64,000 bases of DNA from an uncultured Candidatus Saccharibacteria bacterium (GTDB lineage Bacteria > Patescibacteriota > Minisyncoccia > Phycocordibacterales > CSBR16-193). How positions within the stretch are numbered: the stretch's first letter is position 1; every line of letters begins with the position of its first letter. Location: the NCBI GenBank assembly GCA_964559575.1, contig CAZLGQ010000001.1, forward strand, positions 7,067 through 71,066. The letters run 5' to 3'. Below the pieces are notes generated by a model, which worked only from the letters and a program-made list of their open reading frames with translations, was not told the origin of the DNA and made no database searches. Positions 1 through 64,000 of this stretch are shown piece after piece. Both the position numbers and the translations under genes were made by a program.

Positions 1-653
1 AATCTACGTATGTCTTAATCGGATAAGGGTCAGGTTTAGTAAGTTTGAATTCACATCCCCAATAGATATATTTATTAAGATCAAATGGTATATATTTAAC
101 ATAATCTTCAACCTCATAAATTTCGGCATCCGGATACTGTGAATAAACCGCTGATTCTATATGTCGCCTCCATTCTTTTCTCATCCAGATAAAAAACCTT
201 ATTTCACCTTCAAAAGAAACCATTTCTAATGAAAACCAAGGTCTGGTTTTGCCATTTCTCCATTTATCTATTAACCCTCCTTCCCCTCCGGGTTGATGAA
301 AAGATTCTAATAATAACTCCATTGCTATAAGGGGTTTATTAACATTTTTTGGTATTTTTATTTCAATAACCGTTGATTCTTGGTTTAAAATAAAAGAGAC
401 CCTTTTGTAAGTTAAATAGGTGTTAATTGCCGCCATGGTAAAAACCATAGGAAAAAAGATTATTAGTATAAGAATAATGATCTTTAGTAGAAGTTCTAAA
501 TTACCGGTTGTAAATATAGTTGCCATCCATAAAAATAAAATAAGGATCAATGGAGATACCCAAATTAAAAAATAAACAACGTTCCTGATTATCTTATCAG
601 TATTATTAGGATCTTCTTTTTTATCTTTTGATTTTTCAGATGACTCCGGCATG
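1..653 (-). CDS. Partial CDS (N-terminal part only; runs off the window start): membrane-anchored hypothetical protein with a basic N-terminus followed by 2 TM helices
   Basis: ATG at 653..651 on the minus strand opens a frame with no stop down to position 1. Translation begins MPESSEKSKDKK and includes hydrophobic stretches FLIWVSPLILILFLW and IILILIIFFPMVF. This ORF is absent from the supplied track because it is truncated by the window edge. Confidence 0.4.
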
Positions 654-660
654 TCTGCCT

Positions 661-1701
661 TTATTTTACCACATGATAGTAACCATTTTCATCTCTAACA
701 AAGAAATGATCATTTTGTAAATTAACAAAGACAGTATTTTCTCTTACAAAACGTTCTTTTAAAACATTTTGAACTATTTCATCTGCGGTTAAAGGACCTT
801 TTTCTTCTAAGATCTTTTTAATAACATCTCTTACAACACCCTCAGAATAACCCCATTCCTTGAGAGCATATAACCCTCTACCAACTAAAACAAAACGAGG
901 ATCTTTTATTAGTTCATTGTGTGTGGTTGCAATGTGAGCTTTTTTATTAAAAATTTCTTCTATGGTTTTAGCTACCTCTCTAAAATGTGTAGGCTCTCCT
1001 TTTTTTCTTAATACTAAAAATGCATAGTCACGCATTCCCTTGGTGTATATATTATTTGAAGTAACTCTACCCCACTCTCCTAATGGATTTTTATCTATTT
1101 TTTTGGAAATGGATAACCATCTTCTAGCTATTTCTTCATTTTTATATTCTTCCGAAACATCTTCTAAATAGTTAAGAAACTTTTTTATTATATCAGGTTC
1201 AGATATAAGATCGTCATCTGATAAACTCTGGTAAAGTTTATTTAAAGAATTGTGTATTTTGTTTGATAGTTCCGGATCTATATGCCAACGGTGTTTAAAG
1301 TTTTCGTCTTCTTTTTCTTTATTAAAATAGTCATCTAAATATAAAAGAAAATGATAAAAGTTTTGAGTTGATTTATCTTTTGCAAGAAATTCAAGAAGAT
1401 CTGCTTCAGATACAACTTTTCCCAAGTTTTTTATAATACTATTCAGTTCATCAAATACGTGTGAGTATTTTTTGTATTCTTTAGATGATTTTATTATTGA
1501 AATAGAATTTTTTTCTATCTGACGGACACGTTCTCTAGTTATGCCATATTTTTTACCAATAGCTTCCAAGGTTTTTCTATTGGTGCTTTTTCCAAGACCG
1601 TGTCTTTCTACAATAACGTCCCTCCCCCTTTCTGATAAGGGTTGTAAAAGGTTTTTAACTACCTGTTTGGGTTTAAAAGTTACAGTAGAGATCTTAGGCA
1701 T
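661..1701 (-). CDS. Sigma-70 region 4-like HTH domain protein (N-terminal HTH, long C-terminal domain of unknown function)
   Basis: N-terminal segment HGLGKSTNRKTLEAIGKKYGITRERVRQIEKNSI resembles the sigma-70 region 4 helix-turn-helix. The remaining roughly 280 aa have no recognisable motif. Confidence 0.45.
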   Translation of the reverse strand: MPKISTVTFKPKQVVKNLLQPLSERGRDVIVERHGLGKSTNRKTLEAIGKKYGITRERVRQIEKNSISIIKSSKEYKKYSHVFDELNSIIKNLGKVVSEADLLEFLAKDKSTQNFYHFLLYLDDYFNKEKEDENFKHRWHIDPELSNKIHNSLNKLYQSLSDDDLISEPDIIKKFLNYLEDVSEEYKNEEIARRWLSISKKIDKNPLGEWGRVTSNNIYTKGMRDYAFLVLRKKGEPTHFREVAKTIEEIFNKKAHIATTHNELIKDPRFVLVGRGLYALKEWGYSEGVVRDVIKKILEEKGPLTADEIVQNVLKERFVRENTVFVNLQNDHFFVRDENGYYHVVK

Positions 1702-1820
1702 GTATTTATTATTAAATATTTATTTTAATTAATCAATCGGGATAATTATTTTAGTTAAGTTTTTCTTTTTAAATTTAAAAGAAATTTATACCATATATAA
1801 AAAAATTTTTCAAATTTAGC

Positions 1821-4800
1821 TTATATGATAATATTTATGATCCTGTTGGGAACAAAGAATACTTTTTTTATTTCTTTACCATTACACCATTTTGAAAAGA
1901 CTGGGGTTTTTTTAACCTCATCTAAAACGGTTTTTTCTTTAGAGTCTCTAGGTAGTTCTATACTACCTCTTGTTTTTCCATTTATTTGAAATATTATTTT
2001 TACATTTTCTTTTAATAGTACATCAGGGTTATATTTGGGCCAGTTTTTTTTATGAATTGAAGTTCTATTCCCAAGTGTTTCCCATATTTCTTCGGTTATA
2101 TGTGGAGCAAAAGGTGCTAAAAGAATTAAAAGATTTTCAAGATTTTCTTTTTTGATTTCTTCTTTTTCATCCATTAAATTAACCAAGATCATAAGAGAAG
2201 ATATTGCAGTATTGAAAGAAAAAGATTCAATATCTTCATTTACTTTTTTAATGGTTTTATGTAATGCGGTTTTTGTTTTTGTATCATTATTTTTATTTAA
2301 AGATACCTTTTTAGATAAATTCCAAACTTTTTCCAAAAATCTATGTGCTCCAACCGGACCATTGATATTCCAAGCTACTTCACCTTCAAAGGGTCCCATG
2401 AACATTATATATATTCTAGCCGCATCGGCTCCAAAATTCTTTATAATATCATCCGGACTTACTATATTTCCCCAACGTTTACTCATTTTTCTTCCATCCG
2501 GACCCAGTATAAGACCTTGATTTCTAAGAGCTATAAATGGTTCTTTTGTACTTACTAAATTTTCTTCGTATAAAAATTTATGCCAAAAACGTGAATATAT
2601 TAGATGCCTGGTGGCATGTTCAACACCTCCAACATAAAGATCAACCGGCATCCAGTATTTTTCCTTTTTCTGAGAAACAAATTCTTTATTATTACTAGGA
2701 TCAATAAAACGAAGATAATACCAACAGGATCCCGCCCATTGTGGCATGGTATTGGTTTCTCTTTTAGCTGAAGATCCACAGTTAGGACACTCTGTTTCAA
2801 CCCATGAAGAAATATTGGCTAAAGGGGATTCTCCGGTACCGGTAGGTTCATATGACTTAACTTCCGGAAGCTTAATTGGAAGATCTTTTTCCGGAACCGG
2901 AACTACTCCACATTTCTCACAATGAATTAAAGGTATAGGTTCACCCCAGTAACGTTGTCTGGAAAAGACCCAATCTTTTAATTTGTATGTAATTTTTTTC
3001 TTTCCTTCAACTTTCTTTCTTATCATCTCTTTTGCTTTTTCGCTTTCGATACCGGAGAGGTCTTCCGAGTTGGCTAGAACCCCACTTCCGATATAAGCAA
3101 AATCACCTTCTTTTTTTAACCATTCCATCCAGATGTCTATCTCTGCACAGGTGAGAGATTTAGCGGTCTCTTGGTTAAATTCAAGCCACTCTATATCATG
3201 TTTTTCCATTTCTACCTTTGAAATTTTCTTTCTCCTATTGCTTTTTAATTTGAAATGAACTGCAGTGGTATATGCTTTTCTGTTCTCATTTTTATGAGCT
3301 GCGTGATAATGGGCTTCCACTTGAAAAGGTGTCATCTTTTGAAATTCAAGATCAGTATAACCGGTTTCTTCTTCCACCTCTCTCTTTGCCGCTTTTACTA
3401 TATCCTCTCCTTCTTCCACTCCTCCGACTATAAATGTTCTCCAATTGAACTTTTTCCATTTTAAAAAGAGCATTTTACCGGAATCCGGATCTTCTACTAT
3501 TACATGAACAGTTTTCCTCTCCACCGTCTTTTTACCTTTTATGGGTGGAGTATATTTATCGATCCTTTTTGGATAGATGACATAATTTATTGGTAGGCCT
3601 TTTTTCGAGGCGAAATCAAAATCTCTCTCATCGTGAGCCGGAACCGCCATTATGGCCCCGGTTCCGTGGTTAGAAAGAACATAATCAGCGATCCATATAG
3701 GTATTTTTTTACCATTAACAGGATTTATTGCGTTTATTCCTTTTATTTCCACTCCTGTTTTATTTTTTTCCTCAGAAGTTCTTTGTAATTCTGTTTTTCT
3801 TTTTGTTTTATTTATATAGTTTTTAATTTCTTGTTTATTTTCTACAAAACTCCAAATTTCTTGGATCTTTTGATGCTCCGGAGCCACTACCATATAAGTA
3901 GATCCATAAAGCGTATCCGGTCTGGTAGTAAATACCGGAAGTGAGTCAGTTAAAAGTTTTTTAAGAGCCTTTTTAACCGGTAAAAGATCTTCTATGTCTT
4001 CTTTACTTCCTCCGTCTATATGTTTTCCGGTTTCTTTTGATCTATAAAGTCCTCTTAGGGGAAAATTTGGATTCAATTTTCCTTTTCTTTTAGTTGTCAG
4101 TATGACCTCTCTTTTATTTTTTTTATTTTTTATATCACCATTTGGGGTTGATAAAACCCAAACATCTTGCCAGTAAGCTTCCACTTCTCCTCCGTGTTTT
4201 TTAGCTATATTAGTATAATAACTAACCATCTTTTTACTTATCTGTTCTTTTGATAGTTTATTCTGCTCTTCTTCAGTTAAAACATTTCTTTTTACTTTTA
4301 TAGGATTATTTTTTTCACCCTTTATGTAAAAACCGGTATCTCCTGCCAGGATTGGTAAATTTGTTTTTTCTCTATAAGCCAAAGCTTTCTTTTCAGCATT
4401 TTTTAAAAGAGATACGCCTCCCTCAATAACTTCTATTTCTTTTATTCCTTTTTCCTTGGGAGTAAAAACTTTAATATCTAAACCTTCTGAGTTTAAAAGT
4501 TCCTGAACTCTTTCTTTTTTGCTTGGATTGTTACTTGCCAGAAGTATTTCTTTATATATACATACAGGAAAATCTATTTCCACACCTTGACTTTTCCCTA
4601 TCCAGTTTTTTTGAGAGTCTTTGATTGAATCCGGCCATTTATCTAAGAGATCAAGATCTTTTAAAAGGTCTTCGGCATAATCGGTTATCTTTAAAACCCA
4701 CTGTCTTACTGGCTTCTGTTCTACCTCAGAGTCACATCTCTCACAAAGACCATTTTCCAGATCTTCATTTGCTAGCCCAGTTTTACAAGACGGACACCAA

Positions 4801-5270
4801 TTTATTGGTTCGTTTGATTCAAACGCTAGACCTTTTTTAAACATCTGCAAAAATATCCACTGAGTCCATTTATAGTACTCCGGATCTGTGGTATTTATTT
4901 CACGTTTCCAGTCATAAGAAAGACCGATACTTGATAATTGTTTTTTATATCTTTCAACATTTTTTTTAACAACTTTTTTAGGATGAGTTTTATTTTTTAA
5001 AGCATATCCTTCAGCGGGTAAACCAAAAGCGTCCCATCCCATTGGGTGTAAGACATTAAAACCTTTCATCCTTAAATATCTTGAATAGGTATCTGTTGGA
5101 ACATAATTACGCAAATGACCCGCGTGAATACCTTCTCCTGAAGGATAAGGAAACATATTTAAAATGTATTTTTTTTCTTTTTTATTGCTTTCTTTGGTGT
5201 GATATAGTTTTGCTTTTTCCCACTTTTCCTGCCATTTCTTTTCTATTCTTTTATGATTATATTTCTTCAT
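1821..5270 (-). CDS. leuS: Leucyl-tRNA synthetase with two large inserted domains (ITPase/Ham1-like and Nudix)
   Basis: HIGH-type motif PYPSGEGIHAGHLRNY and KMSKS motif (RKMSKRWGN) are present. The editing-domain hallmark VFTTRPDTLYGSTYMVVAPEH and AVPAHDERDFDFA, and the C-terminal anticodon-binding region, are also present. At 1149 aa it is about 300 aa longer than canonical bacterial LeuRS. Confidence 0.9.
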   Translation of the reverse strand: MKKYNHKRIEKKWQEKWEKAKLYHTKESNKKEKKYILNMFPYPSGEGIHAGHLRNYVPTDTYSRYLRMKGFNVLHPMGWDAFGLPAEGYALKNKTHPKKVVKKNVERYKKQLSSIGLSYDWKREINTTDPEYYKWTQWIFLQMFKKGLAFESNEPINWCPSCKTGLANEDLENGLCERCDSEVEQKPVRQWVLKITDYAEDLLKDLDLLDKWPDSIKDSQKNWIGKSQGVEIDFPVCIYKEILLASNNPSKKERVQELLNSEGLDIKVFTPKEKGIKEIEVIEGGVSLLKNAEKKALAYREKTNLPILAGDTGFYIKGEKNNPIKVKRNVLTEEEQNKLSKEQISKKMVSYYTNIAKKHGGEVEAYWQDVWVLSTPNGDIKNKKNKREVILTTKRKGKLNPNFPLRGLYRSKETGKHIDGGSKEDIEDLLPVKKALKKLLTDSLPVFTTRPDTLYGSTYMVVAPEHQKIQEIWSFVENKQEIKNYINKTKRKTELQRTSEEKNKTGVEIKGINAINPVNGKKIPIWIADYVLSNHGTGAIMAVPAHDERDFDFASKKGLPINYVIYPKRIDKYTPPIKGKKTVERKTVHVIVEDPDSGKMLFLKWKKFNWRTFIVGGVEEGEDIVKAAKREVEEETGYTDLEFQKMTPFQVEAHYHAAHKNENRKAYTTAVHFKLKSNRRKKISKVEMEKHDIEWLEFNQETAKSLTCAEIDIWMEWLKKEGDFAYIGSGVLANSEDLSGIESEKAKEMIRKKVEGKKKITYKLKDWVFSRQRYWGEPIPLIHCEKCGVVPVPEKDLPIKLPEVKSYEPTGTGESPLANISSWVETECPNCGSSAKRETNTMPQWAGSCWYYLRFIDPSNNKEFVSQKKEKYWMPVDLYVGGVEHATRHLIYSRFWHKFLYEENLVSTKEPFIALRNQGLILGPDGRKMSKRWGNIVSPDDIIKNFGADAARIYIMFMGPFEGEVAWNINGPVGAHRFLEKVWNLSKKVSLNKNNDTKTKTALHKTIKKVNEDIESFSFNTAISSLMILVNLMDEKEEIKKENLENLLILLAPFAPHITEEIWETLGNRTSIHKKNWPKYNPDVLLKENVKIIFQINGKTRGSIELPRDSKEKTVLDEVKKTPVFSKWCNGKEIKKVFFVPNRIINIII

Positions 5271-5357
5271 GGATCTTAATTTTCATCAAATATCAATTTT
5301 AATATAATACATTAAAAAAGAGATTGTGACAAATTATTATAGTATTTAATAAAAACA

Positions 5358-5879
5358 TTATATCTCCCTGGAATCATAAGCCCAATGTAAAATAGCTTGA
5401 CGTTGTTTAGGTCTACATGTCAGATCCCCAAAACGACAGTTTTTACTTACTTGGGCAATATGTCTACTGATCTGTTTCCATCTTTTAATCTGTCTTTTAT
5501 CCTCTTCTAAAAGGCGTCTTCCTAAGTAATATCTACAGTACCACTGAAACCAACCTCTGGGATCATGTTTTTCATTTATCCATCCTTTTTTTCTCCAATA
5601 TGACAGAGGTTGGCTTGCATTTATCTTAAAATAATTAAGATCGGGATCATGTCTTTTGGAGCAAAGTTTGGCGTTTTTAAACCAAGATTTTGGAAACTCC
5701 TTTTTACAGTCAGTCATATATTTACCTCCAAACACCCCCATTTCAAGCATTTTTTTAGGAGAAAGATCAGGCGTAAAATCAGGATCAAAATTTTTACCTA
5801 TGGGTTCTGTTAATTTATAGGTATAACCTTTTTGCATCAGATCATTTACTTTTATTATTTTTTCTTTTTTATTGAACAT
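5358..5879 (-). CDS. Hypothetical protein (Trp/Arg-rich, conserved-looking C-terminal half)
   Basis: 173-aa ORF with native AT-rich codon usage. The only motif-like stretch is GWFQWYCRYYLGRR...DKRQIKRW, and no family was recognised. Confidence 0.35.
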   Translation of the reverse strand: MFNKKEKIIKVNDLMQKGYTYKLTEPIGKNFDPDFTPDLSPKKMLEMGVFGGKYMTDCKKEFPKSWFKNAKLCSKRHDPDLNYFKINASQPLSYWRKKGWINEKHDPRGWFQWYCRYYLGRRLLEEDKRQIKRWKQISRHIAQVSKNCRFGDLTCRPKQRQAILHWAYDSREI

Positions 5880-6318
5880 AATTTAATAGATACCAAACAA
5901 AAAGAAAAACAAAACTCCACCAAGTAGTAAAAGATACAATAAAACTGATTGTAATATACTTTTGAATTTTTCTAGGTAAAAGTTCTCCGGATCTTTTTTC
6001 TTTTTCTTTTTTTAAAAGATAGGGACTTATATAAAAAGATAAAAAAGCTCCATTAATGACAAGTATTAGAATCATAAAAAGCTGTATCACAGGGATCCAT
6101 GTTATATAATTTTGAGAATAAAAAACTACACCACCGATCAAAGTTAAAAAGGTTCCGATCCATATTAGAGGTTTGGTTACTTTATGAGTTCTGATGGTTG
6201 ATTCAGTCCAATAAGATGAATTTCTTCCTAAAAATCCATGTATATCTATAACAGTAACAGCTCCTAGAGCTATTATTAAACCGGCTATAAATATAAATAG
6301 TCCTAAAAATTCTACCAT
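5869..6318 (-). CDS. Integral membrane protein (about 4 TM helices)
   Basis: 149-aa ORF with multiple hydrophobic segments (LGLFIFIAGLIIALGAV, IWIGTFLTLIGGVVF, LFMILILVINGAFLSFY, ISFIVSFTTWWSFVFLFVWYLL). Confidence 0.4.
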   Translation of the reverse strand: MVEFLGLFIFIAGLIIALGAVTVIDIHGFLGRNSSYWTESTIRTHKVTKPLIWIGTFLTLIGGVVFYSQNYITWIPVIQLFMILILVINGAFLSFYISPYLLKKEKEKRSGELLPRKIQKYITISFIVSFTTWWSFVFLFVWYLLNYVQ

Positions 6319-6325
6319 TTATTTT

Positions 6326-6544
6326 TTATTCCTCTTCTAAATTTTTTTCAATATCACTTTTTATTTCTTCAAATTCGTTCTCTATTTCTTTTAGCCTACC
6401 CTTGCTTTCTTTGACTATTTTAGCTGCTTCTTTAACTTTTTTTAAACCCTCTTCAACATCAACTTCTTTTTGATTCTCAAACCAATCAGCTATTTCTGAA
6501 AGTTTTGATAAATTTTTATTAAGATCTATTTTTTTATTTGTCAT
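6326..6544 (-). CDS. xseB: Exodeoxyribonuclease VII small subunit
   Basis: 72-aa acidic helical protein lying immediately downstream of xseA on the same strand. Its size, composition and position are typical of XseB. Confidence 0.6.
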   Translation of the reverse strand: MTNKKIDLNKNLSKLSEIADWFENQKEVDVEEGLKKVKEAAKIVKESKGRLKEIENEFEEIKSDIEKNLEEE

Positions 6545-6548
6545 ATTT

Positions 6549-7883
6549 TTATTTTATTTTTTTAATTTTTGAAATTATATCTCCATCATAAATTTTAACA
6601 TTAATTTCTTCACCGATCTTTAATTCTTTTTTGCTTTTTATGACCCTGCCTTTTTTCATTGTTATACTATAACCTAATTTCATCTGTTTTTTAGGATCAT
6701 TGGTTTGAATAAAACGATAAATATCATTTATTTTATTTAAGGAAATATCTAGGTTATTGAAAAAACCAAGTAAACTTTTTTTATATAGATCATTTATTTT
6801 CTTTGTTTTTATTATTTCAATATTCTTAGCGAGGGATCTTTCAATAAATATTAATCTATATTTTAAGTCTTTTTTGTTTTCATATATTTTTTGATTTAAA
6901 AACTGGGTAGATAAATAAATTCTATACTCATATTCTTTATATTTTTTAAAAATAGAATTCATTACACTGTTTGCTGAATTAAAACCCTCTTCTATTTCTT
7001 TTAAGGTTTTTTTAATAACTTTTTTATATTGATCTGAAATACTTTTTTCAAGTTCTTCTATTTTTTTGTCTGCTTCGTTCCAAGATTTGCCTATAACAGA
7101 AGCAACCATTGAAGGGGTTGATTCAGATATATCTGCCGCTAAGGCGGAAAGTGGAACATCTTGATGGTGTCCAATTCCTACAATTACAGGCTTGGGAAAT
7201 GAAACGATCTCTCTTACTAATGATTTATTATCAAAACCGGCAAGTGATTGCATTGACCCCCCTCCTCTAATTAAAACTAAAACATCTATATCTTCTTTTT
7301 TAAAAGCTCTAACAGACAAAGTTAAATTTCTTCCTGATTCAGGCCCTTCAACCGGTGAATGTAATATCTTAATTTTAAAGCCTGATTTTCTTAAGTTATT
7401 ACTAAAATCATGAATAGCTTCTCCGCGTATAGAAGTAATGACACCTATTTTTTTAGGAAAATCAGGAAGGGGTCTTTTTTTATTTTCATCAAATAGACCT
7501 TCTGTTGAAAGTTTCTTTTTTAATTTATCGTAGGCTTTTTTTAACTGTCCTTCTCCAACTAATTGGAATGACTTTATATGAAAAGAGAGTTTTCCAAAAG
7601 GACCATAAAACTCGGGGTATCCCTTTGCCATTATCTCCGCGCCCACTTCAAGTTCAACACCATTTAATACATAATCACTAGCCCACATTGTACACGGTAA
7701 AATATCACCCGTTTCTTTGTCTTTTATGACCGGATAGGCATGCCCTCTTGAAGACATTTTCATTTCACTTACTTCACCGATTATATCTATTTTTAAATTT
7801 CTTATTTTTGAGTTTAAAAGAGAGATAAATTTAGAAACGGTAAATACTTCATTACTATTATTTTCAAATTCTTCAATTTCCAT
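6549..7883 (-). CDS. xseA: Exodeoxyribonuclease VII large subunit
   Basis: N-terminal OB-fold region (IIGEVSE...HAYPVIKD), conserved central motifs (GVITS..GEAIHD, LIRGGGS..LAGFD) and a long C-terminal coiled-coil tail. Confidence 0.8.
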   Translation of the reverse strand: MEIEEFENNSNEVFTVSKFISLLNSKIRNLKIDIIGEVSEMKMSSRGHAYPVIKDKETGDILPCTMWASDYVLNGVELEVGAEIMAKGYPEFYGPFGKLSFHIKSFQLVGEGQLKKAYDKLKKKLSTEGLFDENKKRPLPDFPKKIGVITSIRGEAIHDFSNNLRKSGFKIKILHSPVEGPESGRNLTLSVRAFKKEDIDVLVLIRGGGSMQSLAGFDNKSLVREIVSFPKPVIVGIGHHQDVPLSALAADISESTPSMVASVIGKSWNEADKKIEELEKSISDQYKKVIKKTLKEIEEGFNSANSVMNSIFKKYKEYEYRIYLSTQFLNQKIYENKKDLKYRLIFIERSLAKNIEIIKTKKINDLYKKSLLGFFNNLDISLNKINDIYRFIQTNDPKKQMKLGYSITMKKGRVIKSKKELKIGEEINVKIYDGDIISKIKKIK

Positions 7884-7952
7884 TTTTATTTAAAAATAAA
7901 TTTCTTGATTATTTTTATAATATAAAATTTTTAAATTAAATTGTATTGTTTT

Positions 7953-8813
7953 TTAAAAACCCTCATTAAAAGAAGAAGGATCTTCTAAAATTTCTTTTAT
8001 AACCCTCGGAAAGAAATTAAAAACATCGCTTGCTATCATTGATTCCCCAAATTTTTCGGAAGCCATGTCTCCTGCTTTACCGTTTATATAGCTTCCAAGA
8101 TAAGCCAAATCTAAAATATTAAAAGATTTTCTTGCCAAAAGTGCCCCACATACTCCTGCTAAGGTATCACCAAAACCACCTTTGGTCATAAAGGAATTTC
8201 CGGTTTTGTTTTTTAAGGTTTTTTCCCCGTTTGAAATTATATCCACCCTAGATTTTAATAGAATAGTGCTATTTAATATTTGAGCTATTTTTTTTGCTTC
8301 TTCTTCTCTACTATTTTCATTTTCAGAAGGATAGTAACCAGAAATGGATTTGAACTCATCTAAATGAGGTGTAAAAATAGCAGTTTTTTCTTTCACAATA
8401 TCAGTATCTTCAGCAATAGCTCTTATTGCTTCGGCATCTATTACCATTGGTATTTTAATTTCTTTTATTATCTCTCTAATGGCTGTAAAAGTTTCCGGAG
8501 ATCTATCTAATCCTCCGCCAATGATCAATGAATCAAAATTTTTTGATTCATTTATTACCAAAGATATATCTTTTTGAGAAAGTTCATTTTCCAAAGGTAT
8601 AGATATAATATCCGGTAAAAACAAAGAAGTATTAAAAGCTGCTCTTTTATGAGAAATAACAGTAACCAAATCAGCGCCTGTACGAAGAGCAGAAACAGCA
8701 TTAAAAATTGGAGAACCGGTATATCTTTCACTTCCGGCAATTATAAGAACTTTTCCAAAATCACCCTTGTGTGAAGAAGGTGATCTTTTAGGGTAAATAC
8801 TATTTATATCCAT
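7953..8813 (-). CDS. nnrD: ADP-dependent NAD(P)H-hydrate dehydratase (YjeF C-terminal domain family)
   Basis: HKGDFGKVLIIAGSERYTGSPIFNAVSALRTGADLVTV, GGGL and GGFGDTLAG motifs are characteristic of the YjeF_C carbohydrate-kinase fold. Confidence 0.7.
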   Translation of the reverse strand: MDINSIYPKRSPSSHKGDFGKVLIIAGSERYTGSPIFNAVSALRTGADLVTVISHKRAAFNTSLFLPDIISIPLENELSQKDISLVINESKNFDSLIIGGGLDRSPETFTAIREIIKEIKIPMVIDAEAIRAIAEDTDIVKEKTAIFTPHLDEFKSISGYYPSENENSREEEAKKIAQILNSTILLKSRVDIISNGEKTLKNKTGNSFMTKGGFGDTLAGVCGALLARKSFNILDLAYLGSYINGKAGDMASEKFGESMIASDVFNFFPRVIKEILEDPSSFNEGF

Positions 8814-8868
8814 AGTAGTATTTTAACTTCAATTTACCACTTCTCAAAATTAATTAAACTAAATATAA

Positions 8869-9975
8869 TTATATTTTAAATTCTATAACATCTCCATCTT
8901 TTACTACGTACTGTTTCCCTTCAGTTCTAATAAGTCCTTTTTCTCTGGCTTGAGCTTTTGAACCACTTGAGAGAAGTTTATCCCATTCTATGATATCGGC
9001 TTTTATAAATTTATCATGAAAATCAGAATGAATAGCTCTACCTGCTTGAGGAGCTGTAGATCCTGCTTTAATATCCCAAGCTCTGGTTTCTTTTTCACCG
9101 GTAGTAAAAAAGGTTATTAAGTTTAACATCTCATATCCTTTCTTTATTAGATCTTCTATTCCACCATTTTCTTCTCCACTTATCTCTTTTCTAAAAGCAA
9201 TTTTTTCTTCTCCATAAATTCCGGTAAGTTCTAATTCTGAAGCTGCATCTATCTCTATAATTGGTGCGTTAGGAGTATTGTACTCAATTGCAGACATTAG
9301 AGTAGGAAGTCTTTCATCTACAACATCAGTAATATTTCTATAACCTGTTTTTTTATTAAAAGCATACATCATCTTTTTACAGGTTAATAGATGAAGATCA
9401 GAAATTAATTCCTGTTCTTCTACAGAGAGGTCTTTTGATGATACGAAACGTCCTTCTTGAAGAACCGATAAAACTTTATCTAAAACCTCAGCTTCTTTTT
9501 TAATTTCAGGATCACCTTTTTTAAGATCTTTTTCCATTTTGATCTTTCTCTTATTCACAGACTGAATGTCTGCCATTATAAGTTCCAAATTAATAGTTTC
9601 TACATCCTGTCTTGGATCAACGGCACCTGATACATGTATTACATCACTGTCTTCAAAAACTCTTACTACATGAAGAATAACATCTACCTCTCTAACATTA
9701 CTTAAAAACTCATTACCTAAACCTTCTCCTTCCGAGGCGCCTTTTATTAAACCGGCTATATCAACAAACTGTGCTCCGGCCGGTATTGTTTTCTGTGAAT
9801 TAGAAAAATCACTTAAACGATTTAAACGAATATCAGGAACAGCCACTACTCCAACAGATGGATCAATAGTACAAAATGGATAATTTTCAGCCGGTACTGA
9901 TTTTTCAGTTAAAGCATTGAAAAGAGTTGATTTTCCTACATTTGGAAGCCCTACTATTCCGATTGAAAGTGACAT
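8869..9975 (-). CDS. ychF: Ribosome-binding ATPase YchF (Obg family GTPase)
   Basis: P-loop IGIVGLPNVGKSTLFNALT, AENYPFCTIDP, and a C-terminal TGS domain (GRAIHSDFHDKFIKADII). Confidence 0.85.
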   Translation of the reverse strand: MSLSIGIVGLPNVGKSTLFNALTEKSVPAENYPFCTIDPSVGVVAVPDIRLNRLSDFSNSQKTIPAGAQFVDIAGLIKGASEGEGLGNEFLSNVREVDVILHVVRVFEDSDVIHVSGAVDPRQDVETINLELIMADIQSVNKRKIKMEKDLKKGDPEIKKEAEVLDKVLSVLQEGRFVSSKDLSVEEQELISDLHLLTCKKMMYAFNKKTGYRNITDVVDERLPTLMSAIEYNTPNAPIIEIDAASELELTGIYGEEKIAFRKEISGEENGGIEDLIKKGYEMLNLITFFTTGEKETRAWDIKAGSTAPQAGRAIHSDFHDKFIKADIIEWDKLLSSGSKAQAREKGLIRTEGKQYVVKDGDVIEFKI

Positions 9976-10022
9976 ATGACCCTAAATCATATCAGTAAGA
10001 TATAATTATGCAATATTTTTAA

Positions 10023-10220
10023 TTAAATATTTCCTAATAATATTAAAACAATAATAACTATAACTGTAACCCAGATCAAAAATCCTAGACCAAATCCAAA
10101 TCCCAATTTAACAGACTCCCATACACCGAATTTCATTTTCAATTTGATATTTCTTGTGGTATTTTTTTCTTCCATATAAATTTTATATAAATTATTTCCA
10201 AAAATCTTTCCTTTTTTCAA
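10023..10220 (-). CDS. Small hydrophobic protein (possible single-pass membrane peptide)
   Basis: 65-aa ORF with C-terminal TM stretch GFLIWVTVIVIIVLILL. It overlaps the 3' end of the Nudix gene by 29 nt. Support is weak. Confidence 0.25.
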   Translation of the reverse strand: MKKGKIFGNNLYKIYMEEKNTTRNIKLKMKFGVWESVKLGFGFGLGFLIWVTVIVIIVLILLGNI

Positions 10221-10608
10221 CTATTGAAGTAACATTTAAGATCAAATTATCCGGAAGAAATCTTACGTTTATAAGATCTCTAAATAACACCCAAGAAAAA
10301 CGAATATGGTCTTCTTTACTTTTTACGATACTGTCTTTTATCTTAACTAAATAAACATCCAGGGTTTCATCTATTAATCTGTTTGTATTTTTGAACTGAT
10401 TATAAAAAGAATCAATATATTCAGTGGAAATAACGGTACTTCCTGACTCTTCTAAAAACTCTCTTTTTAAAGCTTCTTCGGAAGATTCATTCTCTTTAAC
10501 ATGCCCTCCGGGTAGAAAAAAATAACTTCCCGCTATATTTTCACATAATAGTATCTTTTCTTTTTGATAAACTATACCTCTGGCTATGTGTTCTTTAAAT
10601 CTTTTCAT
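10192..10608 (-). CDS. Nudix hydrolase
   Basis: Nudix box GGHVKENESSEEALKREFLEESG matches Gx5Ex7REUxEExGU. Confidence 0.7.
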   Translation of the reverse strand: MKRFKEHIARGIVYQKEKILLCENIAGSYFFLPGGHVKENESSEEALKREFLEESGSTVISTEYIDSFYNQFKNTNRLIDETLDVYLVKIKDSIVKSKEDHIRFSWVLFRDLINVRFLPDNLILNVTSIVEKRKDFWK

Positions 10609-10698
10609 TTAAAAAATAAGATCACAAATGAATTAACTGTTAAATTTTAACATTATTTTTAAAAAATTCTCAACTTAATAATATTATGCTATTGTAAT

Positions 10699-11955
10699 AT
10701 GGTTATGTCAAACAAAAATTACGACGTTATTGTGATTGGGGGTGGTCCCTCAGGAATGATGGCCGCAGGTAGAACCGCTGAGAGAGGTTTTAGAGTTTTA
10801 CTTTTAGAAAAAAACAAGAATTTAGGAAAAAAACTTTCATTAACCGGAGGTGGTAGATGTAACATATTAAATGCTGAAGAAAATGAAAAAGAATTAATTG
10901 AAAAATATGGAAAAAGTAAAAAATTTCTTCACTCTACTTTTTCTCAGTTTGGAATGAAAGATACTTGTAATTTTTTTGAAGAAAAAGGACTTCCGCTCGT
11001 AACAGAGGCAAGAAAAAGAGTGTTTCCAAAATCACAAAAATCATTGGATGTTATAAAAACAATGGAAGAATATATGGCCGAAAACGGAGTTGAGGTTAAA
11101 AGAGGACTGAATGTTAAAGGTTTTGAAATTAAAAAATGTCACATTGTTGGAGTTAAAACAGACTTTGGGCTTTATTATGCAAACAAGTTCATACTTTCTA
11201 CAGGTGGACTATCATATCCTAAAACCGGATCAACAGGAGAAGGTTTAAAATGGTTAAGAGATATAGGTCACACAATAAACTCACCGGAACCAAGTTTAGT
11301 ACCATTAACTGTTAAGGAGTCTTGGGTTAAAGAACTTTCCGGAGTTACTCTATCTTTTGCAAAAATAACTTTTGGGATCAATAAAACCAAAAAGGAAGGA
11401 AAGTTTAGTAAAACCGGAAAGATCCTATTCACTCACTTTGGATTATCGGGCCCTTTGATCCTAAATGCTTCAAGAGAAGTTAAAGAACTTTTAAAAAAAG
11501 GACTTGTAAAAACAGAAATAGATATGTATCCGGATACCGACATTAATGAAATCAGAAAAAATCTTCTTAATCTTTTTAACAGAAATAAAAATAAAAGTTT
11601 GAAAAATATTATAAAAGAAGTTACCCCTGAAGGTATGAGTGAAAATGTGGTTAAATTGGTCTCTTCTTCTCTTTTAGAAACCAAAGTTCATAATATAAGT
11701 AAAGAAAAAAGAGAAAACATCGCTGACATAATGAAAAGAATGCCTTTAACAGTTACCGGAACCATGGGGATGGATAGAGCAATAGCTTCTAACGGAGGTC
11801 TTGATCTTTCAGAAGTAGATACAAAAACAATGTCTTCAAAAATATATAAAAATCTTTATATCACAGGAGATATAATTGATATTGAAAGACCAAGTGGCGG
11901 TTTTTCATTACAGTGGTGTTGGACTAGTGGTTGGGTAGCCGGATCTAACACTTAA
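10699..11955 (+). CDS. NAD(P)/FAD-dependent oxidoreductase, HI0933/BaiN-like flavoprotein
   Basis: N-terminal Rossmann motif YDVIVIGGGPSGMMAAGRTAERG and GGGRCN. The 418-aa length is typical of the HI0933 family. Confidence 0.7.
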   Translation: MVMSNKNYDVIVIGGGPSGMMAAGRTAERGFRVLLLEKNKNLGKKLSLTGGGRCNILNAEENEKELIEKYGKSKKFLHSTFSQFGMKDTCNFFEEKGLPLVTEARKRVFPKSQKSLDVIKTMEEYMAENGVEVKRGLNVKGFEIKKCHIVGVKTDFGLYYANKFILSTGGLSYPKTGSTGEGLKWLRDIGHTINSPEPSLVPLTVKESWVKELSGVTLSFAKITFGINKTKKEGKFSKTGKILFTHFGLSGPLILNASREVKELLKKGLVKTEIDMYPDTDINEIRKNLLNLFNRNKNKSLKNIIKEVTPEGMSENVVKLVSSSLLETKVHNISKEKRENIADIMKRMPLTVTGTMGMDRAIASNGGLDLSEVDTKTMSSKIYKNLYITGDIIDIERPSGGFSLQWCWTSGWVAGSNT

Positions 11956-11984
11956 TTTATTAATAAAATATGTTAACATTAATT

Positions 11985-12140
11985 TAAAATAGCGTTCTGT
12001 ACAGTGAAGAGAGGTGAAAATCCTCCGCTATCGCGTAACGGTTAAAGTCCGACCCTGTGCAAAAAAAAACGCAAAACAAGGCTCGCGTAAAGCCATAAAT
12101 CTTTTTGATATTTGGCTTTTTAAAAGCCAAAATTTTATTA
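11985..12140 (+). ncRNA. Candidate cobalamin-riboswitch-like 5' leader of nrdDG, followed by an attenuator-like hairpin
   Basis: A GC-enriched leader in an AT-rich genome contains GGTGAAAATCC (the cobalamin-riboswitch GGTGnnAAnTCC core) preceded by GAAGAGA. An AAGTCCGACCCTGTGC segment resembles the B12 box (rAGYCMG...CC.GC). The hairpin TTGGCTTTTTAAAAGCCAA followed by a T-run at 12111..12140 lies just before the nrdD start. Confidence 0.35.
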
Positions 12141-12157
12141 TTAAATCAAGAAAACTT

Positions 12158-14242
12158 ATGTACTCAAAAATAAAAAAAAGAAACGGAAATGTAGTAACTT
12201 TTAATGAAGAAAAAATAACTCAAGCAATTATAAAAGCCGGAAAGGTCACTGAAGAATTCGGTCCAAAAGAGGCACATAAGTTAACAAAAAAAGTTATTGA
12301 AGTTTCAAAAGAAAAAATTAAAAATAAAATTCCAAAAGTAGAAGAGATTCAGGATGTTGTAGAGGATGTTCTTCTTAATTCAAAGTTTAAAAAAACAGCA
12401 AAAGCATATATTTTATATAGAGATCAACACAGACTCTTAAGGAATATAACAGACACTACTAATAATGGATTAGTAGATAACTATTTAGCCAAAGCCGATT
12501 GGAAAATAAAAGAAAATAGTAATATGTCCTATTCTCTTCAGGGGTTAAATAACTATATATCAAGTGAAATAAGTAAAAACTATTGGTTGGGTAAAATATA
12601 CCCTGAAAATATAAGAGAAGCCCATACAAATGGAGCTTTTCATATACATGATCTATCTATTCTTTCTGTCTACTGTGTTGGTTGGGATCTTTTAGATCTT
12701 TTAATAAATGGGTTTACGGGAGTAGAAGGAAAAGTCTCTAGCAAACCCCCTAAACATTTCAGATCAGCCTTGGGGCAAGTTACTAATTTTTTTTACACTC
12801 TCCAAGGAGAAGCTGCCGGAGCTCAAGCTTTTAGTAATTTTGATACACTCCTCGCTCCTTTTATTAGATATGATGGATTAGGTTACAAAGAAGTAAAACA
12901 AGCTATTCAAGAGTTTATTTTTAATGTAAATATACCTACACGAGTAGGATTTCAAACTCCTTTTACTAACGTAACTCTTGATTTATCGGTTCCTAAATAC
13001 TATGCAAATCAATCAATTGTAATCGGAGGTAAACCTCAAAAAGAAAAATATAAAGATTTTCAAGAAGAGATAAATATTTTTAATAAAGCATTATTAGAAG
13101 TAATGTCCGAAGGAGATGCAAATGGAAGAGTTTTTACATTTCCTATACCAACTTATAACATAACAGAAAATTTTAATTGGGATAATGAAATAAGTAAGCT
13201 TCTTTGGAAAGTAACTTCTAAATATGGACTTCCATACTTTTCAAACTTTATAAATTCCGATATGAATCCTGAAGATGCTCGTTCTATGTGTTGTCGTTTA
13301 AGGATAGATAACAGAGAACTGGAAAATAGAGGCGGAGGTCTCTTTGGTGCAAATCCTCTAACCGGTTCTATTGGTGTCGTTACTATAAATCTTCCTCGTA
13401 TAGGTTATATTTCAAAAAATAAGGAAGAATTTTTAGATAATCTTGATAATTTAATGTCAACAGCAAAAGACAGTTTGGAAATAAAAAGAAAGATTTTAGA
13501 AAGATTTACTGAAAATAATTTATACCCCTATACTAAATTTTATTTAAATAAAATAAAAGAACAGTATGGCAGTTACTGGAAAAATCATTTTTCAACTATA
13601 GGTATAGCCGGTATGAATGAAGCCGTGCAAAATCTATATGGTAAAAATATAGGAACATCTGAAGGACAGGAGTTTTCTAAAGAAGTTTTAGACTTTATGA
13701 GAAATGTGCTTGAAAAATTTCAAAAAGAAACGGGAAATAATTATAATCTAGAAGCCACCCCGGCAGAAGGAACACTTTTTAGGTTGGCTATTCTTGATAA
13801 AGAAAAATATCAAAATCCTGTATTTGCAAATGGTAAAGGTAAAGATGTAAAAACTCCTTTTTACACAAATTCAACTCATTTACCTGTTAACTTTACTGAC
13901 GATATTTTCGAAATGCTTGATCTTCAAGATGAACTCCAAACTAAATATACTGGAGGAACAGTTGCACATCTTTTTTTTGGTGAAAAGATAGAAGATGAAA
14001 ATTCAGTAAAAAATTTAATAAAAAAAATCTGTAAAGAATATCGTTTACCCTATTTTACAGTAAGCCCAACTTTTAGTGTTTGTCCTGAACATGGATATAT
14101 TTCCGGTGAAGTATATACTTGCGAAAAATGTAAAAATGAATGCGAAGTTTATTCAAGAATAGTTGGATACCTTAGACCTATAAATCAATGGAACGATGGA
14201 AAGAAATCAGAATTTGAAATAAGAAAAAACTATAAAAAATGA
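12158..14242 (+). CDS. nrdD: Anaerobic ribonucleoside-triphosphate reductase (class III RNR)
   Basis: N-terminal ATP-cone (KIKKRNGNVVTFNEEKITQAIIKAG), C-terminal Zn site (CPEHGYISGEVYTCEKCKNEC) and glycyl-radical motif RIVGYLRP. Start moved to the internal ATG at 12158, since the 48 upstream codons of the track ORF cover the structured leader. Confidence 0.85.
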   Translation: MYSKIKKRNGNVVTFNEEKITQAIIKAGKVTEEFGPKEAHKLTKKVIEVSKEKIKNKIPKVEEIQDVVEDVLLNSKFKKTAKAYILYRDQHRLLRNITDTTNNGLVDNYLAKADWKIKENSNMSYSLQGLNNYISSEISKNYWLGKIYPENIREAHTNGAFHIHDLSILSVYCVGWDLLDLLINGFTGVEGKVSSKPPKHFRSALGQVTNFFYTLQGEAAGAQAFSNFDTLLAPFIRYDGLGYKEVKQAIQEFIFNVNIPTRVGFQTPFTNVTLDLSVPKYYANQSIVIGGKPQKEKYKDFQEEINIFNKALLEVMSEGDANGRVFTFPIPTYNITENFNWDNEISKLLWKVTSKYGLPYFSNFINSDMNPEDARSMCCRLRIDNRELENRGGGLFGANPLTGSIGVVTINLPRIGYISKNKEEFLDNLDNLMSTAKDSLEIKRKILERFTENNLYPYTKFYLNKIKEQYGSYWKNHFSTIGIAGMNEAVQNLYGKNIGTSEGQEFSKEVLDFMRNVLEKFQKETGNNYNLEATPAEGTLFRLAILDKEKYQNPVFANGKGKDVKTPFYTNSTHLPVNFTDDIFEMLDLQDELQTKYTGGTVAHLFFGEKIEDENSVKNLIKKICKEYRLPYFTVSPTFSVCPEHGYISGEVYTCEKCKNECEVYSRIVGYLRPINQWNDGKKSEFEIRKNYKK

Positions 14243-14925
14243 AAATAGGAGGATTACATAAATTTTCCTTAATTAACTATCCTGAAAAAACTTCTGCCGT
14301 TATATTTACCATAGGATGTAATTTTCGTTGCAGTTACTGTCATAATTTGAAACTTGTATTTCCTAATAAATATTCTGAAGAAATTTCAATTGAAGAAATA
14401 TTAAACTTTTTAAAAAGTAGACAGAATAAACTGGATGCCGTTGTTATTAGTGGAGGAGAGCCTACAGAACATTCAGATCTGTTAAATTTCATTTCTGATA
14501 TCAAAGAATTGGGTTTTTTAATTAAGCTTGATACCAACGGAAGTAATCCAAATGTCTTACAAGAGATCATAAAAAATAACTTGATCAACTATATAGCAAT
14601 GGATATAAAAGCCCCTATTAAAAAACATCAAAAAGTAACAAGAAGTTTAATAGATTTTAAAAAAATAAAAGAAAGTATAAATATAATAATGAGATCTGAA
14701 ATAGAATACGAATTTAGAACTACAGTGGTAAAAGAATTAATTAATAGTGAGGATCTTATTTATTTAGCAAAAATGATATACGGAGCTGAAAAATACTTTT
14801 TACAAACTTTCAATTTTTCAAAATCAGATTTAGGATCCTTAAATTTTTCCTCTTATTCTAAAGAGGAAATGGAAAAAATGGCTAAAAATTTAAGGAAATA
14901 TGTTAAAGAATGTAAAGTTAGGTAA
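14239..14925 (+). CDS. nrdG: Anaerobic ribonucleoside-triphosphate reductase activating protein (radical SAM)
   Basis: CNFRCSYCHN radical-SAM CxxxCxxC motif. Overlaps the nrdD stop by 4 nt. Confidence 0.8.
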   Translation: MKIGGLHKFSLINYPEKTSAVIFTIGCNFRCSYCHNLKLVFPNKYSEEISIEEILNFLKSRQNKLDAVVISGGEPTEHSDLLNFISDIKELGFLIKLDTNGSNPNVLQEIIKNNLINYIAMDIKAPIKKHQKVTRSLIDFKKIKESINIIMRSEIEYEFRTTVVKELINSEDLIYLAKMIYGAEKYFLQTFNFSKSDLGSLNFSSYSKEEMEKMAKNLRKYVKECKVR

Positions 14926-15997
14926 TACCCACTTTCTTTTTTATTGAATTTAAAAAATGTTTATTCTTAAAATATCTTTGTAAAAGATATAAATAATAAA
15001 ATAAACTTTTACCAATAAGATCAAAAAAGGGATAACTTACATAGTATCCTCCAAATCCTTGTTTGAATTTTGAAAAACCTTGCCAGTCTCCATTTTCTTT
15101 TTTAGTCACAGCTCCAAAATTAGCTTTTGTCATTTTTAATTTTTTTGATCTTTTTATAGCCTCCCAACGTAATAGATAGGAAGATCTTAAGTTTCTACCC
15201 TCTTCTAGAACACCAGAAAAAAGAAAAGAGGCCGTTTTTTCAGATAACAAAACAAAATTAACTGCCACCGGTTTTCTTTTATAATAAGCTATAGCTAAAA
15301 AAGAACTATTTCTTTTTTCACTTTCTTCAAAAATTTTACAGTAATAACTTTTAGGGTATATGAAAAAATTATTTTTTTCAGCACTTTTTTTAATAATATT
15401 AAAAAAAGTATTGATCTTTTTAGTTGGTTTTTCAAATATTCTTATCTTTATATCATTTTTTTCAGCCTTCCTTATATTATATCTTGTTTTTGGATGCATT
15501 TCGGATAAAATCTCATCTTCTGTTTTTTTAATATCAACAAACCAAAGTAACTCGGGTTGAAAATATCCGGCGTGAGAAAAGGCTTTTCGTGGAGAATTAA
15601 AATATTTATGTATAGTATCTATATCTTTTTCAGTTAAACCTTCTTTATTATTAAAAGAAAATTGAGTTCTTGTAAAAATAGCTTTTTCTTCTTTTGTTTT
15701 TTTCTTTAAACAAAGATATAAATTAAGCATTCTATCTTTATTAAGATCACTTAAAAAAACCGGACCGTAAGGAATATAAAGTATCTTTAAACCAAAATTT
15801 ATTTTTAATATAAAAACCTGAAAAAACGCAACTGGTTTTTTATTTTCCATAAAAATAAAATGTCTGACCGGAGAGTTGTTTTTTTCTTGGATTTTGGAGT
15901 ATAAGATCTCTTGAGTAAACAAGGTTTCACTACCCTTATAAAGATCGGAATACTGATCAGCTTTCAACTCTATTAAGTTGTAAGCACTATCCTTCAT
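14918..15997 (-). CDS. FemAB-family-like protein (possible peptidoglycan interpeptide-bridge aminoacyltransferase), tentative
   Basis: 359-aa ORF whose size and sequence feel resemble the FemABX family. No diagnostic motif was confirmed. Confidence 0.3.
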   Translation of the reverse strand: MKDSAYNLIELKADQYSDLYKGSETLFTQEILYSKIQEKNNSPVRHFIFMENKKPVAFFQVFILKINFGLKILYIPYGPVFLSDLNKDRMLNLYLCLKKKTKEEKAIFTRTQFSFNNKEGLTEKDIDTIHKYFNSPRKAFSHAGYFQPELLWFVDIKKTEDEILSEMHPKTRYNIRKAEKNDIKIRIFEKPTKKINTFFNIIKKSAEKNNFFIYPKSYYCKIFEESEKRNSSFLAIAYYKRKPVAVNFVLLSEKTASFLFSGVLEEGRNLRSSYLLRWEAIKRSKKLKMTKANFGAVTKKENGDWQGFSKFKQGFGGYYVSYPFFDLIGKSLFYYLYLLQRYFKNKHFLNSIKKKVGIT

Positions 15998-16004
15998 GAA
16001 AAAA

Positions 16005-16235
16005 TTACTGTTGCATCAACTTTTGTATTTCACTTTGATGTTTACGCATCACCTCCATAGTTGCAGCCATTTCACTTTTTCCTTCTTTTGTTTTTTGCTT
16101 TACTTCATTTCCGATCTTTTCAAATAATTCAGGATTTTTTTCTATAAGATTCATTATCATTTCCTGCTGTTCTTCCGGAACACCTTTCATCTTAGTTTTT
16201 AAATATTTTTTAAGAAAATAATTTTTTATTCCCAT
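16005..16235 (-). CDS. Hypothetical small helical protein
   Basis: 76-aa ORF rich in K, E and M (GVPEEQQEMIMNLIEKNPELFEKIG). No family was recognised. Confidence 0.3.
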   Translation of the reverse strand: MGIKNYFLKKYLKTKMKGVPEEQQEMIMNLIEKNPELFEKIGNEVKQKTKEGKSEMAATMEVMRKHQSEIQKLMQQ

Positions 16236-16349
16236 ATATTTTATATTACTATCAATTATTAAAAAGTATTATAACACAAGATATTGAAAGTTATAGATTT
16301 TTAATAAAAATAATAAGTGTGTTAAAATAGCTTACATAATTTTTTAAAA

Positions 16350-17024
16350 ATGTCACAGTACGAAATAGAAATCAAAGGACTATTAGGTAAAAAGAAAAAC
16401 GTAGATGATATTGTTTCAAAAATGGAAAGTATAGATCCTAATTTTAAAAAGATCTCTCAAAACAAGCAACTCAATCATTATTTTTCAGGAAATAACATTG
16501 TTGATTTATATGAAAATGTAGAGGAGATATTATCAAACGAAGAGGCTCAAGAAATGAGAGATATAATAGAAAAAGGAAAAAACTTTTCAGTTAGAACCAG
16601 AAAGAAAAATGAAGATACCTTTTTAATTATAAAGGCTTCTGTTGATGAAGGAACAAGTGAGAATACTGTTTCCAGACTTGAGTTTGAAAAAAAGATAAAT
16701 TTTTCAATAGATGAAATTGATAATCTAATATTAAAATCCGGTTATAGTTATCAAGCAAAATGGTCAAGAAAGCGTTCTGAATATGTATATAAAGATATGA
16801 ATGTGTGCATAGATAAAAATGCCGGATATGGATATCTTATAGAGTTTGAAAAGATCATTAACGATAAAAAAAATATAGCTAACACTAAATCAAAAATAAG
16901 ATCTTCAATGAAAGAATTGGGAATTGAAGAACTCCCGCAAGATAGATTAGAGAGGATGTTTGATTATTATAATAAAAACTGGCATCAATACTACGGAACC
17001 GAAAGAACTTTTACAGTAAAGTAA
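16350..17024 (+). CDS. CYTH domain protein (CyaB/thiamine-triphosphatase-like)
   Basis: N-terminal ExExK signature MSQYEIEIKGLL typical of the CYTH triphosphate-tunnel fold. Length is 224 aa. Confidence 0.5.
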   Translation: MSQYEIEIKGLLGKKKNVDDIVSKMESIDPNFKKISQNKQLNHYFSGNNIVDLYENVEEILSNEEAQEMRDIIEKGKNFSVRTRKKNEDTFLIIKASVDEGTSENTVSRLEFEKKINFSIDEIDNLILKSGYSYQAKWSRKRSEYVYKDMNVCIDKNAGYGYLIEFEKIINDKKNIANTKSKIRSSMKELGIEELPQDRLERMFDYYNKNWHQYYGTERTFTVK

Positions 17025-17028
17025 ATTT

Positions 17029-17871
17029 TTAAACAGGAAACTGTTTAGTTAAAGTCAGTGCTCCATAAATACCACCAATAGCTCCCAGCTCAGCCTTTTT
17101 AATTTCTGGAGTAAATGGAAGTATTTCCGTCATCCTTTCTACATGATAACGTATTCTGTCTATAGGTATAGCTGGATCGCCTACCACCATAGAACCTCCA
17201 ATAACAACCGTATCTGGAGACCAAAATAAAATAGTATTATATATACCAATAGCACTTTCAAATGCCAGTCTTTCCCATGTATCAGGATCGTCTATTTCTA
17301 TTGGATCTAAACCGGTAGCTTTACTTAAAGCAGTACCGGATACATGACCTTCAAAAGTGGAGTTATAAAATGAATTATTTTCTTTAATAAAACTTTTATC
17401 AATTACATGATGTCCGGGTTCAAATCCTACGGTAGCTTTATCTATATACCCATCAACTATTCTAACTCCCCCTACTCCCGTACTTATTGTTATATAAACA
17501 CATATATTACTTCCCTTTCCTGCTCCATGATGAGCTTCTCCTAAACCAACCACATCAGCATCATTTTCAAATTTAAAAGGTGCGGAAAATTTTTCACTAA
17601 AAAAATCTGCAATAGGCTTATTAACCCATCCTTCCATATTAGGAGAATAGACTAACTGATCACGTTCTTTGTTCCAAACCCCAGTAATTCCTCCCCAAAA
17701 ACCCTCAATTTCTCCATCACCAGCTATTTCTTTTACTGTATCAGAGAAAACATTAACACCCTCTTCTGCGGTTTTAGGTGTTTTATTTATTATTGGTTTT
17801 GAAAAGTTCTCTCCATCAAAAGTCGCGCTGATACGCATTTTACTTCCACCTATATCAAATAAAAATTTCAT
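17029..17871 (-). CDS. ROK-family sugar kinase (putative glucokinase)
   Basis: N-terminal FDIGGSKMRISA (ASKHA fold), ISTGVGGVRIVDG and GHHVI ROK-like segments, and a C-terminal GAIGGIYGA. Confidence 0.5.
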   Translation of the reverse strand: MKFLFDIGGSKMRISATFDGENFSKPIINKTPKTAEEGVNVFSDTVKEIAGDGEIEGFWGGITGVWNKERDQLVYSPNMEGWVNKPIADFFSEKFSAPFKFENDADVVGLGEAHHGAGKGSNICVYITISTGVGGVRIVDGYIDKATVGFEPGHHVIDKSFIKENNSFYNSTFEGHVSGTALSKATGLDPIEIDDPDTWERLAFESAIGIYNTILFWSPDTVVIGGSMVVGDPAIPIDRIRYHVERMTEILPFTPEIKKAELGAIGGIYGALTLTKQFPV

Positions 17872-17874
17872 GAT

Positions 17875-18846
17875 CTATTTTATTATTTTTTTAAATTTTT
17901 CAACCACAGGAACATTGTCACAATCGGTTTCATAATGTGATACAGCCAATTCAAAAGCTAGCCAATCTACAGTAAGTAAACTTCTAAATATTTTTTCAGT
18001 TTTATTTTCTCCTTCCAATTCAAAAAGCAAAGTTTTAATACCACGTTCTTCATATATATTTTTAGTGGTTTCCATACGTTTTCTTATTCTGGGATTATCA
18101 TCAATATCCATAAGAAAAATTACAATCATAAAAGAACTTAAACTTTTAGTACTTTCTATTACACCAAACCCTTCCATTTCATTATGATTTAACTCAGGGA
18201 AAACATTATAAAAAGCCGGGATCTTGGTGGTTTCATTAAATTTGATCTTCCAATTATAAGGTATGACTTTATTAGACAAAGATGAATAAATAATTGGAAC
18301 ATAATTTACAAGATCTTTTACTGTTTCTTGTATCTTTAAACGTTCTTTTTTAGGGTCTAATTTAAAAGACATTTCTTTTAGATCTTCAACAGATACAGCA
18401 TCTCCTAAAATAGTAGCCAAAGAAAGAGTAAGATATCCTATTGCATTTCTTGGTTGTATACCGGTATCAGGAATTTGAATCATAGGACTTTCTGTTTCTT
18501 CAGCCAAATCCTTTAACTTACCTCCCGTTGTTATAACGGCTGTATTTAAACCTCTTTCTTTTATAGTTTTAAATGAATCAATAGTTTCTTCAGTATTTCC
18601 TGAATAAGAAACAAAAACAAACAAAGTTCTTTCTTTAGAAGACGTAAAAACTTCAGGTATACCGTAACCTCTATGTATAAAAATTGGTAATGATGGATTA
18701 ATAGCTTTTAAAACCCCTCCACAAAAATGAGATCCCCCCATTCCAACCAAAACGATTTTTTCATAGTTGGTACACAAATTTTCTTTTTTTATTATTTTCG
18801 GTTCAAAATTAAATTGATCCGGCAAACCAAGAATTGAATCCTCCAT
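17875..18846 (-). CDS. Bifunctional phosphoglucose/phosphomannose isomerase-like SIS-domain protein
   Basis: SIS motif VLVGMGGSHFCGGVLKAI. The roughly 320-aa size is typical of archaeal/bacterial PGI/PMI. Confidence 0.5.
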   Translation of the reverse strand: MEDSILGLPDQFNFEPKIIKKENLCTNYEKIVLVGMGGSHFCGGVLKAINPSLPIFIHRGYGIPEVFTSSKERTLFVFVSYSGNTEETIDSFKTIKERGLNTAVITTGGKLKDLAEETESPMIQIPDTGIQPRNAIGYLTLSLATILGDAVSVEDLKEMSFKLDPKKERLKIQETVKDLVNYVPIIYSSLSNKVIPYNWKIKFNETTKIPAFYNVFPELNHNEMEGFGVIESTKSLSSFMIVIFLMDIDDNPRIRKRMETTKNIYEERGIKTLLFELEGENKTEKIFRSLLTVDWLAFELAVSHYETDCDNVPVVEKFKKIIK

Positions 18847-18931
18847 TTTTTAAAAATTAATTTAATATAAATTCATTATAACTTAAAAATTATTTTTTCC
18901 TGTGTACATCTAATGTTTTAAATTTAAATAA

Positions 18932-19657
18932 TTATGAATGTTTTTTTATAAAAGGTGCAAAATATATAACATGCTCTAAAACTGACTTAACAGAAGCACG
19001 TTGATCGTTATTCATTTTTTTAATTAACGGAAGATAATGTATAAAGTCCTTAACCTTAGGATCACTGGTTATACCTAACCCTTCTTTAGATTTATACTCA
19101 TAAATTTCTTTTTCCAAACTATCTAAAAATATTTGAGATCTTGATCTATCGGATTCTTCTATTATCTCTTTTAACATATTATTTCTATCAGGTATATTTG
19201 AAGATAAAAACTCACTAATAGAAATATCGCAATCCGCATCACTATTTAAAATGGAGATAAAAAATCTGGAGATCAAAGTTGGAAGTAGGATCTTTTGAGA
19301 TGGAATAACTATAATAAAATTAGTGTTTGGAGGATTGTTTTCAAATATTTTAAGTAAAGCATTTTGAGACTCTATGGTTATCATATAAGATTCCAATATA
19401 AAGATCTTTTGATTTTCTTTAACCGAATTAACACTTGCCCAATCTCGTAAAAAAAGAGCATCTTTTATTTCAAAAGAACTTTTGGAATAATGTAGAAAAT
19501 CAGGATTTCCATCAAAAGAAACTTTCCATGTTTTTTTTATAACCTCACGTATAGTCTCTGCTTCTTTTTTGGGGTTCTCAGTTACAAAACAGTAAGCATG
19601 ATGATCTCTGTTATTTAAAACATTTTCAATACTTTCTTTTTTAATTGAAAGACTCAT
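18932..19657 (-). CDS. DNA polymerase III delta'-like clamp-loader subunit (P-loop absent)
   Basis: KIFILESYMITIESQNALLKIFENNPPNTNFIIVIPSQKILLPTLISR aligns with the delta' sensor region (NALLKTLEEPP...TI.SR). No Walker A motif is present. Confidence 0.45.
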   Translation of the reverse strand: MSLSIKKESIENVLNNRDHHAYCFVTENPKKEAETIREVIKKTWKVSFDGNPDFLHYSKSSFEIKDALFLRDWASVNSVKENQKIFILESYMITIESQNALLKIFENNPPNTNFIIVIPSQKILLPTLISRFFISILNSDADCDISISEFLSSNIPDRNNMLKEIIEESDRSRSQIFLDSLEKEIYEYKSKEGLGITSDPKVKDFIHYLPLIKKMNNDQRASVKSVLEHVIYFAPFIKKHS

Positions 19658-19678
19658 TTCAATAACAAGTTTGAAATA

Positions 19679-20704
19679 TTAATTTTTTGATGTAATGCTT
19701 TTTTTATAAACATCAAGATGTTCCAATGCTATACCTGTTCCTCTGGCAACACAGTACATAGGCTCTTTAGCTAAACGAGCCTTTACTCCTGTTCTTCTAT
19801 GAACCAATTCCGTCAAATTTCTTAATTGAGAAGTTCCTCCGGTCATAACTATTCCTTGATCTATAATATCTGAAGAAAGTTCAGGAGGGGTTTCTTGAAG
19901 CACCTCCTTTATAGCACGTATCATTTCATAAAGATCTTTTGTTATAGCATTTAATATTTCACTACTTTCAATTTCAATAGATCTTGGAAGACCTGAAACA
20001 AAATCTCTTCCTTTTATGACCATTTTTAAATCCTCTTCTAATGGAATAGCTGACACAACTTTTATTTTTATGTCCTCTGCGGTTTTATCACCAATACCTA
20101 AATTAAAATTTTTCTTAATATAATCAGTAATAGATTGATCAAGTTTATTACCTCCATATTTTACAGAAGTAGATGAAACAATACCGCCTAAAGAAATAAC
20201 AGCCACATCTGTAGTACCGCCACCAATATCAACTATCATATGTCCGGTTGGTTCATGAATAGGAATGCCGGCTCCAATAGCTGAAAGTATAGGCTCTTTA
20301 ACTACATAAGCGTTTTTAGCCCCCGCTCTAACCGTAGCTTCTATAACAGCTCGTCGTTCGGTTGAAGTTACACCGGCAGGAACTGAAACTAAAACATCCG
20401 GTTTTATAAGATTAAATTTACCTAGAGACTTATCTAAGTAATATCTAAGCATTGCTTCAGTAACACGATAATCTGCAATGACCCCATCTTTCATTGGCCT
20501 GTAAGCTACTATTGCTTCAGGTGTTTTACCAACCATTTTTTTAGCCTCAGCTCCAATAGCAAGTATTTTATTATCACCCTCTGAAACGGCAACAACCGAG
20601 GGTTCATTTAAAATAATACCTTTTTTAGGTACATAAACCAGTATATTGGCTGTTCCCAGATCTATACCTATCTTTTTGGAAAAAATACTCATATTAATTT
20701 TCAA
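19679..20704 (-). CDS. mreB: Rod shape-determining protein MreB
   Basis: IGIDLGTANILVY, EPSVVA and DIGGGTTDVAVIS actin-fold motifs. Confidence 0.85.
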   Translation of the reverse strand: MKINMSIFSKKIGIDLGTANILVYVPKKGIILNEPSVVAVSEGDNKILAIGAEAKKMVGKTPEAIVAYRPMKDGVIADYRVTEAMLRYYLDKSLGKFNLIKPDVLVSVPAGVTSTERRAVIEATVRAGAKNAYVVKEPILSAIGAGIPIHEPTGHMIVDIGGGTTDVAVISLGGIVSSTSVKYGGNKLDQSITDYIKKNFNLGIGDKTAEDIKIKVVSAIPLEEDLKMVIKGRDFVSGLPRSIEIESSEILNAITKDLYEMIRAIKEVLQETPPELSSDIIDQGIVMTGGTSQLRNLTELVHRRTGVKARLAKEPMYCVARGTGIALEHLDVYKKSITSKN

Positions 20705-20801
20705 GAAATTATATTATATATTAAAAACCATAAAAAAACCAAATCCTAAAATAAAAATAATCCACAGTATTATTAAATAATATAGCGTATATGATATAAT
20801 T

Positions 20802-22337
20802 ATGCTTAATATGAATAAAAAAGAAAATAATAATGACCTCAATAAAATAGGTTTAACCATCCAAAAATTCAGAGAAAAAAATAACTTAACTCAAAAGGAT
20901 CTAGCAAATAAACTTGAAACCACTCAAAGTGCAGTTGCTAGAATGGAAAGTGGTGATCAAAACATAAGTGCTTCTACTCTTTCTAAAATAAATCAGGCTT
21001 TAGAAATAAATCTTTTTCATATCAATTCCGAATCTCTTACTGTAAAAATAAAAGGAGGAAAAAAATTAAAAGGATCAATTGAAACAAAAACATCAAAAAA
21101 CGGAGCGGTTGGTTTAATGTGTGCCTCAATTTTAAACAAAGGAAAAACCACACTAAAAAACACTCCACGTATTGAAGAAGTTTTTAGAATAGCTGAAGTT
21201 TTAGAAAGCATTGGTTTTAACATTACTTGGAAAAATTCTGACATGACCATAAGCCCTCCTGAAAAAATAAAAATTGATTCAATAAATAAAGAAGCGGCTC
21301 AAAAAACAAGGAGTATAATAATGTTTTTAGGTCCTTTGATCCATAAACTACCTTCTTTCCAATTACCAACTATAGGAGGTTGTAGACTTGGAAAAAGAAA
21401 TACCAGTCCTCATTTTTTTGCGCTAGAAAGTTTAGGAGTATCTTTTAAAAAAGGAAATTGGCAATATAAACCTTCTTCTTCCTTAAAACCCAAAACAGTT
21501 ATACTTTATGAATCCGGAGACACGGTAACTGAAAACGCTATTATGGCCGCCGCAGGCATTCCTACAACTACCACTATAAAATTTGCCTCAGCAAATTACC
21601 AAGTACAGGAAATGTGCTTTTTCTTAAAAAAATTAGGAGTAAAAATAGAAGGAATAGGTACTACTACATTAAAAGTAACAGGCTTAAGTGAAATAAATAA
21701 AAATATTTCATATAATTTAAGTGAGGATCCAATAGAATCAATGTTCTTTTTAGCTACTGCAATAGTAACTAATTCATCAATAACAATAAAACGTTGCCCA
21801 ATAGATTTTTTAGAACTTGAACTTCTCAAATTAAAAAAAATGGGCTTTAAATACAAAAAAAGTGATGTTTATTTTTCAGAAAATCAAGAAACAAAATTAG
21901 TTGATATAACAACCTATCAATCTAAAATGAAAGCCGGAAGAGATACAAAAATAGAACCAAGACCTTATCCCGGTTTAAATATTGATAACCTGCCTTTTTT
22001 TGCAATTATCGCAACTCAAACAGAAGGACAGATCTTAATACACGACTGGGTTTATGAAGAAAGAGCAATATATTATAAAGAACTGGATAAACTTGGAGCT
22101 AAAACTATATTAGCAGATCCTCATCGTATATATATTTCAGGTAAAACTCCTCTTATAGCAAATGAAGTTATCTGCCCTCCGGCACTTAGACCGGCTGCCA
22201 TAATACTAATTGGAATGTTAGCGGCAGATGGTGTATCTGTTTTAAGAAATATATACAGTATAAACAGAGGATATGAAAGTATAATAGAAAGATTAAATGA
22301 TCTAGGGGCTTCTATTGAATTTGAATCAAATATTTAA
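20802..22337 (+). CDS. murA: UDP-N-acetylglucosamine 1-carboxyvinyltransferase with an N-terminal XRE-type HTH domain (fusion)
   Basis: Residues about 15-70 (LTQKDLANKLETTQSAVARMESGDQNISASTLSKINQAL) form an XRE/Cro-type HTH. The remainder aligns end-to-end with MurA (IKGGKKLKGSIETKTSKNGAVGLMCASIL, active-site loop GGCRLGKRNTSPH, C-terminal INRGYESIIERLNDLGASIE). Confidence 0.75.
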   Translation: MLNMNKKENNNDLNKIGLTIQKFREKNNLTQKDLANKLETTQSAVARMESGDQNISASTLSKINQALEINLFHINSESLTVKIKGGKKLKGSIETKTSKNGAVGLMCASILNKGKTTLKNTPRIEEVFRIAEVLESIGFNITWKNSDMTISPPEKIKIDSINKEAAQKTRSIIMFLGPLIHKLPSFQLPTIGGCRLGKRNTSPHFFALESLGVSFKKGNWQYKPSSSLKPKTVILYESGDTVTENAIMAAAGIPTTTTIKFASANYQVQEMCFFLKKLGVKIEGIGTTTLKVTGLSEINKNISYNLSEDPIESMFFLATAIVTNSSITIKRCPIDFLELELLKLKKMGFKYKKSDVYFSENQETKLVDITTYQSKMKAGRDTKIEPRPYPGLNIDNLPFFAIIATQTEGQILIHDWVYEERAIYYKELDKLGAKTILADPHRIYISGKTPLIANEVICPPALRPAAIILIGMLAADGVSVLRNIYSINRGYESIIERLNDLGASIEFESNI

Positions 22338-22387
22338 TTCTCTTACATATTTAATAGAAAAAATTAAAATGTTAAACTTTAACCACT

Positions 22388-24271
22388 ATGGATCTTATTA
22401 CAGTTACACCACTGGTTCAAACCGCTTCCAAGGAGTGTCTTAGTTATTTTACTGATCAAAAAATAAAAGAAAACTCAATTGTTTCCGTAAATATAAGAAA
22501 TAAAGAAGTTCCAGCTTTGGTTTTAAAAAAAGAATCAGTTGAAAAAGTTAAATCCCGTATAAAAAGTAGCAATTTTGGCTTTAAAAAAATCAATTCCGTA
22601 TTAACAGAAAACATCTATTCAAATAGTGTATTGGAAGCCGCTAAAGAAACCTCTGATTTTTATTCCGCTTCTATTGGAGGTGTATTAAAAGCTATTACCC
22701 CAAAAATATTACTAACAGAACCGGTAAAAATCAAAAAAGAAAAAGAAAATAAACATAGAGAGATAAAACCGGAAAAAATGGTTTTACAGATCTCTCGTGA
22801 TGAAAGGATTCTTTTTTATAAACAACACACAAGAGGGGTTTTAGCTAAGGAAGGATCTGTGTTCATCTGTGCTCCAACCAAAAAAGACGTGGAGTTTCTT
22901 TCAGATAATTTAAAAAAAGGTATTGAACACGCTACTTTTACTTTTCACGGAGATATGTCTAATAAAGAGATCAAAGAAACCTGGGAAAAAGCTTTAACAA
23001 AAAAACCTAAATTAATAATATCCACAGGTCTTTTCTTATCAATATTTAATAACTCTTTTGAATCACTTATTTTAGAAAGAGAATCTTCAGAACTATACTA
23101 CACCAACAAAAGACCTCATTTTGATATATCCTTTCTATCTTACTCACTGGCCAAAAAAAGTGGGGTTAAATTTATTACTTCCGATACTTTACTTTCAGTA
23201 AAGACATATAAAAAATATAGAGATAATCAGTTTACCGAAGCAACTCCTTTGCAAAAAAAATACAGAGAAGGAGGAAAGGTTTCTATTATTGATATGACTA
23301 AAATAGAAGAAAAAAACAACCCTTATATGCCTTCTTTGTGTTCATTTTCCATAAAAAAATTAGCTTCCAATTCTTTAAGGTCTTTTATTTATACAGCCAG
23401 AAGAGGACTTTCTCCAACAACTATATGCAGTGATTGTGGATTTACTTTTTCGTGTCCAAAATGTTATTCACCGTTAGTTCTTCATGAAGGAAACAAAAAA
23501 AGAAATTTCATCTGTCACACTTGTACTTACCATGAAGAACCTAAGGACTACTGCCCTAAATGTGACTCTTGGAGATTAACACAGTTGGGAATAGGAAGTG
23601 AAAAAGTATCAAAAAATATTCAAAAGATATTTCCTAAAAAAAATATCATTCGTATGGATTCTGATAATGCCAATACCGTAAAAAAACAAGAAAAACTTTG
23701 GCAAGAATTTAAAGAAAAACCAAACTCTATTTTAATTGGTACCAATATGGCAATAAATTATATTAGATCTGATATGGTAGATATAGAAAATATAATAGTA
23801 GCATCAACAGATTCACTTCTTACTTATCCAAACTATTCTGCAAGTGAGCGTGTATTCAGAACACTTACCGAACTTTCATTAATAGCTAAAAAAGAACTAG
23901 TTATACAAACAAGATTGCCTGAGCAAAATTTATTAACTTATGTTAAAAATAAAGAAAATATAAGTTTTTTTGAAAAAGAGTTGGAAACAAGAGAAAAACT
24001 CTCTTACCCTCCTTTTTCAATACCAATAACCGTTACCTTTTCCGGTAAAAGTTATAAAATAGAAGAAAAAGAAAATTATCTAAATAAAAAATTTAATTTC
24101 TTTAACCCTTATTTCATTCCTTCTATTTCCGAAAAAAGGCAAGGTCTTATAACAAATAAAATGTTAATAAAGATACCAAAAAACATTTGGCCAAACAGAA
24201 AAGTTACAGAAAGCTTGAAATCTTTATCGCCAGAGTATAAAGTTGCAATTGATCCGCCAAACATTATTTAA
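22388..24271 (+). CDS. priA: Primosomal protein N' (PriA)-like, helicase motifs apparently degenerate
   Basis: PriA-type Cys-rich zinc region CSDCGFTFSCPKCYSPLVLHEGNKKRNFICHTCTYHEEPKDYCPKCDS matches PriA (C..CG...CP.C...L..H....L.CH.C......CP.C.S). No clear Walker A GKT was seen. Confidence 0.6.
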   Translation: MDLITVTPLVQTASKECLSYFTDQKIKENSIVSVNIRNKEVPALVLKKESVEKVKSRIKSSNFGFKKINSVLTENIYSNSVLEAAKETSDFYSASIGGVLKAITPKILLTEPVKIKKEKENKHREIKPEKMVLQISRDERILFYKQHTRGVLAKEGSVFICAPTKKDVEFLSDNLKKGIEHATFTFHGDMSNKEIKETWEKALTKKPKLIISTGLFLSIFNNSFESLILERESSELYYTNKRPHFDISFLSYSLAKKSGVKFITSDTLLSVKTYKKYRDNQFTEATPLQKKYREGGKVSIIDMTKIEEKNNPYMPSLCSFSIKKLASNSLRSFIYTARRGLSPTTICSDCGFTFSCPKCYSPLVLHEGNKKRNFICHTCTYHEEPKDYCPKCDSWRLTQLGIGSEKVSKNIQKIFPKKNIIRMDSDNANTVKKQEKLWQEFKEKPNSILIGTNMAINYIRSDMVDIENIIVASTDSLLTYPNYSASERVFRTLTELSLIAKKELVIQTRLPEQNLLTYVKNKENISFFEKELETREKLSYPPFSIPITVTFSGKSYKIEEKENYLNKKFNFFNPYFIPSISEKRQGLITNKMLIKIPKNIWPNRKVTESLKSLSPEYKVAIDPPNII

Positions 24272-24277
24272 ATAAAA

Positions 24278-24790
24278 ATGAGTAAAATAATTCAAATAGG
24301 TAACGAAATTCTTCGTAAAAAAGCAAAGGAAATAAAGAAAGAAGAATTTTCTTTAGATAATTTAGATAACTTAATAAAAGAAATGAAAGAAACCCTTAAT
24401 AAAGAAGAGGACGGCTTTGCTCTCGCTGCACCTCAAATAGGAGAATCCGTAAGGATATTTATTATTTCAGGCAAACTTTTTCAACATTTAAAAGGTACTG
24501 ATGAACCTCAATCTGATAAAATATATATAAACCCTAAAATACTAAAAACATCCAAAGAAACAGAACTAATGGAAGAAGGTTGTTTAAGTATCCGTAATTG
24601 GTACGGAAAAGTTAAAAGATATAAAAAAATAAAAATAGAAGCTTTTGATCAAGATGGTAAAAAGTTCCAAGAAGGAGCCAGTGGAATCTTATCTCAAGCT
24701 TTCCAACACGAAATAGATCATTTGGATGGAATTCTTTTTACTGATATTGCTACTGAATTAGAAAAAATAGAACCTCCCCAAAAAAAATAA
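24278..24790 (+). CDS. def: Peptide deformylase
   Basis: EGCLS and QHEIDHLDG metal-binding motifs. Confidence 0.85.
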   Translation: MSKIIQIGNEILRKKAKEIKKEEFSLDNLDNLIKEMKETLNKEEDGFALAAPQIGESVRIFIISGKLFQHLKGTDEPQSDKIYINPKILKTSKETELMEEGCLSIRNWYGKVKRYKKIKIEAFDQDGKKFQEGASGILSQAFQHEIDHLDGILFTDIATELEKIEPPQKK

Positions 24791-24800
24791 TCCCAATAAT

Positions 24801-25685
24801 ATGAATAAAGATCTTAAAAACTTTGCATTTTTTGGAACTTCAGAATTTTCAGTTGAAGTTTTGAAAAAATTAAAAGAACTCAATTTTATTCCATCTCTTA
24901 TAGTAACTACACCGGATAGACCTTCCGGACGAGGACAGAAAATAACACCATCTCCGGTTAAAAAATGGGCGGAAGAAAATTCTGTATCTATTTTTCAACC
25001 AAATGGTTTTAAAGATAAAAAAAATATAGAACAGTTAAAAGAATCAATTCCTTCAAAAAACACGGAATGGGATCTTTTTGTTATTGCTTCTTATGGATAT
25101 ATTTTACCTGCCTCAGTTATATATATGCCAAAGTTTAAAAGCTTAAATATTCACCCTTCACTTTTACCAAAACTAAGAGGTCCTTCTCCAATTCAAGAAG
25201 CTATTCTTAAAGAAGAAAAAACAGGAGTAACAATAATGAAAATGGACAAAAAGATGGATCACGGTCCAATTCTTAAACAGGAAAAATTACAATATGAAAA
25301 TTGGCCTCCTGATTACACGACACTTGAAAAAGATCTTGCCAATAAAGGTGCCACTCTTTTGACTAAAACCATACCTCTTTGGATAAATGGAGAAATCAAA
25401 GAAATCCCTCAAGATGAAAAAAGGGCGACTTTTACATCTATTATTAAAAAAGAAGATGCTTTTCTGGATTTTGAAAATGAAAATCCAGAAATTCTTTATC
25501 GTAAAATAAAAGCTTATAAAGAAAAACCAAAAGCATATTTCTTTTACGAAACACCTAAAAAAGGAAAAATACGAGTTATAGTAACTGAAGCAACATTTAA
25601 AAAAGGTAAACTAAAAATAGAAAAAGTTATCCCTGAAGGTAGAAAAGAAATAAATTATCAAGAATTTTTACAACAGTTAAAATAA
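24801..25685 (+). CDS. fmt: Methionyl-tRNA formyltransferase
   Basis: N-terminal FFGTSEFSVEVL and catalytic HPSLLPKLRGPSPIQ. Located immediately downstream of def, the classic def-fmt arrangement. Confidence 0.85.
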   Translation: MNKDLKNFAFFGTSEFSVEVLKKLKELNFIPSLIVTTPDRPSGRGQKITPSPVKKWAEENSVSIFQPNGFKDKKNIEQLKESIPSKNTEWDLFVIASYGYILPASVIYMPKFKSLNIHPSLLPKLRGPSPIQEAILKEEKTGVTIMKMDKKMDHGPILKQEKLQYENWPPDYTTLEKDLANKGATLLTKTIPLWINGEIKEIPQDEKRATFTSIIKKEDAFLDFENENPEILYRKIKAYKEKPKAYFFYETPKKGKIRVIVTEATFKKGKLKIEKVIPEGRKEINYQEFLQQLK

Positions 25686-25707
25686 TAAAATTTATTTAAA
25701 AAGAATT

Positions 25708-26097
25708 TTATTCGTTATTCTCTTGCAAGGGATCTCTTAGCTTCTCTTTGATTTTTAATGATTCCCTGCGAGAAGTATCTCTCTTTTTCTCCTGATGGCT
25801 TTTTACTACTCTGACAATTTCATCTTTCATCTCATCTATTGCTGCATACAGATCACTTTGTTCAGCTTCAACATAGTGAACCTCACCAGCAATATCCAGA
25901 TCTATTGTTGCAACAAAAATATCACCTGTTATTTGATCCCTAACTTCTTTACCTAACTCTACTTGAGCAAAAATTCCGGCATCATCACTAGCATTAATAA
26001 CCTTTTCAAGAGAGTTTAATTTCTTTCTAACATAACTCTCCATAGCTTCTGTTAAATCTACATTTCTTCCTTTTATATTAATATTTATTTTATCCAT
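25708..26097 (-). CDS. hpf: Ribosome hibernation promoting factor / RaiA family
   Basis: INIKGRNVDLTEAMESYVRKKLNSLEK is a typical HPF/YfiA N-terminus. Length is 129 aa. Confidence 0.75.
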   Translation of the reverse strand: MDKININIKGRNVDLTEAMESYVRKKLNSLEKVINASDDAGIFAQVELGKEVRDQITGDIFVATIDLDIAGEVHYVEAEQSDLYAAIDEMKDEIVRVVKSHQEKKRDTSRRESLKIKEKLRDPLQENNE

Positions 26098-26116
26098 ATT
26101 TAATTATTATATTAAA

Positions 26117-26368
26117 TTAATTTTCAATAATAAATCTTTTAGAAAAACTTTTTCCACCCTTAACTAATTTAACCGAATTGAAAGGAACTTTTGCTATATT
26201 GGAAACAATTTCCCTTAAACGACGATTAGCTTTACCATTTTTTGCCGGATCCTTAACTGATATTTCATACTGATCATCTTTTAATTTTTTAACACTTTCC
26301 TTATTTGATCCCGTATTAACTTTTATATTAAAAGTTTTCATACAAAAAAGCTGATTAAATCCTTTCAT
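26117..26368 (-). CDS. YggU/DUF167 family protein
   Basis: 83 aa containing KDPAKNGKANRRLREIVSNIAKVPFNSVKLVKGGKSFSKR, which matches the UPF0235 pattern. Confidence 0.5.
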   Translation of the reverse strand: MKGFNQLFCMKTFNIKVNTGSNKESVKKLKDDQYEISVKDPAKNGKANRRLREIVSNIAKVPFNSVKLVKGGKSFSKRFIIEN

Positions 26369-26831
26369 ACAAAGCTACAAGCTCTGCATAATCAAGTACG
26401 GAACCATTCATAAATTTTTCTAACTCAGTTTTAGAAACACCTTCGGGAAGATCAATAAAAGAATCTAATGCATAAAACTTAAAAAAGTAACGATGTTTAC
26501 TATCAGGTGGACAAGGTCCTGTATACCCTAAACCACCCGAAGAATTCCTACCCTTTGTACCATTAGGTTCAATCCCCTCTTCCACTTTAAAAAATAAAGA
26601 TTCATTTGTATTAAAACGAATATTAAAAACAATCCAATGATCAAATACTTCTATTTCTTTGGTTTCTTTTACAAAATCAGGAATATCAGGATCATCCATG
26701 ATCAAAACAAGACTTTTGGTTCCATTAGGAATATCACTTAATTCTAAAGAAGGATTTATATTTTCTCCGTCACAGGTATACTTTGAAGGAATTAAATCTT
26801 TTTCCTTAAAATCTGGACTAAAAATTTTCAT
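26355..26831 (-). CDS. YbhB/YbcL-type phosphatidylethanolamine-binding protein (PEBP) family
   Basis: YTCDGENINPSLEL, HWIVFNI, GYTGPCPP and HRYFFKFYALD motifs. Confidence 0.7.
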   Translation of the reverse strand: MKIFSPDFKEKDLIPSKYTCDGENINPSLELSDIPNGTKSLVLIMDDPDIPDFVKETKEIEVFDHWIVFNIRFNTNESLFFKVEEGIEPNGTKGRNSSGGLGYTGPCPPDSKHRYFFKFYALDSFIDLPEGVSKTELEKFMNGSVLDYAELVALYERI

Positions 26832-26923
26832 AAAATAATTATATCACAAAACATGATCTTTCAAAAAATAAAATATTGCCTAGTCAACAAAATCTGATAT
26901 AATACTCTCATTAACAAAAAAAT

Positions 26924-26997
26924 TCTGGGGTAGCTCAATGGTAGAGCTCTCGACTGTTAATCGAGTGGTTGTGGGTTCGAATCCCACCCCCAGAGCC
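26924..26997 (+). tRNA. tRNA-Asn (anticodon GTT)
   Basis: Cloverleaf with acceptor stem TCTGGGG/CCCCAGA, D-arm GCTCAATGGTAGAGC, anticodon stem-loop CTCGA-CTGTTAA-TCGAG (GTT) and T-arm GTGGGTTCGAATCCCAC. A discriminator G and CC follow. The 3' A of CCA is not encoded. Confidence 0.85.
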
Positions 26998-27205
26998 GAC
27001 TAGGATCATTTTTGCAATTTAATAGTGCATTAAATAGGGATAGTATTGAGAACCCTAGCTTATTTTGATTTAGAATTAAATTCGAAAGTAAGAAGCTCAA
27101 AATTTGCTTTTTTACTCTGGTTTCGAACTCATAAACAGTTCCTTAGCTCTCTGTACTAATGTCAATACAGCATTGGCAGTTATCTTTATTTGCTATACTT
27201 ATATT

Positions 27206-27745
27206 ATGAAAAAACTTATATTTTTTGGAGACAGTCTATTAGCGAGAATTAACCCTGATATGATAAAAAAAATTGAGGAGAGTATCGGTAGTATTATTAT
27301 CGATAATCATGCAGTGGGAGGATCAACGACAAATGATGCACTGGAAATAATTGAGTCTGTTTCAAAATTGAAAGCTGACTATGTAGTAATATCTTTAGGG
27401 ACAAATGACATACTTAAAGACAATCTGTCCTGTCCTGAATATCTAGAAAACATGATAAAAATAATTTCTGAATTTTCCGAATCAAAAGTGTTCGTGTGGT
27501 TAACTCCTCCCGCCAACGACATAAACGACCCCGAAGGAACAAAAGAGTTTAATGAAAAGATTGGCCAATATTTCGATGGTCTAAAAAATATATGTAAAGA
27601 TTATAACTTTAACTTTATAGACACTTTTTCAGTCTACAAAGATGCGGTTATGCTTGATAATAAATATCACGAAGAAGATGGTATTCATTTAAGTGTTGAC
27701 GGATATAAACTATTTACTGGTTCATTAGTAAAAACTTTTAAATAA
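27206..27745 (+). CDS. SGNH/GDSL-family hydrolase
   Basis: FFGDSLLA (block I GDS) and ISLGTNDI (block III) motifs. Start moved to the internal ATG at 27206 (MKKLIFFGDSL), since the upstream part of the track ORF is a non-conserved hydrophobic extension. Confidence 0.6.
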   Translation: MKKLIFFGDSLLARINPDMIKKIEESIGSIIIDNHAVGGSTTNDALEIIESVSKLKADYVVISLGTNDILKDNLSCPEYLENMIKIISEFSESKVFVWLTPPANDINDPEGTKEFNEKIGQYFDGLKNICKDYNFNFIDTFSVYKDAVMLDNKYHEEDGIHLSVDGYKLFTGSLVKTFK

Positions 27746-27749
27746 GAGG

Positions 27750-28080
27750 TAGGTTTTGTATTACAACTCCTAGTGAAGAGAGTGAATTTATTTACTATTG
27801 TCAGGATTCGAAAGGTACAGCGATGTTTTTCCGGCAGGAAAAACCGCGAACCAAGGTCGTGAAAATTCAAAAGCGACGGCCTTTGAATTATTCTTAACCG
27901 AATCCTGCCGCTGGAGCAAAAGTCAGTTTAACCCCAATGCGCTAGCGTTGGGGTTTTACTGATCTTTCGCTGAGGTGAAATTTAAAAGACGGAGGCGGTA
28001 TACAAGACGAGCGTAGCGAGGGCCTGTCTAAGAGCTCGGGGTCGCGCTAACACTTAGCCGAAATAAGGAAATTCAATTAT
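27750..28080 (+). ncRNA. GC-rich, highly structured intergenic region: candidate stable ncRNA(s) of unassigned family
   Basis: A roughly 330-bp stretch at about 50% GC sits in a roughly 30% GC genome and has no convincing ORF. It contains a long-range pairing CAGGATTCG (27811..27819) with CGAATCCTG (27899..27907), internal hairpins TTTTTCC-GGCA-GGAAAAA and AATTCAAAAG/CTTTGAATT, and a terminator-like hairpin AACCCCAA-TGCGCTAGCG-TTGGGGTT plus T-run at about 27931..27960. A second GC-rich structured part occupies 27960..28075. Confidence 0.3.
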
Positions 28081-28120
28081 AACCCTTATCATATGTGATA
28101 TTATGTATTAAATTCATATT

Positions 28121-29011
28121 TTGATTAAAAATAAAAAAGCTATGAAAGTATTAATATCTAATACTAAAAAAGTTGAAGAGATCAAAAAGGAAATGCAAAG
28201 ATCTGGACCGGATAAGATCCACGTTCTTTCCGATTTTGATAGAACCCTAACCTACGGAACGACCAACGGAATAAAAACCCCCTCTATTATTTCCATGCTC
28301 AGGGATGGAAAACACTTAACAGATGATTATGCGGACAAAGCTCATTCTTTATTTAATAAATATCATCCACTTGAATCTGATTTGAACATTCCTTTAAGAG
28401 AAAGAAAAGAATTAATGCAAGAATGGTGGAAAAACCATCATGATCTATTGATTAAATCGGGTCTTAGCAAAAACGATCTTGAAGATACTGTTAAAAATGG
28501 ACATGTTAAATTCAGAGAAGGCGTTCCCGAATTTGTTGATCTTTTATATAACAAAAAGATCCCTTTGGTTATTATGTCAGCATGCGGTTGTGGAGAAGCA
28601 GTAAAAATGTTTTTTCAAAAGATCAAAAAAGATCATTCAAATATATTTTATATTATCAATAAATATCATTGGGATAAAAACGGAAAAGCTCTTTCTGCGA
28701 AAGAACCGATAATTCATGCTTTAAATAAAGATGAGACGGTGTTGGAGAATTTCCCGAATGTATATAAACATATAAAAGAAAGAAAAAAAGTTATTCTACT
28801 GGGAGATAGTATTGGAGATATTGATATGATCAAAGGATTTCGTTACGAGAAACTTTTAAAGATCGGGTTTTTAAACAGTGGTTATGAAAGATTAAGAGAA
28901 AAATATTTAGACAGTTTTGATATAGTTTTAGAGGGAGACAAGGATTTTTATTTCATAAATAAGCTCTTTAAAGAAATAATTTTAAAAAAAAATTTTAAAA
29001 TCTATAAATAA
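28121..29011 (+). CDS. HAD-superfamily pyrimidine 5'-nucleotidase (UMPH-1/NT5C3-like)
   Basis: HVLSDFDRTLT (HAD motif I, D-x-D-x-T) in the characteristic NT5C3 context, GDSIGDIDM (motif IV-like), and about 296 aa. Confidence 0.5.
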   Translation: MIKNKKAMKVLISNTKKVEEIKKEMQRSGPDKIHVLSDFDRTLTYGTTNGIKTPSIISMLRDGKHLTDDYADKAHSLFNKYHPLESDLNIPLRERKELMQEWWKNHHDLLIKSGLSKNDLEDTVKNGHVKFREGVPEFVDLLYNKKIPLVIMSACGCGEAVKMFFQKIKKDHSNIFYIINKYHWDKNGKALSAKEPIIHALNKDETVLENFPNVYKHIKERKKVILLGDSIGDIDMIKGFRYEKLLKIGFLNSGYERLREKYLDSFDIVLEGDKDFYFINKLFKEIILKKNFKIYK

Positions 29012-29016
29012 ATTTT

Positions 29017-29455
29017 ATGAAAATATATTTTGCAGGATCAATAAGAGGAGGAAGAGAAGATAGAGAAAAATATTTTAAAATAATAGAATACCTTAAAAAA
29101 CACGGTGAGGTTCTCTCCGAACATATAGGGTCTGAAAACATAGACCACAAAGGAGAAAAGCTCTCTTCAGAAGAAATATTTAACAGGGATGTAGAATGGA
29201 TAAAAAAAGCCGATGTGATCATCGCAGAAGTCTCCACACCCTCTTTAGGTGTTGGCTACGAAATATGCTTTGCAGAAGAATTGAATAAAAAAAATACTCT
29301 GTCTTTTTCAAGAGAACGACAATAAAAAGTTATCTGCGATGATAAGTGGAAATAAAAATATTAAAGTTAAATATTATAAAAATACTAAGGATATTTTTAT
29401 AACACTAAACAAATTTTTATCAAATTTAAATCATAAAAACAGTTCAGACACTTAA
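29017..29455 (+). pseudogene. 2'-deoxynucleoside 5'-phosphate N-hydrolase (DNPH1/Rcl-like), interrupted by a +1 frameshift in an A8 homopolymer
   Basis: Frame 1 (29017..29325) gives MKIYFAGSIRGGREDREKYF...VIIAEVSTPSLGVGYEICFAEELNKK, a strong match to the DNPH1/Rcl signature YFCGSIRGGRED...VVAEVTQPSLGVGYE. It stops early after the A8 run (29287..29294). The next frame continues KILCLFQENDNKKLSAMISG..., matching the DNPH1 continuation KPILCLFRPQSGRVLSAMIRG, and runs to a TAA at 29453..29455. Confidence 0.6.
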
Positions 29456-29545
29456 GTTTTTAAAAACAAAAATAACTTTTCAAACCATAATAATTTTGTT
29501 TATAAAAGTGATATACTTAATATATAAAACTATATAATTTTAATA

Positions 29546-30619
29546 ATGTATAACCGTATAGTAATAAAAGTTGGTACCAAGGTACTCTCCAATGATTTTA
29601 ATAGGCTTGATCTCACCGTTTTAAAACATTTAGTTAAACAGATCAACTTAATAAAAAATAAAGGAACCGAAGTTGTTTTGGTTACATCAGGTGCTGTAGG
29701 AGCCGGTAGAGATTTAATAAACCTTAAAGATATTGAAAAAATAGCAGAAAAACAGATCCTTTCCTCTATAGGTCAGGTTAAATTAATGAATTTTTATTCA
29801 AAATATTTTGCAGAGTATGATCAATTATGTGCTCAAGTATTGGCTACCAAAGAAGACTTTAGAGATAGAAAACATTACTTTAATATGAGAACCTGTTTTA
29901 ATAATCTATTAAAAAGTGGTGTCATTCCGGTAGTAAATGAAAATGATGTTATAGCTACTACAGAACTTCTCTTTACCGATAACGATGAATTAGCAGGTCT
30001 TGTAGCATCCTTACTAAACGCTGATGCAGTAATAATTCTTACAAGTGTTGAAGGTTTTCTAACAGGTGACCCTGAAGATCCCAATTCTAAAATCATTTCT
30101 GAAATTGATTTTAATAAAATTAAAAATATTGAAAAATTTATTTCTAACGAAAAAACTACCTTGGGACGTGGAGGTATGCTTACTAAATTTAATATAGCAA
30201 AAAAACTAACCATTCAGGGTATTACCGTCTTATTTGCTAACGGTAAAAGAAAAAATGTTTTAACTGACATATTTAATAATAAAAAGATCGGAACCAAATT
30301 TACTACTTCAAAAAAATCATCTTCTATCAAAAGACGTCTTGCTTACTCGGAAGGATTAACCAAAGGAATGGTTAAAATAGACAAACAGGCTGTAAACCTT
30401 TTACGTTCTAAAGAAAACATCATCAGCTTATTGCCTATAGGGGTAATAGATATTCATGGTGATTTTTATAAAGGTGATATTATTGAAATCGTAAGTGAAA
30501 AAAAAGAAAAAATAGGTTTTGGGATAACTCAGTACGATTCTCAAAAAGCCAAAGATCTAATAAAAACTAAAAATAAAAAACCGATCATTCATTATAACTA
30601 TATGTTCATTAATATTTAG
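29546..30619 (+). CDS. proB: Glutamate 5-kinase with C-terminal PUA domain
   Basis: IVIKVGTKVLS, VLVTSGAVGAG and NENDV amino-acid-kinase motifs, plus a C-terminal PUA-like region (MVKIDKQAVNLL...GDIIEIVSEK). Confidence 0.85.
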   Translation: MYNRIVIKVGTKVLSNDFNRLDLTVLKHLVKQINLIKNKGTEVVLVTSGAVGAGRDLINLKDIEKIAEKQILSSIGQVKLMNFYSKYFAEYDQLCAQVLATKEDFRDRKHYFNMRTCFNNLLKSGVIPVVNENDVIATTELLFTDNDELAGLVASLLNADAVIILTSVEGFLTGDPEDPNSKIISEIDFNKIKNIEKFISNEKTTLGRGGMLTKFNIAKKLTIQGITVLFANGKRKNVLTDIFNNKKIGTKFTTSKKSSSIKRRLAYSEGLTKGMVKIDKQAVNLLRSKENIISLLPIGVIDIHGDFYKGDIIEIVSEKKEKIGFGITQYDSQKAKDLIKTKNKKPIIHYNYMFINI

Positions 30620-30660
30620 AATATATCTAAATATTAAATTAATTTTATTTAAAAAATTAA

Positions 30661-30682
30661 AGGGGAGTTTAAAACCTCCCCT
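30661..30682 (-). terminator. Rho-independent terminator hairpin (acts mainly on the minus strand for the Zn-ribbon gene pair)
   Basis: AGGGGAG-TTTAAAAC-CTCCCCT perfect 7-bp GC-rich stem. On the minus strand it is followed by a T-rich run, and it lies about 29 nt downstream of the stop of the 30711..30974 ORF. Confidence 0.45.
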
Positions 30683-30710
30683 TTATGATCGTTCCGATCG
30701 ACATAACTAA

Positions 30711-30974
30711 TCAGTCCCTCCAAGGAGAGTCCTTTTCTAAGGCCTCCTTTTGGCGCTTTGCTTGCTCATTCAAGCACAAAGCACAACTGATTTTCACGTC
30801 TATTGGAACGCGTTGGTCGTCGGTTGCCCCGAGGACAACTCCACACTTCTCGCATTTCAAAGTGCGTTTTTGCCCGTTCAGGCAATCAGAACAAATGACC
30901 GAGATGTTTTCTGGTACTCGCTCATCTGCTGTGGCGGCGAAAATACCGTCGCAGCTAATGCATACCAAAATCAC
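30711..30974 (-). CDS. Small double zinc-ribbon protein (internally duplicated CxxC...CxxC module), in a GC-rich island
   Basis: GTG start preceded by AGGAGG. Two homologous modules (ADERVPENISVICSDCLNGQKR and TDDQRVPIDVKISCALCLNEQAKR) each carry a CxxC-x17-CxxC spacing. Their nucleotide differences are mostly synonymous, which indicates purifying selection. Codon usage is GC-rich and unlike the host. Confidence 0.45.
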   Translation of the reverse strand: MILVCISCDGIFAATADERVPENISVICSDCLNGQKRTLKCEKCGVVLGATDDQRVPIDVKISCALCLNEQAKRQKEALEKDSPWRD

Positions 30975-31028
30975 CTTAAACCCCTCCTAGGTTATAGACA
31001 ACGACCCTAAAGCCGAGGTCTATCTGGG

Positions 31029-31217
31029 TTAGTAGCGTCCTCCTACGACACTATCCATTTGAGACACGCAATGGTGCCCCTTTTCATCCTGATTCAGTGC
31101 AAACACCACCTTCACAGAGGTACCTTGCAACTGACGGCATTTGTGGCAGACTATGATCTTAACGACCCAATAGTCACGTGAATCATAAACCCTGCCACAC
31201 TGAGCGCATCTAACCAT
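31029..31217 (-). CDS. Small zinc-ribbon protein (CxxC...CxxC), in a GC-rich island
   Basis: 62 aa: MVRCAQCGRVYDSRDYWVVKIIVCHKCRQLQG.... An SD-like GGATAAGG lies upstream. Codon usage is GC-rich. The gene sits directly upstream of and on the same strand as the 30711..30974 ORF. Confidence 0.4.
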   Translation of the reverse strand: MVRCAQCGRVYDSRDYWVVKIIVCHKCRQLQGTSVKVVFALNQDEKGHHCVSQMDSVVGGRY

Positions 31218-31396
31218 AACCTTATCCTTTCCTGGTTATCAAGGAACAACACGAGGGAAACATTCCCCCCGATCAGTTAAACAATTAATCTAACCAATCG
31301 GGGAAAATGATTTCCTCAACTAAAATTTTTGCCATTAAACCAGATTTAATAACAAATGTAAATACTAACGACTATATTAATAATAATATAGAAAAA

Positions 31397-32083
31397 TTAA
31401 AAATATTTATTTATAAAATCTTCAGCCTTTTTTAAATCAATTGGAGTAGTTATTTGTAACCAAAAACGACTAAATACCGGAGTAATCGTTTTTTTGTTTG
31501 CCAATTGAAGAAGAGTTTGAGGTAACCCCCACTCTTCTTTACCACTTAACTTTTGCTGAGTACAAGAAAATATTTGATCAGTCATAGAATAAAGTCCGGT
31601 ATTTAAATAACCGGTAACACCACCATGATCATTACCTTCTTTTATTTCTTTTATTCGATTAAATTCATCAAAAACTACTTTTCCACCAGAGTATAAATTA
31701 TTAACTTTAGATATCCCAATAGAAAAAGAATGTTCTGTACAAGACCTTATATCAGAAGGATGATAAATATCATCACCCATCATAACTAAAAAATGTTCAT
31801 TTAAAATATCCTTAGCTTGCCACAATGCATCAGCAGTACCTAAAAAATCAGACTGTTCTACATAACGCAATGGTATACCTTTATAAACTTTCCCTAAATA
31901 TTGATAAATATCAGACTTTCTGTAACCAACTACTAAAATTACTTCTTTTATTTTTTCCGGTAAAAAGTCTAATTTATACTCTAACAACGTTTTATTTTTG
32001 ATCTTTAAAAGTGGTTTAGGAGTTAACTCAGTATGATTTCCCATTCTAATTCCTCTACCAGCTGCTAGAATAACTACTTGCAT
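31397..32083 (-). CDS. Sugar-phosphate nucleotidyltransferase (NTP_transferase family)
   Basis: MQVVILAAGRGIRMG...TPKPLL is the canonical G-x-G-x-R nucleotidyltransferase N-terminus, so the start was moved to that Met (32083). The track ORF has 8 extra N-terminal codons. Confidence 0.6.
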   Translation of the reverse strand: MQVVILAAGRGIRMGNHTELTPKPLLKIKNKTLLEYKLDFLPEKIKEVILVVGYRKSDIYQYLGKVYKGIPLRYVEQSDFLGTADALWQAKDILNEHFLVMMGDDIYHPSDIRSCTEHSFSIGISKVNNLYSGGKVVFDEFNRIKEIKEGNDHGGVTGYLNTGLYSMTDQIFSCTQQKLSGKEEWGLPQTLLQLANKKTITPVFSRFWLQITTPIDLKKAEDFINKYF

Positions 32084-32163
32084 AAATAATAAGTAAAATA
32101 ATATCACAATATTTTTTTAAAAAAAATATTGTGATAATATTACTTTGTAATATTTAAATAAAA

Positions 32164-32814
32164 ATGAAACTTATACCGGATAAAGAAATAATTAAAATAC
32201 CTATAAAAGATAACAAAGAAAAACTTGTTCATGTTAGAAAATACGTTCCAAATATAGTTATCAGACCAGGTTTATATATAAAAAAAGAAGGAAATAGTAC
32301 CTGCAAAAAAGCCTGTTTAATAAGAGAAAGTGTTGGAAAACGTTTAAAGGTAGCTCAAGATTTACTACCTAAAGAATACAGGTTAATGCTTAGATGTGGA
32401 TACAGACCCATATCACTACAAAAAAAACACTATATAGAAGAACGTAATCGCTTAAAAAAGAAAAATCCATCCTGGAGTAAAGAAAAACTAAACACAGAAA
32501 TGGATATGCGTATTGCTCCATTGTATATAGTACCTCCGCACCCTACAGGTAGCGCAGTTGATATAACCATAATTGATAATAAATACCACCAACTTGATAT
32601 GGGTACTAAATTAGGAGAATTTAACAAAGAAAAAACATTTACTTATTCCAAAAATATTTCTAACCTAGCAAAAGAAAATAGAAAACTTTTAATAAATGTT
32701 ATGGAAAAAGCAGGTTTTGTTAATTATCCAACCGAATGGTGGCATTGGTCGTATGGAGATAGATACTGGGCTGCCGTAAAAAAAGAAAAAATTTCTATAT
32801 ACGATAAGATATAA
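32164..32814 (+). CDS. D-alanyl-D-alanine dipeptidase (M15 family, VanX/DdpX-like)
   Basis: Zn-binding motifs PHPTGSAVDITIID (SxHxxGxAxD) and PTEWWHWSYGD (ExxH). Confidence 0.7.
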   Translation: MKLIPDKEIIKIPIKDNKEKLVHVRKYVPNIVIRPGLYIKKEGNSTCKKACLIRESVGKRLKVAQDLLPKEYRLMLRCGYRPISLQKKHYIEERNRLKKKNPSWSKEKLNTEMDMRIAPLYIVPPHPTGSAVDITIIDNKYHQLDMGTKLGEFNKEKTFTYSKNISNLAKENRKLLINVMEKAGFVNYPTEWWHWSYGDRYWAAVKKEKISIYDKI

Positions 32815-32873
32815 CAAAAGAGCGTCCTAGCTTTTAACTAAAACGCTCCTTTAGCCTTTTTAGGGCTTTTGAG

Positions 32874-34118
32874 TCAAACAAAGTCGAGTCTTTTCCGTAC
32901 CTCTTTGACAACCGCTTTCGCTTCTTCTCGAGAATTGATGGACAGTCCGGTAACATCAATGCCACCGTGATAGAGCACACCGGGATTGGTTATGACCGCA
33001 AAAGGTTCTTGAGTCGATGGAACCAAAATCTCTTTCAGTTCACCAAACAGCTCTTTAAACCCTAAGCTTTTCCCGGTTGAAATGTGTTCATGCCAAAAGT
33101 GGTAACCGAAAGATCCGGGGTTACGGATCTTCGCCAATCGTTTTGACATCTCATAGATAAAAACTATTGCGCCTTTCCTGGGATTGAAATCAGTCCAGTA
33201 GACGTTTCCAGTTTCATCTATAAGAATATCACAACAGAAATAACCTTTGGCACCGGATCTCTGAAGATAAGGAACAAGTTTGGTTTCCAGATCTGTTCTG
33301 ATCCTACTCTCTATCTCTCTGGTAAGCCTAGTTGGAAAGGCTGTACCGGAATAAGACAGATTAGTGGATAGTTGATCAAAGATACCTATATCCAAAAACT
33401 TCCCATCTTCAGTGATCTCCCAATGAACACAGACTTCATCAACGATCTTGACCATCTGCTCTACGATGAAGGGGCTGCACATCCCTTCAACTGTTGGCAT
33501 TTTTGCCACAAGATCTTCATAAGATGAGATCTGATGCAATCCACCCAGATCTACACCACCCGTACCTCTTGAGGATTTCAGAAGAAAACCATTTCCATTC
33601 TTACCTGTAAGGAATGACTTGGTTACCTTGAGAAGTTCTTCCGGATCCTTACCACCCACCCAAGGGGCGGTTTTTAATCCCAGTTCTTCACAAAGCAACT
33701 TAAAGTTATACTTACAGGCAAAAGGAATGGATACCTCAAAGTTACAGTAAGGAGGAATCCCCAGAATTGAAGAAAGATAACGTTCACTTTCTTCTATCCA
33801 GAAAAACTCCAATCGGGCAGATCGACCATTAATGGACCCCAGAATCTCATCCTGAACTTCTTGCTTGGAGATTACCAAATCGGCTAAAGTAAGATCTCTA
33901 TCAAACGGACCAGCTACGATCATTCTCGGTAATGTAAAACCGAGATCCTGCCAATAGGCAAGATAATCAGAATCGATCGGTTTGGTAGTGACCACTACAT
34001 GACCATCTCCAACTTGGCACAGTCCGCCACGTTGATCAAAATCTTGCTCCATCTCAATACCTCGAAAGAGACTATTGCTCTGAGTCTCGATCATAACACG
34101 AGTTTTTTCGCCTTTCAT
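32874..34118 (-). CDS. ATP-grasp family ligase (substrate unknown), GC-rich and compositionally foreign
   Basis: C-terminal ATP-grasp core LLKSSRGTGGVDL, FIVEQMVKIVDEVCVHWEI and YFCCDILIDETGNVYWTDFNPRKG (the D-x-N catalytic loop). Local GC is about 45% against about 30% in neighbouring genes. Confidence 0.6.
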   Translation of the reverse strand: MKGEKTRVMIETQSNSLFRGIEMEQDFDQRGGLCQVGDGHVVVTTKPIDSDYLAYWQDLGFTLPRMIVAGPFDRDLTLADLVISKQEVQDEILGSINGRSARLEFFWIEESERYLSSILGIPPYCNFEVSIPFACKYNFKLLCEELGLKTAPWVGGKDPEELLKVTKSFLTGKNGNGFLLKSSRGTGGVDLGGLHQISSYEDLVAKMPTVEGMCSPFIVEQMVKIVDEVCVHWEITEDGKFLDIGIFDQLSTNLSYSGTAFPTRLTREIESRIRTDLETKLVPYLQRSGAKGYFCCDILIDETGNVYWTDFNPRKGAIVFIYEMSKRLAKIRNPGSFGYHFWHEHISTGKSLGFKELFGELKEILVPSTQEPFAVITNPGVLYHGGIDVTGLSINSREEAKAVVKEVRKRLDFV

Positions 34119-34174
34119 GTCTATCCTCCTCTTTCTTCAATGTTTGACCTGAAAAGAACAACAACGGCCTTATT

Positions 34175-34223
34175 CCAAGACCGTAGATATACATAAGTTA
34201 TTTATATGTATCTACGATCTTGG
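34175..34223. promoter_or_regulatory. Long near-perfect palindrome (about 20-bp arms) between the native M20 gene and the GC-rich ATP-grasp gene
   Basis: CCAAGACCGTAGATATACATA-agttattt-ATATGTATCTACGATCTTGG. It lies 57 nt upstream of the ATP-grasp start codon and has no T-run, so it is more operator-like than terminator-like. Confidence 0.3.
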
Positions 34224-34278
34224 ATATTGACATTTTATAAATATTATTTCTTAAACATACAAACTTTATTTAATTAAG

Positions 34279-35370
34279 TCAATAACCTTTATTGGTATCA
34301 AAATTCAAAAGATCAATTAATGACTCATATAAAAAATAAACAGAATCCATATCAACCCATTCTTCATTTTGATGCGCACCTCCTCCATCAGGTCTCCAAA
34401 GTACTGCAGGAATTCCGTGTTCTGTAAAAAAAACAGCATCACTGGTTCCATTTTCATGTTTAAAGATCATTTTTTTTCTTAATTTCTTTTGTAAAACCTT
34501 TTTCAATACCTGAAGCCATAATTCATTTTCATTAGTAAAAAATAGATCATTTTCTGAAACAACTTCCACCTCTCCTTTTTTCCCTACAAACTTATTCAAT
34601 TCTTTTTTAATATTCTTAAGATCCTCATTTTTAGTAAAACGTATATCAAAATAACCTTCAGCATATTCTGGTATCTGATTTAAACTATTATCAGTAGAAA
34701 CCTTGGTTAAAACCACACTGGTCTTCCATTGATCTTTAAAAGTAGGTCCGGGGAACATTTCAGAAAGTTTATTTTGTAAGACCAATAACTTAGGAATTGG
34801 ATTTTCTCCTTTCCAAACTTGAGAAGAATGACAACTCTTACCCGGTAAAGTAACCTTAAACTGAATAAAACCTTTCTGTTTATTAACTATTTGATTTCCT
34901 CCACCACCATCTGCAATAAAAGCAAAATCAGCATGGTAACCTTTATCTTTTAATAAAGCATAAGTTCCATATCCACTTTTCTCTTCATCGGAAGTAATCA
35001 AAATTGCTATTTCTTTTTTCCCTCCCCTTTTTTTATATTCAGTTGCTGCATATAGACAAGCCACTAAGCCGGCTTTCATATCATAAGCACCACGACCATA
35101 AAGTTTTCCGGCTTGTTCTTTAGGCTTGAATAATTCTTCAGATCCTTTTACAACATCAATGTGTCCGGAGAAAATTATATCTACCTTTTTTTTATTTGTA
35201 GTTGAAAAGACCAAAGCCGGATGACCTTTTAAATTATACTTAGAGATCTTAAAGACACCTTTAAATTTTTTTTCTAAGAGATCCAAGCATTCTTTTTGTT
35301 TTTCTATATTCTCTTCTGTTGATCTTATTGAAATAAGCTTTTTAGATAGATCTAATATTTGTTTTTTCAT
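34279..35370 (-). CDS. M20-family metallopeptidase (DapE/ArgE-like), native AT-rich composition
   Basis: SGHIDVV and GRGAYDMKAG (M20 metal-binding/catalytic motifs), FIADGGGG, and 363 aa. Confidence 0.7.
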   Translation of the reverse strand: MKKQILDLSKKLISIRSTEENIEKQKECLDLLEKKFKGVFKISKYNLKGHPALVFSTTNKKKVDIIFSGHIDVVKGSEELFKPKEQAGKLYGRGAYDMKAGLVACLYAATEYKKRGGKKEIAILITSDEEKSGYGTYALLKDKGYHADFAFIADGGGGNQIVNKQKGFIQFKVTLPGKSCHSSQVWKGENPIPKLLVLQNKLSEMFPGPTFKDQWKTSVVLTKVSTDNSLNQIPEYAEGYFDIRFTKNEDLKNIKKELNKFVGKKGEVEVVSENDLFFTNENELWLQVLKKVLQKKLRKKMIFKHENGTSDAVFFTEHGIPAVLWRPDGGGAHQNEEWVDMDSVYFLYESLIDLLNFDTNKGY

Positions 35371-35395
35371 AATTTATTTACATAAAAACTAAAAA

Positions 35396-35422
35396 TAAAA
35401 CGACCTCTTGAGGTCGTTTTAA
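35396..35422. terminator. Bidirectional intrinsic terminator
   Basis: AAAA-CGACCTC-TTG-GAGGTCG-TTTT: a perfect 7-bp GC-rich stem flanked by an A-run and a T-run. Confidence 0.5.
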
Positions 35423-35577
35423 TATTTTATTTATTCTTGATTTTATATTATTTAGAATAAACACCATTAAACAACCTCAAAAGTCTTGAAGTTACGACGG
35501 TCGTTTCTACGAACAGTATTTATTCTATTTAACATATAATAAAATTTAATAAAAAAAATTAAAAAAGTCAATAAAAA

Positions 35578-35610
35578 AGGGGTACCGGCAACTAACGTCA
35601 CCGATACCCC
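35578..35610 (-). terminator. Intrinsic terminator of the GC-rich ArgE-like/ArgA-like operon (minus strand)
   Basis: GGGGTACCGG-caactaacgtca-CCGATACCCC hairpin lies immediately after the stop at 35618. It is followed on the minus strand by TTTTTTATT. Confidence 0.45.
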
Positions 35611-35617
35611 AATGGAC

Positions 35618-36613
35618 TTACAGTTCCTTCACCCAAACTTCTTTAGAACCTTGGTTCAAATCAAACATTCGTTCTTTTTTGAAACCAAAGTTTAAAAAGT
35701 CAGGCAAAATACCCACTAAGGGCGGTGCTTGTTCAGCACAAAGGTACAACTGCTTTTTCCGGAGTTTCATGGACTTATTGACCGCATACTTGATCAATGG
35801 AGTCAAAACCTCCGAAACGGCTAACTCAGAAGAGTAGCCAAGGTAACTCATTTTCATCTTCCCGTTGACTTCAGGGTTTAGCATCAGAGCTCCATAGGGA
35901 TATCCGTCAATTGCGAAAACGACGAATTTATCGATATTCTCAGCAATGAATGACTCAAAAACACAGCCATTTAGCAAAGACTTGAGAATCCGAGTGACTT
36001 CCGGAATATCAGACCTCGTTGCAGATCGAACCTTCTTATATGAAGATCCGGCTCTGTAGATCATTGTTCCGGAACCTTTCCCTGTTAGAAACTCTTCCAA
36101 AAAAGCTTCCCTGCGACAGATGTTGGTAAAGTGAACACGAGAGATTCCTATGTCACAAAAACCAACCGCATACTCAAGACACGTCCTCATCAAGCCATTG
36201 ACTACATTCTCTTCCTCTAGAAGTTCTTGTGCTTCCATATCCGTCATTTCACTAACAAGCTTCCCCTTATTGAAGATGCCGTCAGTATTACAGAGAAAGA
36301 AGAACTTGGAAGCTTTGAGAACCTCCACCAAGGTAAAGAGATCTTTCTCTTCAACTACTTCGTGGTACTTCACTCCACGTTCCTGAAGCGTATTTTCCAA
36401 AAAAGGAATATCCACGCTGTTACAAAGAAAATGGAGATCGACCCCTAAGCTATCAAGAAGATGAATGTCTTCAATAATAGCTTCAAAGTTTGATTCCTTC
36501 TTCCTTGGAAAAGCACTGCAGACAAGAACACGCTTCCCATTCCAACGGATCAGGCTACTCAACATCTCTCTGGTAGGACGTCCATCCATGACCATTTCCT
36601 CCTCACTTTCCAC
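35618..36613 (-). CDS. Amino-acid N-acetyltransferase-like protein: amino-acid-kinase fold plus C-terminal GNAT (short ArgA/NAGS-like architecture), GC-rich
   Basis: TDGIFNKGKLVSEMTDMEAQELLEE...VNGLMRTCLEYAVGFCDIGISRVHFTN...LTGKGSGTMI matches the C-terminal half of the AAK fold (TDVdGV...GGM.pKl.aa..A...Gv..v.I..g...GT.I). The C-terminal roughly 120 aa (LGYSSELAVSE...) resembles GNAT. GC is about 45%. Confidence 0.45.
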   Translation of the reverse strand: MESEEEMVMDGRPTREMLSSLIRWNGKRVLVCSAFPRKKESNFEAIIEDIHLLDSLGVDLHFLCNSVDIPFLENTLQERGVKYHEVVEEKDLFTLVEVLKASKFFFLCNTDGIFNKGKLVSEMTDMEAQELLEEENVVNGLMRTCLEYAVGFCDIGISRVHFTNICRREAFLEEFLTGKGSGTMIYRAGSSYKKVRSATRSDIPEVTRILKSLLNGCVFESFIAENIDKFVVFAIDGYPYGALMLNPEVNGKMKMSYLGYSSELAVSEVLTPLIKYAVNKSMKLRKKQLYLCAEQAPPLVGILPDFLNFGFKKERMFDLNQGSKEVWVKEL

Positions 36614-37739
36614 ACATGTCTTGTATCAAACGGACATATTGTGAAACAACTTTGTCCGAAAAATACTTTTCATGCATGAATTCATTCGGTTTATGAGCCT
36701 GTTGAATGGATCCGGGTCCGTATATCACTGATTCAATACCGGCGGAGTTAAAAACACCCCCTTCAGTATTAAAAGAAGTTGACGCCGATGTCTTACCGGA
36801 TACCTTTTCAACGCTCTTAACAAGCGACGATCCAGTGTCCGTTTCCATCGGAGGAGTTGGAGTTCTTCCAAAACTCACCTTAACTTCCAAACCGTCATCG
36901 ATACCCTCGTTAACGGAAATGAAGTCAGAAAAAGCTCGAAAGACATCATCAACATCCTGACCTGGGATTGGTCTGATATCAAGCTCAATACGACAGTAGT
37001 CCGCTATGATGTTCTTAGCGGAGTTATCTCCGGTCGTAACGACACCAACATTGAGAGTTGGATAAGTCGGGTCAAACCGAGGATCAGAAATGACCTCTAG
37101 ATGCCTCTTGAAGTCATTTATCTTCCGAAGAACCAAAGGGAGAGCTGTTTGCACAACGTTCAATCCCTCATTGGGACGCGAACTGTGTACACGCTTACCC
37201 TTAAGTTCCACCTTGACATACATATACCCCTTGTGGAGAATGTACGACTCAAGCTCGGTAGGCTCTCCGATCAGAACCGTATCTGCGAATTTTCCTCTGT
37301 CGTTGATGAGCTTCTTAGCACCAACACAACCAACCTCTTCATCACTCGTAAAAACAAGTCCGAAAGGCTTTTTGAGTTTGTGCTCTTGGATGTATGAAGC
37401 GGCCTTCATGGCTACTGCCAGAAAACCTTTCATGTCGCAAACCCCTCTGCCGAAGTACTTATTCCCCTTCTTGGTAAGAAAAAGAGGATCAGTACTCCAA
37501 TTCCTGATATCGTAAGGAACGGTATCCATATGTCCTGACAAGGCGAAGTGAGTATCATGACCGCCCTTCTTGGCGATCATGTTTACCTTCTTTACGCCCT
37601 TTTGGATATAAGGGTACTGTTCAATAACGAAACCTTCGTCTTCCAAAAACTCACTGATGAAATCAGCGATGCTTCCGGTTTCCTTATTACTTACAGTGTC
37701 AAAGGAAATGAGTTTCTCAGCGATCTCGATCGTCTCCAT
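36603..37739 (-). CDS. M20-family deacylase (acetylornithine deacetylase ArgE / DapE-like), GC-rich
   Basis: LSGHMDTVPYD and GRGVCDMKGFLAVAM motifs. Start moved to Met24 (METIEIAEKLISFDTVS), which has a strong GGAGAGGA SD. Overlaps the downstream AAK-GNAT gene by 11 nt. Confidence 0.7.
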   Translation of the reverse strand: METIEIAEKLISFDTVSNKETGSIADFISEFLEDEGFVIEQYPYIQKGVKKVNMIAKKGGHDTHFALSGHMDTVPYDIRNWSTDPLFLTKKGNKYFGRGVCDMKGFLAVAMKAASYIQEHKLKKPFGLVFTSDEEVGCVGAKKLINDRGKFADTVLIGEPTELESYILHKGYMYVKVELKGKRVHSSRPNEGLNVVQTALPLVLRKINDFKRHLEVISDPRFDPTYPTLNVGVVTTGDNSAKNIIADYCRIELDIRPIPGQDVDDVFRAFSDFISVNEGIDDGLEVKVSFGRTPTPPMETDTGSSLVKSVEKVSGKTSASTSFNTEGGVFNSAGIESVIYGPGSIQQAHKPNEFMHEKYFSDKVVSQYVRLIQDMCGK

Positions 37740-37856
37740 GGCTATCCTCTCCTCTACTCTCGGGCCAGAATTTTTATTTGACAAAGAACTAACTATAAGT
37801 CCAATCAAAAAAATACCACTTTATAGAAAAAAAAGTCAAAACAATTTTACTAAAAA

Positions 37857-38585
37857 TTACTTTAAATAAGCTTTTATTAAAACCTCTTCTCCAGCAATTG
37901 AAATAGTATCAAATAAAGATAATGGAGAAATATCTTCTTTTTTTATAGCAATAGGTAACTCGGTACAACCAAGAACCACAGCTTCTGCTCCTTCAGAAAC
38001 CATTCTATCTATTATTTTTTTTAACAAGATAACCTCCTTCTCTCCATTAGAACCAGACATTACGGTTAATATTATATTATTTATTATCTCTTGCTCTTTA
38101 TCTGTAGATAAAACAGGTTCAATTCCTTTACTTATCGCCATATTTTCATACAGCTTTAAATTTTTAGTACTTTCAGAATTTAATATTGCCACTTTTTTAA
38201 AACCTTCATTCAAAACCTGATCAATGGTTTTTTCAATTAAATTAACTATAGGAACATTAATTGAATTTTGCATATCTTCATAAAAATAATAAACAGTATT
38301 ACAAGCAATTACTATAAAATCACTACCGGCATTTTCCAATTTTTTTAAACCTTCTATAAGTTGTTTTTTAACCAGATCTTTATCAACAAAACCGGTTTCA
38401 TCAAAACCTTTTAATGGTAAATTATATATAAGAATCGGTGGATAATCACTGTCCTGTTGAGCACCATAAACATCTTGCGCTATCTTAACTATTCTTTGAT
38501 AAATACAGACACTTGCCTCGGGACCAATACCACCTAAAACACCTAAAGTCTTACCATTAACTTTATACTCAAACTTTTTGGACAT
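37857..38585 (-). CDS. Asp/Glu racemase family protein (putative aspartate racemase)
   Basis: GVLGGIGPEAS near the N-terminus and VVLGCTELP near the C-terminus (the two catalytic-Cys regions of the Asp/Glu/hydantoin racemase fold). Length is 242 aa. Confidence 0.65.
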   Translation of the reverse strand: MSKKFEYKVNGKTLGVLGGIGPEASVCIYQRIVKIAQDVYGAQQDSDYPPILIYNLPLKGFDETGFVDKDLVKKQLIEGLKKLENAGSDFIVIACNTVYYFYEDMQNSINVPIVNLIEKTIDQVLNEGFKKVAILNSESTKNLKLYENMAISKGIEPVLSTDKEQEIINNIILTVMSGSNGEKEVILLKKIIDRMVSEGAEAVVLGCTELPIAIKKEDISPLSLFDTISIAGEEVLIKAYLK

Positions 38586-38616
38586 ATTATATATAAAAAA
38601 TATTTAATATTAAAAA

Positions 38617-38826
38617 CTACTCCTCATTTAATTTTCTATCCCCTATAAGTTCATCTAAAACCTTTCTCTGAACCTCTCTACACTCATCACAAATAGTGCA
38701 ATGAGTAAAAACAGCATTCCTTTCAAAGGGAGTTAGTTCTCTTTCTCTTTCTTTTTCTATTAATCTTAAAACTTCTTCACAAGAAAGGTTGCCCCAAGGT
38801 CCTTTTTTATTTTTATTTTTTTCCAT
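38617..38826 (-). CDS. Small zinc-finger protein with anti-sigma-factor-like HX3CX2C motif
   Basis: 69 aa containing FTHCTICDEC (H-x3-C-x2-C). Confidence 0.3.
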   Translation of the reverse strand: MEKNKNKKGPWGNLSCEEVLRLIEKERERELTPFERNAVFTHCTICDECREVQRKVLDELIGDRKLNEE

Positions 38827-38858
38827 AAATAATATATAACAGATAATAATTTAAAATA

Positions 38859-40085
38859 CTAATTTTGATCATCTTCTTGTTCTACAAAAACATACATAGT
38901 TCCCAGATCTTTTTTTCTTCCCATAAAAGTACTTATTTCCTGAATATCACTTGCTATTTTTTTTGTATTTTTATCAATATTTTTTTTATTTAAAACATCT
39001 TCCTCACTAACACCTCCAAAAGTAAAAGATCTTTCCGAAACTGGTTCACAACTAAAAATAATCGCAGAAGAATTTTTCCCCGTAACGCTTTCTGTATTAT
39101 TTAAATGTATTTCTGTATCTTCCACTACTTTACTATCCAAACCTTCAAAATCCTCTCCATCAAATGGAAGATCTTTTAACAGATCATTTAACTTTAAACC
39201 ACTATCATCAACTTCTTTATAAGTGTCTTTAAGTTTATGTCTTGTTTTTACCTGAATACCATAAACAGAAGATTCTAAATTAGAGCCGAATTCCACAAGA
39301 TCATTTAAGGAAAAATCTTTATAAAAAAACTCTTCTATTTCTTCTTTTTTTTCTTCATTAGTATCTGGATCAATAGAAATTAGATCAATTTCATTTTCCG
39401 CATCCATTCTAGGCGGAGGAAAATAAGCTTTTTTTCCCATTGATTCAATGTGACTATATGCATCAGCAAGACTTACAACTCCTCGTTTAAATGATTCATA
39501 ATCTTCTTCCGAACCAAAAGCTCTCCTACCATAAGAATCAAGTTTTCCTTCAATGTTTTCTAAGTTATCAAAATGTCTTAGATAATACTGAGCCATAAAC
39601 TGTTGTAAAGCTGCATTTTCAGTATTTCGTTTAAGTGAATCAATACTCTTTTTCTTTTCTAGGCCCTTTCTATTTGCATAAAAAGATAAAAGAGTATGAC
39701 CTTCAAAAAATTTAGCTGTTTTTTGAGATTCTTCTATAATAGTTTCTTTCTCCTCTTCTGATAAATAACTTGCAAAATCCAGCATCTCAACTAAAGTTTT
39801 ATGAAGAGATATATAATCAAGAGCTGATCTTCTGGCAAAAAGGTCCACCATTCTTAGTCTCTCATGAGAACTAACAGACTCTAAAGAATCATCAAAAGCA
39901 CGCTTAGTTACTGTTTCCATTTCATTAAAACGAGTTTTTATTTCTTTTACTATATCTTCAGCTTTCGGCTCTTTTTCCAAAAGTGTTAAAAATCTATCAA
40001 TAGATTCATCTTCAAAAAAATTATCTTCAACAGATTCTTTATTATTTATTTCTTTTTTAGAAAACTGCTTTTCAAATGATTCCAT
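38859..40085 (-). CDS. Hypothetical protein (acidic, helical)
   Basis: 408-aa ORF with native composition. No family was recognised. Confidence 0.35.
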   Translation of the reverse strand: MESFEKQFSKKEINNKESVEDNFFEDESIDRFLTLLEKEPKAEDIVKEIKTRFNEMETVTKRAFDDSLESVSSHERLRMVDLFARRSALDYISLHKTLVEMLDFASYLSEEEKETIIEESQKTAKFFEGHTLLSFYANRKGLEKKKSIDSLKRNTENAALQQFMAQYYLRHFDNLENIEGKLDSYGRRAFGSEEDYESFKRGVVSLADAYSHIESMGKKAYFPPPRMDAENEIDLISIDPDTNEEKKEEIEEFFYKDFSLNDLVEFGSNLESSVYGIQVKTRHKLKDTYKEVDDSGLKLNDLLKDLPFDGEDFEGLDSKVVEDTEIHLNNTESVTGKNSSAIIFSCEPVSERSFTFGGVSEEDVLNKKNIDKNTKKIASDIQEISTFMGRKKDLGTMYVFVEQEDDQN

Positions 40086-40153
40086 AGATGTAAGTATAAC
40101 AAAAAACAGCCCTTATTAAAGTAAGAGCTGTTTTATTTTAAATAAATATTATT

Positions 40154-40813
40154 TTACTCTTCATCCTCACCATTTTCTTCTTCCTTTTCTCCATTTTCCT
40201 CCTCTTCTTCTTCACTTTCTACAACTCCACCACTTACACAAGTAGCGTGTTCTATTTTTCCTCTCGTCTTAGGTCCCACCTGACCATAACCGGTCTCTCT
40301 AGGAGATCCACCAGAAACTATATCCTCAGAAGCTTGATAACTCTGAACTGCTTCTTCGGTAACAGAACCAAAATATCCGGTTATTTCAGGATATTCAAAA
40401 AAACCTTTTTCTTTTAGATAAGTTTGTAACTCTTCAACATCTTCTCCGGAATCTCCATGTCTCAATACACGAGTTATACGAAGACAGGCCATAACCTGTT
40501 TAGCTCTATCACTGGCAGCTTCAGGAAGTTCAGGTTTTTCTGTTCTTGACCTTTTTTCTTTATCATCATCCTCAGACTCTTCTTTATCTGACTCTTCCTC
40601 AGTAGATGTATCATTTTTACCCTCAAGAGTATTTCTAACTGTTTCTATAGTATCTTCATCTACATCAAAAGATACCAAAAGATCCACCACCGACTCAATT
40701 TGATCTTCAGTTAAACCTGACTCTTCTTTATCTACTTCTTCTTCAGCAGAAACACCAACTGCCATAATAGCAAATACCATTATGGAGACACTAAAAAATC
40801 TTAATTTATTCAT
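40154..40813 (-). CDS. Secreted highly acidic protein with a peptidoglycan-binding (PG_binding_1-like) domain
   Basis: N-terminal signal-peptide-like MNKLRFFSVSIMVFAIMAVGVSA, poly-E/D tracts, and DVEELQTYLKEKGFF...GYFGSVTEEAVQSYQ, which resembles the PG-binding domain 1 repeat. Confidence 0.5.
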   Translation of the reverse strand: MNKLRFFSVSIMVFAIMAVGVSAEEEVDKEESGLTEDQIESVVDLLVSFDVDEDTIETVRNTLEGKNDTSTEEESDKEESEDDDKEKRSRTEKPELPEAASDRAKQVMACLRITRVLRHGDSGEDVEELQTYLKEKGFFEYPEITGYFGSVTEEAVQSYQASEDIVSGGSPRETGYGQVGPKTRGKIEHATCVSGGVVESEEEEEENGEKEEENGEDEE

Positions 40814-40975
40814 AATAATTAATAACTTTTTAAACTTATAATATTACTTATAATAAACCTAAAATAAATAAAAAAAAAATCAAAATATCCACAATTAATA
40901 AATTAATGCTTATTAAACCTTATTTAAAAGACGTATAAAAATTAAAATAATATAAATAAAAACTTTTATTTATAT

Positions 40976-42412
40976 TTAAAAAACAATATCCCAATCTGTT
41001 GATTTAGGCGTATCTTGAATAGATATACCTTTAGATATAAGTTCTTCTTTTACACCATCAGCACTTTTATAGTCTTTTTTATCTTTAAAAGAATTTCTGA
41101 TCTTTATCTTTTCCTCAACATAAGAAGGATCCACACCTCTATCTTGAAGAACTTTATTTTTTACATTAGAAACGTAAACCGACGGATCCTCATTGAATAA
41201 TCGAAATACTGATGATATTTCTTCAAAAGTTTTAAAAAAGAACGAAACTATAATCTCCTTCTGTTCAATAGAATAACTATTTGAATAAATGACCTTATTT
41301 AATTCTTTAAAAACTTCATTTACTTCTGAAAGCGCTTTTGGTGTATTAAAATTATCATTCATTGAATTACAAAATTTACTTTCAAAATTCAAAAAAACAT
41401 CCGGTACTCCTTCTTCTTTTAAAATCTTTTTACTTTTTAAATCGGATGCTTTAAGAAGAGTACTATAAAAATAATAAACCCTTTTTCTGGCATTTAAAAA
41501 TATTTCTTCAGAAAAATCTATACTTGACCCATAACCATGAGTTAAAATCACATAACGTACCTCATCTGTAAAATATTTTTTTAATATATCCTTTACAGTC
41601 AAAAAATTACCTAAGCTCTTGCTCATTTTAGTTCCCTCGTACGTAACCATACCATTATGAAGCCAGTAATTAACAAACCTTTTTTCTTCAAAAGCTTCAC
41701 TTTGAGTAATTTCATTTTCATGATGTGGAAATATTAGATCAATACCTCCTCCGTGAATATCTATCTGATCTCCAAGATATTTTTTTATCATTGCCGAACA
41801 CTCAATATGCCAACCAGGTCTCCCTTTAGACCAAGGAGATTCCCAATAAGGTTCCCCTTCTTTATGGGGCTTCCATAAAACAAAATCATTTTTTTCTTTT
41901 TTATTTAAAGATTCTTCTGTATTTACAAGATCTTCTTTTTTTCTGTTAGATAGTTTGCCGTACTCTGGAAATTTACTAATATCAAAAAAAACTTCACCTT
42001 CTACAACATAAGCATAACCTTTATCTATTAATCCTTGAATAAATTTAACAATATCATCCATACACTCAGTAACTTTGGGTTGGTATGTTGCATCTTTTAC
42101 TTTTAAATATTTAAGATCTTTTAAACTTTCTTTAATATAATACTCACTTATCTCATTACTCTTTTTTCCATCTCTGTTGGCTCTATCAATTATTTTGTCA
42201 TCAACATCTGTAAAATTTCTTACATACCAAACCTTATATCCCAAATACTCAAAATAGGCCCTTATTACATCATAAACAATAGCCTGCTTTGCATGACCAA
42301 TATGCATTTCATCATAAGGAGTAATTCCACATGAATACATCTTAATTTCCTTTTTAATTATAGGTTTAAAATCTTCTTTTTTTCTGGTAAGTGAATTATA
42401 TACTTTTATCAT
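40976..42412 (-). CDS. cysS: Cysteinyl-tRNA synthetase
   Basis: MYSCGITPYDEMHIGHA (HIGH), KMSKSLGN (KMSKS) and Zn-binding Cys residues. Confidence 0.9.
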   Translation of the reverse strand: MIKVYNSLTRKKEDFKPIIKKEIKMYSCGITPYDEMHIGHAKQAIVYDVIRAYFEYLGYKVWYVRNFTDVDDKIIDRANRDGKKSNEISEYYIKESLKDLKYLKVKDATYQPKVTECMDDIVKFIQGLIDKGYAYVVEGEVFFDISKFPEYGKLSNRKKEDLVNTEESLNKKEKNDFVLWKPHKEGEPYWESPWSKGRPGWHIECSAMIKKYLGDQIDIHGGGIDLIFPHHENEITQSEAFEEKRFVNYWLHNGMVTYEGTKMSKSLGNFLTVKDILKKYFTDEVRYVILTHGYGSSIDFSEEIFLNARKRVYYFYSTLLKASDLKSKKILKEEGVPDVFLNFESKFCNSMNDNFNTPKALSEVNEVFKELNKVIYSNSYSIEQKEIIVSFFFKTFEEISSVFRLFNEDPSVYVSNVKNKVLQDRGVDPSYVEEKIKIRNSFKDKKDYKSADGVKEELISKGISIQDTPKSTDWDIVF

Positions 42413-42553
42413 ATTAATATTTTACAACATTTTCTTTTATTACTCTATGATATTTTTTAAAAAATCCATACTACCCTTCTTTTAAAACCACAAAAATTAA
42501 CGGTTATTCGTAATAAATGTTAAATTAAAATCAATAAAATTAATTAAGTACCT

Positions 42554-43183
42554 ATGAGATATCAAATTATTACCTTAATTTCAATTACCTTTATTGTAAT
42601 CGGAGGTCTGTTTTTCATTCAAAATATTGATACCAGATATTTATCTGAACACCAAAAAGACATTAACTTAAGTAGCGTTGAAAAAGAAATAAAAAAACTA
42701 CCTCATAAATTAAATATTGAAAATAGAACAGTTGTTTTTGATAACCATACAGTAACCCCCACATCCAGAAAAGATTATAAAAAATTACCCTACAAAAAAG
42801 AAAGTAGTGATCAAAATGAATTTATAGAATCAAAAATTAAATTTAAAGAAAATGAAAGTCCAATAAAATTCATCGAAAGGTTTGTTAAAAAAAACATGCC
42901 TCCAAAAGAAAAGTTGGAAAAGCATGTTAAAAGAATGTATAAACAAGATGTTTCTTTTTACAAAATAAAAAAAGACAAAACTGATCTTTACTCTGGAAAA
43001 GAAGGGCTTTTTGCCCAAGTTAGAATGATGGGATTTCCGGATAAAAATATAGGAGGTAAAGAAAATAGATTTGATTTTATTAAAACAGAAAAAGGTTGGA
43101 CACTGGTTTGGCAAGGAAAAAGAATATTCTGTCGAAGACCTAATGAGCATTTTTGGCAGCCTTCTAATAAAAAATGTCCTTAG
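42554..43183 (+). CDS. Membrane-anchored protein, paralog of 55707..56366 (shared C-terminal FCRRPxxxFWQPxxKxCP motif)
   Basis: N-terminal TM helix. The C-terminus ENRFDFIKTEKGWTLVWQGKRIFCRRPNEHFWQPSNKKCP aligns with the other copy. Confidence 0.4.
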   Translation: MRYQIITLISITFIVIGGLFFIQNIDTRYLSEHQKDINLSSVEKEIKKLPHKLNIENRTVVFDNHTVTPTSRKDYKKLPYKKESSDQNEFIESKIKFKENESPIKFIERFVKKNMPPKEKLEKHVKRMYKQDVSFYKIKKDKTDLYSGKEGLFAQVRMMGFPDKNIGGKENRFDFIKTEKGWTLVWQGKRIFCRRPNEHFWQPSNKKCP

Positions 43184-43199
43184 TTATATAAAAACTATC

Positions 43200-44216
43200 T
43201 CAATTTACACCAAGAAGACTCTCAACTTTATTTATCGTATCACGAGCTTGAGATGATGCTTTTTCTTCACCTGAACTTAAAACCTCTTTTACTTTTTTAT
43301 CATCTATCTTTTTTCTTCTTTCTTGAAACTGATTAACAAAAGAGATCACAGCTTTAGAAACTGATCTTTTAAAATCAACCATTACCTTTTCTCCCTTTTC
43401 ATGCCTTTTTAAAATTTCTTCTATTTCCCTTGAAGCTTCTGCTGAAATGATCTTAGTAAGAAAAGCTAAACTATCTATCTTTTCTGACCTCTCTCCCGGA
43501 TTGGCGGTCTCGGCTCTTTTTATTTTTTTCTCTATAGTTGCTTCACTATCGGTAAGAAATATAGCATCTTCCGGATAACTTTTTGACATCTTACCTTCAC
43601 CTCTTAAGGCAAGAATATTAACCGGTTCAGCACGATTCAAACACTCAGGTACCACAAACACATCTCCATATTTAGAATTAAAATCTTTAGCTAATTCTCT
43701 TGCTACTTCAACATGTGAAAATTGATCTTTTCCAACCGGAACTAATTTTGCTCTTTGAAGCAAAATATCAGCAGCCATCATAATAGGATAACCGGCAAGT
43801 AAAGCACTTGCCTGTTCAGGATTTTGACCCCTTTTTAATTTATCTTTCAGTGTAGGTACCCTGATAAGACGAGAAATAGTAATATGTCTTTCAAGATATA
43901 ACTTTAAAAGGGCTACTTCATAACGAAGAGCTTTTTGATCAAAAATAGTTACACTATCCGGATCTAGCCCTAAGGCTAAATAATCCTTAACTATAGCATT
44001 TACATTAGACATCACTTCCGAAGGCTCCTTATCGGTAAGACCGTGCATAGTTGCAACAAAAACAAAAGTTGGGTTTTTCTTCTTTTGTAACTCTAAAAAA
44101 GGAATTACTGATCCTACAAAATTAGCAATAGTTAAATTACCGGAAGGTCTTATTCCGGTAATTATCAACCCTTCTTCATCAGTTGATTCTTTTTGTTTAT
44201 ATGTATTCATGATCAT
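43200..44216 (-). CDS. trpS: Tryptophanyl-tRNA synthetase
   Basis: ITGIRPSGNLTIANFVG (class I N-terminal motif region) and GKMSKS. Length is 338 aa. Confidence 0.85.
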   Translation of the reverse strand: MIMNTYKQKESTDEEGLIITGIRPSGNLTIANFVGSVIPFLELQKKKNPTFVFVATMHGLTDKEPSEVMSNVNAIVKDYLALGLDPDSVTIFDQKALRYEVALLKLYLERHITISRLIRVPTLKDKLKRGQNPEQASALLAGYPIMMAADILLQRAKLVPVGKDQFSHVEVARELAKDFNSKYGDVFVVPECLNRAEPVNILALRGEGKMSKSYPEDAIFLTDSEATIEKKIKRAETANPGERSEKIDSLAFLTKIISAEASREIEEILKRHEKGEKVMVDFKRSVSKAVISFVNQFQERRKKIDDKKVKEVLSSGEEKASSQARDTINKVESLLGVN

Positions 44217-44271
44217 TAAATTATATCAATTAAATAGTAGTAAATAAATATTATCTATTTAAATTTAAAGT

Positions 44272-45480
44272 TTAGTTATATAAATTCCTCTTTTTCATTT
44301 TATAAACCTCTACATTTTTAAAAACTTCAAAGGGGAACTTTATCCCGACTTCATGTCCTTTTTTGGCGCTTTTAACTTCTTTATTTTCTATTTCCATACG
44401 AGAAACCTTTACCTTCTCTACTCCTATTCTGTCATCAATAATAAAAATCTCTTCTCCTATCTTTAATTTATCGGATAGTCTTATAGAAGCTGTTTTAGCT
44501 TTTGGATAAACGTGAACAACTCTACCTAATAAACTTTTATAATAATCAGACATAGAATTTTCAACCTCAGAAAAATCACTCGGTGTGGGTTTACCTAAAT
44601 AAAAACCGGAAGAAAATCCTTTATTATAAACCAACTGCAATTCCTTCATTAACTCAATAACTCTTTCTTTACTTATTTTATTATCAAGAGCTTCTCTGTA
44701 AACTCTTATTACAGTATCAACATATAACGGATCTCTGTTTCTTCCTTCTATTTTAAAAGCTTTTACTCCGGCTTTTTTTAATTTATCAATAAAGGGTAAG
44801 GTGCACAGATCTTTAGCTGACATAACTTTATTATTCTCTAAATTAAGTTCATGTCCATATCTTTCATCTATGACCTTATAAGATCTTCTGCAAGGATGGA
44901 AACACTCACCTCTATTACCTGATCTGTTATGTAAAAATTGACTAATAAAGCATCTACCGGAAACCGAAACACACATGGCACCATGAATAAAAACCTCAAT
45001 TTCCAAACCTTCAACTTTTGATATTTCTTTTATCTGATCAATATTAAGTTCTCTGGCTAAAACTATTCTTTTAGCACCATGTTTTTTATAAAACTCAGCC
45101 GTTTCTTTATTAGCAACAGAAGCTTGGGTTGATATAAAAAAAGGAACTTTATACTTTTTACATAAATTAATTACTGCAAAATCCCAACATATGACCGCAT
45201 CAACCTCTCCCGCTACTTTTTTCACTATAGATTCAAGCTTCTTTAATTCTTTATCATAAACAATAGTATTTAAAACCAAATATATTTTAGGTTTTCTTGG
45301 ATAAGAATCGCATATCTCTCTTATCTTTTTTATATCCGAAACACTAAAATTCTTCTTACCAGCTCTCATGGTAAAATCCTCAACACCAAAATAAACAGCA
45401 TCGGCACCAGCCCTGCATGCTGTAATAAGAGAAGTAAAACTCCCTACAGGAGCCATCAATTCATAATTCTCTTTATTCAT
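44272..45480 (-). CDS. Peptidase U32 family protein (collagenase-like / RlhA-type)
   Basis: N-terminal ELMAPVGSFTSLITACRAGADAVYFG and further U32 core regions. Length is 402 aa. Confidence 0.7.
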   Translation of the reverse strand: MNKENYELMAPVGSFTSLITACRAGADAVYFGVEDFTMRAGKKNFSVSDIKKIREICDSYPRKPKIYLVLNTIVYDKELKKLESIVKKVAGEVDAVICWDFAVINLCKKYKVPFFISTQASVANKETAEFYKKHGAKRIVLARELNIDQIKEISKVEGLEIEVFIHGAMCVSVSGRCFISQFLHNRSGNRGECFHPCRRSYKVIDERYGHELNLENNKVMSAKDLCTLPFIDKLKKAGVKAFKIEGRNRDPLYVDTVIRVYREALDNKISKERVIELMKELQLVYNKGFSSGFYLGKPTPSDFSEVENSMSDYYKSLLGRVVHVYPKAKTASIRLSDKLKIGEEIFIIDDRIGVEKVKVSRMEIENKEVKSAKKGHEVGIKFPFEVFKNVEVYKMKKRNLYN

Positions 45481-45560
45481 ATATAAATAATATTACACAG
45501 ACAAAACAATAATTCAAAAAAAATTAGAAATATACTTCCACTACAACTCAAACATCTATA

Positions 45561-46403
45561 TTAATCTCTAAGACGCTGTCCGGACAAACCAACAAACTCA
45601 TAACCCCTCTCTTTTAATACTTTAACTCCTTCTTTTACTCCTTCAACTATATCACTCTCCGGATGATTCATATGTATTAAAATTATTGACCCCGGCCCGG
45701 CTCTACTGAACTCTTTCTTTATCTGTTCCTTACTAAAAGTAGCACCGGCATCTCCTGCTATATTAAATCCTGCTACATAAAGCCCCAACTCCTTTGCAAT
45801 ACCTGTACATACCTCATCATAATATGCGGTTCCTGAACGATAAAACTTAGGTCTTCTTCCAGTTATTTTTTCTATCTTTAAACTATTGTCCTCTATCTCT
45901 TCGATCACTTCTTTCACAGACTTCGTACCTTTAGCTCCGTAAGCATACTCACCGTTTACCGAGCACGGCTTATGATTTAATCCGTGGTTCTCAATAGTAA
46001 AAAGATCATTTTCAGATAATTCCTCCGTCACTTCAGGAAACTTATCAAGCCAAAGACCGGAAGCAAATATAGTAGCGGGAATCCCTTCTTCCATTAAATA
46101 TTTAAGAAGATCTTCATCATATTTTTTTTCACACGCATCTAATGTAAGAGCGATCTTTTTTTCTTCCGTATCTAGTCTGTTGTACACTCCACTTACTTTT
46201 TCTCCCCATTCCTTCGGTTTTATTCCTTGAAATTTACTCTCTAAATCACCCAATACATCATCTTTTTCTTCTAAAGCAGATTCAACACTATCCTCTTTAT
46301 CAATAACCACAACCTCCTTATTGGTTTCTCTCATAAAAAGAAAAAAACCAACGATAAAAACCCCGACCAAAACAACAATGATCAATGGTCTTGTATTTAG
46401 CAT
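45561..46403 (-). CDS. Polysaccharide deacetylase family protein (membrane-anchored)
   Basis: N-terminal TM, TLDACEK, NHGLNH and SIILIHMNH His-containing motifs. Confidence 0.5.
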   Translation of the reverse strand: MLNTRPLIIVVLVGVFIVGFFLFMRETNKEVVVIDKEDSVESALEEKDDVLGDLESKFQGIKPKEWGEKVSGVYNRLDTEEKKIALTLDACEKKYDEDLLKYLMEEGIPATIFASGLWLDKFPEVTEELSENDLFTIENHGLNHKPCSVNGEYAYGAKGTKSVKEVIEEIEDNSLKIEKITGRRPKFYRSGTAYYDEVCTGIAKELGLYVAGFNIAGDAGATFSKEQIKKEFSRAGPGSIILIHMNHPESDIVEGVKEGVKVLKERGYEFVGLSGQRLRD

Positions 46404-46413
46404 ATTCTAAATA

Positions 46414-46959
46414 TTATTCCATAATAAAGACGGCCGCCGCTACAGTTGTAGTCCAAAGACCATTCTTATTAACCTTTGCTGACTTAGTTATATTTTTAGT
46501 CTCAAAGATATGACCCGAAGCCTTGTAAACCTGCTCTCTTTCTTTCCAAGCTATATCAGGATCAAAATCAATTCCAAGAGTTGTTGCTAACATTGTAGCT
46601 GCAAGATCCTCCGCATACTCCCCAGCCTCATTTTCTTTTTCCCCAAATGAATGATGCTCCGAAAGATATCCATACCTACTTTCCTCTTTAGGTATAGCTA
46701 AACCAACAGAAGATGCCATTAAACGATCTGGTTCATTACTCTCAGATCTAGACATGACACAGAAAGTCACCTCTCCCGGATGAAGATACTTCACTCCCTC
46801 ATTTTTAGAAATTATCTTACAACCCGGAGGGAATATTGAAGATACGCAGACTAAATTACACTTTTCTATCTTCGCTCCTCTTAAAGCTAACTCAAAGCTA
46901 GCTAACTTATCTTTATGTACACCTACTCCTTTTGTTAAAAAAACTTTTTTGGGAACCAT
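46414..46959 (-). CDS. pdaD: Pyruvoyl-dependent arginine decarboxylase (PdaD-like)
   Basis: [47 protein letters not shown] matches the PdaD pattern, including the SS self-cleavage site (VSSI). Length is 181 aa. Confidence 0.55.
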
Positions 46960-47028
46960 TTTTTTGACAATTTATTTTTTAAATTACTTTTAACAATCTA
47001 TCCTTATTTTTTTAATTATACAACTAAG

Positions 47029-47499
47029 CTATTTATTCACATTATTTTTAATCATTTGTGCAAACTCTTTAACATTTTCCAGGTCTTTCTCATTAGGCCT
47101 TCCTTTATTTATACCTCCTATAATTTTTAAAATACTGTAATTATCATAACCTAAACAGTTAAAATCCCCTATTATTTCAAATTTCTTTTCTTCCAAGATC
47201 TTTCTAAATTTATCATGAGAACGGTTAAAAATATTATTTCCTTTCATACCACTTGTAGAAAAAAAGAAAACTTTTTTACCCTTCATTATCGGTAAACTAC
47301 TAACCAAATCTAATAACCCTTTATGAAAATTAGTTAAATATATACCGGAACCAAATCCCACTACATCAGGCATCTCTATTTCTTTCTTATCTATTTCAAA
47401 TAATTTAAATATATCTGCTTCCAAAATAGAACCGATCTCCTTAGCTATCTTTTCTGTATTACCGTAATACATTGAAGCATAAATAATAGTTATTTTCAT
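47029..47499 (-). CDS. Flavodoxin-like fold protein
   Basis: MKITIIYASMYYGNTEKIAKEI (flavodoxin-like N-terminus). Length is 156 aa. Confidence 0.5.
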   Translation of the reverse strand: MKITIIYASMYYGNTEKIAKEIGSILEADIFKLFEIDKKEIEMPDVVGFGSGIYLTNFHKGLLDLVSSLPIMKGKKVFFFSTSGMKGNNIFNRSHDKFRKILEEKKFEIIGDFNCLGYDNYSILKIIGGINKGRPNEKDLENVKEFAQMIKNNVNK

Positions 47500-47586
47500 A
47501 TTAAATTTGATTTTATTTATTTTGATTTTATTCTATTTTAACATTCTTTAAAAAAGATCCACTATTTCTAAACCTTATTTTTTTAA

Positions 47587-48039
47587 TTAGATCTTCTTTT
47601 TCCAAATTATTCCGGGATACCCATCATCTGGTTCAATGATAGTATCGTATTTAATAAATTTTAATTTCTCATAAAATCTCCAAGAACTATTATGAGTTTC
47701 CGGACTGTAACATAATATTTCTGTAAAATTTGATTTTTTTGCTTCTTCAATTACCTTCTGTACTAAAAGATACCCAATACCTCTTTTTCTATATTTAGAA
47801 GCTATAATATAAAGTTCAACCGGTTTATCTGTTTCGATATAATTACTAAGATAATTAAATATTTTTCTAAAACCGGAAATACCCACAATTTCATCTTTTT
47901 CTTGGGCTACATAAAAATTACAATAGTATGAATCCAACTCTTTTATTAACTCATCTAAAAAATCTTCGTCATTCCAATATAAAGTAAAAATATTTTTTAC
48001 TTCACTTTTATCTTTTTTATCATATTTTCTTATTTCCAT
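47587..48039 (-). CDS. GNAT family N-acetyltransferase
   Basis: RKRGIGYLLVQKVIEEAKK (acetyl-CoA binding motif A). Length is 150 aa. Confidence 0.65.
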   Translation of the reverse strand: MEIRKYDKKDKSEVKNIFTLYWNDEDFLDELIKELDSYYCNFYVAQEKDEIVGISGFRKIFNYLSNYIETDKPVELYIIASKYRKRGIGYLLVQKVIEEAKKSNFTEILCYSPETHNSSWRFYEKLKFIKYDTIIEPDDGYPGIIWKKKI

Positions 48040-48149
48040 AATTACTGATCATAATAACCTTTATTAAAAAATTTAAAAAACAAAACGCTGCTGACCTTAA
48101 AGATCAAACAGCGTTTAGAACCTCACCAAAGAACACTTTCGCAGTCTTG

Positions 48150-48560
48150 TCACTTAAATCCTCCCAATAATTCTTGATGCTCTTCATCCTTTTGACAGAT
48201 CAGACGAAGACCTGAATGATTCAGTCTGGAAAGACCCCAAGAGATTCGATCAGAACTCAATGACAGAACACCATCTACAGAATAAACCTCTCTAACATAA
48301 AGTTTTGGAGGTCTTCCCTTTAAGCAAGCTGATGTTCCGGTAACGATATACATATCGTCATTTCCATCAAGTAAAAGATCTCCTCTGGTTAGATCTGCCC
48401 AGTCATCAAAAACCAAACCTTCGATCAGATCTTTTCTGGTTCTAGGATCCATGGTCCATGATTGGTCATAATAGATAAAACTTACAAAAAGAATTACCAT
48501 TAAAACCAAAAAAATTCCACGGACCATAATCTCTGCAACCTTTTTCTGGATCATGACCAA
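48150..48560 (-). CDS. Hypothetical protein with N-terminal TM anchor (moderately GC-enriched)
   Basis: 136-aa ORF with TM segment GIFLVLMVILFVSFIYY. No family was recognised. Confidence 0.35.
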   Translation of the reverse strand: MVMIQKKVAEIMVRGIFLVLMVILFVSFIYYDQSWTMDPRTRKDLIEGLVFDDWADLTRGDLLLDGNDDMYIVTGTSACLKGRPPKLYVREVYSVDGVLSLSSDRISWGLSRLNHSGLRLICQKDEEHQELLGGFK

Positions 48561-48705
48561 TCCTCCTTTTTACAAAAACCGGTTCACTAAATCCACTTTG
48601 ACCAACCTGACTGCTATTTCTCTATTTTAATAACACAAATTCTAATTTTAGTCAAAATTAGAATTATTTTAAACCCCAAAAAATCTATATTTTAAGAAAT
48701 TTTTA

Positions 48706-48889
48706 TTTTGGGGAAGTCTGACTTCCCCAAAAACTTACCACTCTACCACTCTTATCTTAATTCCAAAAAATCCTGTTCTGGGGAAGTCTGACTTCCCCAG
48801 AACCCTACTACTTAAATATAAAGTCGCTAAATCATTAGAATTGATTAAAAAAAAACTTGGGGAAGTCTGACTTCCCCAAGTTTTTTTTA
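48706..48889. repeat. Tandem array of three palindromic hairpin repeats (core GGGGAAGTCTGACTTCCCC) with copy-specific compensatory stem extensions
   Basis: Copies lie at 48706..48732, 48775..48803 and 48855..48881, spaced 70-79 bp apart. The extended stems differ but stay complementary (TTTTGGGGAAG/CTTCCCCAAAA, GTTCTGGGGAAG/CTTCCCCAGAAC, AACTTGGGGAAG/CTTCCCCAAGTT). Partially similar AT-rich units lie between them. A 12-bp-arm palindrome AATTCTAATTTT-agtc-AAAATTAGAATT sits at 48640..48667. Confidence 0.5.
48855..48889. terminator. Bidirectional intrinsic terminator (third copy of the hairpin repeat)
   Basis: A8-AACTTGGGGAAG-TCTGA-CTTCCCCAAGTT-T8. It lies 30 nt downstream of the stop of the 48919..49641 minus-strand gene. 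Confidence 0.55.
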
Positions 48890-48918
48890 TTGAACAAGAG
48901 ATCTTTTTATTTTTTTTA

Positions 48919-49641
48919 TTATTTTTGATGACCTACCGGCATTATATAAACAGGTACTTCATCTTGTGATAACTGTAATAGATCATGTACTTTATCATCA
49001 TCAAAAGCTCCAACTGCCACCGTACCTAATCCTAAACTCTCAGACTGTAAATAAATATTTTGAGCAACATGACCTACTTCTATATGAACATAGCGCTCTC
49101 CTCTTTTACCATAACGCTCAGTTGTTCTCTCATACACAGCAGTTAAAATTAAATTTATTGGAGCTTCTGCAATAAATGTTTGATTCAAAGCTACTTGACT
49201 TAATTTTTCACTAATATCTTCATCAGAAATTCTTTTAATACTATGACTATCAGGTTTATATTTATAAACTCCAGAAAGTAAATCATCAGTTTCTTCTCTT
49301 ACTGTTATATAAACTGTTAAAGGATAAGTAGCTCCAGCTGATGGTGCTGAACGATAACCACCATCATCTGTTATACCTTGAGCAGACCATAAAACCTGTC
49401 CTAATTTATCCAAGTCAACCGGTTTGTCCAAATAGTTTCTTATACTTCGTCTGGATTCAATAGCTTCTTCAATTGACATCTGTCCTTCTTTTTGTGTTTC
49501 CGGTAATTTAATGATCTGATTTAAATCACTTTTATCATTGGTCATGGAATCTAAATTATTATTTAATAAAATATAACTGACTAAAAAAATCAGCAAACCG
49601 ATCACTAAAAATGCTAAAAGATATTTTCGTTGGAATACCAT
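48919..49641 (-). CDS. Nitroreductase-family protein (SagB-type dehydrogenase-like) with N-terminal TM anchor
   Basis: RRSIRNYLDKPVDLDKLGQVLWSAQGIT...RSAPSAGATYPLTVYITV and EVGHVAQNIYLQSESLGLGT fit the nitroreductase fold. Confidence 0.6.
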   Translation of the reverse strand: MVFQRKYLLAFLVIGLLIFLVSYILLNNNLDSMTNDKSDLNQIIKLPETQKEGQMSIEEAIESRRSIRNYLDKPVDLDKLGQVLWSAQGITDDGGYRSAPSAGATYPLTVYITVREETDDLLSGVYKYKPDSHSIKRISDEDISEKLSQVALNQTFIAEAPINLILTAVYERTTERYGKRGERYVHIEVGHVAQNIYLQSESLGLGTVAVGAFDDDKVHDLLQLSQDEVPVYIMPVGHQK

Positions 49642-49719
49642 GAATATATTTTAACTAATAAACCTTCGGTATGACAAATATCATTAAAGTACAATAGCTA
49701 TTATGCTTTTAAAAACTAA

Positions 49720-50763
49720 TTAGAGTTTATGCTTATTTAATTCAGTTAAAACTTCAGAAAGAGGAACTGTGGCCAAACAACAGTACTTATCGGCAGCACC
49801 ATAATAGATAAATAAAGTGTTTTTTAATATAAAAGCACCAGTTGGAAAAACAACATTTTCCACATCTCCTTTTTTCTCATACCATTCTTCAGGTTCTAAA
49901 ATATCATAAGGTAACTGAGCTATTAACTTAGAAGGATCATTTAAATCCAACAGAGCCATTTTAGCAGTATAAGCTCTTTGACGTTTTTTTCCATTAAGAG
50001 TTTTATCTTCAACATGATGATATATCAATAACCAACCGGCCTCAGTTTTGATAGGGGGAGCACCAGCACCAATTCTATGATCATGCTCGTGGGTAGGTTT
50101 TAATACCAACTGATGATCGTTCCAATTTAATAGATCATCAGAATATGAAATCCAAATACTAGGAAGTTTCGGTAATTCTTTAACAGTTCCCGGCATCGGA
50201 ATATCTATTTCAGAAGATAAGGGATTTTCAAACCATCTCTGACACCATCGTTGAGGTCTATGTAAAAGAACAAATCTACCATTTATCTTTTCAGGAAAAA
50301 GTACAGCATTTTTATCATCTACCCTAGAAAGTGATATCGGTCCAAGTCTATCAAAATGTCGTAAATCTTTACTAACCGCCAAACCAACGGAAGCTTCAAG
50401 TGGGACCTCACGAAAAATAACCGGTGACCCATCTTGTAAAATACGTTCTGAAATAGCAGTATAAGTTAAATAAAAACTATCTTCTATTTTGGTTAATCTA
50501 GGATCCTCCACTGCCCATCTTTCAAAATCTGCACCCGGCTCAAATACAGGTTTATCAGATTCTCTCTGAAAATTTACCCCGTCAGAACTACTGGCTAAAC
50601 CCAAACGAGATATATAATACTTATACTCACCAATTGCTCTGTAGAGCAAATAACACTTATTATTATGCCAAACAGCAGCAGGATTAAAAACTGATTGATC
50701 TTCCCAATCATTATCAGCACTAGCTTCTAAAATTGGGTTGCTGGGATTTCGTTTCAAAAACAT
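49720..50763 (-). CDS. Glycosidase-like beta-propeller protein (GH130/DUF377-like), tentative
   Basis: PSNPILEASADNDWEDQSVFNPAAVWHNNKCYLLYRAIG and later YGAADKY-type segments resemble GH130 phosphorylases. Assignment is by pattern memory only. Confidence 0.4.
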   Translation of the reverse strand: MFLKRNPSNPILEASADNDWEDQSVFNPAAVWHNNKCYLLYRAIGEYKYYISRLGLASSSDGVNFQRESDKPVFEPGADFERWAVEDPRLTKIEDSFYLTYTAISERILQDGSPVIFREVPLEASVGLAVSKDLRHFDRLGPISLSRVDDKNAVLFPEKINGRFVLLHRPQRWCQRWFENPLSSEIDIPMPGTVKELPKLPSIWISYSDDLLNWNDHQLVLKPTHEHDHRIGAGAPPIKTEAGWLLIYHHVEDKTLNGKKRQRAYTAKMALLDLNDPSKLIAQLPYDILEPEEWYEKKGDVENVVFPTGAFILKNTLFIYYGAADKYCCLATVPLSEVLTELNKHKL

Positions 50764-50832
50764 GACATACTTAACTAACCTGAAATAATTATTATTAAAT
50801 ATTTTTAAATTATATAAAAAAACTATTATTTT

Positions 50833-52494
50833 TTAAATATCTTTAACCATATAAGTTCCTTCTAAATTGTAACCTAATTTGTTTTTGTAATATTCTCTAA
50901 CTCCAACTCCTGAAATAACAGCCATCTTTTTATAACCAGCTTTTTTAGCAATACTCTCAGCTTCATTCATAAGACGTATTCCTAATCCCATATGTTGACT
51001 TTGGTCACCTCTCTCTTTAATTCCCACCAACTGACCATAGGTATGAAGTTCACGAATAATAGAAGCTCCTTTTAGAACCTCCAAATTTCCTGAAAAATTA
51101 TCAGTAATATTTTTATTTGGTAATCTTAATCTACAAAAAGCCGCACATTTATTTTTAGTTTTATGTTCAAAACTTAAAAAAATCTCTTTACCGGTTAAAG
51201 TTTTATACTCTAAACATCTTAACTCATAATCATTAAGAAGTATCTTTTCATTTCTTATTTCACGACAACGTATACACTCACAGTGCCAACTGTTCTTTTT
51301 TTGATCCTGTTCAATAAACTGCCTAAGATTAGATATCTTACTACCAGCTACAATATATTCTGTAGGAATATCTCTAATTACCCTTATAATACGTACATAC
51401 TTTGGTACCTTTTTTTTAACATTACGTAAAACATAAATCAGATCATCATCATTATAGGGTATAAAATCTCCTTTTTTCCAAATTAAATATAAAGGACTGT
51501 TTTTTAAAACTACACAAGGATATATTTTTAACATATCTGGTTGATACTCCTTACCATTAAAAAGGTCACTAAACATCTTAATATCCATTTCCGGTGTACT
51601 AAGAGGTAAATTAGGCATCATATGATAAACCACCTTAAAACCGGCATTTTTCATAAGTTCAGTTACTTCAATTACATTTTTTATATCAATATTACGCCTG
51701 TTGTAAGTTAAGACCTTTTCATTGAGGTGTTGAACACCTATTTCTATTTTAGTTACTCCTAGCCAACGTAACCGATTAATTTCTTCTTCATTAATAAAAT
51801 CCGGTCTAGTTTCTATAGATAAACCAATGATCCTAGAATCTGCTGTTTCGTTTTCCACTTGTAATTCTTCCAAGGTTTTTTTTCTATTTTTACCTTTATT
51901 TTCTTTTCCAAATTCATTTGCCGCTCTAAATATTTCAGAAATAAACTCTTCCTGATAATCTTTATCATAAAAACTCCAAGTTCCACCTATAACAATAACT
52001 TCTAATTTATCTATCGGATGACCGTTAGCTACCAACGCTCTCATTCTATTTTTTACCTGAGTATATGGACTAAAGTTATTTGCCAAAGCCCTAGCTGCGG
52101 CCGGTTCCTTAGATAAATAACTCTTGGGCATTTTCTTTTCATCCGGACAGTAAATACATTCTCCCGGACACTGATAAGGTTTTGTAAGAAGTGAAACAAC
52201 TGCCACTCCGGAATTACTTCTAACTTTCATCTTTCTTAATACCTGTTCAACCTCTTTGAGTGGTTTTTGTTCTCCTTTTTCTACCAAACTCTTGTAAAAA
52301 GCAAGAATCTCTGCATTTGTAGGCATTCTATTTTCACTAATAGCTTTCTGTCCCACATGCTCCAAATCAGGTCCGTAATCCTTAGCACACTGTTTTCTAA
52401 TAACAAGAAAATCCTTCCGGTGTTTTTTATCACTCATTATTAAACATTTAAGTTTTTCTAATTTTTCTTCTGTTGTAATATCATTAAATAACAT
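50833..52494 (-). CDS. Elp3-like radical-SAM / GNAT protein (tRNA U34 modification enzyme family)
   Basis: Radical-SAM cluster motif in Elp3 context (LLTKPYQCPGECIYCP) and a C-terminal GNAT domain (HMGLGIRLMNEAESIAKKAG). Length is 553 aa. Confidence 0.65.
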   Translation of the reverse strand: MLFNDITTEEKLEKLKCLIMSDKKHRKDFLVIRKQCAKDYGPDLEHVGQKAISENRMPTNAEILAFYKSLVEKGEQKPLKEVEQVLRKMKVRSNSGVAVVSLLTKPYQCPGECIYCPDEKKMPKSYLSKEPAAARALANNFSPYTQVKNRMRALVANGHPIDKLEVIVIGGTWSFYDKDYQEEFISEIFRAANEFGKENKGKNRKKTLEELQVENETADSRIIGLSIETRPDFINEEEINRLRWLGVTKIEIGVQHLNEKVLTYNRRNIDIKNVIEVTELMKNAGFKVVYHMMPNLPLSTPEMDIKMFSDLFNGKEYQPDMLKIYPCVVLKNSPLYLIWKKGDFIPYNDDDLIYVLRNVKKKVPKYVRIIRVIRDIPTEYIVAGSKISNLRQFIEQDQKKNSWHCECIRCREIRNEKILLNDYELRCLEYKTLTGKEIFLSFEHKTKNKCAAFCRLRLPNKNITDNFSGNLEVLKGASIIRELHTYGQLVGIKERGDQSQHMGLGIRLMNEAESIAKKAGYKKMAVISGVGVREYYKNKLGYNLEGTYMVKDI

Positions 52495-52534
52495 AGTTAA
52501 AACAGTATTTAGAATTCTATGATAGTATGATTAT

Positions 52535-53233
52535 GTGAAAAAAGAAACCTCTCAAAAACTTCTTAAATTATCACAAAAAGAATACGATCAATATGCATCG
52601 GAATTTTCTACTTCACGTAAATTTTTTTGGTCTGAACTGGAATTTATTAAAAAGTACGTTAAAAAAAATGACAAAGTACTTGATATTGGTTGTGGTAATG
52701 GTCGTCTTTCCGACATATTAATAGATAAAAACATCCAATATACCGGAATAGACTTTTCGAAAGAATTAATTAATATTGCTAAAAAAGAAAGAAAAAATAA
52801 CGGTAACTTCATCCAAGCTAATGCTTTATCACTTCCTTTTAAAGATAACTCTTTTGATGTGATATTTTCCATAGCCGTACTTCATCATATACCATCAAAA
52901 GAAAACCGTTTACTTTTTATCTCAGAAGTAAATCGAGTATTGAAACCCGAAGGAATTTTTATAGTCACTACCTGGAATACTCTAAACTGGAAATTTGCTA
53001 AAAAACATTTAATATATTTTTTAAAAAAAATATTCGGTTACTCAAAACTAGATTTTGGTGACATAATTCTTACTTTTGGAAAAAACAAAAGAAAACGTTA
53101 CATACATTCATTAACCAAAAAAGAACTTAAAAAAATAATTACAAAAAACAATTTTGTTGACATCTCTATTAAAAAAATAAAGAGAAAAAGCGGGCATTCT
53201 AATTTTATCTCAATTTCAAAAAAAACCCACTAA
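52535..53233 (+). CDS. Class I SAM-dependent methyltransferase
   Basis: VLDIGCGNGRLS (motif I) and DVIFSIAVLHH (motif II/III region). Confidence 0.7.
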   Translation: MKKETSQKLLKLSQKEYDQYASEFSTSRKFFWSELEFIKKYVKKNDKVLDIGCGNGRLSDILIDKNIQYTGIDFSKELINIAKKERKNNGNFIQANALSLPFKDNSFDVIFSIAVLHHIPSKENRLLFISEVNRVLKPEGIFIVTTWNTLNWKFAKKHLIYFLKKIFGYSKLDFGDIILTFGKNKRKRYIHSLTKKELKKIITKNNFVDISIKKIKRKSGHSNFISISKKTH

Positions 53234-53385
53234 TAAAACTTAAATTTGCTAATATTTAAATCTTATTAACAATAAGAAAATAGATTTAATTTTTAAAAAG
53301 AACCATAATAGTTATCAACAAACTATATTTTGCTTACTTTAAAAGTTAAATATAAAATAAAGTACTTATTACTCTAAAAAATAAT

Positions 53386-53706
53386 ATGAGCAAAAAATTT
53401 ACCAAAGAAGAAAAAGAAAAAATAGAAGAGGAAGAACGTCTCCGTTTTGAAACCCGTTCAAAATTAGAGGAATCAAAGTCAGATAATGAATTCTCCTTTT
53501 TAACCACGTTACTTTTATGTTTATTTTTAGGTCCATTGGGTGCACATCGTTTTTATGTTGGTAAAACCATAACCGGTACTACCATTATGGTTTTAAGTCT
53601 TACTTTTTTTGGACTACTGGTCTCTATTCCTTGGACCTTATTAGATCTTATCTTGATAATCTCTCAAAGATTTTCTGATCACAAAGGAAGATTTGTTAAA
53701 AGATAA
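53386..53706 (+). CDS. TM2 domain-containing membrane protein
   Basis: GPLGAHRFYVGKTITGTTIMVLS matches the GxxGxHRFYxG TM2 hallmark between two TM helices. Confidence 0.55.
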   Translation: MSKKFTKEEKEKIEEEERLRFETRSKLEESKSDNEFSFLTTLLLCLFLGPLGAHRFYVGKTITGTTIMVLSLTFFGLLVSIPWTLLDLILIISQRFSDHKGRFVKR

Positions 53707-53745
53707 AAACATTTCTTAAATTTTAAGATCTGGTATTTTAATACA

Positions 53746-54117
53746 TTAATCCAAACTATAATTTGGATTAATTCTAATGGCATAGATACCATGTTTTTTT
53801 ATTCTTTTTTCATATTCATTATTCTCAATACTATGATAACTTTTTATACCACCTTCTATATCTAAACCGCTGGATAAAACATTTTCAACACCTTCATTTT
53901 CTAACATCACTCTAACATCAGGATATTTAATAACCGAATCTACTAAACAGTTCATTTTCTTACCTGTAACTGTATTAATAAAAGTTATCACATCTCCATG
54001 TTTCATCTTTTGATATCTATCATCATTTTTATCTTTAGGCGTTCGACCTTCTATCTTTTTAGTACCAATTTTAATGGCTTGAAACGGTCGATCGTTTAAT
54101 TTAAGTTCGTAATTCAT
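53746..54117 (-). CDS. ASCH/PUA-like domain protein, tentative
   Basis: YELKLNDRPFQAIKIGTKKIEGRT resembles the ASCH N-terminus (..f..i..G.KtiE.R). Length is 123 aa. Confidence 0.4.
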   Translation of the reverse strand: MNYELKLNDRPFQAIKIGTKKIEGRTPKDKNDDRYQKMKHGDVITFINTVTGKKMNCLVDSVIKYPDVRVMLENEGVENVLSSGLDIEGGIKSYHSIENNEYEKRIKKHGIYAIRINPNYSLD

Positions 54118-54232
54118 TTTAAATTAATTATTAAAAATTTAGAGTAATTAACTTGGGTTGTTTTTAAATACATAACTGTTATTATATTAATAACAGTTAA
54201 TCTAGTAAAATTTTAAAAAATAAAATTTATAT

Positions 54233-55465
54233 ATGAAAAAAAATACTATTATTTTGATCATTTTAGTGATGATAATTATTTTATTATCTTTTTTCATTAC
54301 CAATCACCTAGAAGACTCTACTAAAGAACCGGTTGAATTAAAAGATCCTGAAGAATTAAAAGAACTTTCTTACTCAGCTAAAGATTTCTCTTTCGATATT
54401 TTTTCCAGCTTAGCTGAAAACGAAGAAAATATCTTCATCTCCCCATACAGTATTCACACTGCTCTAACAATGGCCTACCGAGGTGCCGGATCAGAAACCG
54501 CCGAGGAAATGGCCGAGGTTTTGGGACTTAGCAATATGCAACTCAAAGCTCTGATGGATAGCTCTTTGGGCTTAAAGCAGTACCTGGAACACTTCTCGGA
54601 GCAAAACGAAGTAGCTATAGCCAACGCTTTATTTTTAAGAAACGACATCCCTTTCCGTAACTCTTACAAAACTGACGCTAAAAAATACTTTGAAGGCGAG
54701 ATCGATTCTTTACCGGATGCCGGTGAACCGGTAAATGATTGGGTTTTTAAAAATACTCAAGAAAAAATAGATCAGATCATTGATCCCGGACCTATAGACC
54801 CGAATGTTATTGCCTATTTAGTTAATGCCATCTACTTTAAAGGCATTTGGGCTGAAGAGTTCGATCAAGATCTAACTGAAAATAGACCATTTTACGGTAC
54901 CGGTGGTGAAGTAGAAATTGAAATGATGGAAAACGAATCAGACTATCGGTTTGCAGTCTCTGAAAACTTGAAATCACTAACCATAAAATACCAAGACGGT
55001 GACTATCTAATGCACGTCTTTATGCCTACCGACGAACAACCTCTCTCTGAACTCTATCAAAATTTAGACAGAGAAACCTTTGAATCAATGAAACCCACTA
55101 ACCAAGAAAATATAACTTTGCGGTTCCCTAAATTTACTCTAGAAGATGAGCTGGGACTGGTAGAGACCTTGGAAGCAATGGGTATAAAAACCGCTTTTAA
55201 CGAGAACCTAGCAGACTTTTCCGAAATGGTCGACCTGGAAGAACTTGGATTTAACGTCTTCATCTCCGATGTACTTCATGCTTCATTCATAGAAGTAGAC
55301 GAAAAGGGTACCGAAGTGGCTGCCGCCACCGCGGTTGAAATGAAAATGGAATCAGCACCAATGCCAGGTTCGGTAGTAGAATTTAATAAACCATTCCTTT
55401 TTATAATAGAAGAACCGAAAACCGAAACCATTCTTTTTATGGGACATTTGGTTGATCCTAATTAA
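54233..55465 (+). CDS. Serpin (serine protease inhibitor) with N-terminal membrane anchor/signal
   Basis: C-terminal serpin signature FNKPFLFIIEEPKTETILFMGHLVDP. The reactive-centre-loop hinge region (GTEVAAATAVEMKMESAP) is typical of inhibitory serpins. An N-terminal hydrophobic helix is present. Confidence 0.75.
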   Translation: MKKNTIILIILVMIIILLSFFITNHLEDSTKEPVELKDPEELKELSYSAKDFSFDIFSSLAENEENIFISPYSIHTALTMAYRGAGSETAEEMAEVLGLSNMQLKALMDSSLGLKQYLEHFSEQNEVAIANALFLRNDIPFRNSYKTDAKKYFEGEIDSLPDAGEPVNDWVFKNTQEKIDQIIDPGPIDPNVIAYLVNAIYFKGIWAEEFDQDLTENRPFYGTGGEVEIEMMENESDYRFAVSENLKSLTIKYQDGDYLMHVFMPTDEQPLSELYQNLDRETFESMKPTNQENITLRFPKFTLEDELGLVETLEAMGIKTAFNENLADFSEMVDLEELGFNVFISDVLHASFIEVDEKGTEVAAATAVEMKMESAPMPGSVVEFNKPFLFIIEEPKTETILFMGHLVDPN

Positions 55466-55706
55466 AGTTATTCTAAAAATAACTTTACTCTAGAAATTCT
55501 TCAGCTTTATTAAAAAGATAACCGATTCTACTTTGGTGTGTTTTTAATCCCTCACCTCACAGCTTATAGAACAGGACTCTATAAACTCCATTTCTAAAAA
55601 TATTTCACAAATACTAATCTCCACTACATCTACCTATGACTTTTTAACAACTTTACTGTTATTATCTTTTTTTGAGACAAAATCTAATTAAACATCAACA
55701 GATCCA

Positions 55707-56366
55707 TTACGGACATAACTTATCTGCCGGCTGCCAAAACTCCTGATCCGGACGTCTACAAAAATTTCTTTCACCAACCCAAACCAATATCCAATTATCA
55801 TTTTCTGAAACTATAAAATCATATCTCTTTTCATTACCGCCTATTGAATCATCTGGAAAATTCATTGAACGAATATAGACAGAAATACCTTCTTTTGCAG
55901 ACTCTGCATCGGGGTGATCTTTAATTGGATACTCAACTACCACATCTTCACTTAATAAATGTAGCGATACAAAATACTGAAACATCGTCTCAGAATATGC
56001 ATCAAGTTCACTTTGAGGAGGCACTTGATCTTCCAATATACTTTTTACAAAATCTATAGGACTTTCTCCTTGATGAATTTCAGTATCCAACTCCACAAGT
56101 CTAGTTTCTTCTCCAACCTCTATCTCGTATGGAAGTTGAGCATACTTTTCACGAGATTTTTTCTCTATAGATTCACGATCTAACACTACCCCACGATCTC
56201 TTACTGTTATTTCATAAGGTAATCTATTAAGTTCCTCTTTTACTACGGTTAAATCAAAATCATTATCTAAATCAGCATGATCTTTTGAAACACCAATTCC
56301 AAAAATTCCAATAATAACCAATACTATTAACACAATAAATGTTCCTATAATAATTTTAGTATTCAT
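55707..56366 (-). CDS. Membrane-anchored protein, paralog of 42554..43183
   Basis: N-terminal TM. The C-terminus NEKRYDFIVSENDNWILVWVGERNFCRRPDQEFWQPADKLCP aligns with the other copy. Confidence 0.4.
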   Translation of the reverse strand: MNTKIIIGTFIVLIVLVIIGIFGIGVSKDHADLDNDFDLTVVKEELNRLPYEITVRDRGVVLDRESIEKKSREKYAQLPYEIEVGEETRLVELDTEIHQGESPIDFVKSILEDQVPPQSELDAYSETMFQYFVSLHLLSEDVVVEYPIKDHPDAESAKEGISVYIRSMNFPDDSIGGNEKRYDFIVSENDNWILVWVGERNFCRRPDQEFWQPADKLCP

Positions 56367-56469
56367 ATCATAAATATATTTACTTAATAATTGATAAAAA
56401 AGATATTTTATTACCTTTTTATTAAAAACCTAAAAGAAACTATTATGTAATACCCTAATTATAATAAAT

Positions 56470-57063
56470 TTATTTTAATTTTCTCATTTTTTCTAAAAGA
56501 TACTCATACTCTTTTATTAAAGGATGTTCCCAAGTTTCTTTAAGCATTTTCAAAACTTCATCTTCAAACCAAATTTTATCTTTCTTACCACGATTAAATA
56601 TCTTCCATATTTCCGCCCCCTCCTTATTATATGAAACTAATAAACTTTCAAGGTTATGGATCTTATCTGCAACACAAACCGCCTTAGCTTCTATTGAACC
56701 ATTACGTACTGTTTTAACATATTTATTTTTCTTCTCTTTCCAAGATAAAGAATCATCATTAGAAACAGACCTAACAATATTTACAACCTCGGAATTCAGT
56801 TCTTTTTCCAAATCTTCTTCCGGAAAATCTGTATCTTCCAAAACATCATGTACCAAAGCTGCTGCAATTGTATTATCGGAAAAATCAAACCTAACCAATT
56901 TAAAAGCAACCATAAAAGGATGTACAATATAAGGTGAATTGTCTCCTTTCCTTTTATGATCCCTATGAGCAATTACAGCTATTCTTGCTGCTTTTTCTAT
57001 AACTTCACTTTCATATAAATCTGCAAGCATTTTTTTATTATAACAAATTTTAAATATTTTCAT
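56470..57063 (-). CDS. HD-domain metal-dependent phosphohydrolase
   Basis: HRDHKRKGDNSPYIVHPFMVA and AALVHDVLEDT (the H...HD...D motif set). Confidence 0.6.
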   Translation of the reverse strand: MKIFKICYNKKMLADLYESEVIEKAARIAVIAHRDHKRKGDNSPYIVHPFMVAFKLVRFDFSDNTIAAALVHDVLEDTDFPEEDLEKELNSEVVNIVRSVSNDDSLSWKEKKNKYVKTVRNGSIEAKAVCVADKIHNLESLLVSYNKEGAEIWKIFNRGKKDKIWFEDEVLKMLKETWEHPLIKEYEYLLEKMRKLK

Positions 57064-57153
57064 TAAAAATCAAAAGTTTTTTAATACCAACAAAAAACTT
57101 TATATTTTAACCTAAAATATAGATGATATTCCAAATAATTTTTATAAATAAAA

Positions 57154-57183
57154 AAACCCGGCATCCATAACAGAACACCGGGC
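57154..57183 (-). terminator. Intrinsic terminator after the 57190..57501 gene
   Basis: Minus-strand hairpin CCCGGTGTTCTGTTATGGATGCCGGG followed by T7. It lies immediately downstream of the stop at 57190. Confidence 0.45.
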
Positions 57184-57189
57184 AGAAGA

Positions 57190-57501
57190 TCACGTTACAA
57201 CTTGAGATTGGTAAAGTAGGTCTATCACCTCTTGCGGATCGAAAAATTCGGTTTCCATTACTACGTAAAAACCATCAACCCATGATGATTTCCAGTAGCT
57301 TCCCAGAGATAATCGAATATCTTTCTCAATAGCGAAAGACTCTAATAAGATCGGAAACCTTATTCTGACTTGATTCGTTGTACAATCGAAGTTAAAGACA
57401 TCAATCGGAACCTGCCACCGGTTAGGTATTTGGACCGACCAATGTTCTGATAGAGAAACAGACCCCTTACTAACTCCGACTGCCAGTAACTTTGCCTCCA
57501 T
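57190..57501 (-). CDS. Hypothetical small protein (GC-enriched), with its own promoter and strong RBS
   Basis: 103-aa ORF preceded by AAAGGAGA 8 nt upstream of the ATG. No family was recognised. The overlapping 57360..57575 ORF was judged spurious. Confidence 0.35.
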   Translation of the reverse strand: MEAKLLAVGVSKGSVSLSEHWSVQIPNRWQVPIDVFNFDCTTNQVRIRFPILLESFAIEKDIRLSLGSYWKSSWVDGFYVVMETEFFDPQEVIDLLYQSQVVT

Positions 57502-57583
57502 TTTAATTTTTTCTCCTTTTGTTGTTGTGATCTCTTTAGATTACCGAAAAAATATTTCTCGGCTATTTTGTGCATCTCTTTAA

Positions 57584-57612
57584 AATATATATGAATATGA
57601 TTTTTATGTCAA
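57584..57612 (-). promoter_or_regulatory. Candidate sigma-70-type promoter for the 57190..57501 gene
   Basis: Minus strand TTGACA (57612..57607), a 17-nt spacer, then TATATT (57589..57584). It sits in the 125-nt gap downstream of the ABC ATPase gene. Confidence 0.3.
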
Positions 57613-57626
57613 AAAAAGTTAAATTA

Positions 57627-58310
57627 CTAATCAATAGCCAAAACAGTTCCATCATCAATCTTAATTATCCGATCAGCATAACTAAGTTGATTTTTTTCAT
57701 GAGTAGCTAAAACAATAGTGATCCCTCTTTGATTCATCTCTGATATCAGCTCAATTATCTCTTCAGATCGCTTAGAATCAAGATTAGCGGTCGGTTCATC
57801 AGCAAAAAGAATTTTGGGCTGATTAGCTACTGCACGAGCAATAGAAACCCTTTGACTTTCACCTCCGGAAAGCTGAGAAGGTAAGTTATTTAACTGTTTA
57901 TCTAACCCGATCTGAGTCAAGATATCTATTGATTCAGTTTTTATCTTACTCCAATCTGATCTTCTTTCCATGAGTGGTAACATAACATTTTCCAAAGCAG
58001 TTAACTCTGGTAATAACGCATAACTTTGAAAAACAAAACCAAAATTATTCAATCGGCACTTAGCATCTTTTTTATCAGAAAAAGCCCCGGTATCACAGTT
58101 TTGAAAAACCACTCTACCTTCAGTCGGTCGATCCAATAAACTGAGAATATAAAGTAAAGTACTTTTACCTGAACCTGAAGGACCGGTTATGGCCAAAAAC
58201 TCACCTTCTTTAATTTGCAAGTTAACCTGCTTTAAAACCGATGTCTCCTTGGAACCATTAGTATAAATTTTAGATATATTTTCAGCTGTTAAAATTATTT
58301 TTTTACTCAT
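57627..58310 (-). CDS. ABC transporter ATP-binding protein (MacB/LolD-like)
   Basis: Walker A GPSGSGKSTLL, signature LSGGESQRVSIARA and Walker B ILFADEPT. Confidence 0.85.
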   Translation of the reverse strand: MSKKIILTAENISKIYTNGSKETSVLKQVNLQIKEGEFLAITGPSGSGKSTLLYILSLLDRPTEGRVVFQNCDTGAFSDKKDAKCRLNNFGFVFQSYALLPELTALENVMLPLMERRSDWSKIKTESIDILTQIGLDKQLNNLPSQLSGGESQRVSIARAVANQPKILFADEPTANLDSKRSEEIIELISEMNQRGITIVLATHEKNQLSYADRIIKIDDGTVLAID

Positions 58311-59548
58311 CTTCCTAAAATTGAATCTATTGTATTCCTTTTAGTAACTAAATAAGCCGGAATATATCCCGCTATTAAACTGGAAACTAAAAGAATAACT
58401 ATACGACCTATAGTACCAAACCAAGAAACTTTCAAAATTCCATCACTAAAAGGAAAATCAATTGGATTATCAGCAAAATAGGGTACCAAACCAAGATAGA
58501 TGATAAATAATCCGATCATAACGGCTATAACTGTATAAAAAGCTGATTGTAGAACATAAGAACACTTAATTGTTCCACTATCCAGACCTATTCCTTTTAA
58601 TATACCTATATATCTCTCACGTAATATTGCATTAATAAAAAAAACTATAAATAAAGTAACTGAAGCGACCATTAAACCAATAACTCCAATAAATGATCCT
58701 AATAAACTAAAAGTACTGGAAAGATCATCAAAAAACTGACCCTGACTCTCTTCCCAAGTTTCAACCTGAGCCTCAAAACGATCATTCCATTGATCTAAAT
58801 ACTGTTGAACTAAAAATATTGATGCAGGTTGAACCTTCAGAGAGATTTCATTAGATTCTCGCAAAGTAGTACCTGTAAAAAAACTAAACTCTCGCTTATC
58901 CATAAAAACTCTGTTGTTAATTTCAGAGATCTTAGCCTCCAATATACCACCCACTATATACTCCTTAGATTTATCACCGATAGTTAATTTTAACCGACTA
59001 CCCACTTCAACTTCCTTTAAAGTTTGATCCCCAATAGCTGACTGATACTGATCTAATAATCCACTTCCAATTAAAATCTCTCTACGAGACATATCCCTAT
59101 CTGAATATCTACCTTCTACTAAAAAATCTGAAAGACCAGTTACTTGGTCTTCGTTTAACATATCAATGCCAACTAGTTGAGCATTAATAACATTGCCTTT
59201 GACATTACTTCGTTGTGGTTCTCTAAGATCTTTTTCCAATCGTACATTAGATACTCTCCGGACAGTATAAAATAACACCTCGGGTTGCTCTCTGATCCTG
59301 TCAACCAGTTCATTAGTCCTGATGATGTTTATTTTACCTTCAGCAGGAGTAATGATAATATCACCGGAATAACCATCTCTAAGTTCTTGACTAGCCCCAG
59401 CTACTAAACCATCTAAAATCCCACTGACAAATACCAGATTTAAAAAAGTAGCTGTCATTATAAAAATTATCAAAAAATTAACCCAACCATTTGAATTTTT
59501 GATCTGTCTAGAGGCTAAAAATATACCGATTTTAAATCGTCTAATCAT
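58307..59548 (-). CDS. ABC transporter permease (FtsX/MacB-type)
   Basis: N-terminal TM, a large extracytoplasmic domain, then three C-terminal TM helices typical of the FtsX fold. The stop overlaps the ATPase start by 4 nt. Confidence 0.7.
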   Translation of the reverse strand: MIRRFKIGIFLASRQIKNSNGWVNFLIIFIMTATFLNLVFVSGILDGLVAGASQELRDGYSGDIIITPAEGKINIIRTNELVDRIREQPEVLFYTVRRVSNVRLEKDLREPQRSNVKGNVINAQLVGIDMLNEDQVTGLSDFLVEGRYSDRDMSRREILIGSGLLDQYQSAIGDQTLKEVEVGSRLKLTIGDKSKEYIVGGILEAKISEINNRVFMDKREFSFFTGTTLRESNEISLKVQPASIFLVQQYLDQWNDRFEAQVETWEESQGQFFDDLSSTFSLLGSFIGVIGLMVASVTLFIVFFINAILRERYIGILKGIGLDSGTIKCSYVLQSAFYTVIAVMIGLFIIYLGLVPYFADNPIDFPFSDGILKVSWFGTIGRIVILLVSSLIAGYIPAYLVTKRNTIDSILGR

Positions 59549-59874
59549 AAAAGTAATTGAACTTTATTTTACCTTAATACAAAAAGATAACCAACAGTTT
59601 AAAAAAGATGATCAAAAAATTATAAGTTCAATTAAATTATTGATATAAGATATTAATAAAATAAAAGAAAGTGCTCCAACGGAAATTGGAATGGCTTTTA
59701 TAGTTAATGAGAAAAAATAGAATTAGATGTAAGATATGAAGGGTTTGTATTTTAAGGCAACAAAATCATTCATACTTCAAGCAAAACCGGTAAAGTCCAA
59801 GAAAAATATCTTTTAAATTTTGTAAAAACAGTGACTATTCAAAAGTTCTTTTTTTAAGATCGTTAATTAAAAAA

Positions 59875-61083
59875 TTATAAAGAAACTTTAAACCACTGTC
59901 TTTTACCTACTTTTAAAATTACACCATCTTTAGGGATACTAACTTTAAGATCTTTATCCGCCAAAACCTCTCCATCTAACTTTACAGCACCCTGACCTAT
60001 CAATCGATTTATCTCACTATTACTAATACTTTCCCCCAAACATTCCTTTAAAATATCAAAAAGAGTAATATTTTCTTTTTCAACCTTAACTTCAGGTAGA
60101 TCTTCATCAACTACATTCTTTTTTTGAACCAACTCTATAAATTTTTCTTTAGCTTTTTTAGCCTCCTTTTCTCCATGAAATATCTTTGTAACCTCAAATG
60201 CAGCTTTCATTTTAGCATCACGAGGACTATCAGATTTTAATATCTCATCTATCTCTTCTAAAGTTATTCTGGTGTTATTTATTAATATGATCTCTGTCAT
60301 TTCATCCGATTGTTTCATTACACCTCCAAACATGTCAAAAGGAGTAGAATTCAGAAAAACACCGGTGCCCTTACTTTTTGACATTAACTCTCCAGTTTTA
60401 GGGTTTTCCATTAAATTAACGGTAACAACAAACTTTTCCTTTCCCTTAATTTTATTCAAAAGAGTTCTCCCTACCAATGCATTAAAAGTTTGATCGGTAC
60501 CACATAATTCTACATCAACATCTAAATAAACGCTGTCATATCCTTGCATTAAAGGATACATAAATTCATGAAGATGAATGGGTTTTTCTTCTTTCATCCT
60601 CCTTACAAACATATCTCTCTCCAACATATGTTGAACGGTTACTTTAGAAGCCAAATTGACCACATCTTCCATGGTAAGTGTTGATAGCCAATCAGCATTA
60701 AAAACTATTCTGGGAGGATTATTTTTGTCATCAAAGTTCATAAGTGGTTTAATTTGCTTAAACCACTCTTTAACATTTTCCCTAACCTCATCTCCGGAAA
60801 GTTGTTTTCTAGCACTCATTCTATCACTCGGATCTCCAATACGAGCTGTAAAATCACCAAAAAGCAATATTACTTCGTGTCCTAAAGATCTAAATTCCTC
60901 AAGAAGCATAAAGTTCTTTGCGTGAGACAGATGAAGTGCTGTTGATGTAGGATCAGCTCCTATGTACATCTTCATAGGCTCTGTACTTAAAAGTCGTTCT
61001 CTAAAAAATTCTTTGTCGGGGATTACGTTAGTTATAATTCCTCTATTTAATATATCATCTACTTTCTTTTTTCTTTTTTCCAT
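59875..61083 (-). CDS. tyrS: Tyrosyl-tRNA synthetase
   Basis: HLSH (HIGH-class) motif region ALHLSHAKNF, KMSKS-like LMSKSKGT and a C-terminal S4 domain (LIGQGAVKLDGEVLAD). Confidence 0.85.
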   Translation of the reverse strand: MEKRKKKVDDILNRGIITNVIPDKEFFRERLLSTEPMKMYIGADPTSTALHLSHAKNFMLLEEFRSLGHEVILLFGDFTARIGDPSDRMSARKQLSGDEVRENVKEWFKQIKPLMNFDDKNNPPRIVFNADWLSTLTMEDVVNLASKVTVQHMLERDMFVRRMKEEKPIHLHEFMYPLMQGYDSVYLDVDVELCGTDQTFNALVGRTLLNKIKGKEKFVVTVNLMENPKTGELMSKSKGTGVFLNSTPFDMFGGVMKQSDEMTEIILINNTRITLEEIDEILKSDSPRDAKMKAAFEVTKIFHGEKEAKKAKEKFIELVQKKNVVDEDLPEVKVEKENITLFDILKECLGESISNSEINRLIGQGAVKLDGEVLADKDLKVSIPKDGVILKVGKRQWFKVSL

Positions 61084-61116
61084 AAAAATAATTTAACAGA
61101 TAAATCTTTAACTCTA

Positions 61117-61602
61117 TTAATAATGTATTAAAAAAACATAAACATCAAGTTCACCACTCATCATTTCAACTTCACGACCTCTACCTTCCGGAACAAAGTA
61201 TTTACTTATTCCCATATCTATTGAATAACCATCTATAAAGGGTGACCTTTCTCCAACTGTAGCCCTTAAAAAAAACTGATCTTTAGGTATATCTAAAGAA
61301 ATTTTAGATAATGAAGCAATATTTTTTTGATCTCTTTCCAAAACAAGATATAAATCATCTCCGGTTTCAAGATCATTTTCAATAATAAAATCTTGTAATT
61401 TTGAATTATTTTCTATTTTGTAAGACAGAATTACATAATCACCACGCAAAAAATCCCTAGGATCAACTGGTTGAGTTTCTAAAAAAACTTCTTCACCGGA
61501 AAATAAAGTATACTCGTTTAAAAATATCAATATTCCGAAAAAAATTAATAAAAATCCTAAAAAAATCCAAAGTACTTTTTTATTTATCTTTTTATTTTCC
61601 AT
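61117..61602 (-). CDS. GDYXXLXY-domain protein (membrane-anchored)
   Basis: RDFLRGDYVILSYKIEN contains the GDYxxLxY signature. An N-terminal TM is present. Confidence 0.6.
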   Translation of the reverse strand: MENKKINKKVLWIFLGFLLIFFGILIFLNEYTLFSGEEVFLETQPVDPRDFLRGDYVILSYKIENNSKLQDFIIENDLETGDDLYLVLERDQKNIASLSKISLDIPKDQFFLRATVGERSPFIDGYSIDMGISKYFVPEGRGREVEMMSGELDVYVFLIHY

Positions 61603-61610
61603 ATTTATTA

Positions 61611-62663
61611 TTAATTTCCACTATCAGATTCAACATCCAAAGACTCTTTATAAGAAACTAAAGAGCTATTTTCTTTTTTATATTTAATTAACTTAATATA
61701 ACCCCAAACCATTGCTATTAATATGATCCCAAAACTTAAGAAAAATATACCTGTTTGCATATAATCCCAAAACCAAGCAAAATATCTAGCAACAATATAC
61801 ATCCCTAACCAAAAAAAGGTTGTATGGTGAAGTGAAACCATATAATTTTTATTGGTATACCACATAACAAAAAAGACCGCCCCCAAAAAAAGAATGTTTT
61901 GAATCACTTCAGCTCCCACTATTTCACCCAAAAGAAACAGATCTTCCCTTAAACCAAGAGTTCCAATAAATAAAAAGAGAAATAAAAGCTTAAGTGAAAT
62001 AACTGAAACAGTACTTAAAACAACATTATATAACATCTTTCCAAAAAGTATTTTATTAATCATCCAACTAAACAGTAAAACCATTAACGGAAGTAAATGA
62101 AAAACCTGGATCATAACCCTGGTTTTTTCTCTCCAATCCCAAACACTTGATTCCTGTATAAAATAGAAAACTGATAAATAAAAAAGTACTACTGATATAG
62201 CAGACAAAGCTTTAAATTTAAAAATAAAAGTAAGAGGTAGAGAAAGAAAAAACCATAAAATAAGTAAACTTCCAAAAGAACTATCAATATTATACAACTG
62301 CCCATAAAGACCTATTGAAGCACCTATTAACAAACTACCCAATACAATAAAAGAATTTCCTATTTTAGAATAAATAGGTTTAACGTAACTTAAATAATAA
62401 CCGGCACTAATAGATAAAACCGGCATTGAAAGTATCATAAATAACTTAAAACTTTTAGGAAAATAATACCAATTGGCAGAAATTATGAGGATGATACCTA
62501 AACCTATAAATATAGCCCCTATAATTGCAAGGATTCTGAAAAAACTTTCTGTTGTTGTTTTACTTTGAACCTCATTAAGTATAGCTACCTTTTGCGAAGG
62601 GGTTATTATTTCCTTTTCAACCCAACGATCTGTGTACTTCTTTAATTTTTTCCTAAAAAGCAT
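61611..62663 (-). CDS. Polytopic membrane protein (DUF2157-like), partner of the GDYXXLXY protein
   Basis: 350 aa with about 10 TM helices, immediately upstream of and co-oriented with the GDYXXLXY gene. This is a known conserved gene pair. Confidence 0.5.
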   Translation of the reverse strand: MLFRKKLKKYTDRWVEKEIITPSQKVAILNEVQSKTTTESFFRILAIIGAIFIGLGIILIISANWYYFPKSFKLFMILSMPVLSISAGYYLSYVKPIYSKIGNSFIVLGSLLIGASIGLYGQLYNIDSSFGSLLILWFFLSLPLTFIFKFKALSAISVVLFYLSVFYFIQESSVWDWREKTRVMIQVFHLLPLMVLLFSWMINKILFGKMLYNVVLSTVSVISLKLLFLFLFIGTLGLREDLFLLGEIVGAEVIQNILFLGAVFFVMWYTNKNYMVSLHHTTFFWLGMYIVARYFAWFWDYMQTGIFFLSFGIILIAMVWGYIKLIKYKKENSSLVSYKESLDVESDSGN

Positions 62664-62781
62664 AATAGTATACTAGAGTTTGTAAAATCTAAATTTTTAA
62701 TTAAAATAAATTTAAGCATATTTTAATAAAAAATTTCTTTACTTTTTATTAAAATACACTACTTATATATTATACAAAAAT

Positions 62782-63333
62782 ATGAAAAATAACATAGAAA
62801 TAGAATTACGTTCAGTATTCAATAAAAAGAAATACAATGAGATAAAAAAATTCTTAAAAGAAAAAGCAAAGGATCTTGGAGCTGATAACAAAGATGTGTA
62901 TTTCTTTATAATGCCAGACAAACTTTCAAAAGTAGTTAACAATATATCAAAAGGAGACGCCAAAATCGTCACCAAACTCAACAAGATCGGACAAGGAGAC
63001 TTATTTAAAGAGATCGAAGTTACTATTAATAAAAAAGATTTCGAGAAAGCAGTGAAGTTATTCAAATCACTTGATCTAACCAACAACGTCATGCATTCTT
63101 TCCAACAACGCCATAACTATCTATATAAAGAGGTTGAATTAGCACTCAAATACAGTGAAGTTTGGGGTTATCACCTTGAAATGGAAATAGTTATTAATGG
63201 TCTAAAAAAAGAAAAAGAAGCCAAAAAAAAGCTGTGTTCTGTAGCCAAAGAATTAAATGTTCAAATAATGACAGACGAAGAACTAACAAAATTTACTCAA
63301 AAAGCAGAAAGAAAATACAAACAAAAAAATTAA
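62782..63333 (+). CDS. CYTH-like domain protein, tentative
   Basis: N-terminal MKNNIEIELRSVF (ExExR variant of the ExExK CYTH signature). Length is 183 aa. Confidence 0.4.
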   Translation: MKNNIEIELRSVFNKKKYNEIKKFLKEKAKDLGADNKDVYFFIMPDKLSKVVNNISKGDAKIVTKLNKIGQGDLFKEIEVTINKKDFEKAVKLFKSLDLTNNVMHSFQQRHNYLYKEVELALKYSEVWGYHLEMEIVINGLKKEKEAKKKLCSVAKELNVQIMTDEELTKFTQKAERKYKQKN

Positions 63334-64000
63334 TTTCCTGCCAACTGCCCACATGCACTTTCAATATCAGCGCCAAAACTATGCCTTCTGGTTACTTTAA
63401 CCCCTTTCCTTTCCAAAAATTCCTTAAACTCCTCTATTCTCTTTACTGAAGACTGTTTAAACGAACCGGTTGGGTTATATGATATTAAATTTACTACATA
63501 GAGTCGGTCTTTCATTATTTCTGCTAACTCTTTAGCATGTACACCGGAATCATTCACTCCTTCCAATAACATATATTCAAACATTACTTGCCTATTTGTT
63601 TTCTTGGTATATTGAATAACCGCTTCCATTAAACTTTCTATAGGATATTTACGATTTATAGGCATCAACTTAGAGCGTGTTTTATTGTCCGGTGCATGAA
63701 GTGAAATAGCTAAATTAACCTGAAGACCTTCTTTGCTTAACTTTTCTATTCCTTCAACCACTCCTGCAGTTGAAATAGAAAAATTCCTGGCACCCAAACC
63801 AAACCCCTCTTCATCATTTAATATTCTTATAACACTGATCACATTATCATAATTCAAAAAAGGTTCTCCCATTCCCATAAAAACAATGTTAGTAACTCTC
63901 TCCTTTTTTTTCTTTAAAAGCCGAGCAAACAACAGAACCTGTATGATCATCTCCCAAGAAGAAAGGTTCCTTTTAAATCCCATCATACCGGTTGCACAAA
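63330..64000 (-). CDS. rlmN: 23S rRNA (adenine2503-C2)-methyltransferase RlmN (radical SAM), partial; N-terminus lies beyond the window end
   Basis: MGMGEPFLNYDNVISVIRIL, FSISTAGVVEGIEKL and the upstream in-frame ...CATGMMGFKRNL (end of the CxxxCxxC radical-SAM motif) all match RlmN. The frame stays open to position 64000. Confidence 0.75.
   Translation of the reverse strand, partial: CATGMMGFKRNLSSWEMIIQVLLFARLLKKKKERVTNIVFMGMGEPFLNYDNVISVIRILNDEEGFGLGARNFSISTAGVVEGIEKLSKEGLQVNLAISLHAPDNKTRSKLMPINRKYPIESLMEAVIQYTKKTNRQVMFEYMLLEGVNDSGVHAKELAEIMKDRLYVVNLISYNPTGSFKQSSVKRIEEFKEFLERKGVKVTRRHSFGADIESACGQLAGN

Follow-up and report, generated by a model that had tools for sequence, protein, structure and literature searches.

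The most GC-rich patch of the window, as we call the whole 64-kb stretch of DNA that was analyzed, lies at 30658-31317, spans about 0.65 kb and carries its genes on the minus strand. In 200-nt intervals between 30700 and 31299 the GC content is 44.5-49.5%, against 23-33% in the flanks and a mean of 31% over the 64 kb, in agreement with the block of about 50% GC in a 30% GC genome described in an initial annotation of this DNA. On the left, proB (29546-30619, plus strand) has its 3' end toward the patch, and on the right lies a nucleotidyltransferase gene (31397-32107, minus strand) whose 3' end is convergent with that of proB. A D-Ala-D-Ala dipeptidase gene also belongs to this neighborhood. 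Read 5' to 3' on the minus strand, the patch contains a hairpin (31317-31253), a U-rich tract, the motif AAGGA, gene A, a 54-nt spacer with AGGAGG, gene B and a terminator hairpin. ORFs of 101 and 86 aa likewise occur on the plus strand of the same stretch, so ORF length alone is not evidence of coding here.

Gene A (31029-31217, minus strand) encodes a protein of 62 aa from an ATG start and has the ribosome-binding site AAGGA at 31225-31229. The protein is basic (pI 9.0; 8.7-9.0 in the family) and contains a CxxC-x16-CxxC ribbon (C4, C7, C24, C27) together with conserved W17, F39, D44-E45-x-G47 and V51. Gene B (30711-30974, minus strand) encodes 87 aa from a GTG start, with the ribosome-binding site AGGAGG at 30983-30988. 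Both sites bear out the good ribosome-binding sites reported earlier. B is acidic (pI 5.1; 4.5-5.4 in the family) and is built of two CxxC-x19-CxxC modules, each with D-x-R-[VI]-P between the knuckles, then a C-terminal helix (LDEQAKKQ-EAL) and the end [ED]SP[WM]RD, which is SPWRD in the window protein.

The two modules of B are identical at 15/36 residues, and a recount gave identity at 10 of the 32 non-Cys positions (permutation p = 7e-5). They are a real internal duplication. The initial annotation was right in calling the modules homologous and wrong in their spacing, which is x19 in both and not x17. It had also stated that they differ mainly at synonymous positions, which does not hold: there are about 14 synonymous versus about 34 non-synonymous differences (pS 0.60, pN 0.40) at a nucleotide identity of 56%, and 9 of the 15 conserved residues are encoded by different codons. 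In the window protein, module 1 resembles its counterpart in the homologue P0004 more closely than it resembles module 2, and the duplication is therefore older than the split between the window gene and P0004. AlphaFold2 modeled B with a pLDDT of 48 from the single sequence and with a pLDDT of 76 (pTM 0.56) from an alignment of 4 sequences. The model has two three-stranded ribbons and a helix at 70-82, with no N-terminal coiled-coil.

Relatives of B were recovered by a full HMMER scan that covered 1.84 billion cluster representatives. P0004 has 87 aa and two modules, is 47% identical to B (E = 3.8e-12), starts with MILVC and ends with ESPMRD; the GTG start of B likewise gives MILVC. P0005 has 50 aa, a single module and the same tail. 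Further relatives came from a profile search (P0006) and from cluster look-ups (P0008-P0010). All 7 B modules retain C5, C8, C28 and C31. Homologues of A, 42-46% identical to the window protein, are encoded in six phage-like contigs (L006-L011). The ribbon of the A family takes the form CxxC-x16-C[HS]xC, and C4, C7, C24 and C27 are invariant in 7/7 proteins of the A type and of its paralogue A'.

The gene order of the window, A-type before B-type, recurs in the six phage-like contigs, and a homologue of A lies upstream of a single-module B in every contig that reaches far enough. Their block runs A (55-56 aa), A' (58 aa), C (29 aa, CxxC...CxxC) and B, with stop and start codons that overlap or nearly abut, an arrangement of translational coupling. 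dN/dS among the phage-like contigs is 0.04-0.24 for A, A', C and B (0.07-0.24 among the A homologues). In comparisons of the window genes with their homologues, synonymous changes have reached saturation, and 42-58% of the amino acids and all of the zinc ligands are still shared. By these comparisons A and B are coding genes, and their families are under purifying selection among the relatives. The description of two co-oriented small zinc-ribbon genes on foreign DNA is upheld by the protein homologues, by the same gene order elsewhere and by purifying selection in the homologues. The ORFs had been taken for real coding sequence, a reading to be abandoned if a known structured RNA were found to cover the block and the ORFs proved unconserved. 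The block has no Rfam match, and the ORFs are conserved. It is very probable that the cassette is both coding and horizontally acquired.

The relatives also bear on the leader of the cassette. Upstream of A, the leader hairpin (31253-31317, minus strand) has imperfect arms of 27 nt (31253-31279 and 31291-31317) and is followed by GUGUUGUUCCUUGA and the ribosome-binding site of A. Its core is a perfect 16-bp stem, CCCCGAT...ATCGGGG, at 31267-31303, which occurs once in the 64-kb window; the initial annotation had placed this inverted repeat at about 31266..31302, and it extends into the 27-nt arms. The hairpin folds with -41 kcal/mol (z = -5.2). The 3' arm and the U-rich tract make up a conserved 33-nt element (31239-31271, minus strand), CGGGGGGAATGTTTCCCTCGTGTTGTTCCTTGA, of which 28/33 nt (85%) match the leaders of L007 and L011, a score reached by 0/2000 shuffles. 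The coding DNA is only 50-59% identical to that of the phage-like loci, which argues that the leader moved with the genes and that the leader itself is constrained. A hairpin is found at the same position in L006, L007, L009, L010 and L011. In L006, L009 and L010 it differs in sequence and is followed by (U)UGUUCUUUGA or a variant. The leader hairpin and its U-tract could also be just the terminator of an upstream gene.

Upstream of the leader hairpin, TTTACA-17 nt-TTTAAT at 31334..31362 (minus strand) is a weak candidate for a sigma-70-like promoter, read from the sequence. The consensus promoter scan omitted this site because it demands an A as the second base of the -10 hexamer. Another promoter-like site at 31242..31213, returned by a promoter scan, was discarded for the overlap between its -10 hexamer and the start codon of A. 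The spacer between A and B (30975-31028, minus strand) holds the AGGAGG of B and a small stem-loop that folds no better than shuffled sequence (z = -0.6). Downstream of B, between it and the convergent proB, lies a putative intrinsic terminator (30658-30685, minus strand) with a 10-bp stem and the tail AUUUUUUAAA. It scored on the minus strand only (fold z = -3.9); the terminator hairpin annotated earlier at 30661..30682 is thus present and oriented for the minus-strand cassette. The terminator scan also flagged the leader at 31271..31252 as terminator-like.

A and B each represent a rare zinc-ribbon family that had not been classified before. Both have the generic zinc-ribbon fold, as seen from the paired CxxC knuckles, the Cys residues that are invariant in homologues and the three-stranded ribbons in the model of B. 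Searches of Pfam, PHROG, PADLOC and NCBIfam placed neither protein in a family above threshold and gave generic zinc-ribbon matches only; those of A and B to generic Pfam zinc-ribbon models were weak and sub-threshold. A word-indexed search of the single ORFs against 5.8 billion proteins returned the query alone. Profile searches of the PDB gave best E values of 0.13 (the AgmX ribbon, 7zok) and 0.29, and fold searches gave generic, non-significant matches. About ten closely related loci are known among some 15 billion predicted proteins. Both families escape word-indexed searches and all curated family libraries and were overlooked by standard annotation; the cassette adds them to the zinc-ribbon mini-proteins carried on phage-derived accessory DNA.

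Codon usage marks the cassette as foreign. GC3 is 51% in A and 53% in B, compared with 16-21% in the flanking genes, a difference that indicates foreign DNA and agrees with the GC-rich codons pointed out earlier. The contigs L006-L011 have 43-51% GC, come from the same soda-lake samples and represent a single mosaic population in several variants; between L009 and L010 an identity of 98% is confined to the cassette. Neighboring genes in the relatives encode an N6/N4 DNA methyltransferase (PF01555, 8.9e-27; phrog_67, 4e-40), a glucosyltransferase (phrog_854, 2.6e-26) and a match to phrog_33187 (6e-13), and a small HNH gene directly follows B in the phage-like block. These contigs are short (0.9-2.4 kb), and their assignment to phage is drawn from a few neighboring genes, with no structural phage gene among those seen. 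Sample ERZ27266004 yielded both the phage-like contig L011 and the host contig L013. Scans of IMG/VR with both family alignments and two neighboring genes matched nothing, nor did tblastn against cultured phages and plasmids. Relatives of A and B were found only in the A-A'-C-B phage-like block and as a lone two-module B. The cassette, consisting of leader hairpin, A, B and terminator, is horizontally acquired and probably of phage type.

The host is an AT-rich, Paceibacteria-like (CPR) bacterium from soda-lake sediment (MAG GCA_003555445.1, JGI sample SL_8KL_010_SED). In a synteny search the closest species-representative relative was a distant member of the Paceibacteria with 46% identity in the nucleotidyltransferase, and it is without the island. 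Five assemblies cover the patch, and the island does not differ among them.

Several known systems resemble A or B in part. The Com protein of phage Mu binds an mRNA hairpin near the ribosome-binding site and activates translation of mom (PMC6483171). Like A, Com is a basic, phage-encoded protein of about 62 aa with an N-terminal CxxC-x16-CxxC; its gene lies among DNA-modification genes, as the phage-like relatives of the A family lie near a DNA methyltransferase gene, and a conserved hairpin directly precedes the ribosome-binding site of A. In a comparison with the sequence that we take to be that of Com, which matches PF10122 (Zn_ribbon_Com) at 2.7e-9, the A profile gave an hhalign probability of 64% over 29 ungapped ribbon residues. 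However, 0/7 proteins of the A family (A and A') match PF10122 even at E <= 10, and A is therefore not a demonstrable member of the Com family. The C-terminal half of Com is unrelated to that of A, and no mom-like gene adjoins A in the window. The resemblance to Com is only a lead, which may point to a similar way of working.

The MJ0042-type ribbons (Zn_ribbon_4, Zn_ribbon_5 and the N-terminus of AgmX, 7zok) have a similar two-hairpin CxxC...CxxC and a similar hydrophobic pattern. Their matches to A and B are non-significant (PDB E = 0.13 for 7zok, the best for a B module; 9-13 bits in Pfam against cut-offs of about 30), and these families are without the D-x-R-[VI]-P, the C-terminal helix and the SPWRD end of B. 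DksA/TraR fingers are small, are often borne by phages or plasmids, and have a CxxC...R.P...CxxC that resembles the B module. B differs from them in its spacing of 19 rather than 17 residues and in lacking a coiled-coil with an acidic tip; no DksA/TraR family model matched in the Pfam scans, and there was no DksA/TraR chain among the PDB matches. The haloarchaeal C(P)XCG micro-proteins, such as HVO_2753 and HVO_0758, have fewer than 70-90 aa and 1-2 predicted zinc fingers, with functions that are pleiotropic or unknown (PMC11241148, PMC10716476). A and B are alike in their small zinc-finger build, show no sequence relationship to them, and differ in having CxxC without CPxCG and in being encoded in a conserved multi-gene phage-like cassette.

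The organization of the cassette recalls a phage moron, that is, an accessory unit of a phage genome. It is short and foreign, has its own terminator and a deviant composition, and is mosaic among related phage-like contigs. It differs from a moron in lying in a bacterial chromosome with no recognizable prophage around it, and its promoter is only a candidate. We consider it fairly likely that A and B are a captured phage accessory, a moron-type pair with a regulatory or host-takeover role. How the pair might work is a considerably more doubtful matter. Each CxxC...CxxC module, judging from its sequence, would bind one zinc ion, and proteins as small as A and B are probably too small for enzymes and would act by binding. 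Charges alternate along the phage-like block (A basic, A' acidic, C basic, B acidic), and this alternation together with translational coupling suggests that the products may form hetero-complexes. A, being basic, is most likely a nucleic-acid binder, with its own leader hairpin as a candidate target in the manner of Mu Com. Acidic B could be a partner or modulator of A, acting via its C-terminal helix and the invariant SP[WM]RD end. An obligate A:B complex is not required, since the two-module B of L005 stands without A, alone in a genome of about 60% GC.

A bolder version of this proposal can be put forward, with still less confidence. A, A', C and B might form a new class of charge-complementary zinc-ribbon proteins that assemble into hetero-complexes and serve either as a host-takeover or anti-defence device or as Com-like regulators with the leader hairpin as operator, and the CPR bacterium might have captured a reduced version, A plus tandem B, for its own use, for example in superinfection exclusion. 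A translationally coupled operon of four genes for zinc ribbons only, in which the charge alternates and the leader hairpin is conserved, gives small-protein biology and the study of phage-host interactions in Patescibacteria a concrete hypothesis to work with. The finding is a modest one; it would gain interest if the four-protein operon were a regulatory or anti-defence complex.

Use by the host has to be weighed against the possibility that the cassette is inert, left over from a decayed prophage or integrated element, with ORFs that are intact and no longer serve the host. The codon usage is wholly unameliorated (GC3 51-53%), and the five identical assemblies offer no population variation able to show selection. 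A', C and the HNH gene are missing from the window, foreign-looking GC-rich genes lie less than 7 kb away, and one assembly has an MGE-like junction, all of which would fit such a remnant. Against decay stands the intact state of the two ORFs and their ribosome-binding sites, of the leader element and of a terminator in the right orientation. Synonymous sites are saturated relative to every known relative, yet 42-58% protein identity and all zinc ligands have been kept, and the two-module form of B is common to the L005 gene and predates their split. We therefore regard an inert remnant as rather unlikely, and prefer a captured phage accessory.

The initial annotation also listed a toxin-antitoxin-like module among the candidates. 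A and B would then form an addiction module of a basic toxin and an acidic antitoxin, and a compositionally foreign mini-island of two genes, the basic/acidic protein pair and relatives on mobile-looking DNA are what such a module might show. No toxin, antitoxin or defence system was matched in Pfam, NCBIfam or PADLOC, however, and A and B are bare zinc ribbons without a catalytic or membrane-active region (GRAVY -0.1 to -0.5). The phage-like version has four genes and not two, B occurs by itself in L005, and in the window A and B are 54 nt apart with separate ribosome-binding sites. The suggestion thus found no positive support, and an addiction module is improbable.

It had been proposed as well that the genes are the cargo of a tiny mobile insertion, and one form of this idea would be a tiny autonomous or integron-like cassette inserted by site-specific recombination at the hairpin. 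The sharp compositional boundaries, the conserved hairpin at the 5' edge that is common to the phage-like loci, and the mosaic in the phage-like contigs, where the 98% identity of L009 and L010 does not extend beyond the cassette, are in its favor. Neither target-site duplications nor flanking direct or terminal inverted repeats were found at the island, though, and there is no second copy of the cassette in the 64-kb window and no adjoining recombinase or transposase. A search for an empty site through exact proB matches returned only identical contigs that bear the island. An attC site has GTTRRRY-like and RYYYAAC-like words in a set order and position, which those of the hairpin loop match in neither respect; with no integrase present, an attC or integron reading of the hairpin was rejected. 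Insertion of this kind is very improbable. What stands of the earlier proposal is mobile cargo in the sense of a cassette that is probably phage-derived. Other GC-rich, foreign-looking genes were observed within 7 kb of the cassette, and in one assembly an MGE-like junction occurs there.

That the block is instead a structured non-coding RNA, its ORFs being accidents of low stop-codon density, is scarcely credible: GC-rich islands within AT-rich genomes are often RNAs, both strands here carry ORFs of 86-101 aa, and the 623-nt minus strand folds with z = -8.3 (20 shuffles) or -6.2 (40 shuffles), but such an RNA cannot explain the protein conservation, the dN/dS of 0.04-0.24 or the saturated synonymous sites. 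At the gathering score the sole Rfam match in the whole window is a tRNA (26924-26995), and at E <= 10 the region 30500-31500 gave chance matches at the end hairpins only, far below the gathering score. The island, in an AT-rich CPR genome, conceals no structured RNA and would represent a very recent phage-type capture of small genes. The hairpins at both ends and the uneven composition account for most of the z-score; the interior (30801-31100) has z = -2.4. The strong fold was rejected as evidence for an RNA after controls: two ordinary GC-rich enzyme genes of the window reach z = -6.3 and -6.5, and the homologous cassettes of L006, L007 and L008 fold at z = 0.0, -0.4 and +1.1.

Near the cassette that carries zinc-ribbon genes A and B, three further protein genes on the minus strand stand out by their base composition. 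They encode a pre-ATP-grasp-like protein (32874-34118), an unknown 331-aa protein (35618-36613) and an M20 peptidase (36603-37808). Their GC content is 42-44%. Because their GC3 is 39-46%, compared with 16-21% in the neighbouring genes, all three, like the cassette, appear to have arrived by horizontal transfer. Folding of their mRNA strands gives z scores of approximately -6.

Two contigs match the window in part. L012, assembled from run SRR490134, shares 99.9% identity with the window on the downstream side of the tRNA-Asn gene (window 26924-26997) and departs from it directly upstream; the junction of L012 1-1371, at window 26917, adjoins the gene. This comparison of sequences suggests that the tRNA-Asn gene is the site of a strain-variable region. 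L001, NCBI contig PWIA01000004.1 from a public MAG, is 99.96% identical to the window from 26993 to 37936. Past window 37936, within the 3' end of a racemase gene, it runs into 3.3 kb of sequence that the window lacks (L001 1-3282; 40-52% GC), whose ORFs are ParB_N-like or unknown. No similarity was observed between this extension and the phage-like contigs. The L001 junction is either a mobile genetic element junction of another strain or an assembly chimera.

A second GC-rich patch of approximately 290 nt (window 27775-28072; 46% GC) lies between genes for a GDSL lipase and a UMPH-1 nucleotidase. No credible ORF was found in the patch and an Rfam search of it returned no match. The patch adopts a multi-stem fold, with z scores of -4.3 on the plus strand and -4.2 on the minus strand, and may be an unclassified structured RNA.

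In the six phage-like metagenome contigs, a 29-aa ORF designated C was found between B and A', a paralogue of A (L006 1296-1382, L007 1821-1907, L008 353-439, and also L009, L010 and L011). ORF C, which was overlooked by gene callers, encodes M[RK]VLCYVC[LM]WIV[KT]PR[WR]GCCPVCGCRLGGG, and its start and stop codons overlap where it meets A' and B. Its dN/dS among these contigs is approximately 0.1. No counterpart of ORF C was found in the window. Separately, positions 1882-1946 of phage-like contig L010 match the Rfam family YrlA (Y RNA-like) below threshold, scoring 38.6 bits where the gathering score is 69 (E = 1.5e-5); ARAGORN detected no tRNA there.

A two-module homologue of B also occurs alone, with no A-type gene present, at L005 2072-2335 (GCA_964483595.1), between genes for a TrmB-family regulator and a superoxide dismutase. 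The L005 genome is approximately 60% GC, and the B homologue, at 52-57% GC, is lower than its neighbours.

Follow-up and report, generated by a model that had tools for sequence, protein, structure and literature searches.

Three GC-rich genes in an arginine-linked Patescibacterial ATP-grasp cluster: probable cassette exchange within the clade

Three genes in the stretch of DNA analysed here (the window, 64 kb of a tiny, AT-rich Patescibacterial genome) are far richer in GC than the genes around them, which raises the question of whether they arrived as a foreign pathway or owe their appearance to something else. A preliminary description had read them as horizontally acquired blocks on either side of a native M20 gene. 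The four ORFs that it had named were all recovered at the same positions, and its family calls (an ATP-grasp ligase, an ArgA-related AAK-GNAT protein and an ArgE-type M20 enzyme) were upheld:

32874..34118, minus strand: ATP-grasp carboxylate-amine ligase of the BesA/PGM1 structural type, 414 aa, GC-rich, Shine-Dalgarno (SD) sequence AGGAGG
34279..35370, minus strand: M20a, an M20 hydrolase of the DapE/ArgE family (Pfam and NCBIfam), 363 aa, AT-rich
35618..36589, minus strand: ArgA-derived AAK-GNAT protein, 323 aa, GC-rich, with an AAK C-lobe and a divergent GNAT domain (ORF to 36613)
36603..37739, minus strand: ArgE-type M20 deacylase, 378 aa, GC-rich (TIGR01892, 320.3 bits, cutoff 297.7)

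The contrast in composition is real. ORFs of about 45% GC amid genes of about 30% had been described, and gene-wise measurement gave 0.42-0.44 against 0.28-0.31. GC and GC3 are 0.430 and 0.393 for the ATP-grasp gene, 0.423 and 0.452 for the AAK-GNAT ORF (35618-36613) and 0.441 and 0.458 for the ArgE-like ORF (36603-37808), compared with 0.310 and 0.198 for M20a, whose composition is native to the genome, and with 0.28-0.31 and 0.14-0.21 for the genes flanking the cluster. The 53 other ORFs of the window of at least 150 aa have a GC3 of 0.208 (sd 0.046, maximum 0.368), and the three genes are therefore outliers, by 4.0 SD (ATP-grasp), 5.3 SD (AAK-GNAT) and 5.4 SD (ArgE-like). The elevated GC3 spans the full length of each gene, and the GC transitions agree with the ORF ends to about 60 nt. 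No single clear codon signature unites the three: the correlation of codon usage is r = 0.58 between the ArgE-like and AAK-GNAT genes, 0.44 between ATP-grasp and ArgE-like and 0.27 between ATP-grasp and AAK-GNAT.

The preliminary description had overlooked a further GC-rich patch, the fourth, at about 30686-31260 (GC 0.43-0.55). On the same strand it holds two small ORFs with zinc ribbons, neither of which has homologs near other ATP-grasp loci, and no Rfam family accounts for the patch:

30711..30974, minus strand: ORF with two zinc-ribbon repeats, 87 aa, GC 0.49, SD AGGAGG, followed by a GC-rich terminator (30685-30658)
31029..31217, minus strand: zinc-ribbon ORF (CxxC...CxxC), 62 aa, GC-rich, with its own SD and no Pfam match

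Each GC-rich block is closed by a GC-rich terminator. The palindrome and the two terminators previously noted at the block boundaries are present, the palindrome with arms of 23 nt:

32815..32853, minus strand: terminator-like hairpin of 18 pairs, directly past the ATP-grasp stop codon
34174..34224, no strand: palindrome in the spacer between M20a and ATP-grasp (arms 34174-34196 and 34202-34224, 87% complementary)
35371..35617, minus strand: structured spacer with two terminator-like hairpins and a long central hairpin (fold z = -7.5)

The palindrome occurs once in the window and is predicted to form a stable transcript hairpin (z = -5.0 for the folding of 34119-34278). The hairpins of the structured spacer lie at 35610-35579 (14 bp, 8 GC, with a T-run) and 35421-35396.

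The ArgE-like gene starts at ATG 37739 with the SD GGAGAGGA upstream (full ORF to 37808), in agreement with the extent first assigned to it; E. coli ArgE (7RSF) aligns with its product at E = 1.7e-51, metal-ligand motifs included. The AAK-GNAT gene most likely starts at ATG 36589, giving 323 aa. The SD of this start, GAGGAGG, lies partly over the stop codon of the ArgE-like gene; judged from this arrangement, the two genes are translationally coupled. ArgA models are the best family matches of the AAK-GNAT protein, below their cutoffs (77 bits against 344 for PRK05279 of NCBIfam, 66 against 203 for another), and it aligns with residues 95-278 of 2BTY and with 2R8V. The window's protein has no KxGG motif, and the AAK-GNAT of its clade lacks the AAK N-lobe and the GxG loop for acetyl-CoA, which weakens the acetylation-deacetylation logic of self-protection that had been proposed for the locus.

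M20a (closest PDB entry 2RB7) had been regarded as a native spacer between two blocks. It is instead a conserved operon partner of the ATP-grasp gene in 15 of 28 non-redundant loci: it adjoins it in L007, L011, L028, L037 and L039, and it lies within 2.4-3.6 kb in many others. The ATP-grasp family itself is rare and patchy, with 26 loci in 185,579 species genomes and 58 representatives at E <= 1e-30 among 1.84 billion. The AAK-GNAT/ArgE pair and the ATP-grasp gene co-occur in at least ten loci, and the order AAK-GNAT, M20a, ATP-grasp recurs in L011. Frequent companions are ArgRS, a dipeptide epimerase and a ThrC-like PLP enzyme, all three missing from the window; in sister genomes the epimerase and a small GNAT accompany M20a. 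The three GC-rich genes and M20a are thus shown to be one cluster typical of Patescibacteria, of the Paceibacterota type, and this cluster is rare, uncharacterised and linked to arginine.

The homology, phylogeny and synteny comparisons gave no donor lineage. The closest relatives of every cluster gene are Patescibacterial, with best matches of 55-59% identity for ATP-grasp, 72% for ArgE (in Paceibacterota) and 48% for AAK-GNAT, in genomes of 34-40% GC that have no GC contrast themselves, and no donor turned up among 5.8 billion proteins. The ATP-grasp, M20a and ArgE trees place the window in the same clade, and its ATP-grasp and M20a identities to 13 genomes follow the regression line obtained from other pairs of genomes (z from -1.6 to +0.2 for 12 of the 13). 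Since relatives, trees and divergence agree for GC-rich and AT-rich members alike, a distant donor is not indicated; judged from these sequences, vertical inheritance and exchange within the clade would fit equally well. Orthologs in syntenic positions within the lineage, which would speak against acquisition, do exist for the genes as such, in the cluster found across Patescibacteria and in the order seen in L011; horizontal exchange nevertheless remains the best account of the contrast. As the cluster is present and syntenic across the lineage, the foreign part is an allele or cassette and not a capability.

Evidence that this DNA moves comes from its surroundings. Comparison of L001, L003 and L043 with the window by blastn delimits a segment, S, that holds the whole locus. 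Contigs with different flanks share it at 99.9-100% identity, and its genomic contexts number at least two or three:

26924..26997, plus strand: tRNA-Asn(GTT) (ARAGORN and Rfam), its 3' end the left boundary of S
26993..37936, no strand: segment S, 10.9 kb
29546..30619, plus strand: glutamate 5-kinase, ProB with a PUA domain (proB), AT-rich
32164..32814, plus strand: VanX-type D-Ala-D-Ala dipeptidase (M15; Pfam PF01427, E = 1.2e-23), AT-rich (GC3 0.20), convergent with the ATP-grasp gene
37857..38585, minus strand: Asp/Glu-type amino-acid racemase, AT-rich, its last 80 nt within S

In L003, S is identical over 9.1 kb and then gives way to a diverged tRNA-Asn and to syntenic flank genes from a GC-richer genome (44-52% amino-acid identity, GC3 0.43-0.53). 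The tRNA at the L003 and L043 junctions is 89% identical, with all nine mismatches at or below 26992, and a JGI assembly has the same junction as L003. In L001, a context that rests on one MAG contig, S has other GC-rich flanks; L002 and L045 confirm the window-type junctions. S lacks an integrase, and its ends carry no direct repeats. The locus has thus demonstrably been exchanged between genomes, S being identical in a different, GC-richer one. The AT-rich genes of S are compositionally native to the window's genome (RSCU r = 0.97 against the rest of the window), and in codon usage the GC-rich genes do not match the GC-rich flanks seen in L001 and L003 (r = 0.11-0.24).

We think it fairly likely that the three genes did not come as a new pathway from a remote donor and that cassettes were instead replaced by, or inserted from, versions in unsampled, GC-richer relatives of the same clade. 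Single-gene cassettes, each with its own GC-rich terminator, would have been replaced or inserted while the native M20a stayed in place. Taken whole, a lineage-typical cluster with cassette-wise replacement seems to us a moderately probable reading.

The strongest competitor is that nothing was transferred, the genes having always been in the lineage and kept their higher GC in situ through codon or mRNA selection, expression bias, or heterogeneity of mutation or repair. The congruent trees and divergence and the missing donor would suit it, as would a milder heterogeneity of the same polarity within the cluster in several other lineages, where GC is usually higher in ATP-grasp, ArgRS and ArgE than in the epimerase and M20a. 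The ArgE and AAK-GNAT proteins, moreover, have the amino-acid make-up of AT-rich homes although their GC3 is high; that of ATP-grasp, in favour of exchange, fits a home GC3 of about 0.49. Against this, the contrast is not intrinsic to the families: elsewhere their GC3 departs from the local background by means of only -0.004 (ATP-grasp, n = 19), +0.010 (ArgE) and +0.014 (AAK-GNAT), and L012 is a mirror image, with an AT-rich ATP-grasp gene (GC3 0.20) amid genes at 0.43-0.55. The codon shift hits all classes, including CGG, ACG, TCG, AAG and GAG, which is not the pattern of translational selection; CysRS, LeuRS, TrpRS/TyrRS and MreB, housekeeping genes of the window, show no GC enrichment, and the two unrelated zinc-ribbon ORFs nearby are anomalous too. 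We consider the absence of any transfer improbable.

As for function, the preliminary description had seen no obvious arginine pathway in the locus. The 64 kb contain no further arg genes, and argB, argC, argD, argF, argG and argH are likewise missing from the related loci examined, but the ATP-grasp family is strongly linked to arginine: ArgRS lies within 6.4 kb of it in 13 of 28 loci, both planctomycete loci among them; planctomycete loci also have a full ArgA and an AstA-like gene as neighbours (ArgA-ATP-grasp-AstA-like), and in one case, on a 136-kb contig, ATP-grasp and arginine deiminase form a single fusion protein. A remnant of arginine biosynthesis, in which ArgA makes N-acetylglutamate, ArgE deacetylates N-acetylornithine and ATP-grasp and M20a are unrelated neighbours, would explain why the ArgE-like protein passes an equivalog cutoff of NCBIfam and why ArgA models lead for its partner; proB is close by and also flanks the pair in L015, where proA/proC lie near too. 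The sub-threshold, truncated ArgA-like protein, the missing arg genes and the recurrent association of the pair with ATP-grasp make this quite unlikely. A cell-wall module is equally doubtful. Here a peptidoglycan precursor would receive a D-amino acid or dipeptide from the ATP-grasp enzyme, with the racemase, VanX and the M20 enzymes supplying or trimming D-amino-acid peptides; D-aspartate ligase, which works with aspartate racemase, is a precedent. In the window the cluster lies between the racemase and VanX-type genes, in L037 too it has a racemase neighbour, dipeptide epimerases flank it in 12 loci and the fusion gene of L050 adjoins an LD-carboxypeptidase; yet of the 28 loci just 2 have a racemase near ATP-grasp and 1 has VanX, compared with 13 that have ArgRS, and the deiminase fusion and ArgA/AstA neighbours would go unexplained.

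The foreign small-peptide or antimetabolite pathway of the preliminary description, protected by N-acetylation and with the ArgRS of relatives as a resistance copy, is very unlikely. Aminoacyl-tRNA synthetase genes in biosynthetic clusters can indeed confer self-resistance, the closest structural relatives of the ATP-grasp enzyme (BesA, PGM1 and the 8YND ligase) belong to natural-product metabolism, and the composition is atypical and the distribution patchy. However, the cluster is kept in many reduced Patescibacterial genomes beside what is probably their only ArgRS, its nearest relatives are all within the phylum, the supposed acetyltransferase has no acetyl-CoA loop, and genes for a transporter, NRPS/PKS or tailoring are lacking. 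The arginine links, the deiminase fusion among them, point to primary arginine/glutamate-family metabolism instead. An assembly or binning artefact is hardly credible, for although the sequence is metagenome-derived and the L001 and L003 contigs join S to different flanks, the mosaic of interleaved AT-rich and GC-rich genes recurs at 99.9-100% identity in at least eight contigs from NCBI, ENA, JGI and Logan assemblies of several runs, with boundaries at ORF ends and intact SD sites and terminators.

A specific chemistry can be offered only tentatively. PGM1 acts on a guanidino acid (PMC8939145), and the epimerase of the sister clusters resembles dipeptide epimerases; BC0371, a related MLE-subgroup enzyme, is an N-succinyl-Arg racemase (PMC2948282). 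The ATP-grasp enzyme may convert the carboxylate of an arginine/glutamate-family amino acid to an acyl phosphate and join it to an amine, giving a dipeptide-like amide such as gamma-glutamyl-X (as in BesA) or a guanidino-acid amide (as in PGM1). M20a might then break down or recycle amides of this type, and the ArgE-type enzyme might strip an N-acyl group from an ornithine- or arginine-type substrate. For the ArgA-derived protein, a regulatory part in the partnership, perhaps with binding of arginine, is likelier than acetyl transfer. Overall, the cluster would serve to salvage or interconvert amino acids of the arginine/glutamate family in an organism that has no de novo synthesis. If the reading of cassette replacement is true, unusual versions of genes were swapped into this genome, and no new pathway was brought from afar.

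The cluster consists of four genes on one strand, present as the preliminary description had them, and of structured elements in the spacers between them.

Genes and structured elements of the cluster (GC3, GC at third codon positions)
32874-34118, minus strand: ATP-grasp ligase; GC 0.430, GC3 0.393
34174-34224: palindrome with 23-nt arms, in the M20a/ATP-grasp spacer
34279-35370, minus strand: M20a; GC 0.310, GC3 0.198
35610-35579 and 35421-35396, minus strand: two terminator-like hairpins, in the AAK-GNAT/M20a spacer
35618-36613, minus strand: AAK-GNAT; GC 0.423, GC3 0.452
36603-37808, minus strand: ArgE-like M20; GC 0.441, GC3 0.458

The compositional mosaic of this cluster is strong and real. 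The genes around it have a GC of 0.28-0.31 and a GC3 of 0.14-0.21, and compared with the window's 53 other ORFs of 150 aa or more (GC3 0.208, sd 0.046, max 0.368) the ATP-grasp, AAK-GNAT and ArgE-like genes are GC3 outliers by 4.0-5.4 standard deviations, so that composition is not uniform and the GC contrast first noticed by inspection is borne out. GC3 is elevated from end to end in each of the three genes, all codon classes are shifted (AAG 0.60 vs 0.17, ATC 0.45 vs 0.12, TTA 0.08 vs 0.46), and the change in composition sits no more than about 60 nt from the ORF ends. The block boundaries are structured, as had also been described: both spacers fold much better than shuffled sequence (z = -5.0 for the palindrome spacer, z = -7.5 for the terminator spacer), and each GC-rich block closes with its own GC-rich terminator. 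The palindrome was considered as a member of a repeat family or a recombination site and rejected, since the window holds only its own two arms and five related M20a-ATP-grasp spacers showed no conserved counterpart. Between the two terminators (window 35422-35578, minus strand) lie a long stable hairpin and, at 35571-35543, a promoter-like site, TTGACT-17-TAAATT; the region may encode a small RNA or serve as a leader of M20a, a gene with no obvious SD site. Elsewhere in the window, the serpin gene at 54233-55465 (plus strand) is the next GC3-richest ORF (0.37) and may be another acquired gene.

The locus demonstrably moves between genomes. The 10.9-kb segment S (window 26993-37936), which holds the whole cluster, is 99.9-100% identical across contigs with differing flanks (L003 1-9176; L043; L001/L044 6184-17126). 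On contig L003, S is identical over 9.1 kb and is followed by a tRNA-Asn with 9 differing positions, beyond which syntenic PBP and S30AE genes show a protein identity of 44-52% and a GC3 of 0.43-0.53. On L001/L044, an NCBI MAG contig in which no circularity was found, S has other GC-rich DNA joined to either end, with the right junction 80 nt inside the 3' end of a racemase gene and with context genes (ParB-like, zinc-ribbon, GSDH, PspC) of 45-53% GC. The L003 junction is reproduced in a JGI assembly, and L002 and L045 bear out the junctions of the window type. An assembly artefact, in which the GC-rich pieces would belong to another organism, ranks below exchange.

Segment S resembles tRNA-flanked genomic islands in that it starts at the 3' end of a tRNA-Asn, occurs 100% identical beside a different tRNA-Asn in another genome and contains compositionally atypical genes. 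Unlike such islands, it is mostly native in composition and has no integrase among its annotated ORFs, no mobility genes and no att-like direct repeats at its ends (none longer than 9 nt). Its AT-rich genes agree with the rest of the window in codon usage (r = 0.97) and are thus native, which implies that S moved from the window's genome type into a GC-richer genome. The GC-rich genes are intermediate (r = 0.53 with the window), and the GC-rich genome around S in L003 and L001 is rejected as their donor, since the codon-usage correlation (RSCU r) with those flanks is 0.11-0.24, the two flanks mutually reaching 0.68. Because they match neither flank, the GC-rich cassettes would have come from other, unsampled relatives.

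Horizontal acquisition, as originally proposed, remains most likely in a narrower form. Distant donors are excluded, since each of the three proteins has its closest relatives in Patescibacteria (ATP-grasp 55-59%, ArgE 72% in 'Candidatus Pacebacteria', AAK-GNAT 48%), and the cluster is typical of the lineage. The trees of ATP-grasp, M20a and ArgE all place the window in the same clade, and the window's ATP-grasp and M20a identities to 13 genomes lie on the regression of all other genome pairs (12 of the 13 at z -1.6 to +0.2; the outlier is L019), a congruence that fits vertical descent or exchange within the clade alike. An intrinsic GC offset of these gene families is ruled out by a comparison with the local background in other genomes, where ATP-grasp departs by a mean GC3 of -0.004 (n = 19), ArgE by +0.010 and AAK-GNAT by +0.014; together with the mobility of the locus, this favours exchange over vertical descent. 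Compositional bias arising in situ, with no transfer, is ranked lower, with two caveats to exchange on its side: the amino-acid composition of ArgE and AAK-GNAT is like that of an AT-rich home genome, and a milder heterogeneity of the same polarity within the cluster recurs in several lineages. The mirror image of the window is seen in L012, where an AT-rich ATP-grasp ortholog (558-1793, GC3 0.20) lies at a contig end among genes mostly at 0.43-0.55. L015 carries a contiguous GC-rich block (4407-11209, GC 0.44-0.53) of AAK-GNAT, ArgE-like, ArgRS, PLP enzyme and ATP-grasp between AT-rich flanks (proA/proB/proC and epimerase/M20a, GC 0.35); in that block the essential ArgRS, too, has an atypical composition.

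Within the window, ArgE and AAK-GNAT look like one block (r = 0.58), to which ATP-grasp is less similar. Homologous recombination anchored in M20a was rejected, because the ends of M20a are not GC-rich and the intergenic DNA on either side of it is AT-rich; with the blocks carrying their own terminators, replacement or insertion of whole cassettes fits better. No donor allele was found, and the most likely reading is that genes typical of the lineage are carried here as exchanged alleles or cassettes.

The ATP-grasp protein scores below the Pfam cutoffs (PreAtp-grasp 23.3 bits vs 27.5, ATP-grasp 16.5 bits vs 27), and its class assignment rests on structure and motifs instead. [quoted passage not shown] The conserved catalytic residues of the superfamily are lysines, an acidic residue and a Mg site of ExN type (PMC4431377); among 38 family members including the window protein, K181, E220, D297, D310, P313, R314, K315 and G316 are invariant and N312 nearly so, which comprises the Lys, acidic and D-x-N-P-R residues of the catalytic set. 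The nearest known systems are BesA, an L-propargylglycine-L-glutamate ligase, PGM1, the pheganomycin peptide ligase, and the Streptomyces peptide ligase 8YND, with LdmS further off; identity is only 16-18%. BesA, the closest relative, makes a gamma-glutamyl amino acid, and the acyl donor of PGM1 is a guanidino acid (PMC8939145). The setting differs, as ligases of the BesA/PGM1 kind belong to actinomycete natural-product clusters, whereas this one sits in reduced Patescibacteria genomes beside ArgRS, M20 hydrolases and an ArgA-derived protein. Homology to the recently described arginine synthetase ArcE was rejected, because ArcE is a P-loop-type protein and no ATP-grasp.

The ArgE-like protein passes the acetylornithine-deacetylase equivalog cutoff (TIGR01892, 320.3 bits vs 297.7), has the M20 catalytic and dimerisation domains (PF01546 and PF07687) and can be aligned over its whole length with E. 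coli ArgE (7RSF), with the GHxDTV, DMKG, DEE, GEPT and AH metal-ligand motifs in place, as read by eye from the HMMER alignment. Unlike E. coli ArgE, it was seen with no accompanying arginine-biosynthesis genes, since neither argB, argC nor argD was found in the 64-kb window or the related loci, and it always occurs coupled to the truncated ArgA derivative. A reading of this pair as an ordinary remnant of arginine biosynthesis is ranked lower. M20a is a DapE/ArgE-family hydrolase whose nearest solved relative, 2RB7, is an M20/M25/M40-family peptidase without a specific name.

AAK-GNAT is, by its sequence, ArgA-derived but not an ArgA. As in ArgA/NAGS (N. gonorrhoeae 2R8V; arginine-sensitive NAGK 2BTY), an AAK C-lobe is followed by a GNAT domain, whose start aligns with that of 2R8V; the protein is paired with an ArgE-type enzyme, and the planctomycete locus L030 has a full-length ArgA at the corresponding position. 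The ArgA cutoffs are missed (PRK05279 77.3 bits vs 344, TIGR01890 66.2 bits vs 202.85), only residues 95-278 of 2BTY, the C-terminal two-thirds, are matched, and about 90 residues of the AAK N-lobe are missing with the KxGG motif, which leaves a large gap against the ArgA of L030. GNAT proteins bind acetyl-CoA at a loop with the motif Q/R-x-x-G-x-G/A. The full-length planctomycete ArgA keeps the G-x-G of this loop, and the pyrophosphate loop reads GYSSELAVSEV--L in the window protein vs HEDYGIGRRL in L030 and SQGIGELL in the related L020; the loop, KxGG and much of the kinase N-lobe are absent across the whole Patescibacteria clade (alignment A2). AAK-GNAT is probably not an acetyltransferase. 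Its AF2 model, built from two aligned sequences, is poor (pLDDT 56.8, below 50 in the GNAT half). The AAK C-lobe has a conserved block, GV.RVH...E.LT..G.GTMIY, in a region which we take, as a lead only, to contribute to the arginine site of arginine-sensitive NAGK/NAGS. The SD site of AAK-GNAT overlaps the ArgE stop codon, implying translational coupling. The protein families named in the preliminary description (ATP-grasp ligase, ArgE-type M20, ArgA-related AAK-GNAT) hold.

Exact copies of the window proteins are present on 8 or more contigs assembled from metagenomes of soda-lake sediment. The ATP-grasp family is very small: a search of 5.8 billion cluster representatives gives 68 matches, a second search, of 1.84 billion, gives 58 representatives at E <= 1e-30, and 185,579 species genomes contain 26 loci. 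Its members are mostly Patescibacteria, with a few Desulfobacterota, Spirochaetales and Planctomycetota, and an NJ tree places some of these few within the Patescibacteria sequences. Two layouts recur. One runs ArgRS, ThrC-like PLP enzyme, ATP-grasp, MR_MLE epimerase and M20a, with the ArgE-like/AAK-GNAT pair near; the other, that of the window's subclade, runs (GNAT), epimerase, M20a, ATP-grasp and ArgRS, followed by a racemase or the ArgE-like/AAK-GNAT pair. Counted over 28 non-redundant loci, the ATP-grasp gene has M20a near it in 15, ArgRS within 6.4 kb in 13, an epimerase in 12, AAK-GNAT in 10 and the ArgE-like gene in 9. The cluster thus recurs across Patescibacteria, the AT-rich M20a included, and the window order AAK-GNAT, M20a, ATP-grasp is found again in L011. 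M20a had been taken for a native gene that separates the blocks; it is AT-rich, and its recurrence beside ATP-grasp in relatives shows that it belongs to the system.

Both planctomycete loci have an AstA-like acyltransferase directly after ATP-grasp and ArgRS at 4.4 kb, and in L030 the full-length ArgA additionally lies immediately upstream, with an M20 hydrolase close by; the planctomycete ArgRS of L030 (13477-15714) is a 745-aa protein with an inserted tRNA_bind domain. One family member, on a 136-kb contig, is fused to a full-length arginine-deiminase domain. This 796-aa protein (P0204, L050 10001-12391) is encoded by a single gene, ends in GGSHCLT in its deiminase-like domain and adjoins LD-carboxypeptidase and TruB genes. 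The family is fairly likely to be arginine-linked. The cluster had been described as not obviously an arginine pathway, and the window, which looks like a typical reduced Patescibacteria genome, indeed has no other arg genes in its 64 kb; it is the ATP-grasp family, with its ArgRS neighbours and deiminase fusion, that points to arginine.

The sister clusters L037 and L039 have GNAT, MR_MLE and M20a genes directly upstream of ATP-grasp, as in modules of an N-acyl-amino-acid racemase or dipeptide epimerase with GNAT and M20. B. cereus BC0371 presumably has a GNAT and an M20 in its genome context. It is an N-succinyl-Arg racemase, and its epimerase subgroup can act on N-succinyl-Arg (PMC2948282). 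The described modules have no ATP-grasp ligase, and the epimerase and small GNAT were lost from, or never present in, the window. The sister-cluster epimerase resembles solved dipeptide epimerases (cf. the L-Ala-D/L-Glu epimerases YkfB/YcjG), a likeness that would suit a cell-wall D-amino-acid ligase module; this reading is ranked lower, and the neighbours and fusion partner of the ATP-grasp family all concern arginine or glutamate.

Beyond the three GC-rich genes first listed there is a fourth GC-rich patch, at about 30686-31260 (GC 0.43-0.55), with its own GC-rich terminator and two zinc-ribbon ORFs.

ORFs of the fourth GC-rich patch
30711-30974, minus strand: zinc-ribbon ORF, 87 aa; good SD site, CxxC...CxxC internally duplicated
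31029-31217, minus strand: zinc-ribbon ORF, 62 aa; good SD site

Neither Pfam nor Rfam explains the patch, and the ORFs have no homologs in 30 related loci. A reading of the GC-rich patches as RNA genes was rejected, as tRNA-Asn is the sole Rfam match at gathering scores and a permissive scan of 30400-31600 gives only sub-threshold matches. An ATP-grasp, an AAK-fold protein, M20 hydrolases and small zinc-ribbon ORFs close by give the cluster a superficial likeness to the LysW/LysX-LysZ-LysK pathway. This amino-group-carrier system was rejected: the ATP-grasp is not RimK/LysX-type, the ORFs end in ...SPWRD and ...VGGRY and not in the acidic C-terminal tail of LysW, and homologs are missing from the related loci. 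Two further genes were noted in the window: a leucyl-tRNA synthetase (1821-5270, minus strand, 1149 aa) with internal Pfam matches to Ham1-like (242-336) and NUDIX (585-701), and a MurA/EPSP-synthase-family protein (20802-22337, plus strand) with an N-terminal HTH_3 DNA-binding domain.

From its fold assignment, the ATP-grasp enzyme would form an acyl phosphate and couple it to an amine. Our tentative proposal for the chemistry is that the cluster serves salvage or interconversion of arginine/glutamate-family amino acids via a dipeptide-like or N-acyl intermediate, with M20a and the ArgE-type enzyme as the hydrolases and the truncated ArgA relative as a non-catalytic, possibly arginine-responsive partner. 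The small GNAT, epimerase and M20a that precede the ligase in the sister clusters recall routes that acylate, racemise and deacylate, for example around BC0371. More speculatively still, the family could lie at the centre of an arginine-linked pathway, so far undescribed, in Patescibacteria and a few Planctomycetota and Desulfobacterota. In that pathway the BesA/PGM1-type ligase would convert an amino acid of the arginine/citrulline/ornithine family to a gamma-glutamyl- or N-acyl-type amide, recycling of the amide would fall to dedicated M20 hydrolases, joined in some genomes by a dipeptide epimerase, an ArgA-derived pseudo-enzyme with only the arginine-sensing half would govern the pathway, and the genes would be traded as single-gene cassettes among co-resident episymbiont genomes of very unlike base composition. 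An antimetabolite cluster with self-protection is ranked below the salvage reading. It was suggested by the acetylation/deacetylation logic of the preliminary description, which is weakened by the lack of an acetyl-CoA loop in AAK-GNAT.

The enzyme superfamilies are already known, and GC-marked gene transfer is familiar. New are the cluster itself, the degenerate ArgA derivative, the fusion of an ATP-grasp with an arginine deiminase, and direct evidence of very recent exchange between distantly related Patescibacteria. The mosaic and an identical 10.9-kb segment beside flanking orthologs of 44-52% identity make a clean example of such exchange in one soda-lake community, and suggest that it can replace single genes within an operon; current views are not overturned. 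Patescibacteria are believed to subsist on scavenged building blocks, and their ways of acquiring and handling arginine-family amino acids are, to our knowledge, poorly known. This conserved, rare cluster offers a concrete, assayable candidate for a route of arginine-family salvage or interconversion, tied to ArgRS, once fused to arginine deiminase and built on a ligase family without a characterised member.

Follow-up and report, generated by a model that had tools for sequence, protein, structure and literature searches.

In E. coli and other Proteobacteria, the REPtron combines REP/BIME sequences with a RAYT (TnpA-REP) protein (PMC2817692, PMC3333891, PMC3479197; PDB 4ER8), while in Pseudomonas the corresponding system has been described as REPIN-RAYT (Bertels & Rainey 2011, PMC3116915), and Quentin et al. 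(2018, PMC6006769) described a class 3 of TnpA-Y1 proteins in Planctomycetes, Acidobacteria and Proteobacteria. At the protein level, a Y-x3-N-P motif is common to all class-2 (RAYT) subclasses, with IS200 and class 3 proteins carrying Y-x4-Q (PMC6006769), and the motif NP(L/V)(R/K)xG is the RAYT signature of Nunvar et al. (PMC2817692). REP/RAYT systems have so far been characterised almost entirely in Proteobacteria, and a full-text search of the available library found no paper tying REP, RAYT, REPIN or IS200 to Patescibacteria/CPR. The three hairpins analysed here probably form a REP-type cluster of a patescibacterial REP/RAYT-like system, in which the third copy would also serve as the terminator of a nitroreductase gene.

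The hairpins all lie in the intergenic region 48561-48918, between two minus-strand genes of the window, by which we mean the whole 64,000-nt stretch of DNA analysed. The window has a G+C content of ~30%. Among named organisms, those with the CysRS closest to its own are 'Patescibacteria group bacterium' (64-65%) and 'Candidatus Pacebacteria' (60%). The features of the locus are the following:

48919..49641, minus strand: nitroreductase family gene (PF00881), upstream of the array, its 3' end 30 nt from copy 3
48847..48888, no strand assigned: probable REP-type hairpin copy 3, core at 48859-48877, inside A9...T8
48804..48846, no strand assigned: spacer between copies 2 and 3, unique sequence
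48775..48803, no strand assigned: copy 2 of the probable REP-type hairpin, GTTCT-core-AGAAC (29 nt, perfectly palindromic)
48733..48774, no strand assigned: spacer between copies 1 and 2, unique sequence, TACCACTC twice, no homology to the spacers of other arrays
48706..48732, no strand assigned: copy 1 of the probable REP-type hairpin, TTTT-GGGGAAGTCTGACTTCCCC-AAAA (27 nt, perfectly palindromic)
48638..48665, no strand assigned: AT-rich palindrome AATTCTAATTTT-AGTC-AAAATTAGAATT, 12-nt arms, 4-nt loop
48150..48554, minus strand: 134-aa gene without a Pfam match, downstream of the array

The 134-aa gene starts with the ATG at 48554, with AGGAGG 5' of the start at 48567-48562; the TTG at 48560, proposed by the open-reading-frame tool, was dropped as it overlaps this ribosome-binding site. 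The exact 134-aa product is recorded in other assemblies, and exact-protein look-ups for the window genes returned only short contigs of the identical strain. The array itself was found unchanged on three short contigs of other samples (L020-L022; JGI 3300027784, ENA ERZ27266004 and ERZ27266011), the only difference being one extra T in a T-run, that of copy 3, whose length differs by 1 in L020. These short contigs start or stop within the array, as would be expected from the effect of repeats on short-read assembly. In the closest relative found (L052, CysRS 76%), synteny is lost before the array and no family hairpin is present in 17 kb.

A 19-nt core, GGGGAAGTCTGACTTCCCC, occurs in three exact copies in the window, at 48710-48728, 48780-48798 and 48859-48877, with starts 70 and 79 nt apart, in agreement with the first-pass annotation of this DNA, which had counted three cores at 70-79 bp spacing. 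The hairpin boundaries given there hold for copies 1 and 2 (48706-48732 and 48775-48803); the third perfect palindrome is longer, extending over 48848-48888 (41 nt) with 20-nt arms, AAAAAAAACTT/AAGTTTTTTTT, and on the plus strand it is set between A9 (48847-48855) and T8 (48881-48888). All three copies have the same central base and are separated by unrelated spacers of 42-44 nt, and because these spacers are unrelated, a tandem-repeat finder run on the window did not report the array. The motifs ccaaaaaatc and ttagaatt, which had been noted as shared between the spacer units, are present, although the similarity is weak. No further core was found in the 64-kb window with up to 3 mismatches allowed (0 expected by chance, 100 shuffles), nor were TCWGA-centred hairpins or looser cores detected elsewhere in it, leaving one cluster of 3 cores in 64 kb.

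Folded as single-stranded DNA, copies 1, 2 and 3 reach -11.9, -14.4 and -19.5 kcal/mol, respectively (z -5.5 to -7.9), and the whole intergenic RNA folds with a z of -6.6. The array supplies 3 of the 9 G+C-containing perfect hairpins with a stem of at least 7 in the whole window. In Rfam, searched at the gathering threshold and at E<=1, nothing reached threshold; the best match, WsnRNA46, scored 33.6 vs 65.3 bits and was dropped as a generic hairpin match.

On the transcribed minus strand, the copy 3 hairpin (20-bp arms) is followed by T9, 30 nt past the nitroreductase stop codon, and from its sequence copy 3 would act as the intrinsic terminator of this gene. Copy 2 is followed on the same strand by AGGATTTTTT, with a T6 tract; it was also flagged in a consensus scan and may provide a back-up terminator. 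Copy 1 lacks a T-tract on both strands. The earlier description of copy 3 as a bidirectional terminator fits its sequence; copy 2 has a T6 tract as well. Structurally, copy 3 is bidirectional, and a converging gene is absent. Since the majority of family copies elsewhere lack a T-tract, termination would be a property exploited locally and not the reason for which the family exists. The consequence for the locus itself is modest: a terminator made from a mobile palindrome.

The additional 12-bp-arm palindrome noticed on first pass is real, with 12-nt arms, and is placed 2 nt away from its earlier coordinates, at 48638-48665. It occurs once in the window and is not a member of the hairpin family. 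On the minus strand, a -35-like TTGACT (48655-48650) spans its loop and right arm, and inspection of the sequence by eye showed TATTAA (48632-48627) 17 nt after the TTGACT and ~70 nt upstream of the 134-aa gene. The consensus scan did not report the TTGACT/TATTAA pair, whose -10 is non-canonical. We tentatively regard this palindrome as a candidate promoter/operator of the 134-aa gene.

Beyond the window, the core belongs to a dispersed repeat family. A scan for exact cores, in which each species was represented by one genome, gave 28 cores in 19 loci, of which 19 cores in 10 loci, several of them arrays of 2-5 copies, came from Patescibacteria; by our estimate, ~4 matches to a 19-mer would be expected by chance in 596 Gb. 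The ten loci derive from Paceibacterota, Campbellbacteria, Saccharibacteria, 'Patescibacteria group' and one mislabelled contig filed under Clostridiales, which is clearly of the same kind. Singletons outside the CPR (Planctomycetes, Gammaproteobacteria, one IMG/VR contig and others) are scattered over unrelated, G+C-rich genomes and were set aside as unrelated, being of a chance number and lacking the T...A flanks. A scan of JGI metagenomes added two arrays from the window organism's own sample, one of 4 copies beside rplS and tRNA-Leu (L026) and one of 5 copies (L036).

Across the 42 family copies, 38 are extragenic, that is, outside open frames of at least 100 codons, as are all 3 window copies, and in 40 the core is preceded by T and followed by A. 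The copies are not confined to single sites: the L042 locus carries 10 at two sites in 12.5 kb, three of them 6.5 kb from the nuclease gene described below, and one Campbellbacteria MAG has 7 cores on 3 contigs with the nuclease gene on one contig only. When the window's array was compared with all fetched loci by blastn, homology ended at the hairpin plus 1-6 nt, the spacers being unrelated between loci; therefore, a 110-bp module (core - cccttattttaagcc... - core) that occurs in L004, L017 and L042 is absent from the window. Unit spacing across the family arrays is irregular, from 50 to 110 bp; several loci have unique spacers 27-60 nt long, and some 'spacers' are duplicated in L026 and L017. 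The central base of the core (T or A) was tried as an orientation marker and dropped, having no link to flank orientation (L005, L017).

Copy number varies within the family. L036 and L040, which come from two samples and carry an identical nuclease, differ by a clean 54-bp indel that corresponds to exactly one core-plus-spacer unit, and the arrays are therefore dynamic.

The three window copies carry different stem extensions that are complementary on both sides, which the first-pass annotation had taken as compensatory variation under selection for the hairpin. The extensions are indeed present and perfect, but compensatory variation or selection does not follow from them, as flank pairing over the 42 family copies equals the expectation from column composition: 19 paired vs 19.6 predicted at flank position 2, and 21 vs 21.7 at position 3. 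Mean stem extension was 2.05 vs 1.79 +/- 0.17 in permutations. Extensions of at least 4 bp numbered 9 vs 3.5 expected (17 of 5000 permutations reach 9), an enrichment that rests largely on the window's three copies, without which 6 were observed vs 2.9 expected, a value reached in 297 of 5000 permutations. Past the ±1 T/A pair, no covariation of the flanks was found family-wide, and the letters of the window's extensions (CTT/AAG, TTCT/AGAA(CC)) are recurrent flank variants in the family. The window's long stems may reflect longer subfamily units, A/T-rich palindromic insertion sites, hairpin-templated correction or selection for stable terminators.

Inside the core, compensatory change exists between lineages. 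Double-sided change was observed at 7 of the 8 pairs of the core stem, and 96.4% of the cells in the variant alignment are paired, vs 68% when shuffled (0 of 500 reach the observed value) and at most 49% with partners slid, in a table that is biased towards pairing since its palindromes were found by searching for palindromes. Even so, the paired substitutions specific to each lineage can be read directly from the sequences: between nucleases that are 79% identical, the L042 core differs by one compensatory pair, A6/T14 to T6/A14. The T-N-A centre is invariant, and the GTCWGAC centre is conserved around the changing stem. With paired stem substitutions around a conserved GTCWGAC centre, the array is therefore best read as a REP-type cluster.

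The family is tied to a single kind of gene. In L017, L004, L002 and L036/L040, the core brackets a PF01797 (Y1_Tnp) gene at both ends, an open reading frame of 233-240 aa that matches Pfam Y1_Tnp (IS200-like) and has the HUH motif NHFHL and an invariant Tyr. Six more distant homologues, at 45-79% identity, each have their own variant palindrome on both sides, 0-59 nt from the start or stop:

L042: flanking palindrome GGGGATGTCWGACATCCCC
L045: flanking palindrome GTGGATATCAGATATCCAC
L047: flanking palindrome GGCAAGGTCWGACCTTGCC
L049: flanking palindrome GTAGGAGTTAAACTCCTAC
L050: flanking palindrome ACACAAGTCTGACTTATGT, as doublets
L051: flanking palindrome ATACCAGTCAGACTAGTAT, as doublets

The association is strict, with the gene bracketed by cognate repeats at 10 of 10 distinct loci examined (L002, L004, L017, L036/L040, L042, L045, L047, L049, L050, L051), and the stem differs by lineage, each nuclease lineage having its own. 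This supports the REP/MITE-like family suggested on first pass: the palindrome is dispersed, extragenic and multi-copy in a number of Patescibacteria genomes, and its copies lie on either side of a Y1 HUH (RAYT-like) gene. Where asymmetric flanks allow a call, the gene-flanking repeats are direct, as in L002 (a 30-nt common 5' flank), L004 (common modules) and L049 (42 nt, 81%), and in L050 and L051 there are inverted repeat doublets on both sides of the gene. Gene neighbourhoods of the nuclease differ between lineages. One homologue, P0012, keeps its neighbours and lies between housekeeping genes in about 24 contigs, behaviour that fits a resident gene better than an active IS. Many of the homologues, like several array loci, are located at the ends of contigs.

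A database search returned 655 relatives of the nuclease, of which all named ones are Patescibacteria and some are auto-annotated 'RayT', and a full profile search gave 231 clusters at 50% identity (E<=1e-30). All 36 of 36 family members matched the NCBIfam model REP_Tyr_transpos weakly, at 23-31 bits vs the 80-bit cut-off (best E 7.7e-9), and 3 of 36 matched the IS200 model. The family consensus at the Tyr is Y-I-M-V-K-N-x-F-E, in which K151 and N152 are invariant; the class-2 motifs Y-x3-NP and NP(L/V)(R/K)xG are absent from the family, and its Y-x3-K-N also differs from the Y-x4-Q of IS200 and class 3. The protein has a Y1 HUH nuclease fold with the HuH motif and the catalytic Tyr. Its predicted fold is closest to PDB 4ER8 (TnpA-REP) and also matches ISDra2/IS608 TnpA. 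A sequence-only PDB search with a single protein returned noise, and a PDB profile search gave a weak ISDra2 match in which the family Tyr aligned to Y132 of ISDra2.

The window itself holds no homologue of the nuclease, as judged by tblastn against the 64 kb. At the L036/L040 locus, the nuclease P0004 has the identical core in its flanks and shares two samples (JGI 3300027784 and ENA ERZ27266004) with contigs identical to the window's array. P0004 has a G+C of 35.7%, inside the range of the window's genes, and its neighbouring gene has 41.6% vs a window mean of 32%. On this circumstantial evidence, P0004 is a possible cognate nuclease of the window's genome.

By analogy with described enzymes, we infer a mode of spread in which the hairpins would be substrates of catalysis; the window's own genome would encode the nuclease. 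The ~21-25-nt palindrome with its GTCWGAC centre would be the cognate DNA hairpin of the ~240-aa Y1 HUH nuclease, which is related to RAYT/TnpA-REP. As for E. coli TnpA-REP and IS608/ISDra2 TnpA, the palindrome would extrude as a hairpin in single-stranded DNA, and the nuclease would read the hairpin shape and the loop and cut and rejoin beside it, which could seed new copies in extragenic DNA. Clusters would then enlarge or contract via further insertion or via recombination between identical cores. In the present case, the cluster lies on the 3' side of the nitroreductase gene, where copy 3 (hairpin plus T9), and possibly copy 2 (T6), would terminate the gene.

The only serious rival to this reading, which differs from it mainly in whether the gene is domesticated, takes the hairpins for the ends or MITE/PATE-like remnants of an IS200/IS605-type element that is still mobile, transposes whole and leaves solo hairpins behind. 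In its favour, the modules at either side of the gene repeat directly on one strand, like left and right ends, the N at Y+5 resembles the Y-x4-Q spacing of classes 1 and 3 (PMC6006769), the match of the predicted fold to ISDra2/IS608 TnpA agrees with it, and so does the gene neighbourhood that varies between lineages. IS200/IS605 elements such as IS608 and ISDra2 likewise have a Y1 HUH enzyme and hairpins on both sides in direct orientation, and by analogy the present enzyme would recognise hairpins, whether imperfect or perfect, on a single strand. In contrast to such elements, the family protein has 240 aa with RAYT-like extra elements and one fixed gene copy per context, solo hairpins lie far from any gene, and neither distinct left and right ends nor a tnpB was seen. 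We consider a still-mobile element of this type unlikely. Local triplication of an ordinary intrinsic terminator, without wider meaning, would account for the textbook hairpin and T-run of copy 3, for the T6 of copy 2 and for the position of all copies downstream of a gene end; as with Rho-independent terminators, copy 3 and more weakly copy 2 are a hairpin with a T-tract at a gene 3' end. However, the spacers between the copies are unrelated, and there was therefore no tandem duplication; copy 1 and most family copies lack a T-tract; the stem is that of a conserved dispersed family, the identical 19-mer being found in other genomes and around the nuclease gene; and G+C-rich hairpins are otherwise scarce, at 9 in 64 kb including these 3. 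The core search beyond the locus excludes a core unique to this site or a simple terminator duplication, and we regard a triplication as very improbable.

We give still less credence to an operator array, in which three palindromic sites would bind a dimeric transcription factor controlling the 134-aa gene. The palindromes are perfect and lie upstream of the gene start, and the nearby palindrome at 48638-48665 overlaps a -35-like hexamer; but the core is also found downstream of genes, beside genes for tRNAs and ribosomal proteins, and flanking the nuclease gene on either side, the spacing is irregular (50 to 110 bp), and the covarying stems indicate a hairpin and not duplex base readout. The stacked protein-binding sites suggested on first pass are likewise at odds with the occurrence of the same core in unrelated gene contexts. 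Least probable of all is an array of CRISPR-like or other spacer-bearing type, or a row of genes for small RNAs, despite identical short palindromic repeats and, in several loci, unique 27-60 nt spacers. Against the spacer-bearing form, the conserved unit measures ~21 nt (the criterion for a CRISPR repeat being at least 23 nt), the periods are irregular, some spacers are duplicated (L026, L017), the neighbouring genes, which include nitroreductase, GH130 and GNAT genes, comprise no cas-like genes, and neither window spacer had an exact match among the viral contigs of IMG/VR. We found no support for the more extreme reading of the unique spacers as acquired sequences. Against small structured RNAs, another of the first-pass suggestions, no Rfam family reached threshold, no promoter or spacer sequence is conserved, and the spacers are not shared between loci.

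More broadly, we put forward, as a tentative proposal that stops somewhat short of being probable, that Patescibacteria have their own REPtron class, composed of a ~240-aa Y-x3-KN nuclease and a perfect palindrome whose GTCWGAC is conserved across the classes of the phylum; in some lineages, this one included, it would form head-to-tail arrays with unrelated spacers and a copy number that varies within populations, and it would be intermediate between IS200/IS605 and RAYT/REP and persist in repeat-stripped genomes. What is unusual here is the phylum-wide conserved hairpin loop, the divergent catalytic motif and the direct-repeat architecture. If confirmed, this would place a lineage between IS200/IS605 transposons and domesticated RAYTs, and would mean that such elements last in streamlined genomes of ~1 Mb. 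In practical terms, the repeats seem to break short-read CPR assemblies, and with their copy-number polymorphism they could serve as strain markers. The system is of interest to specialists in mobile elements and CPR genomics and introduces no new principle.

Compared with described systems, the family shares with REP/RAYT its short extragenic palindromes, which are G+C-rich, multi-copy and often in clusters, a Y1 HUH gene with its own REPs at both ends, co-evolution of REP and nuclease with paired changes, and the use of repeats as 3'-end hairpins. It differs in that the nuclease lacks Y-x3-NP and NP(L/V)(R/K)xG and scores far below the NCBIfam cut-off, and in that its gene-flanking repeats are direct, those of RAYT genes being described as inverted. 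The head of the window core is (T)GGGG and not the GT[AG]G of REPs; in sister lineages the heads are GTGG (L045, L012) and GTAG (L049), with GGCA, ACAC and ATAC in others. The palindrome is perfect and 'double-footed', unlike that of REPs, and the window array runs head-to-tail with unrelated spacers, unlike the alternating Y/Z units of BIMEs. The host, from a reduced-genome phylum at ~30% G+C, is also unlike known REPtron hosts. REPs classically number more than 100 dispersed copies per genome; the count here, one cluster of 3, covers the 64 kb of the window.

With the REPIN-RAYT of Pseudomonas, the family has in common non-autonomous hairpin repeats tied to a RAYT, with inverted doublets that form a longer hairpin only in L050 and L051; unlike REPINs, the window and its closest relatives have single palindromes in direct arrays, and copy number seems low. 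The resemblance to class 3 TnpA-Y1, compared by description only, lies in extended N-terminal conservation, Y-x4 type spacing and REPtron-like flanks without GT[AG]G; by the same comparison, the CnGA tetranucleotide of class 3 is a 5' foot, whereas the CWGA of the present hairpins is their centre, and the residue at Y+5 is N instead of Q. Given a nuclease that fails the RAYT motifs, direct repeats at its gene and head-to-tail arrays, the system is therefore a variant within the known REP/RAYT-like kind of selfish or domesticated repeat: it would act like REP/RAYT in an apparently undescribed form, and we do not file its nuclease as a canonical RAYT.

Comparison of two assemblies of the P0004 locus, in which the nuclease gene is flanked by a core identical to that of the window, revealed a clean 54-bp indel (L036, 1215–1268, versus L040) equal to one core-plus-spacer unit, with an identical nuclease protein in both assemblies; the array is thus polymorphic in copy number. 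At L012 1200–1254 / L015, two distinct family hairpins, GTGGATGTCTGACATCCAC and GGGGAAGTCTGACTTCCCC, are spaced 17 nt apart and differ by two compensatory pairs, so that one genome contains two REP subtypes.

In three lineages (L004, L017 and L042), the cores sit inside a module of ~110 bp (for example, L017 880–1118) that runs from a core through (a/g)acccttattttaagccatattttt, another hairpin that is AT-rich (TTTTTGA..TCAAAAA) and a second copy of cccttattt(c/t)aag to a further core. This module forms a direct repeat on either side of the nuclease gene and also occurs elsewhere; the window lacks it. L017 (PWMW01000084.1) is a 2.7-kb contig labelled 'Clostridiales bacterium' that contains five cores together with a nuclease 87% identical to that of L004, which belongs to a Campbellbacteria MAG obtained from the same series of sediments; L017 is probably a mis-binned Patescibacteria contig. 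Numerous nuclease homologues in the list of matches were found solely on contigs of ~0.9–1.5 kb, and several array loci (among L020–L022, L025, L030, L036 and L043) stop no more than a few bases from a core, which suggests that short-read assembly of CPR genomes systematically breaks off at these repeats.

Searching IMG/VR for the exact core returned one contig only (IMGVR_UViG_3300020198_001070, 56,193 bp; L028/L053), where it occurs as a single AT-flanked hairpin (aatatGGGG...CCCCattat); we took this for a match arising by chance or from a terminator.

Downstream of the hairpin array, the window holds the following features:

48638–48665: AT-rich palindrome with 12-bp arms, occurring once in the window and not of the REP family
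48655–48650, minus strand: -35-like TTGACT, overlapped by the palindrome, with TATTAA 17 nt downstream
48150–48560, minus strand: ORF of 136 aa as called by the ORF tool

The palindrome is a possible operator or promoter for the membrane-anchored 134-aa ORF. The TTG start given by the ORF tool overlaps an AGGAGG ribosome-binding site, and in other assemblies gene callers start the ORF at the ATG at 48554, yielding 134 aa.

Elsewhere in the window, several genes within 30001–38000 have a G+C content of 41–48%, well above the window mean of 32%, and this segment may have been acquired horizontally. Examples are:

30685–30990: higher-G+C gene
32874–34118: higher-G+C gene
35618–37808: higher-G+C gene

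Separately, the leucyl-tRNA synthetase ORF (1821–5270, minus strand; 1149 aa) contains extra internal matches to Ham1p_like (ITPase, residues 242–336) and NUDIX (585–701) domains; such a fusion or insertion is unusual for LeuRS.
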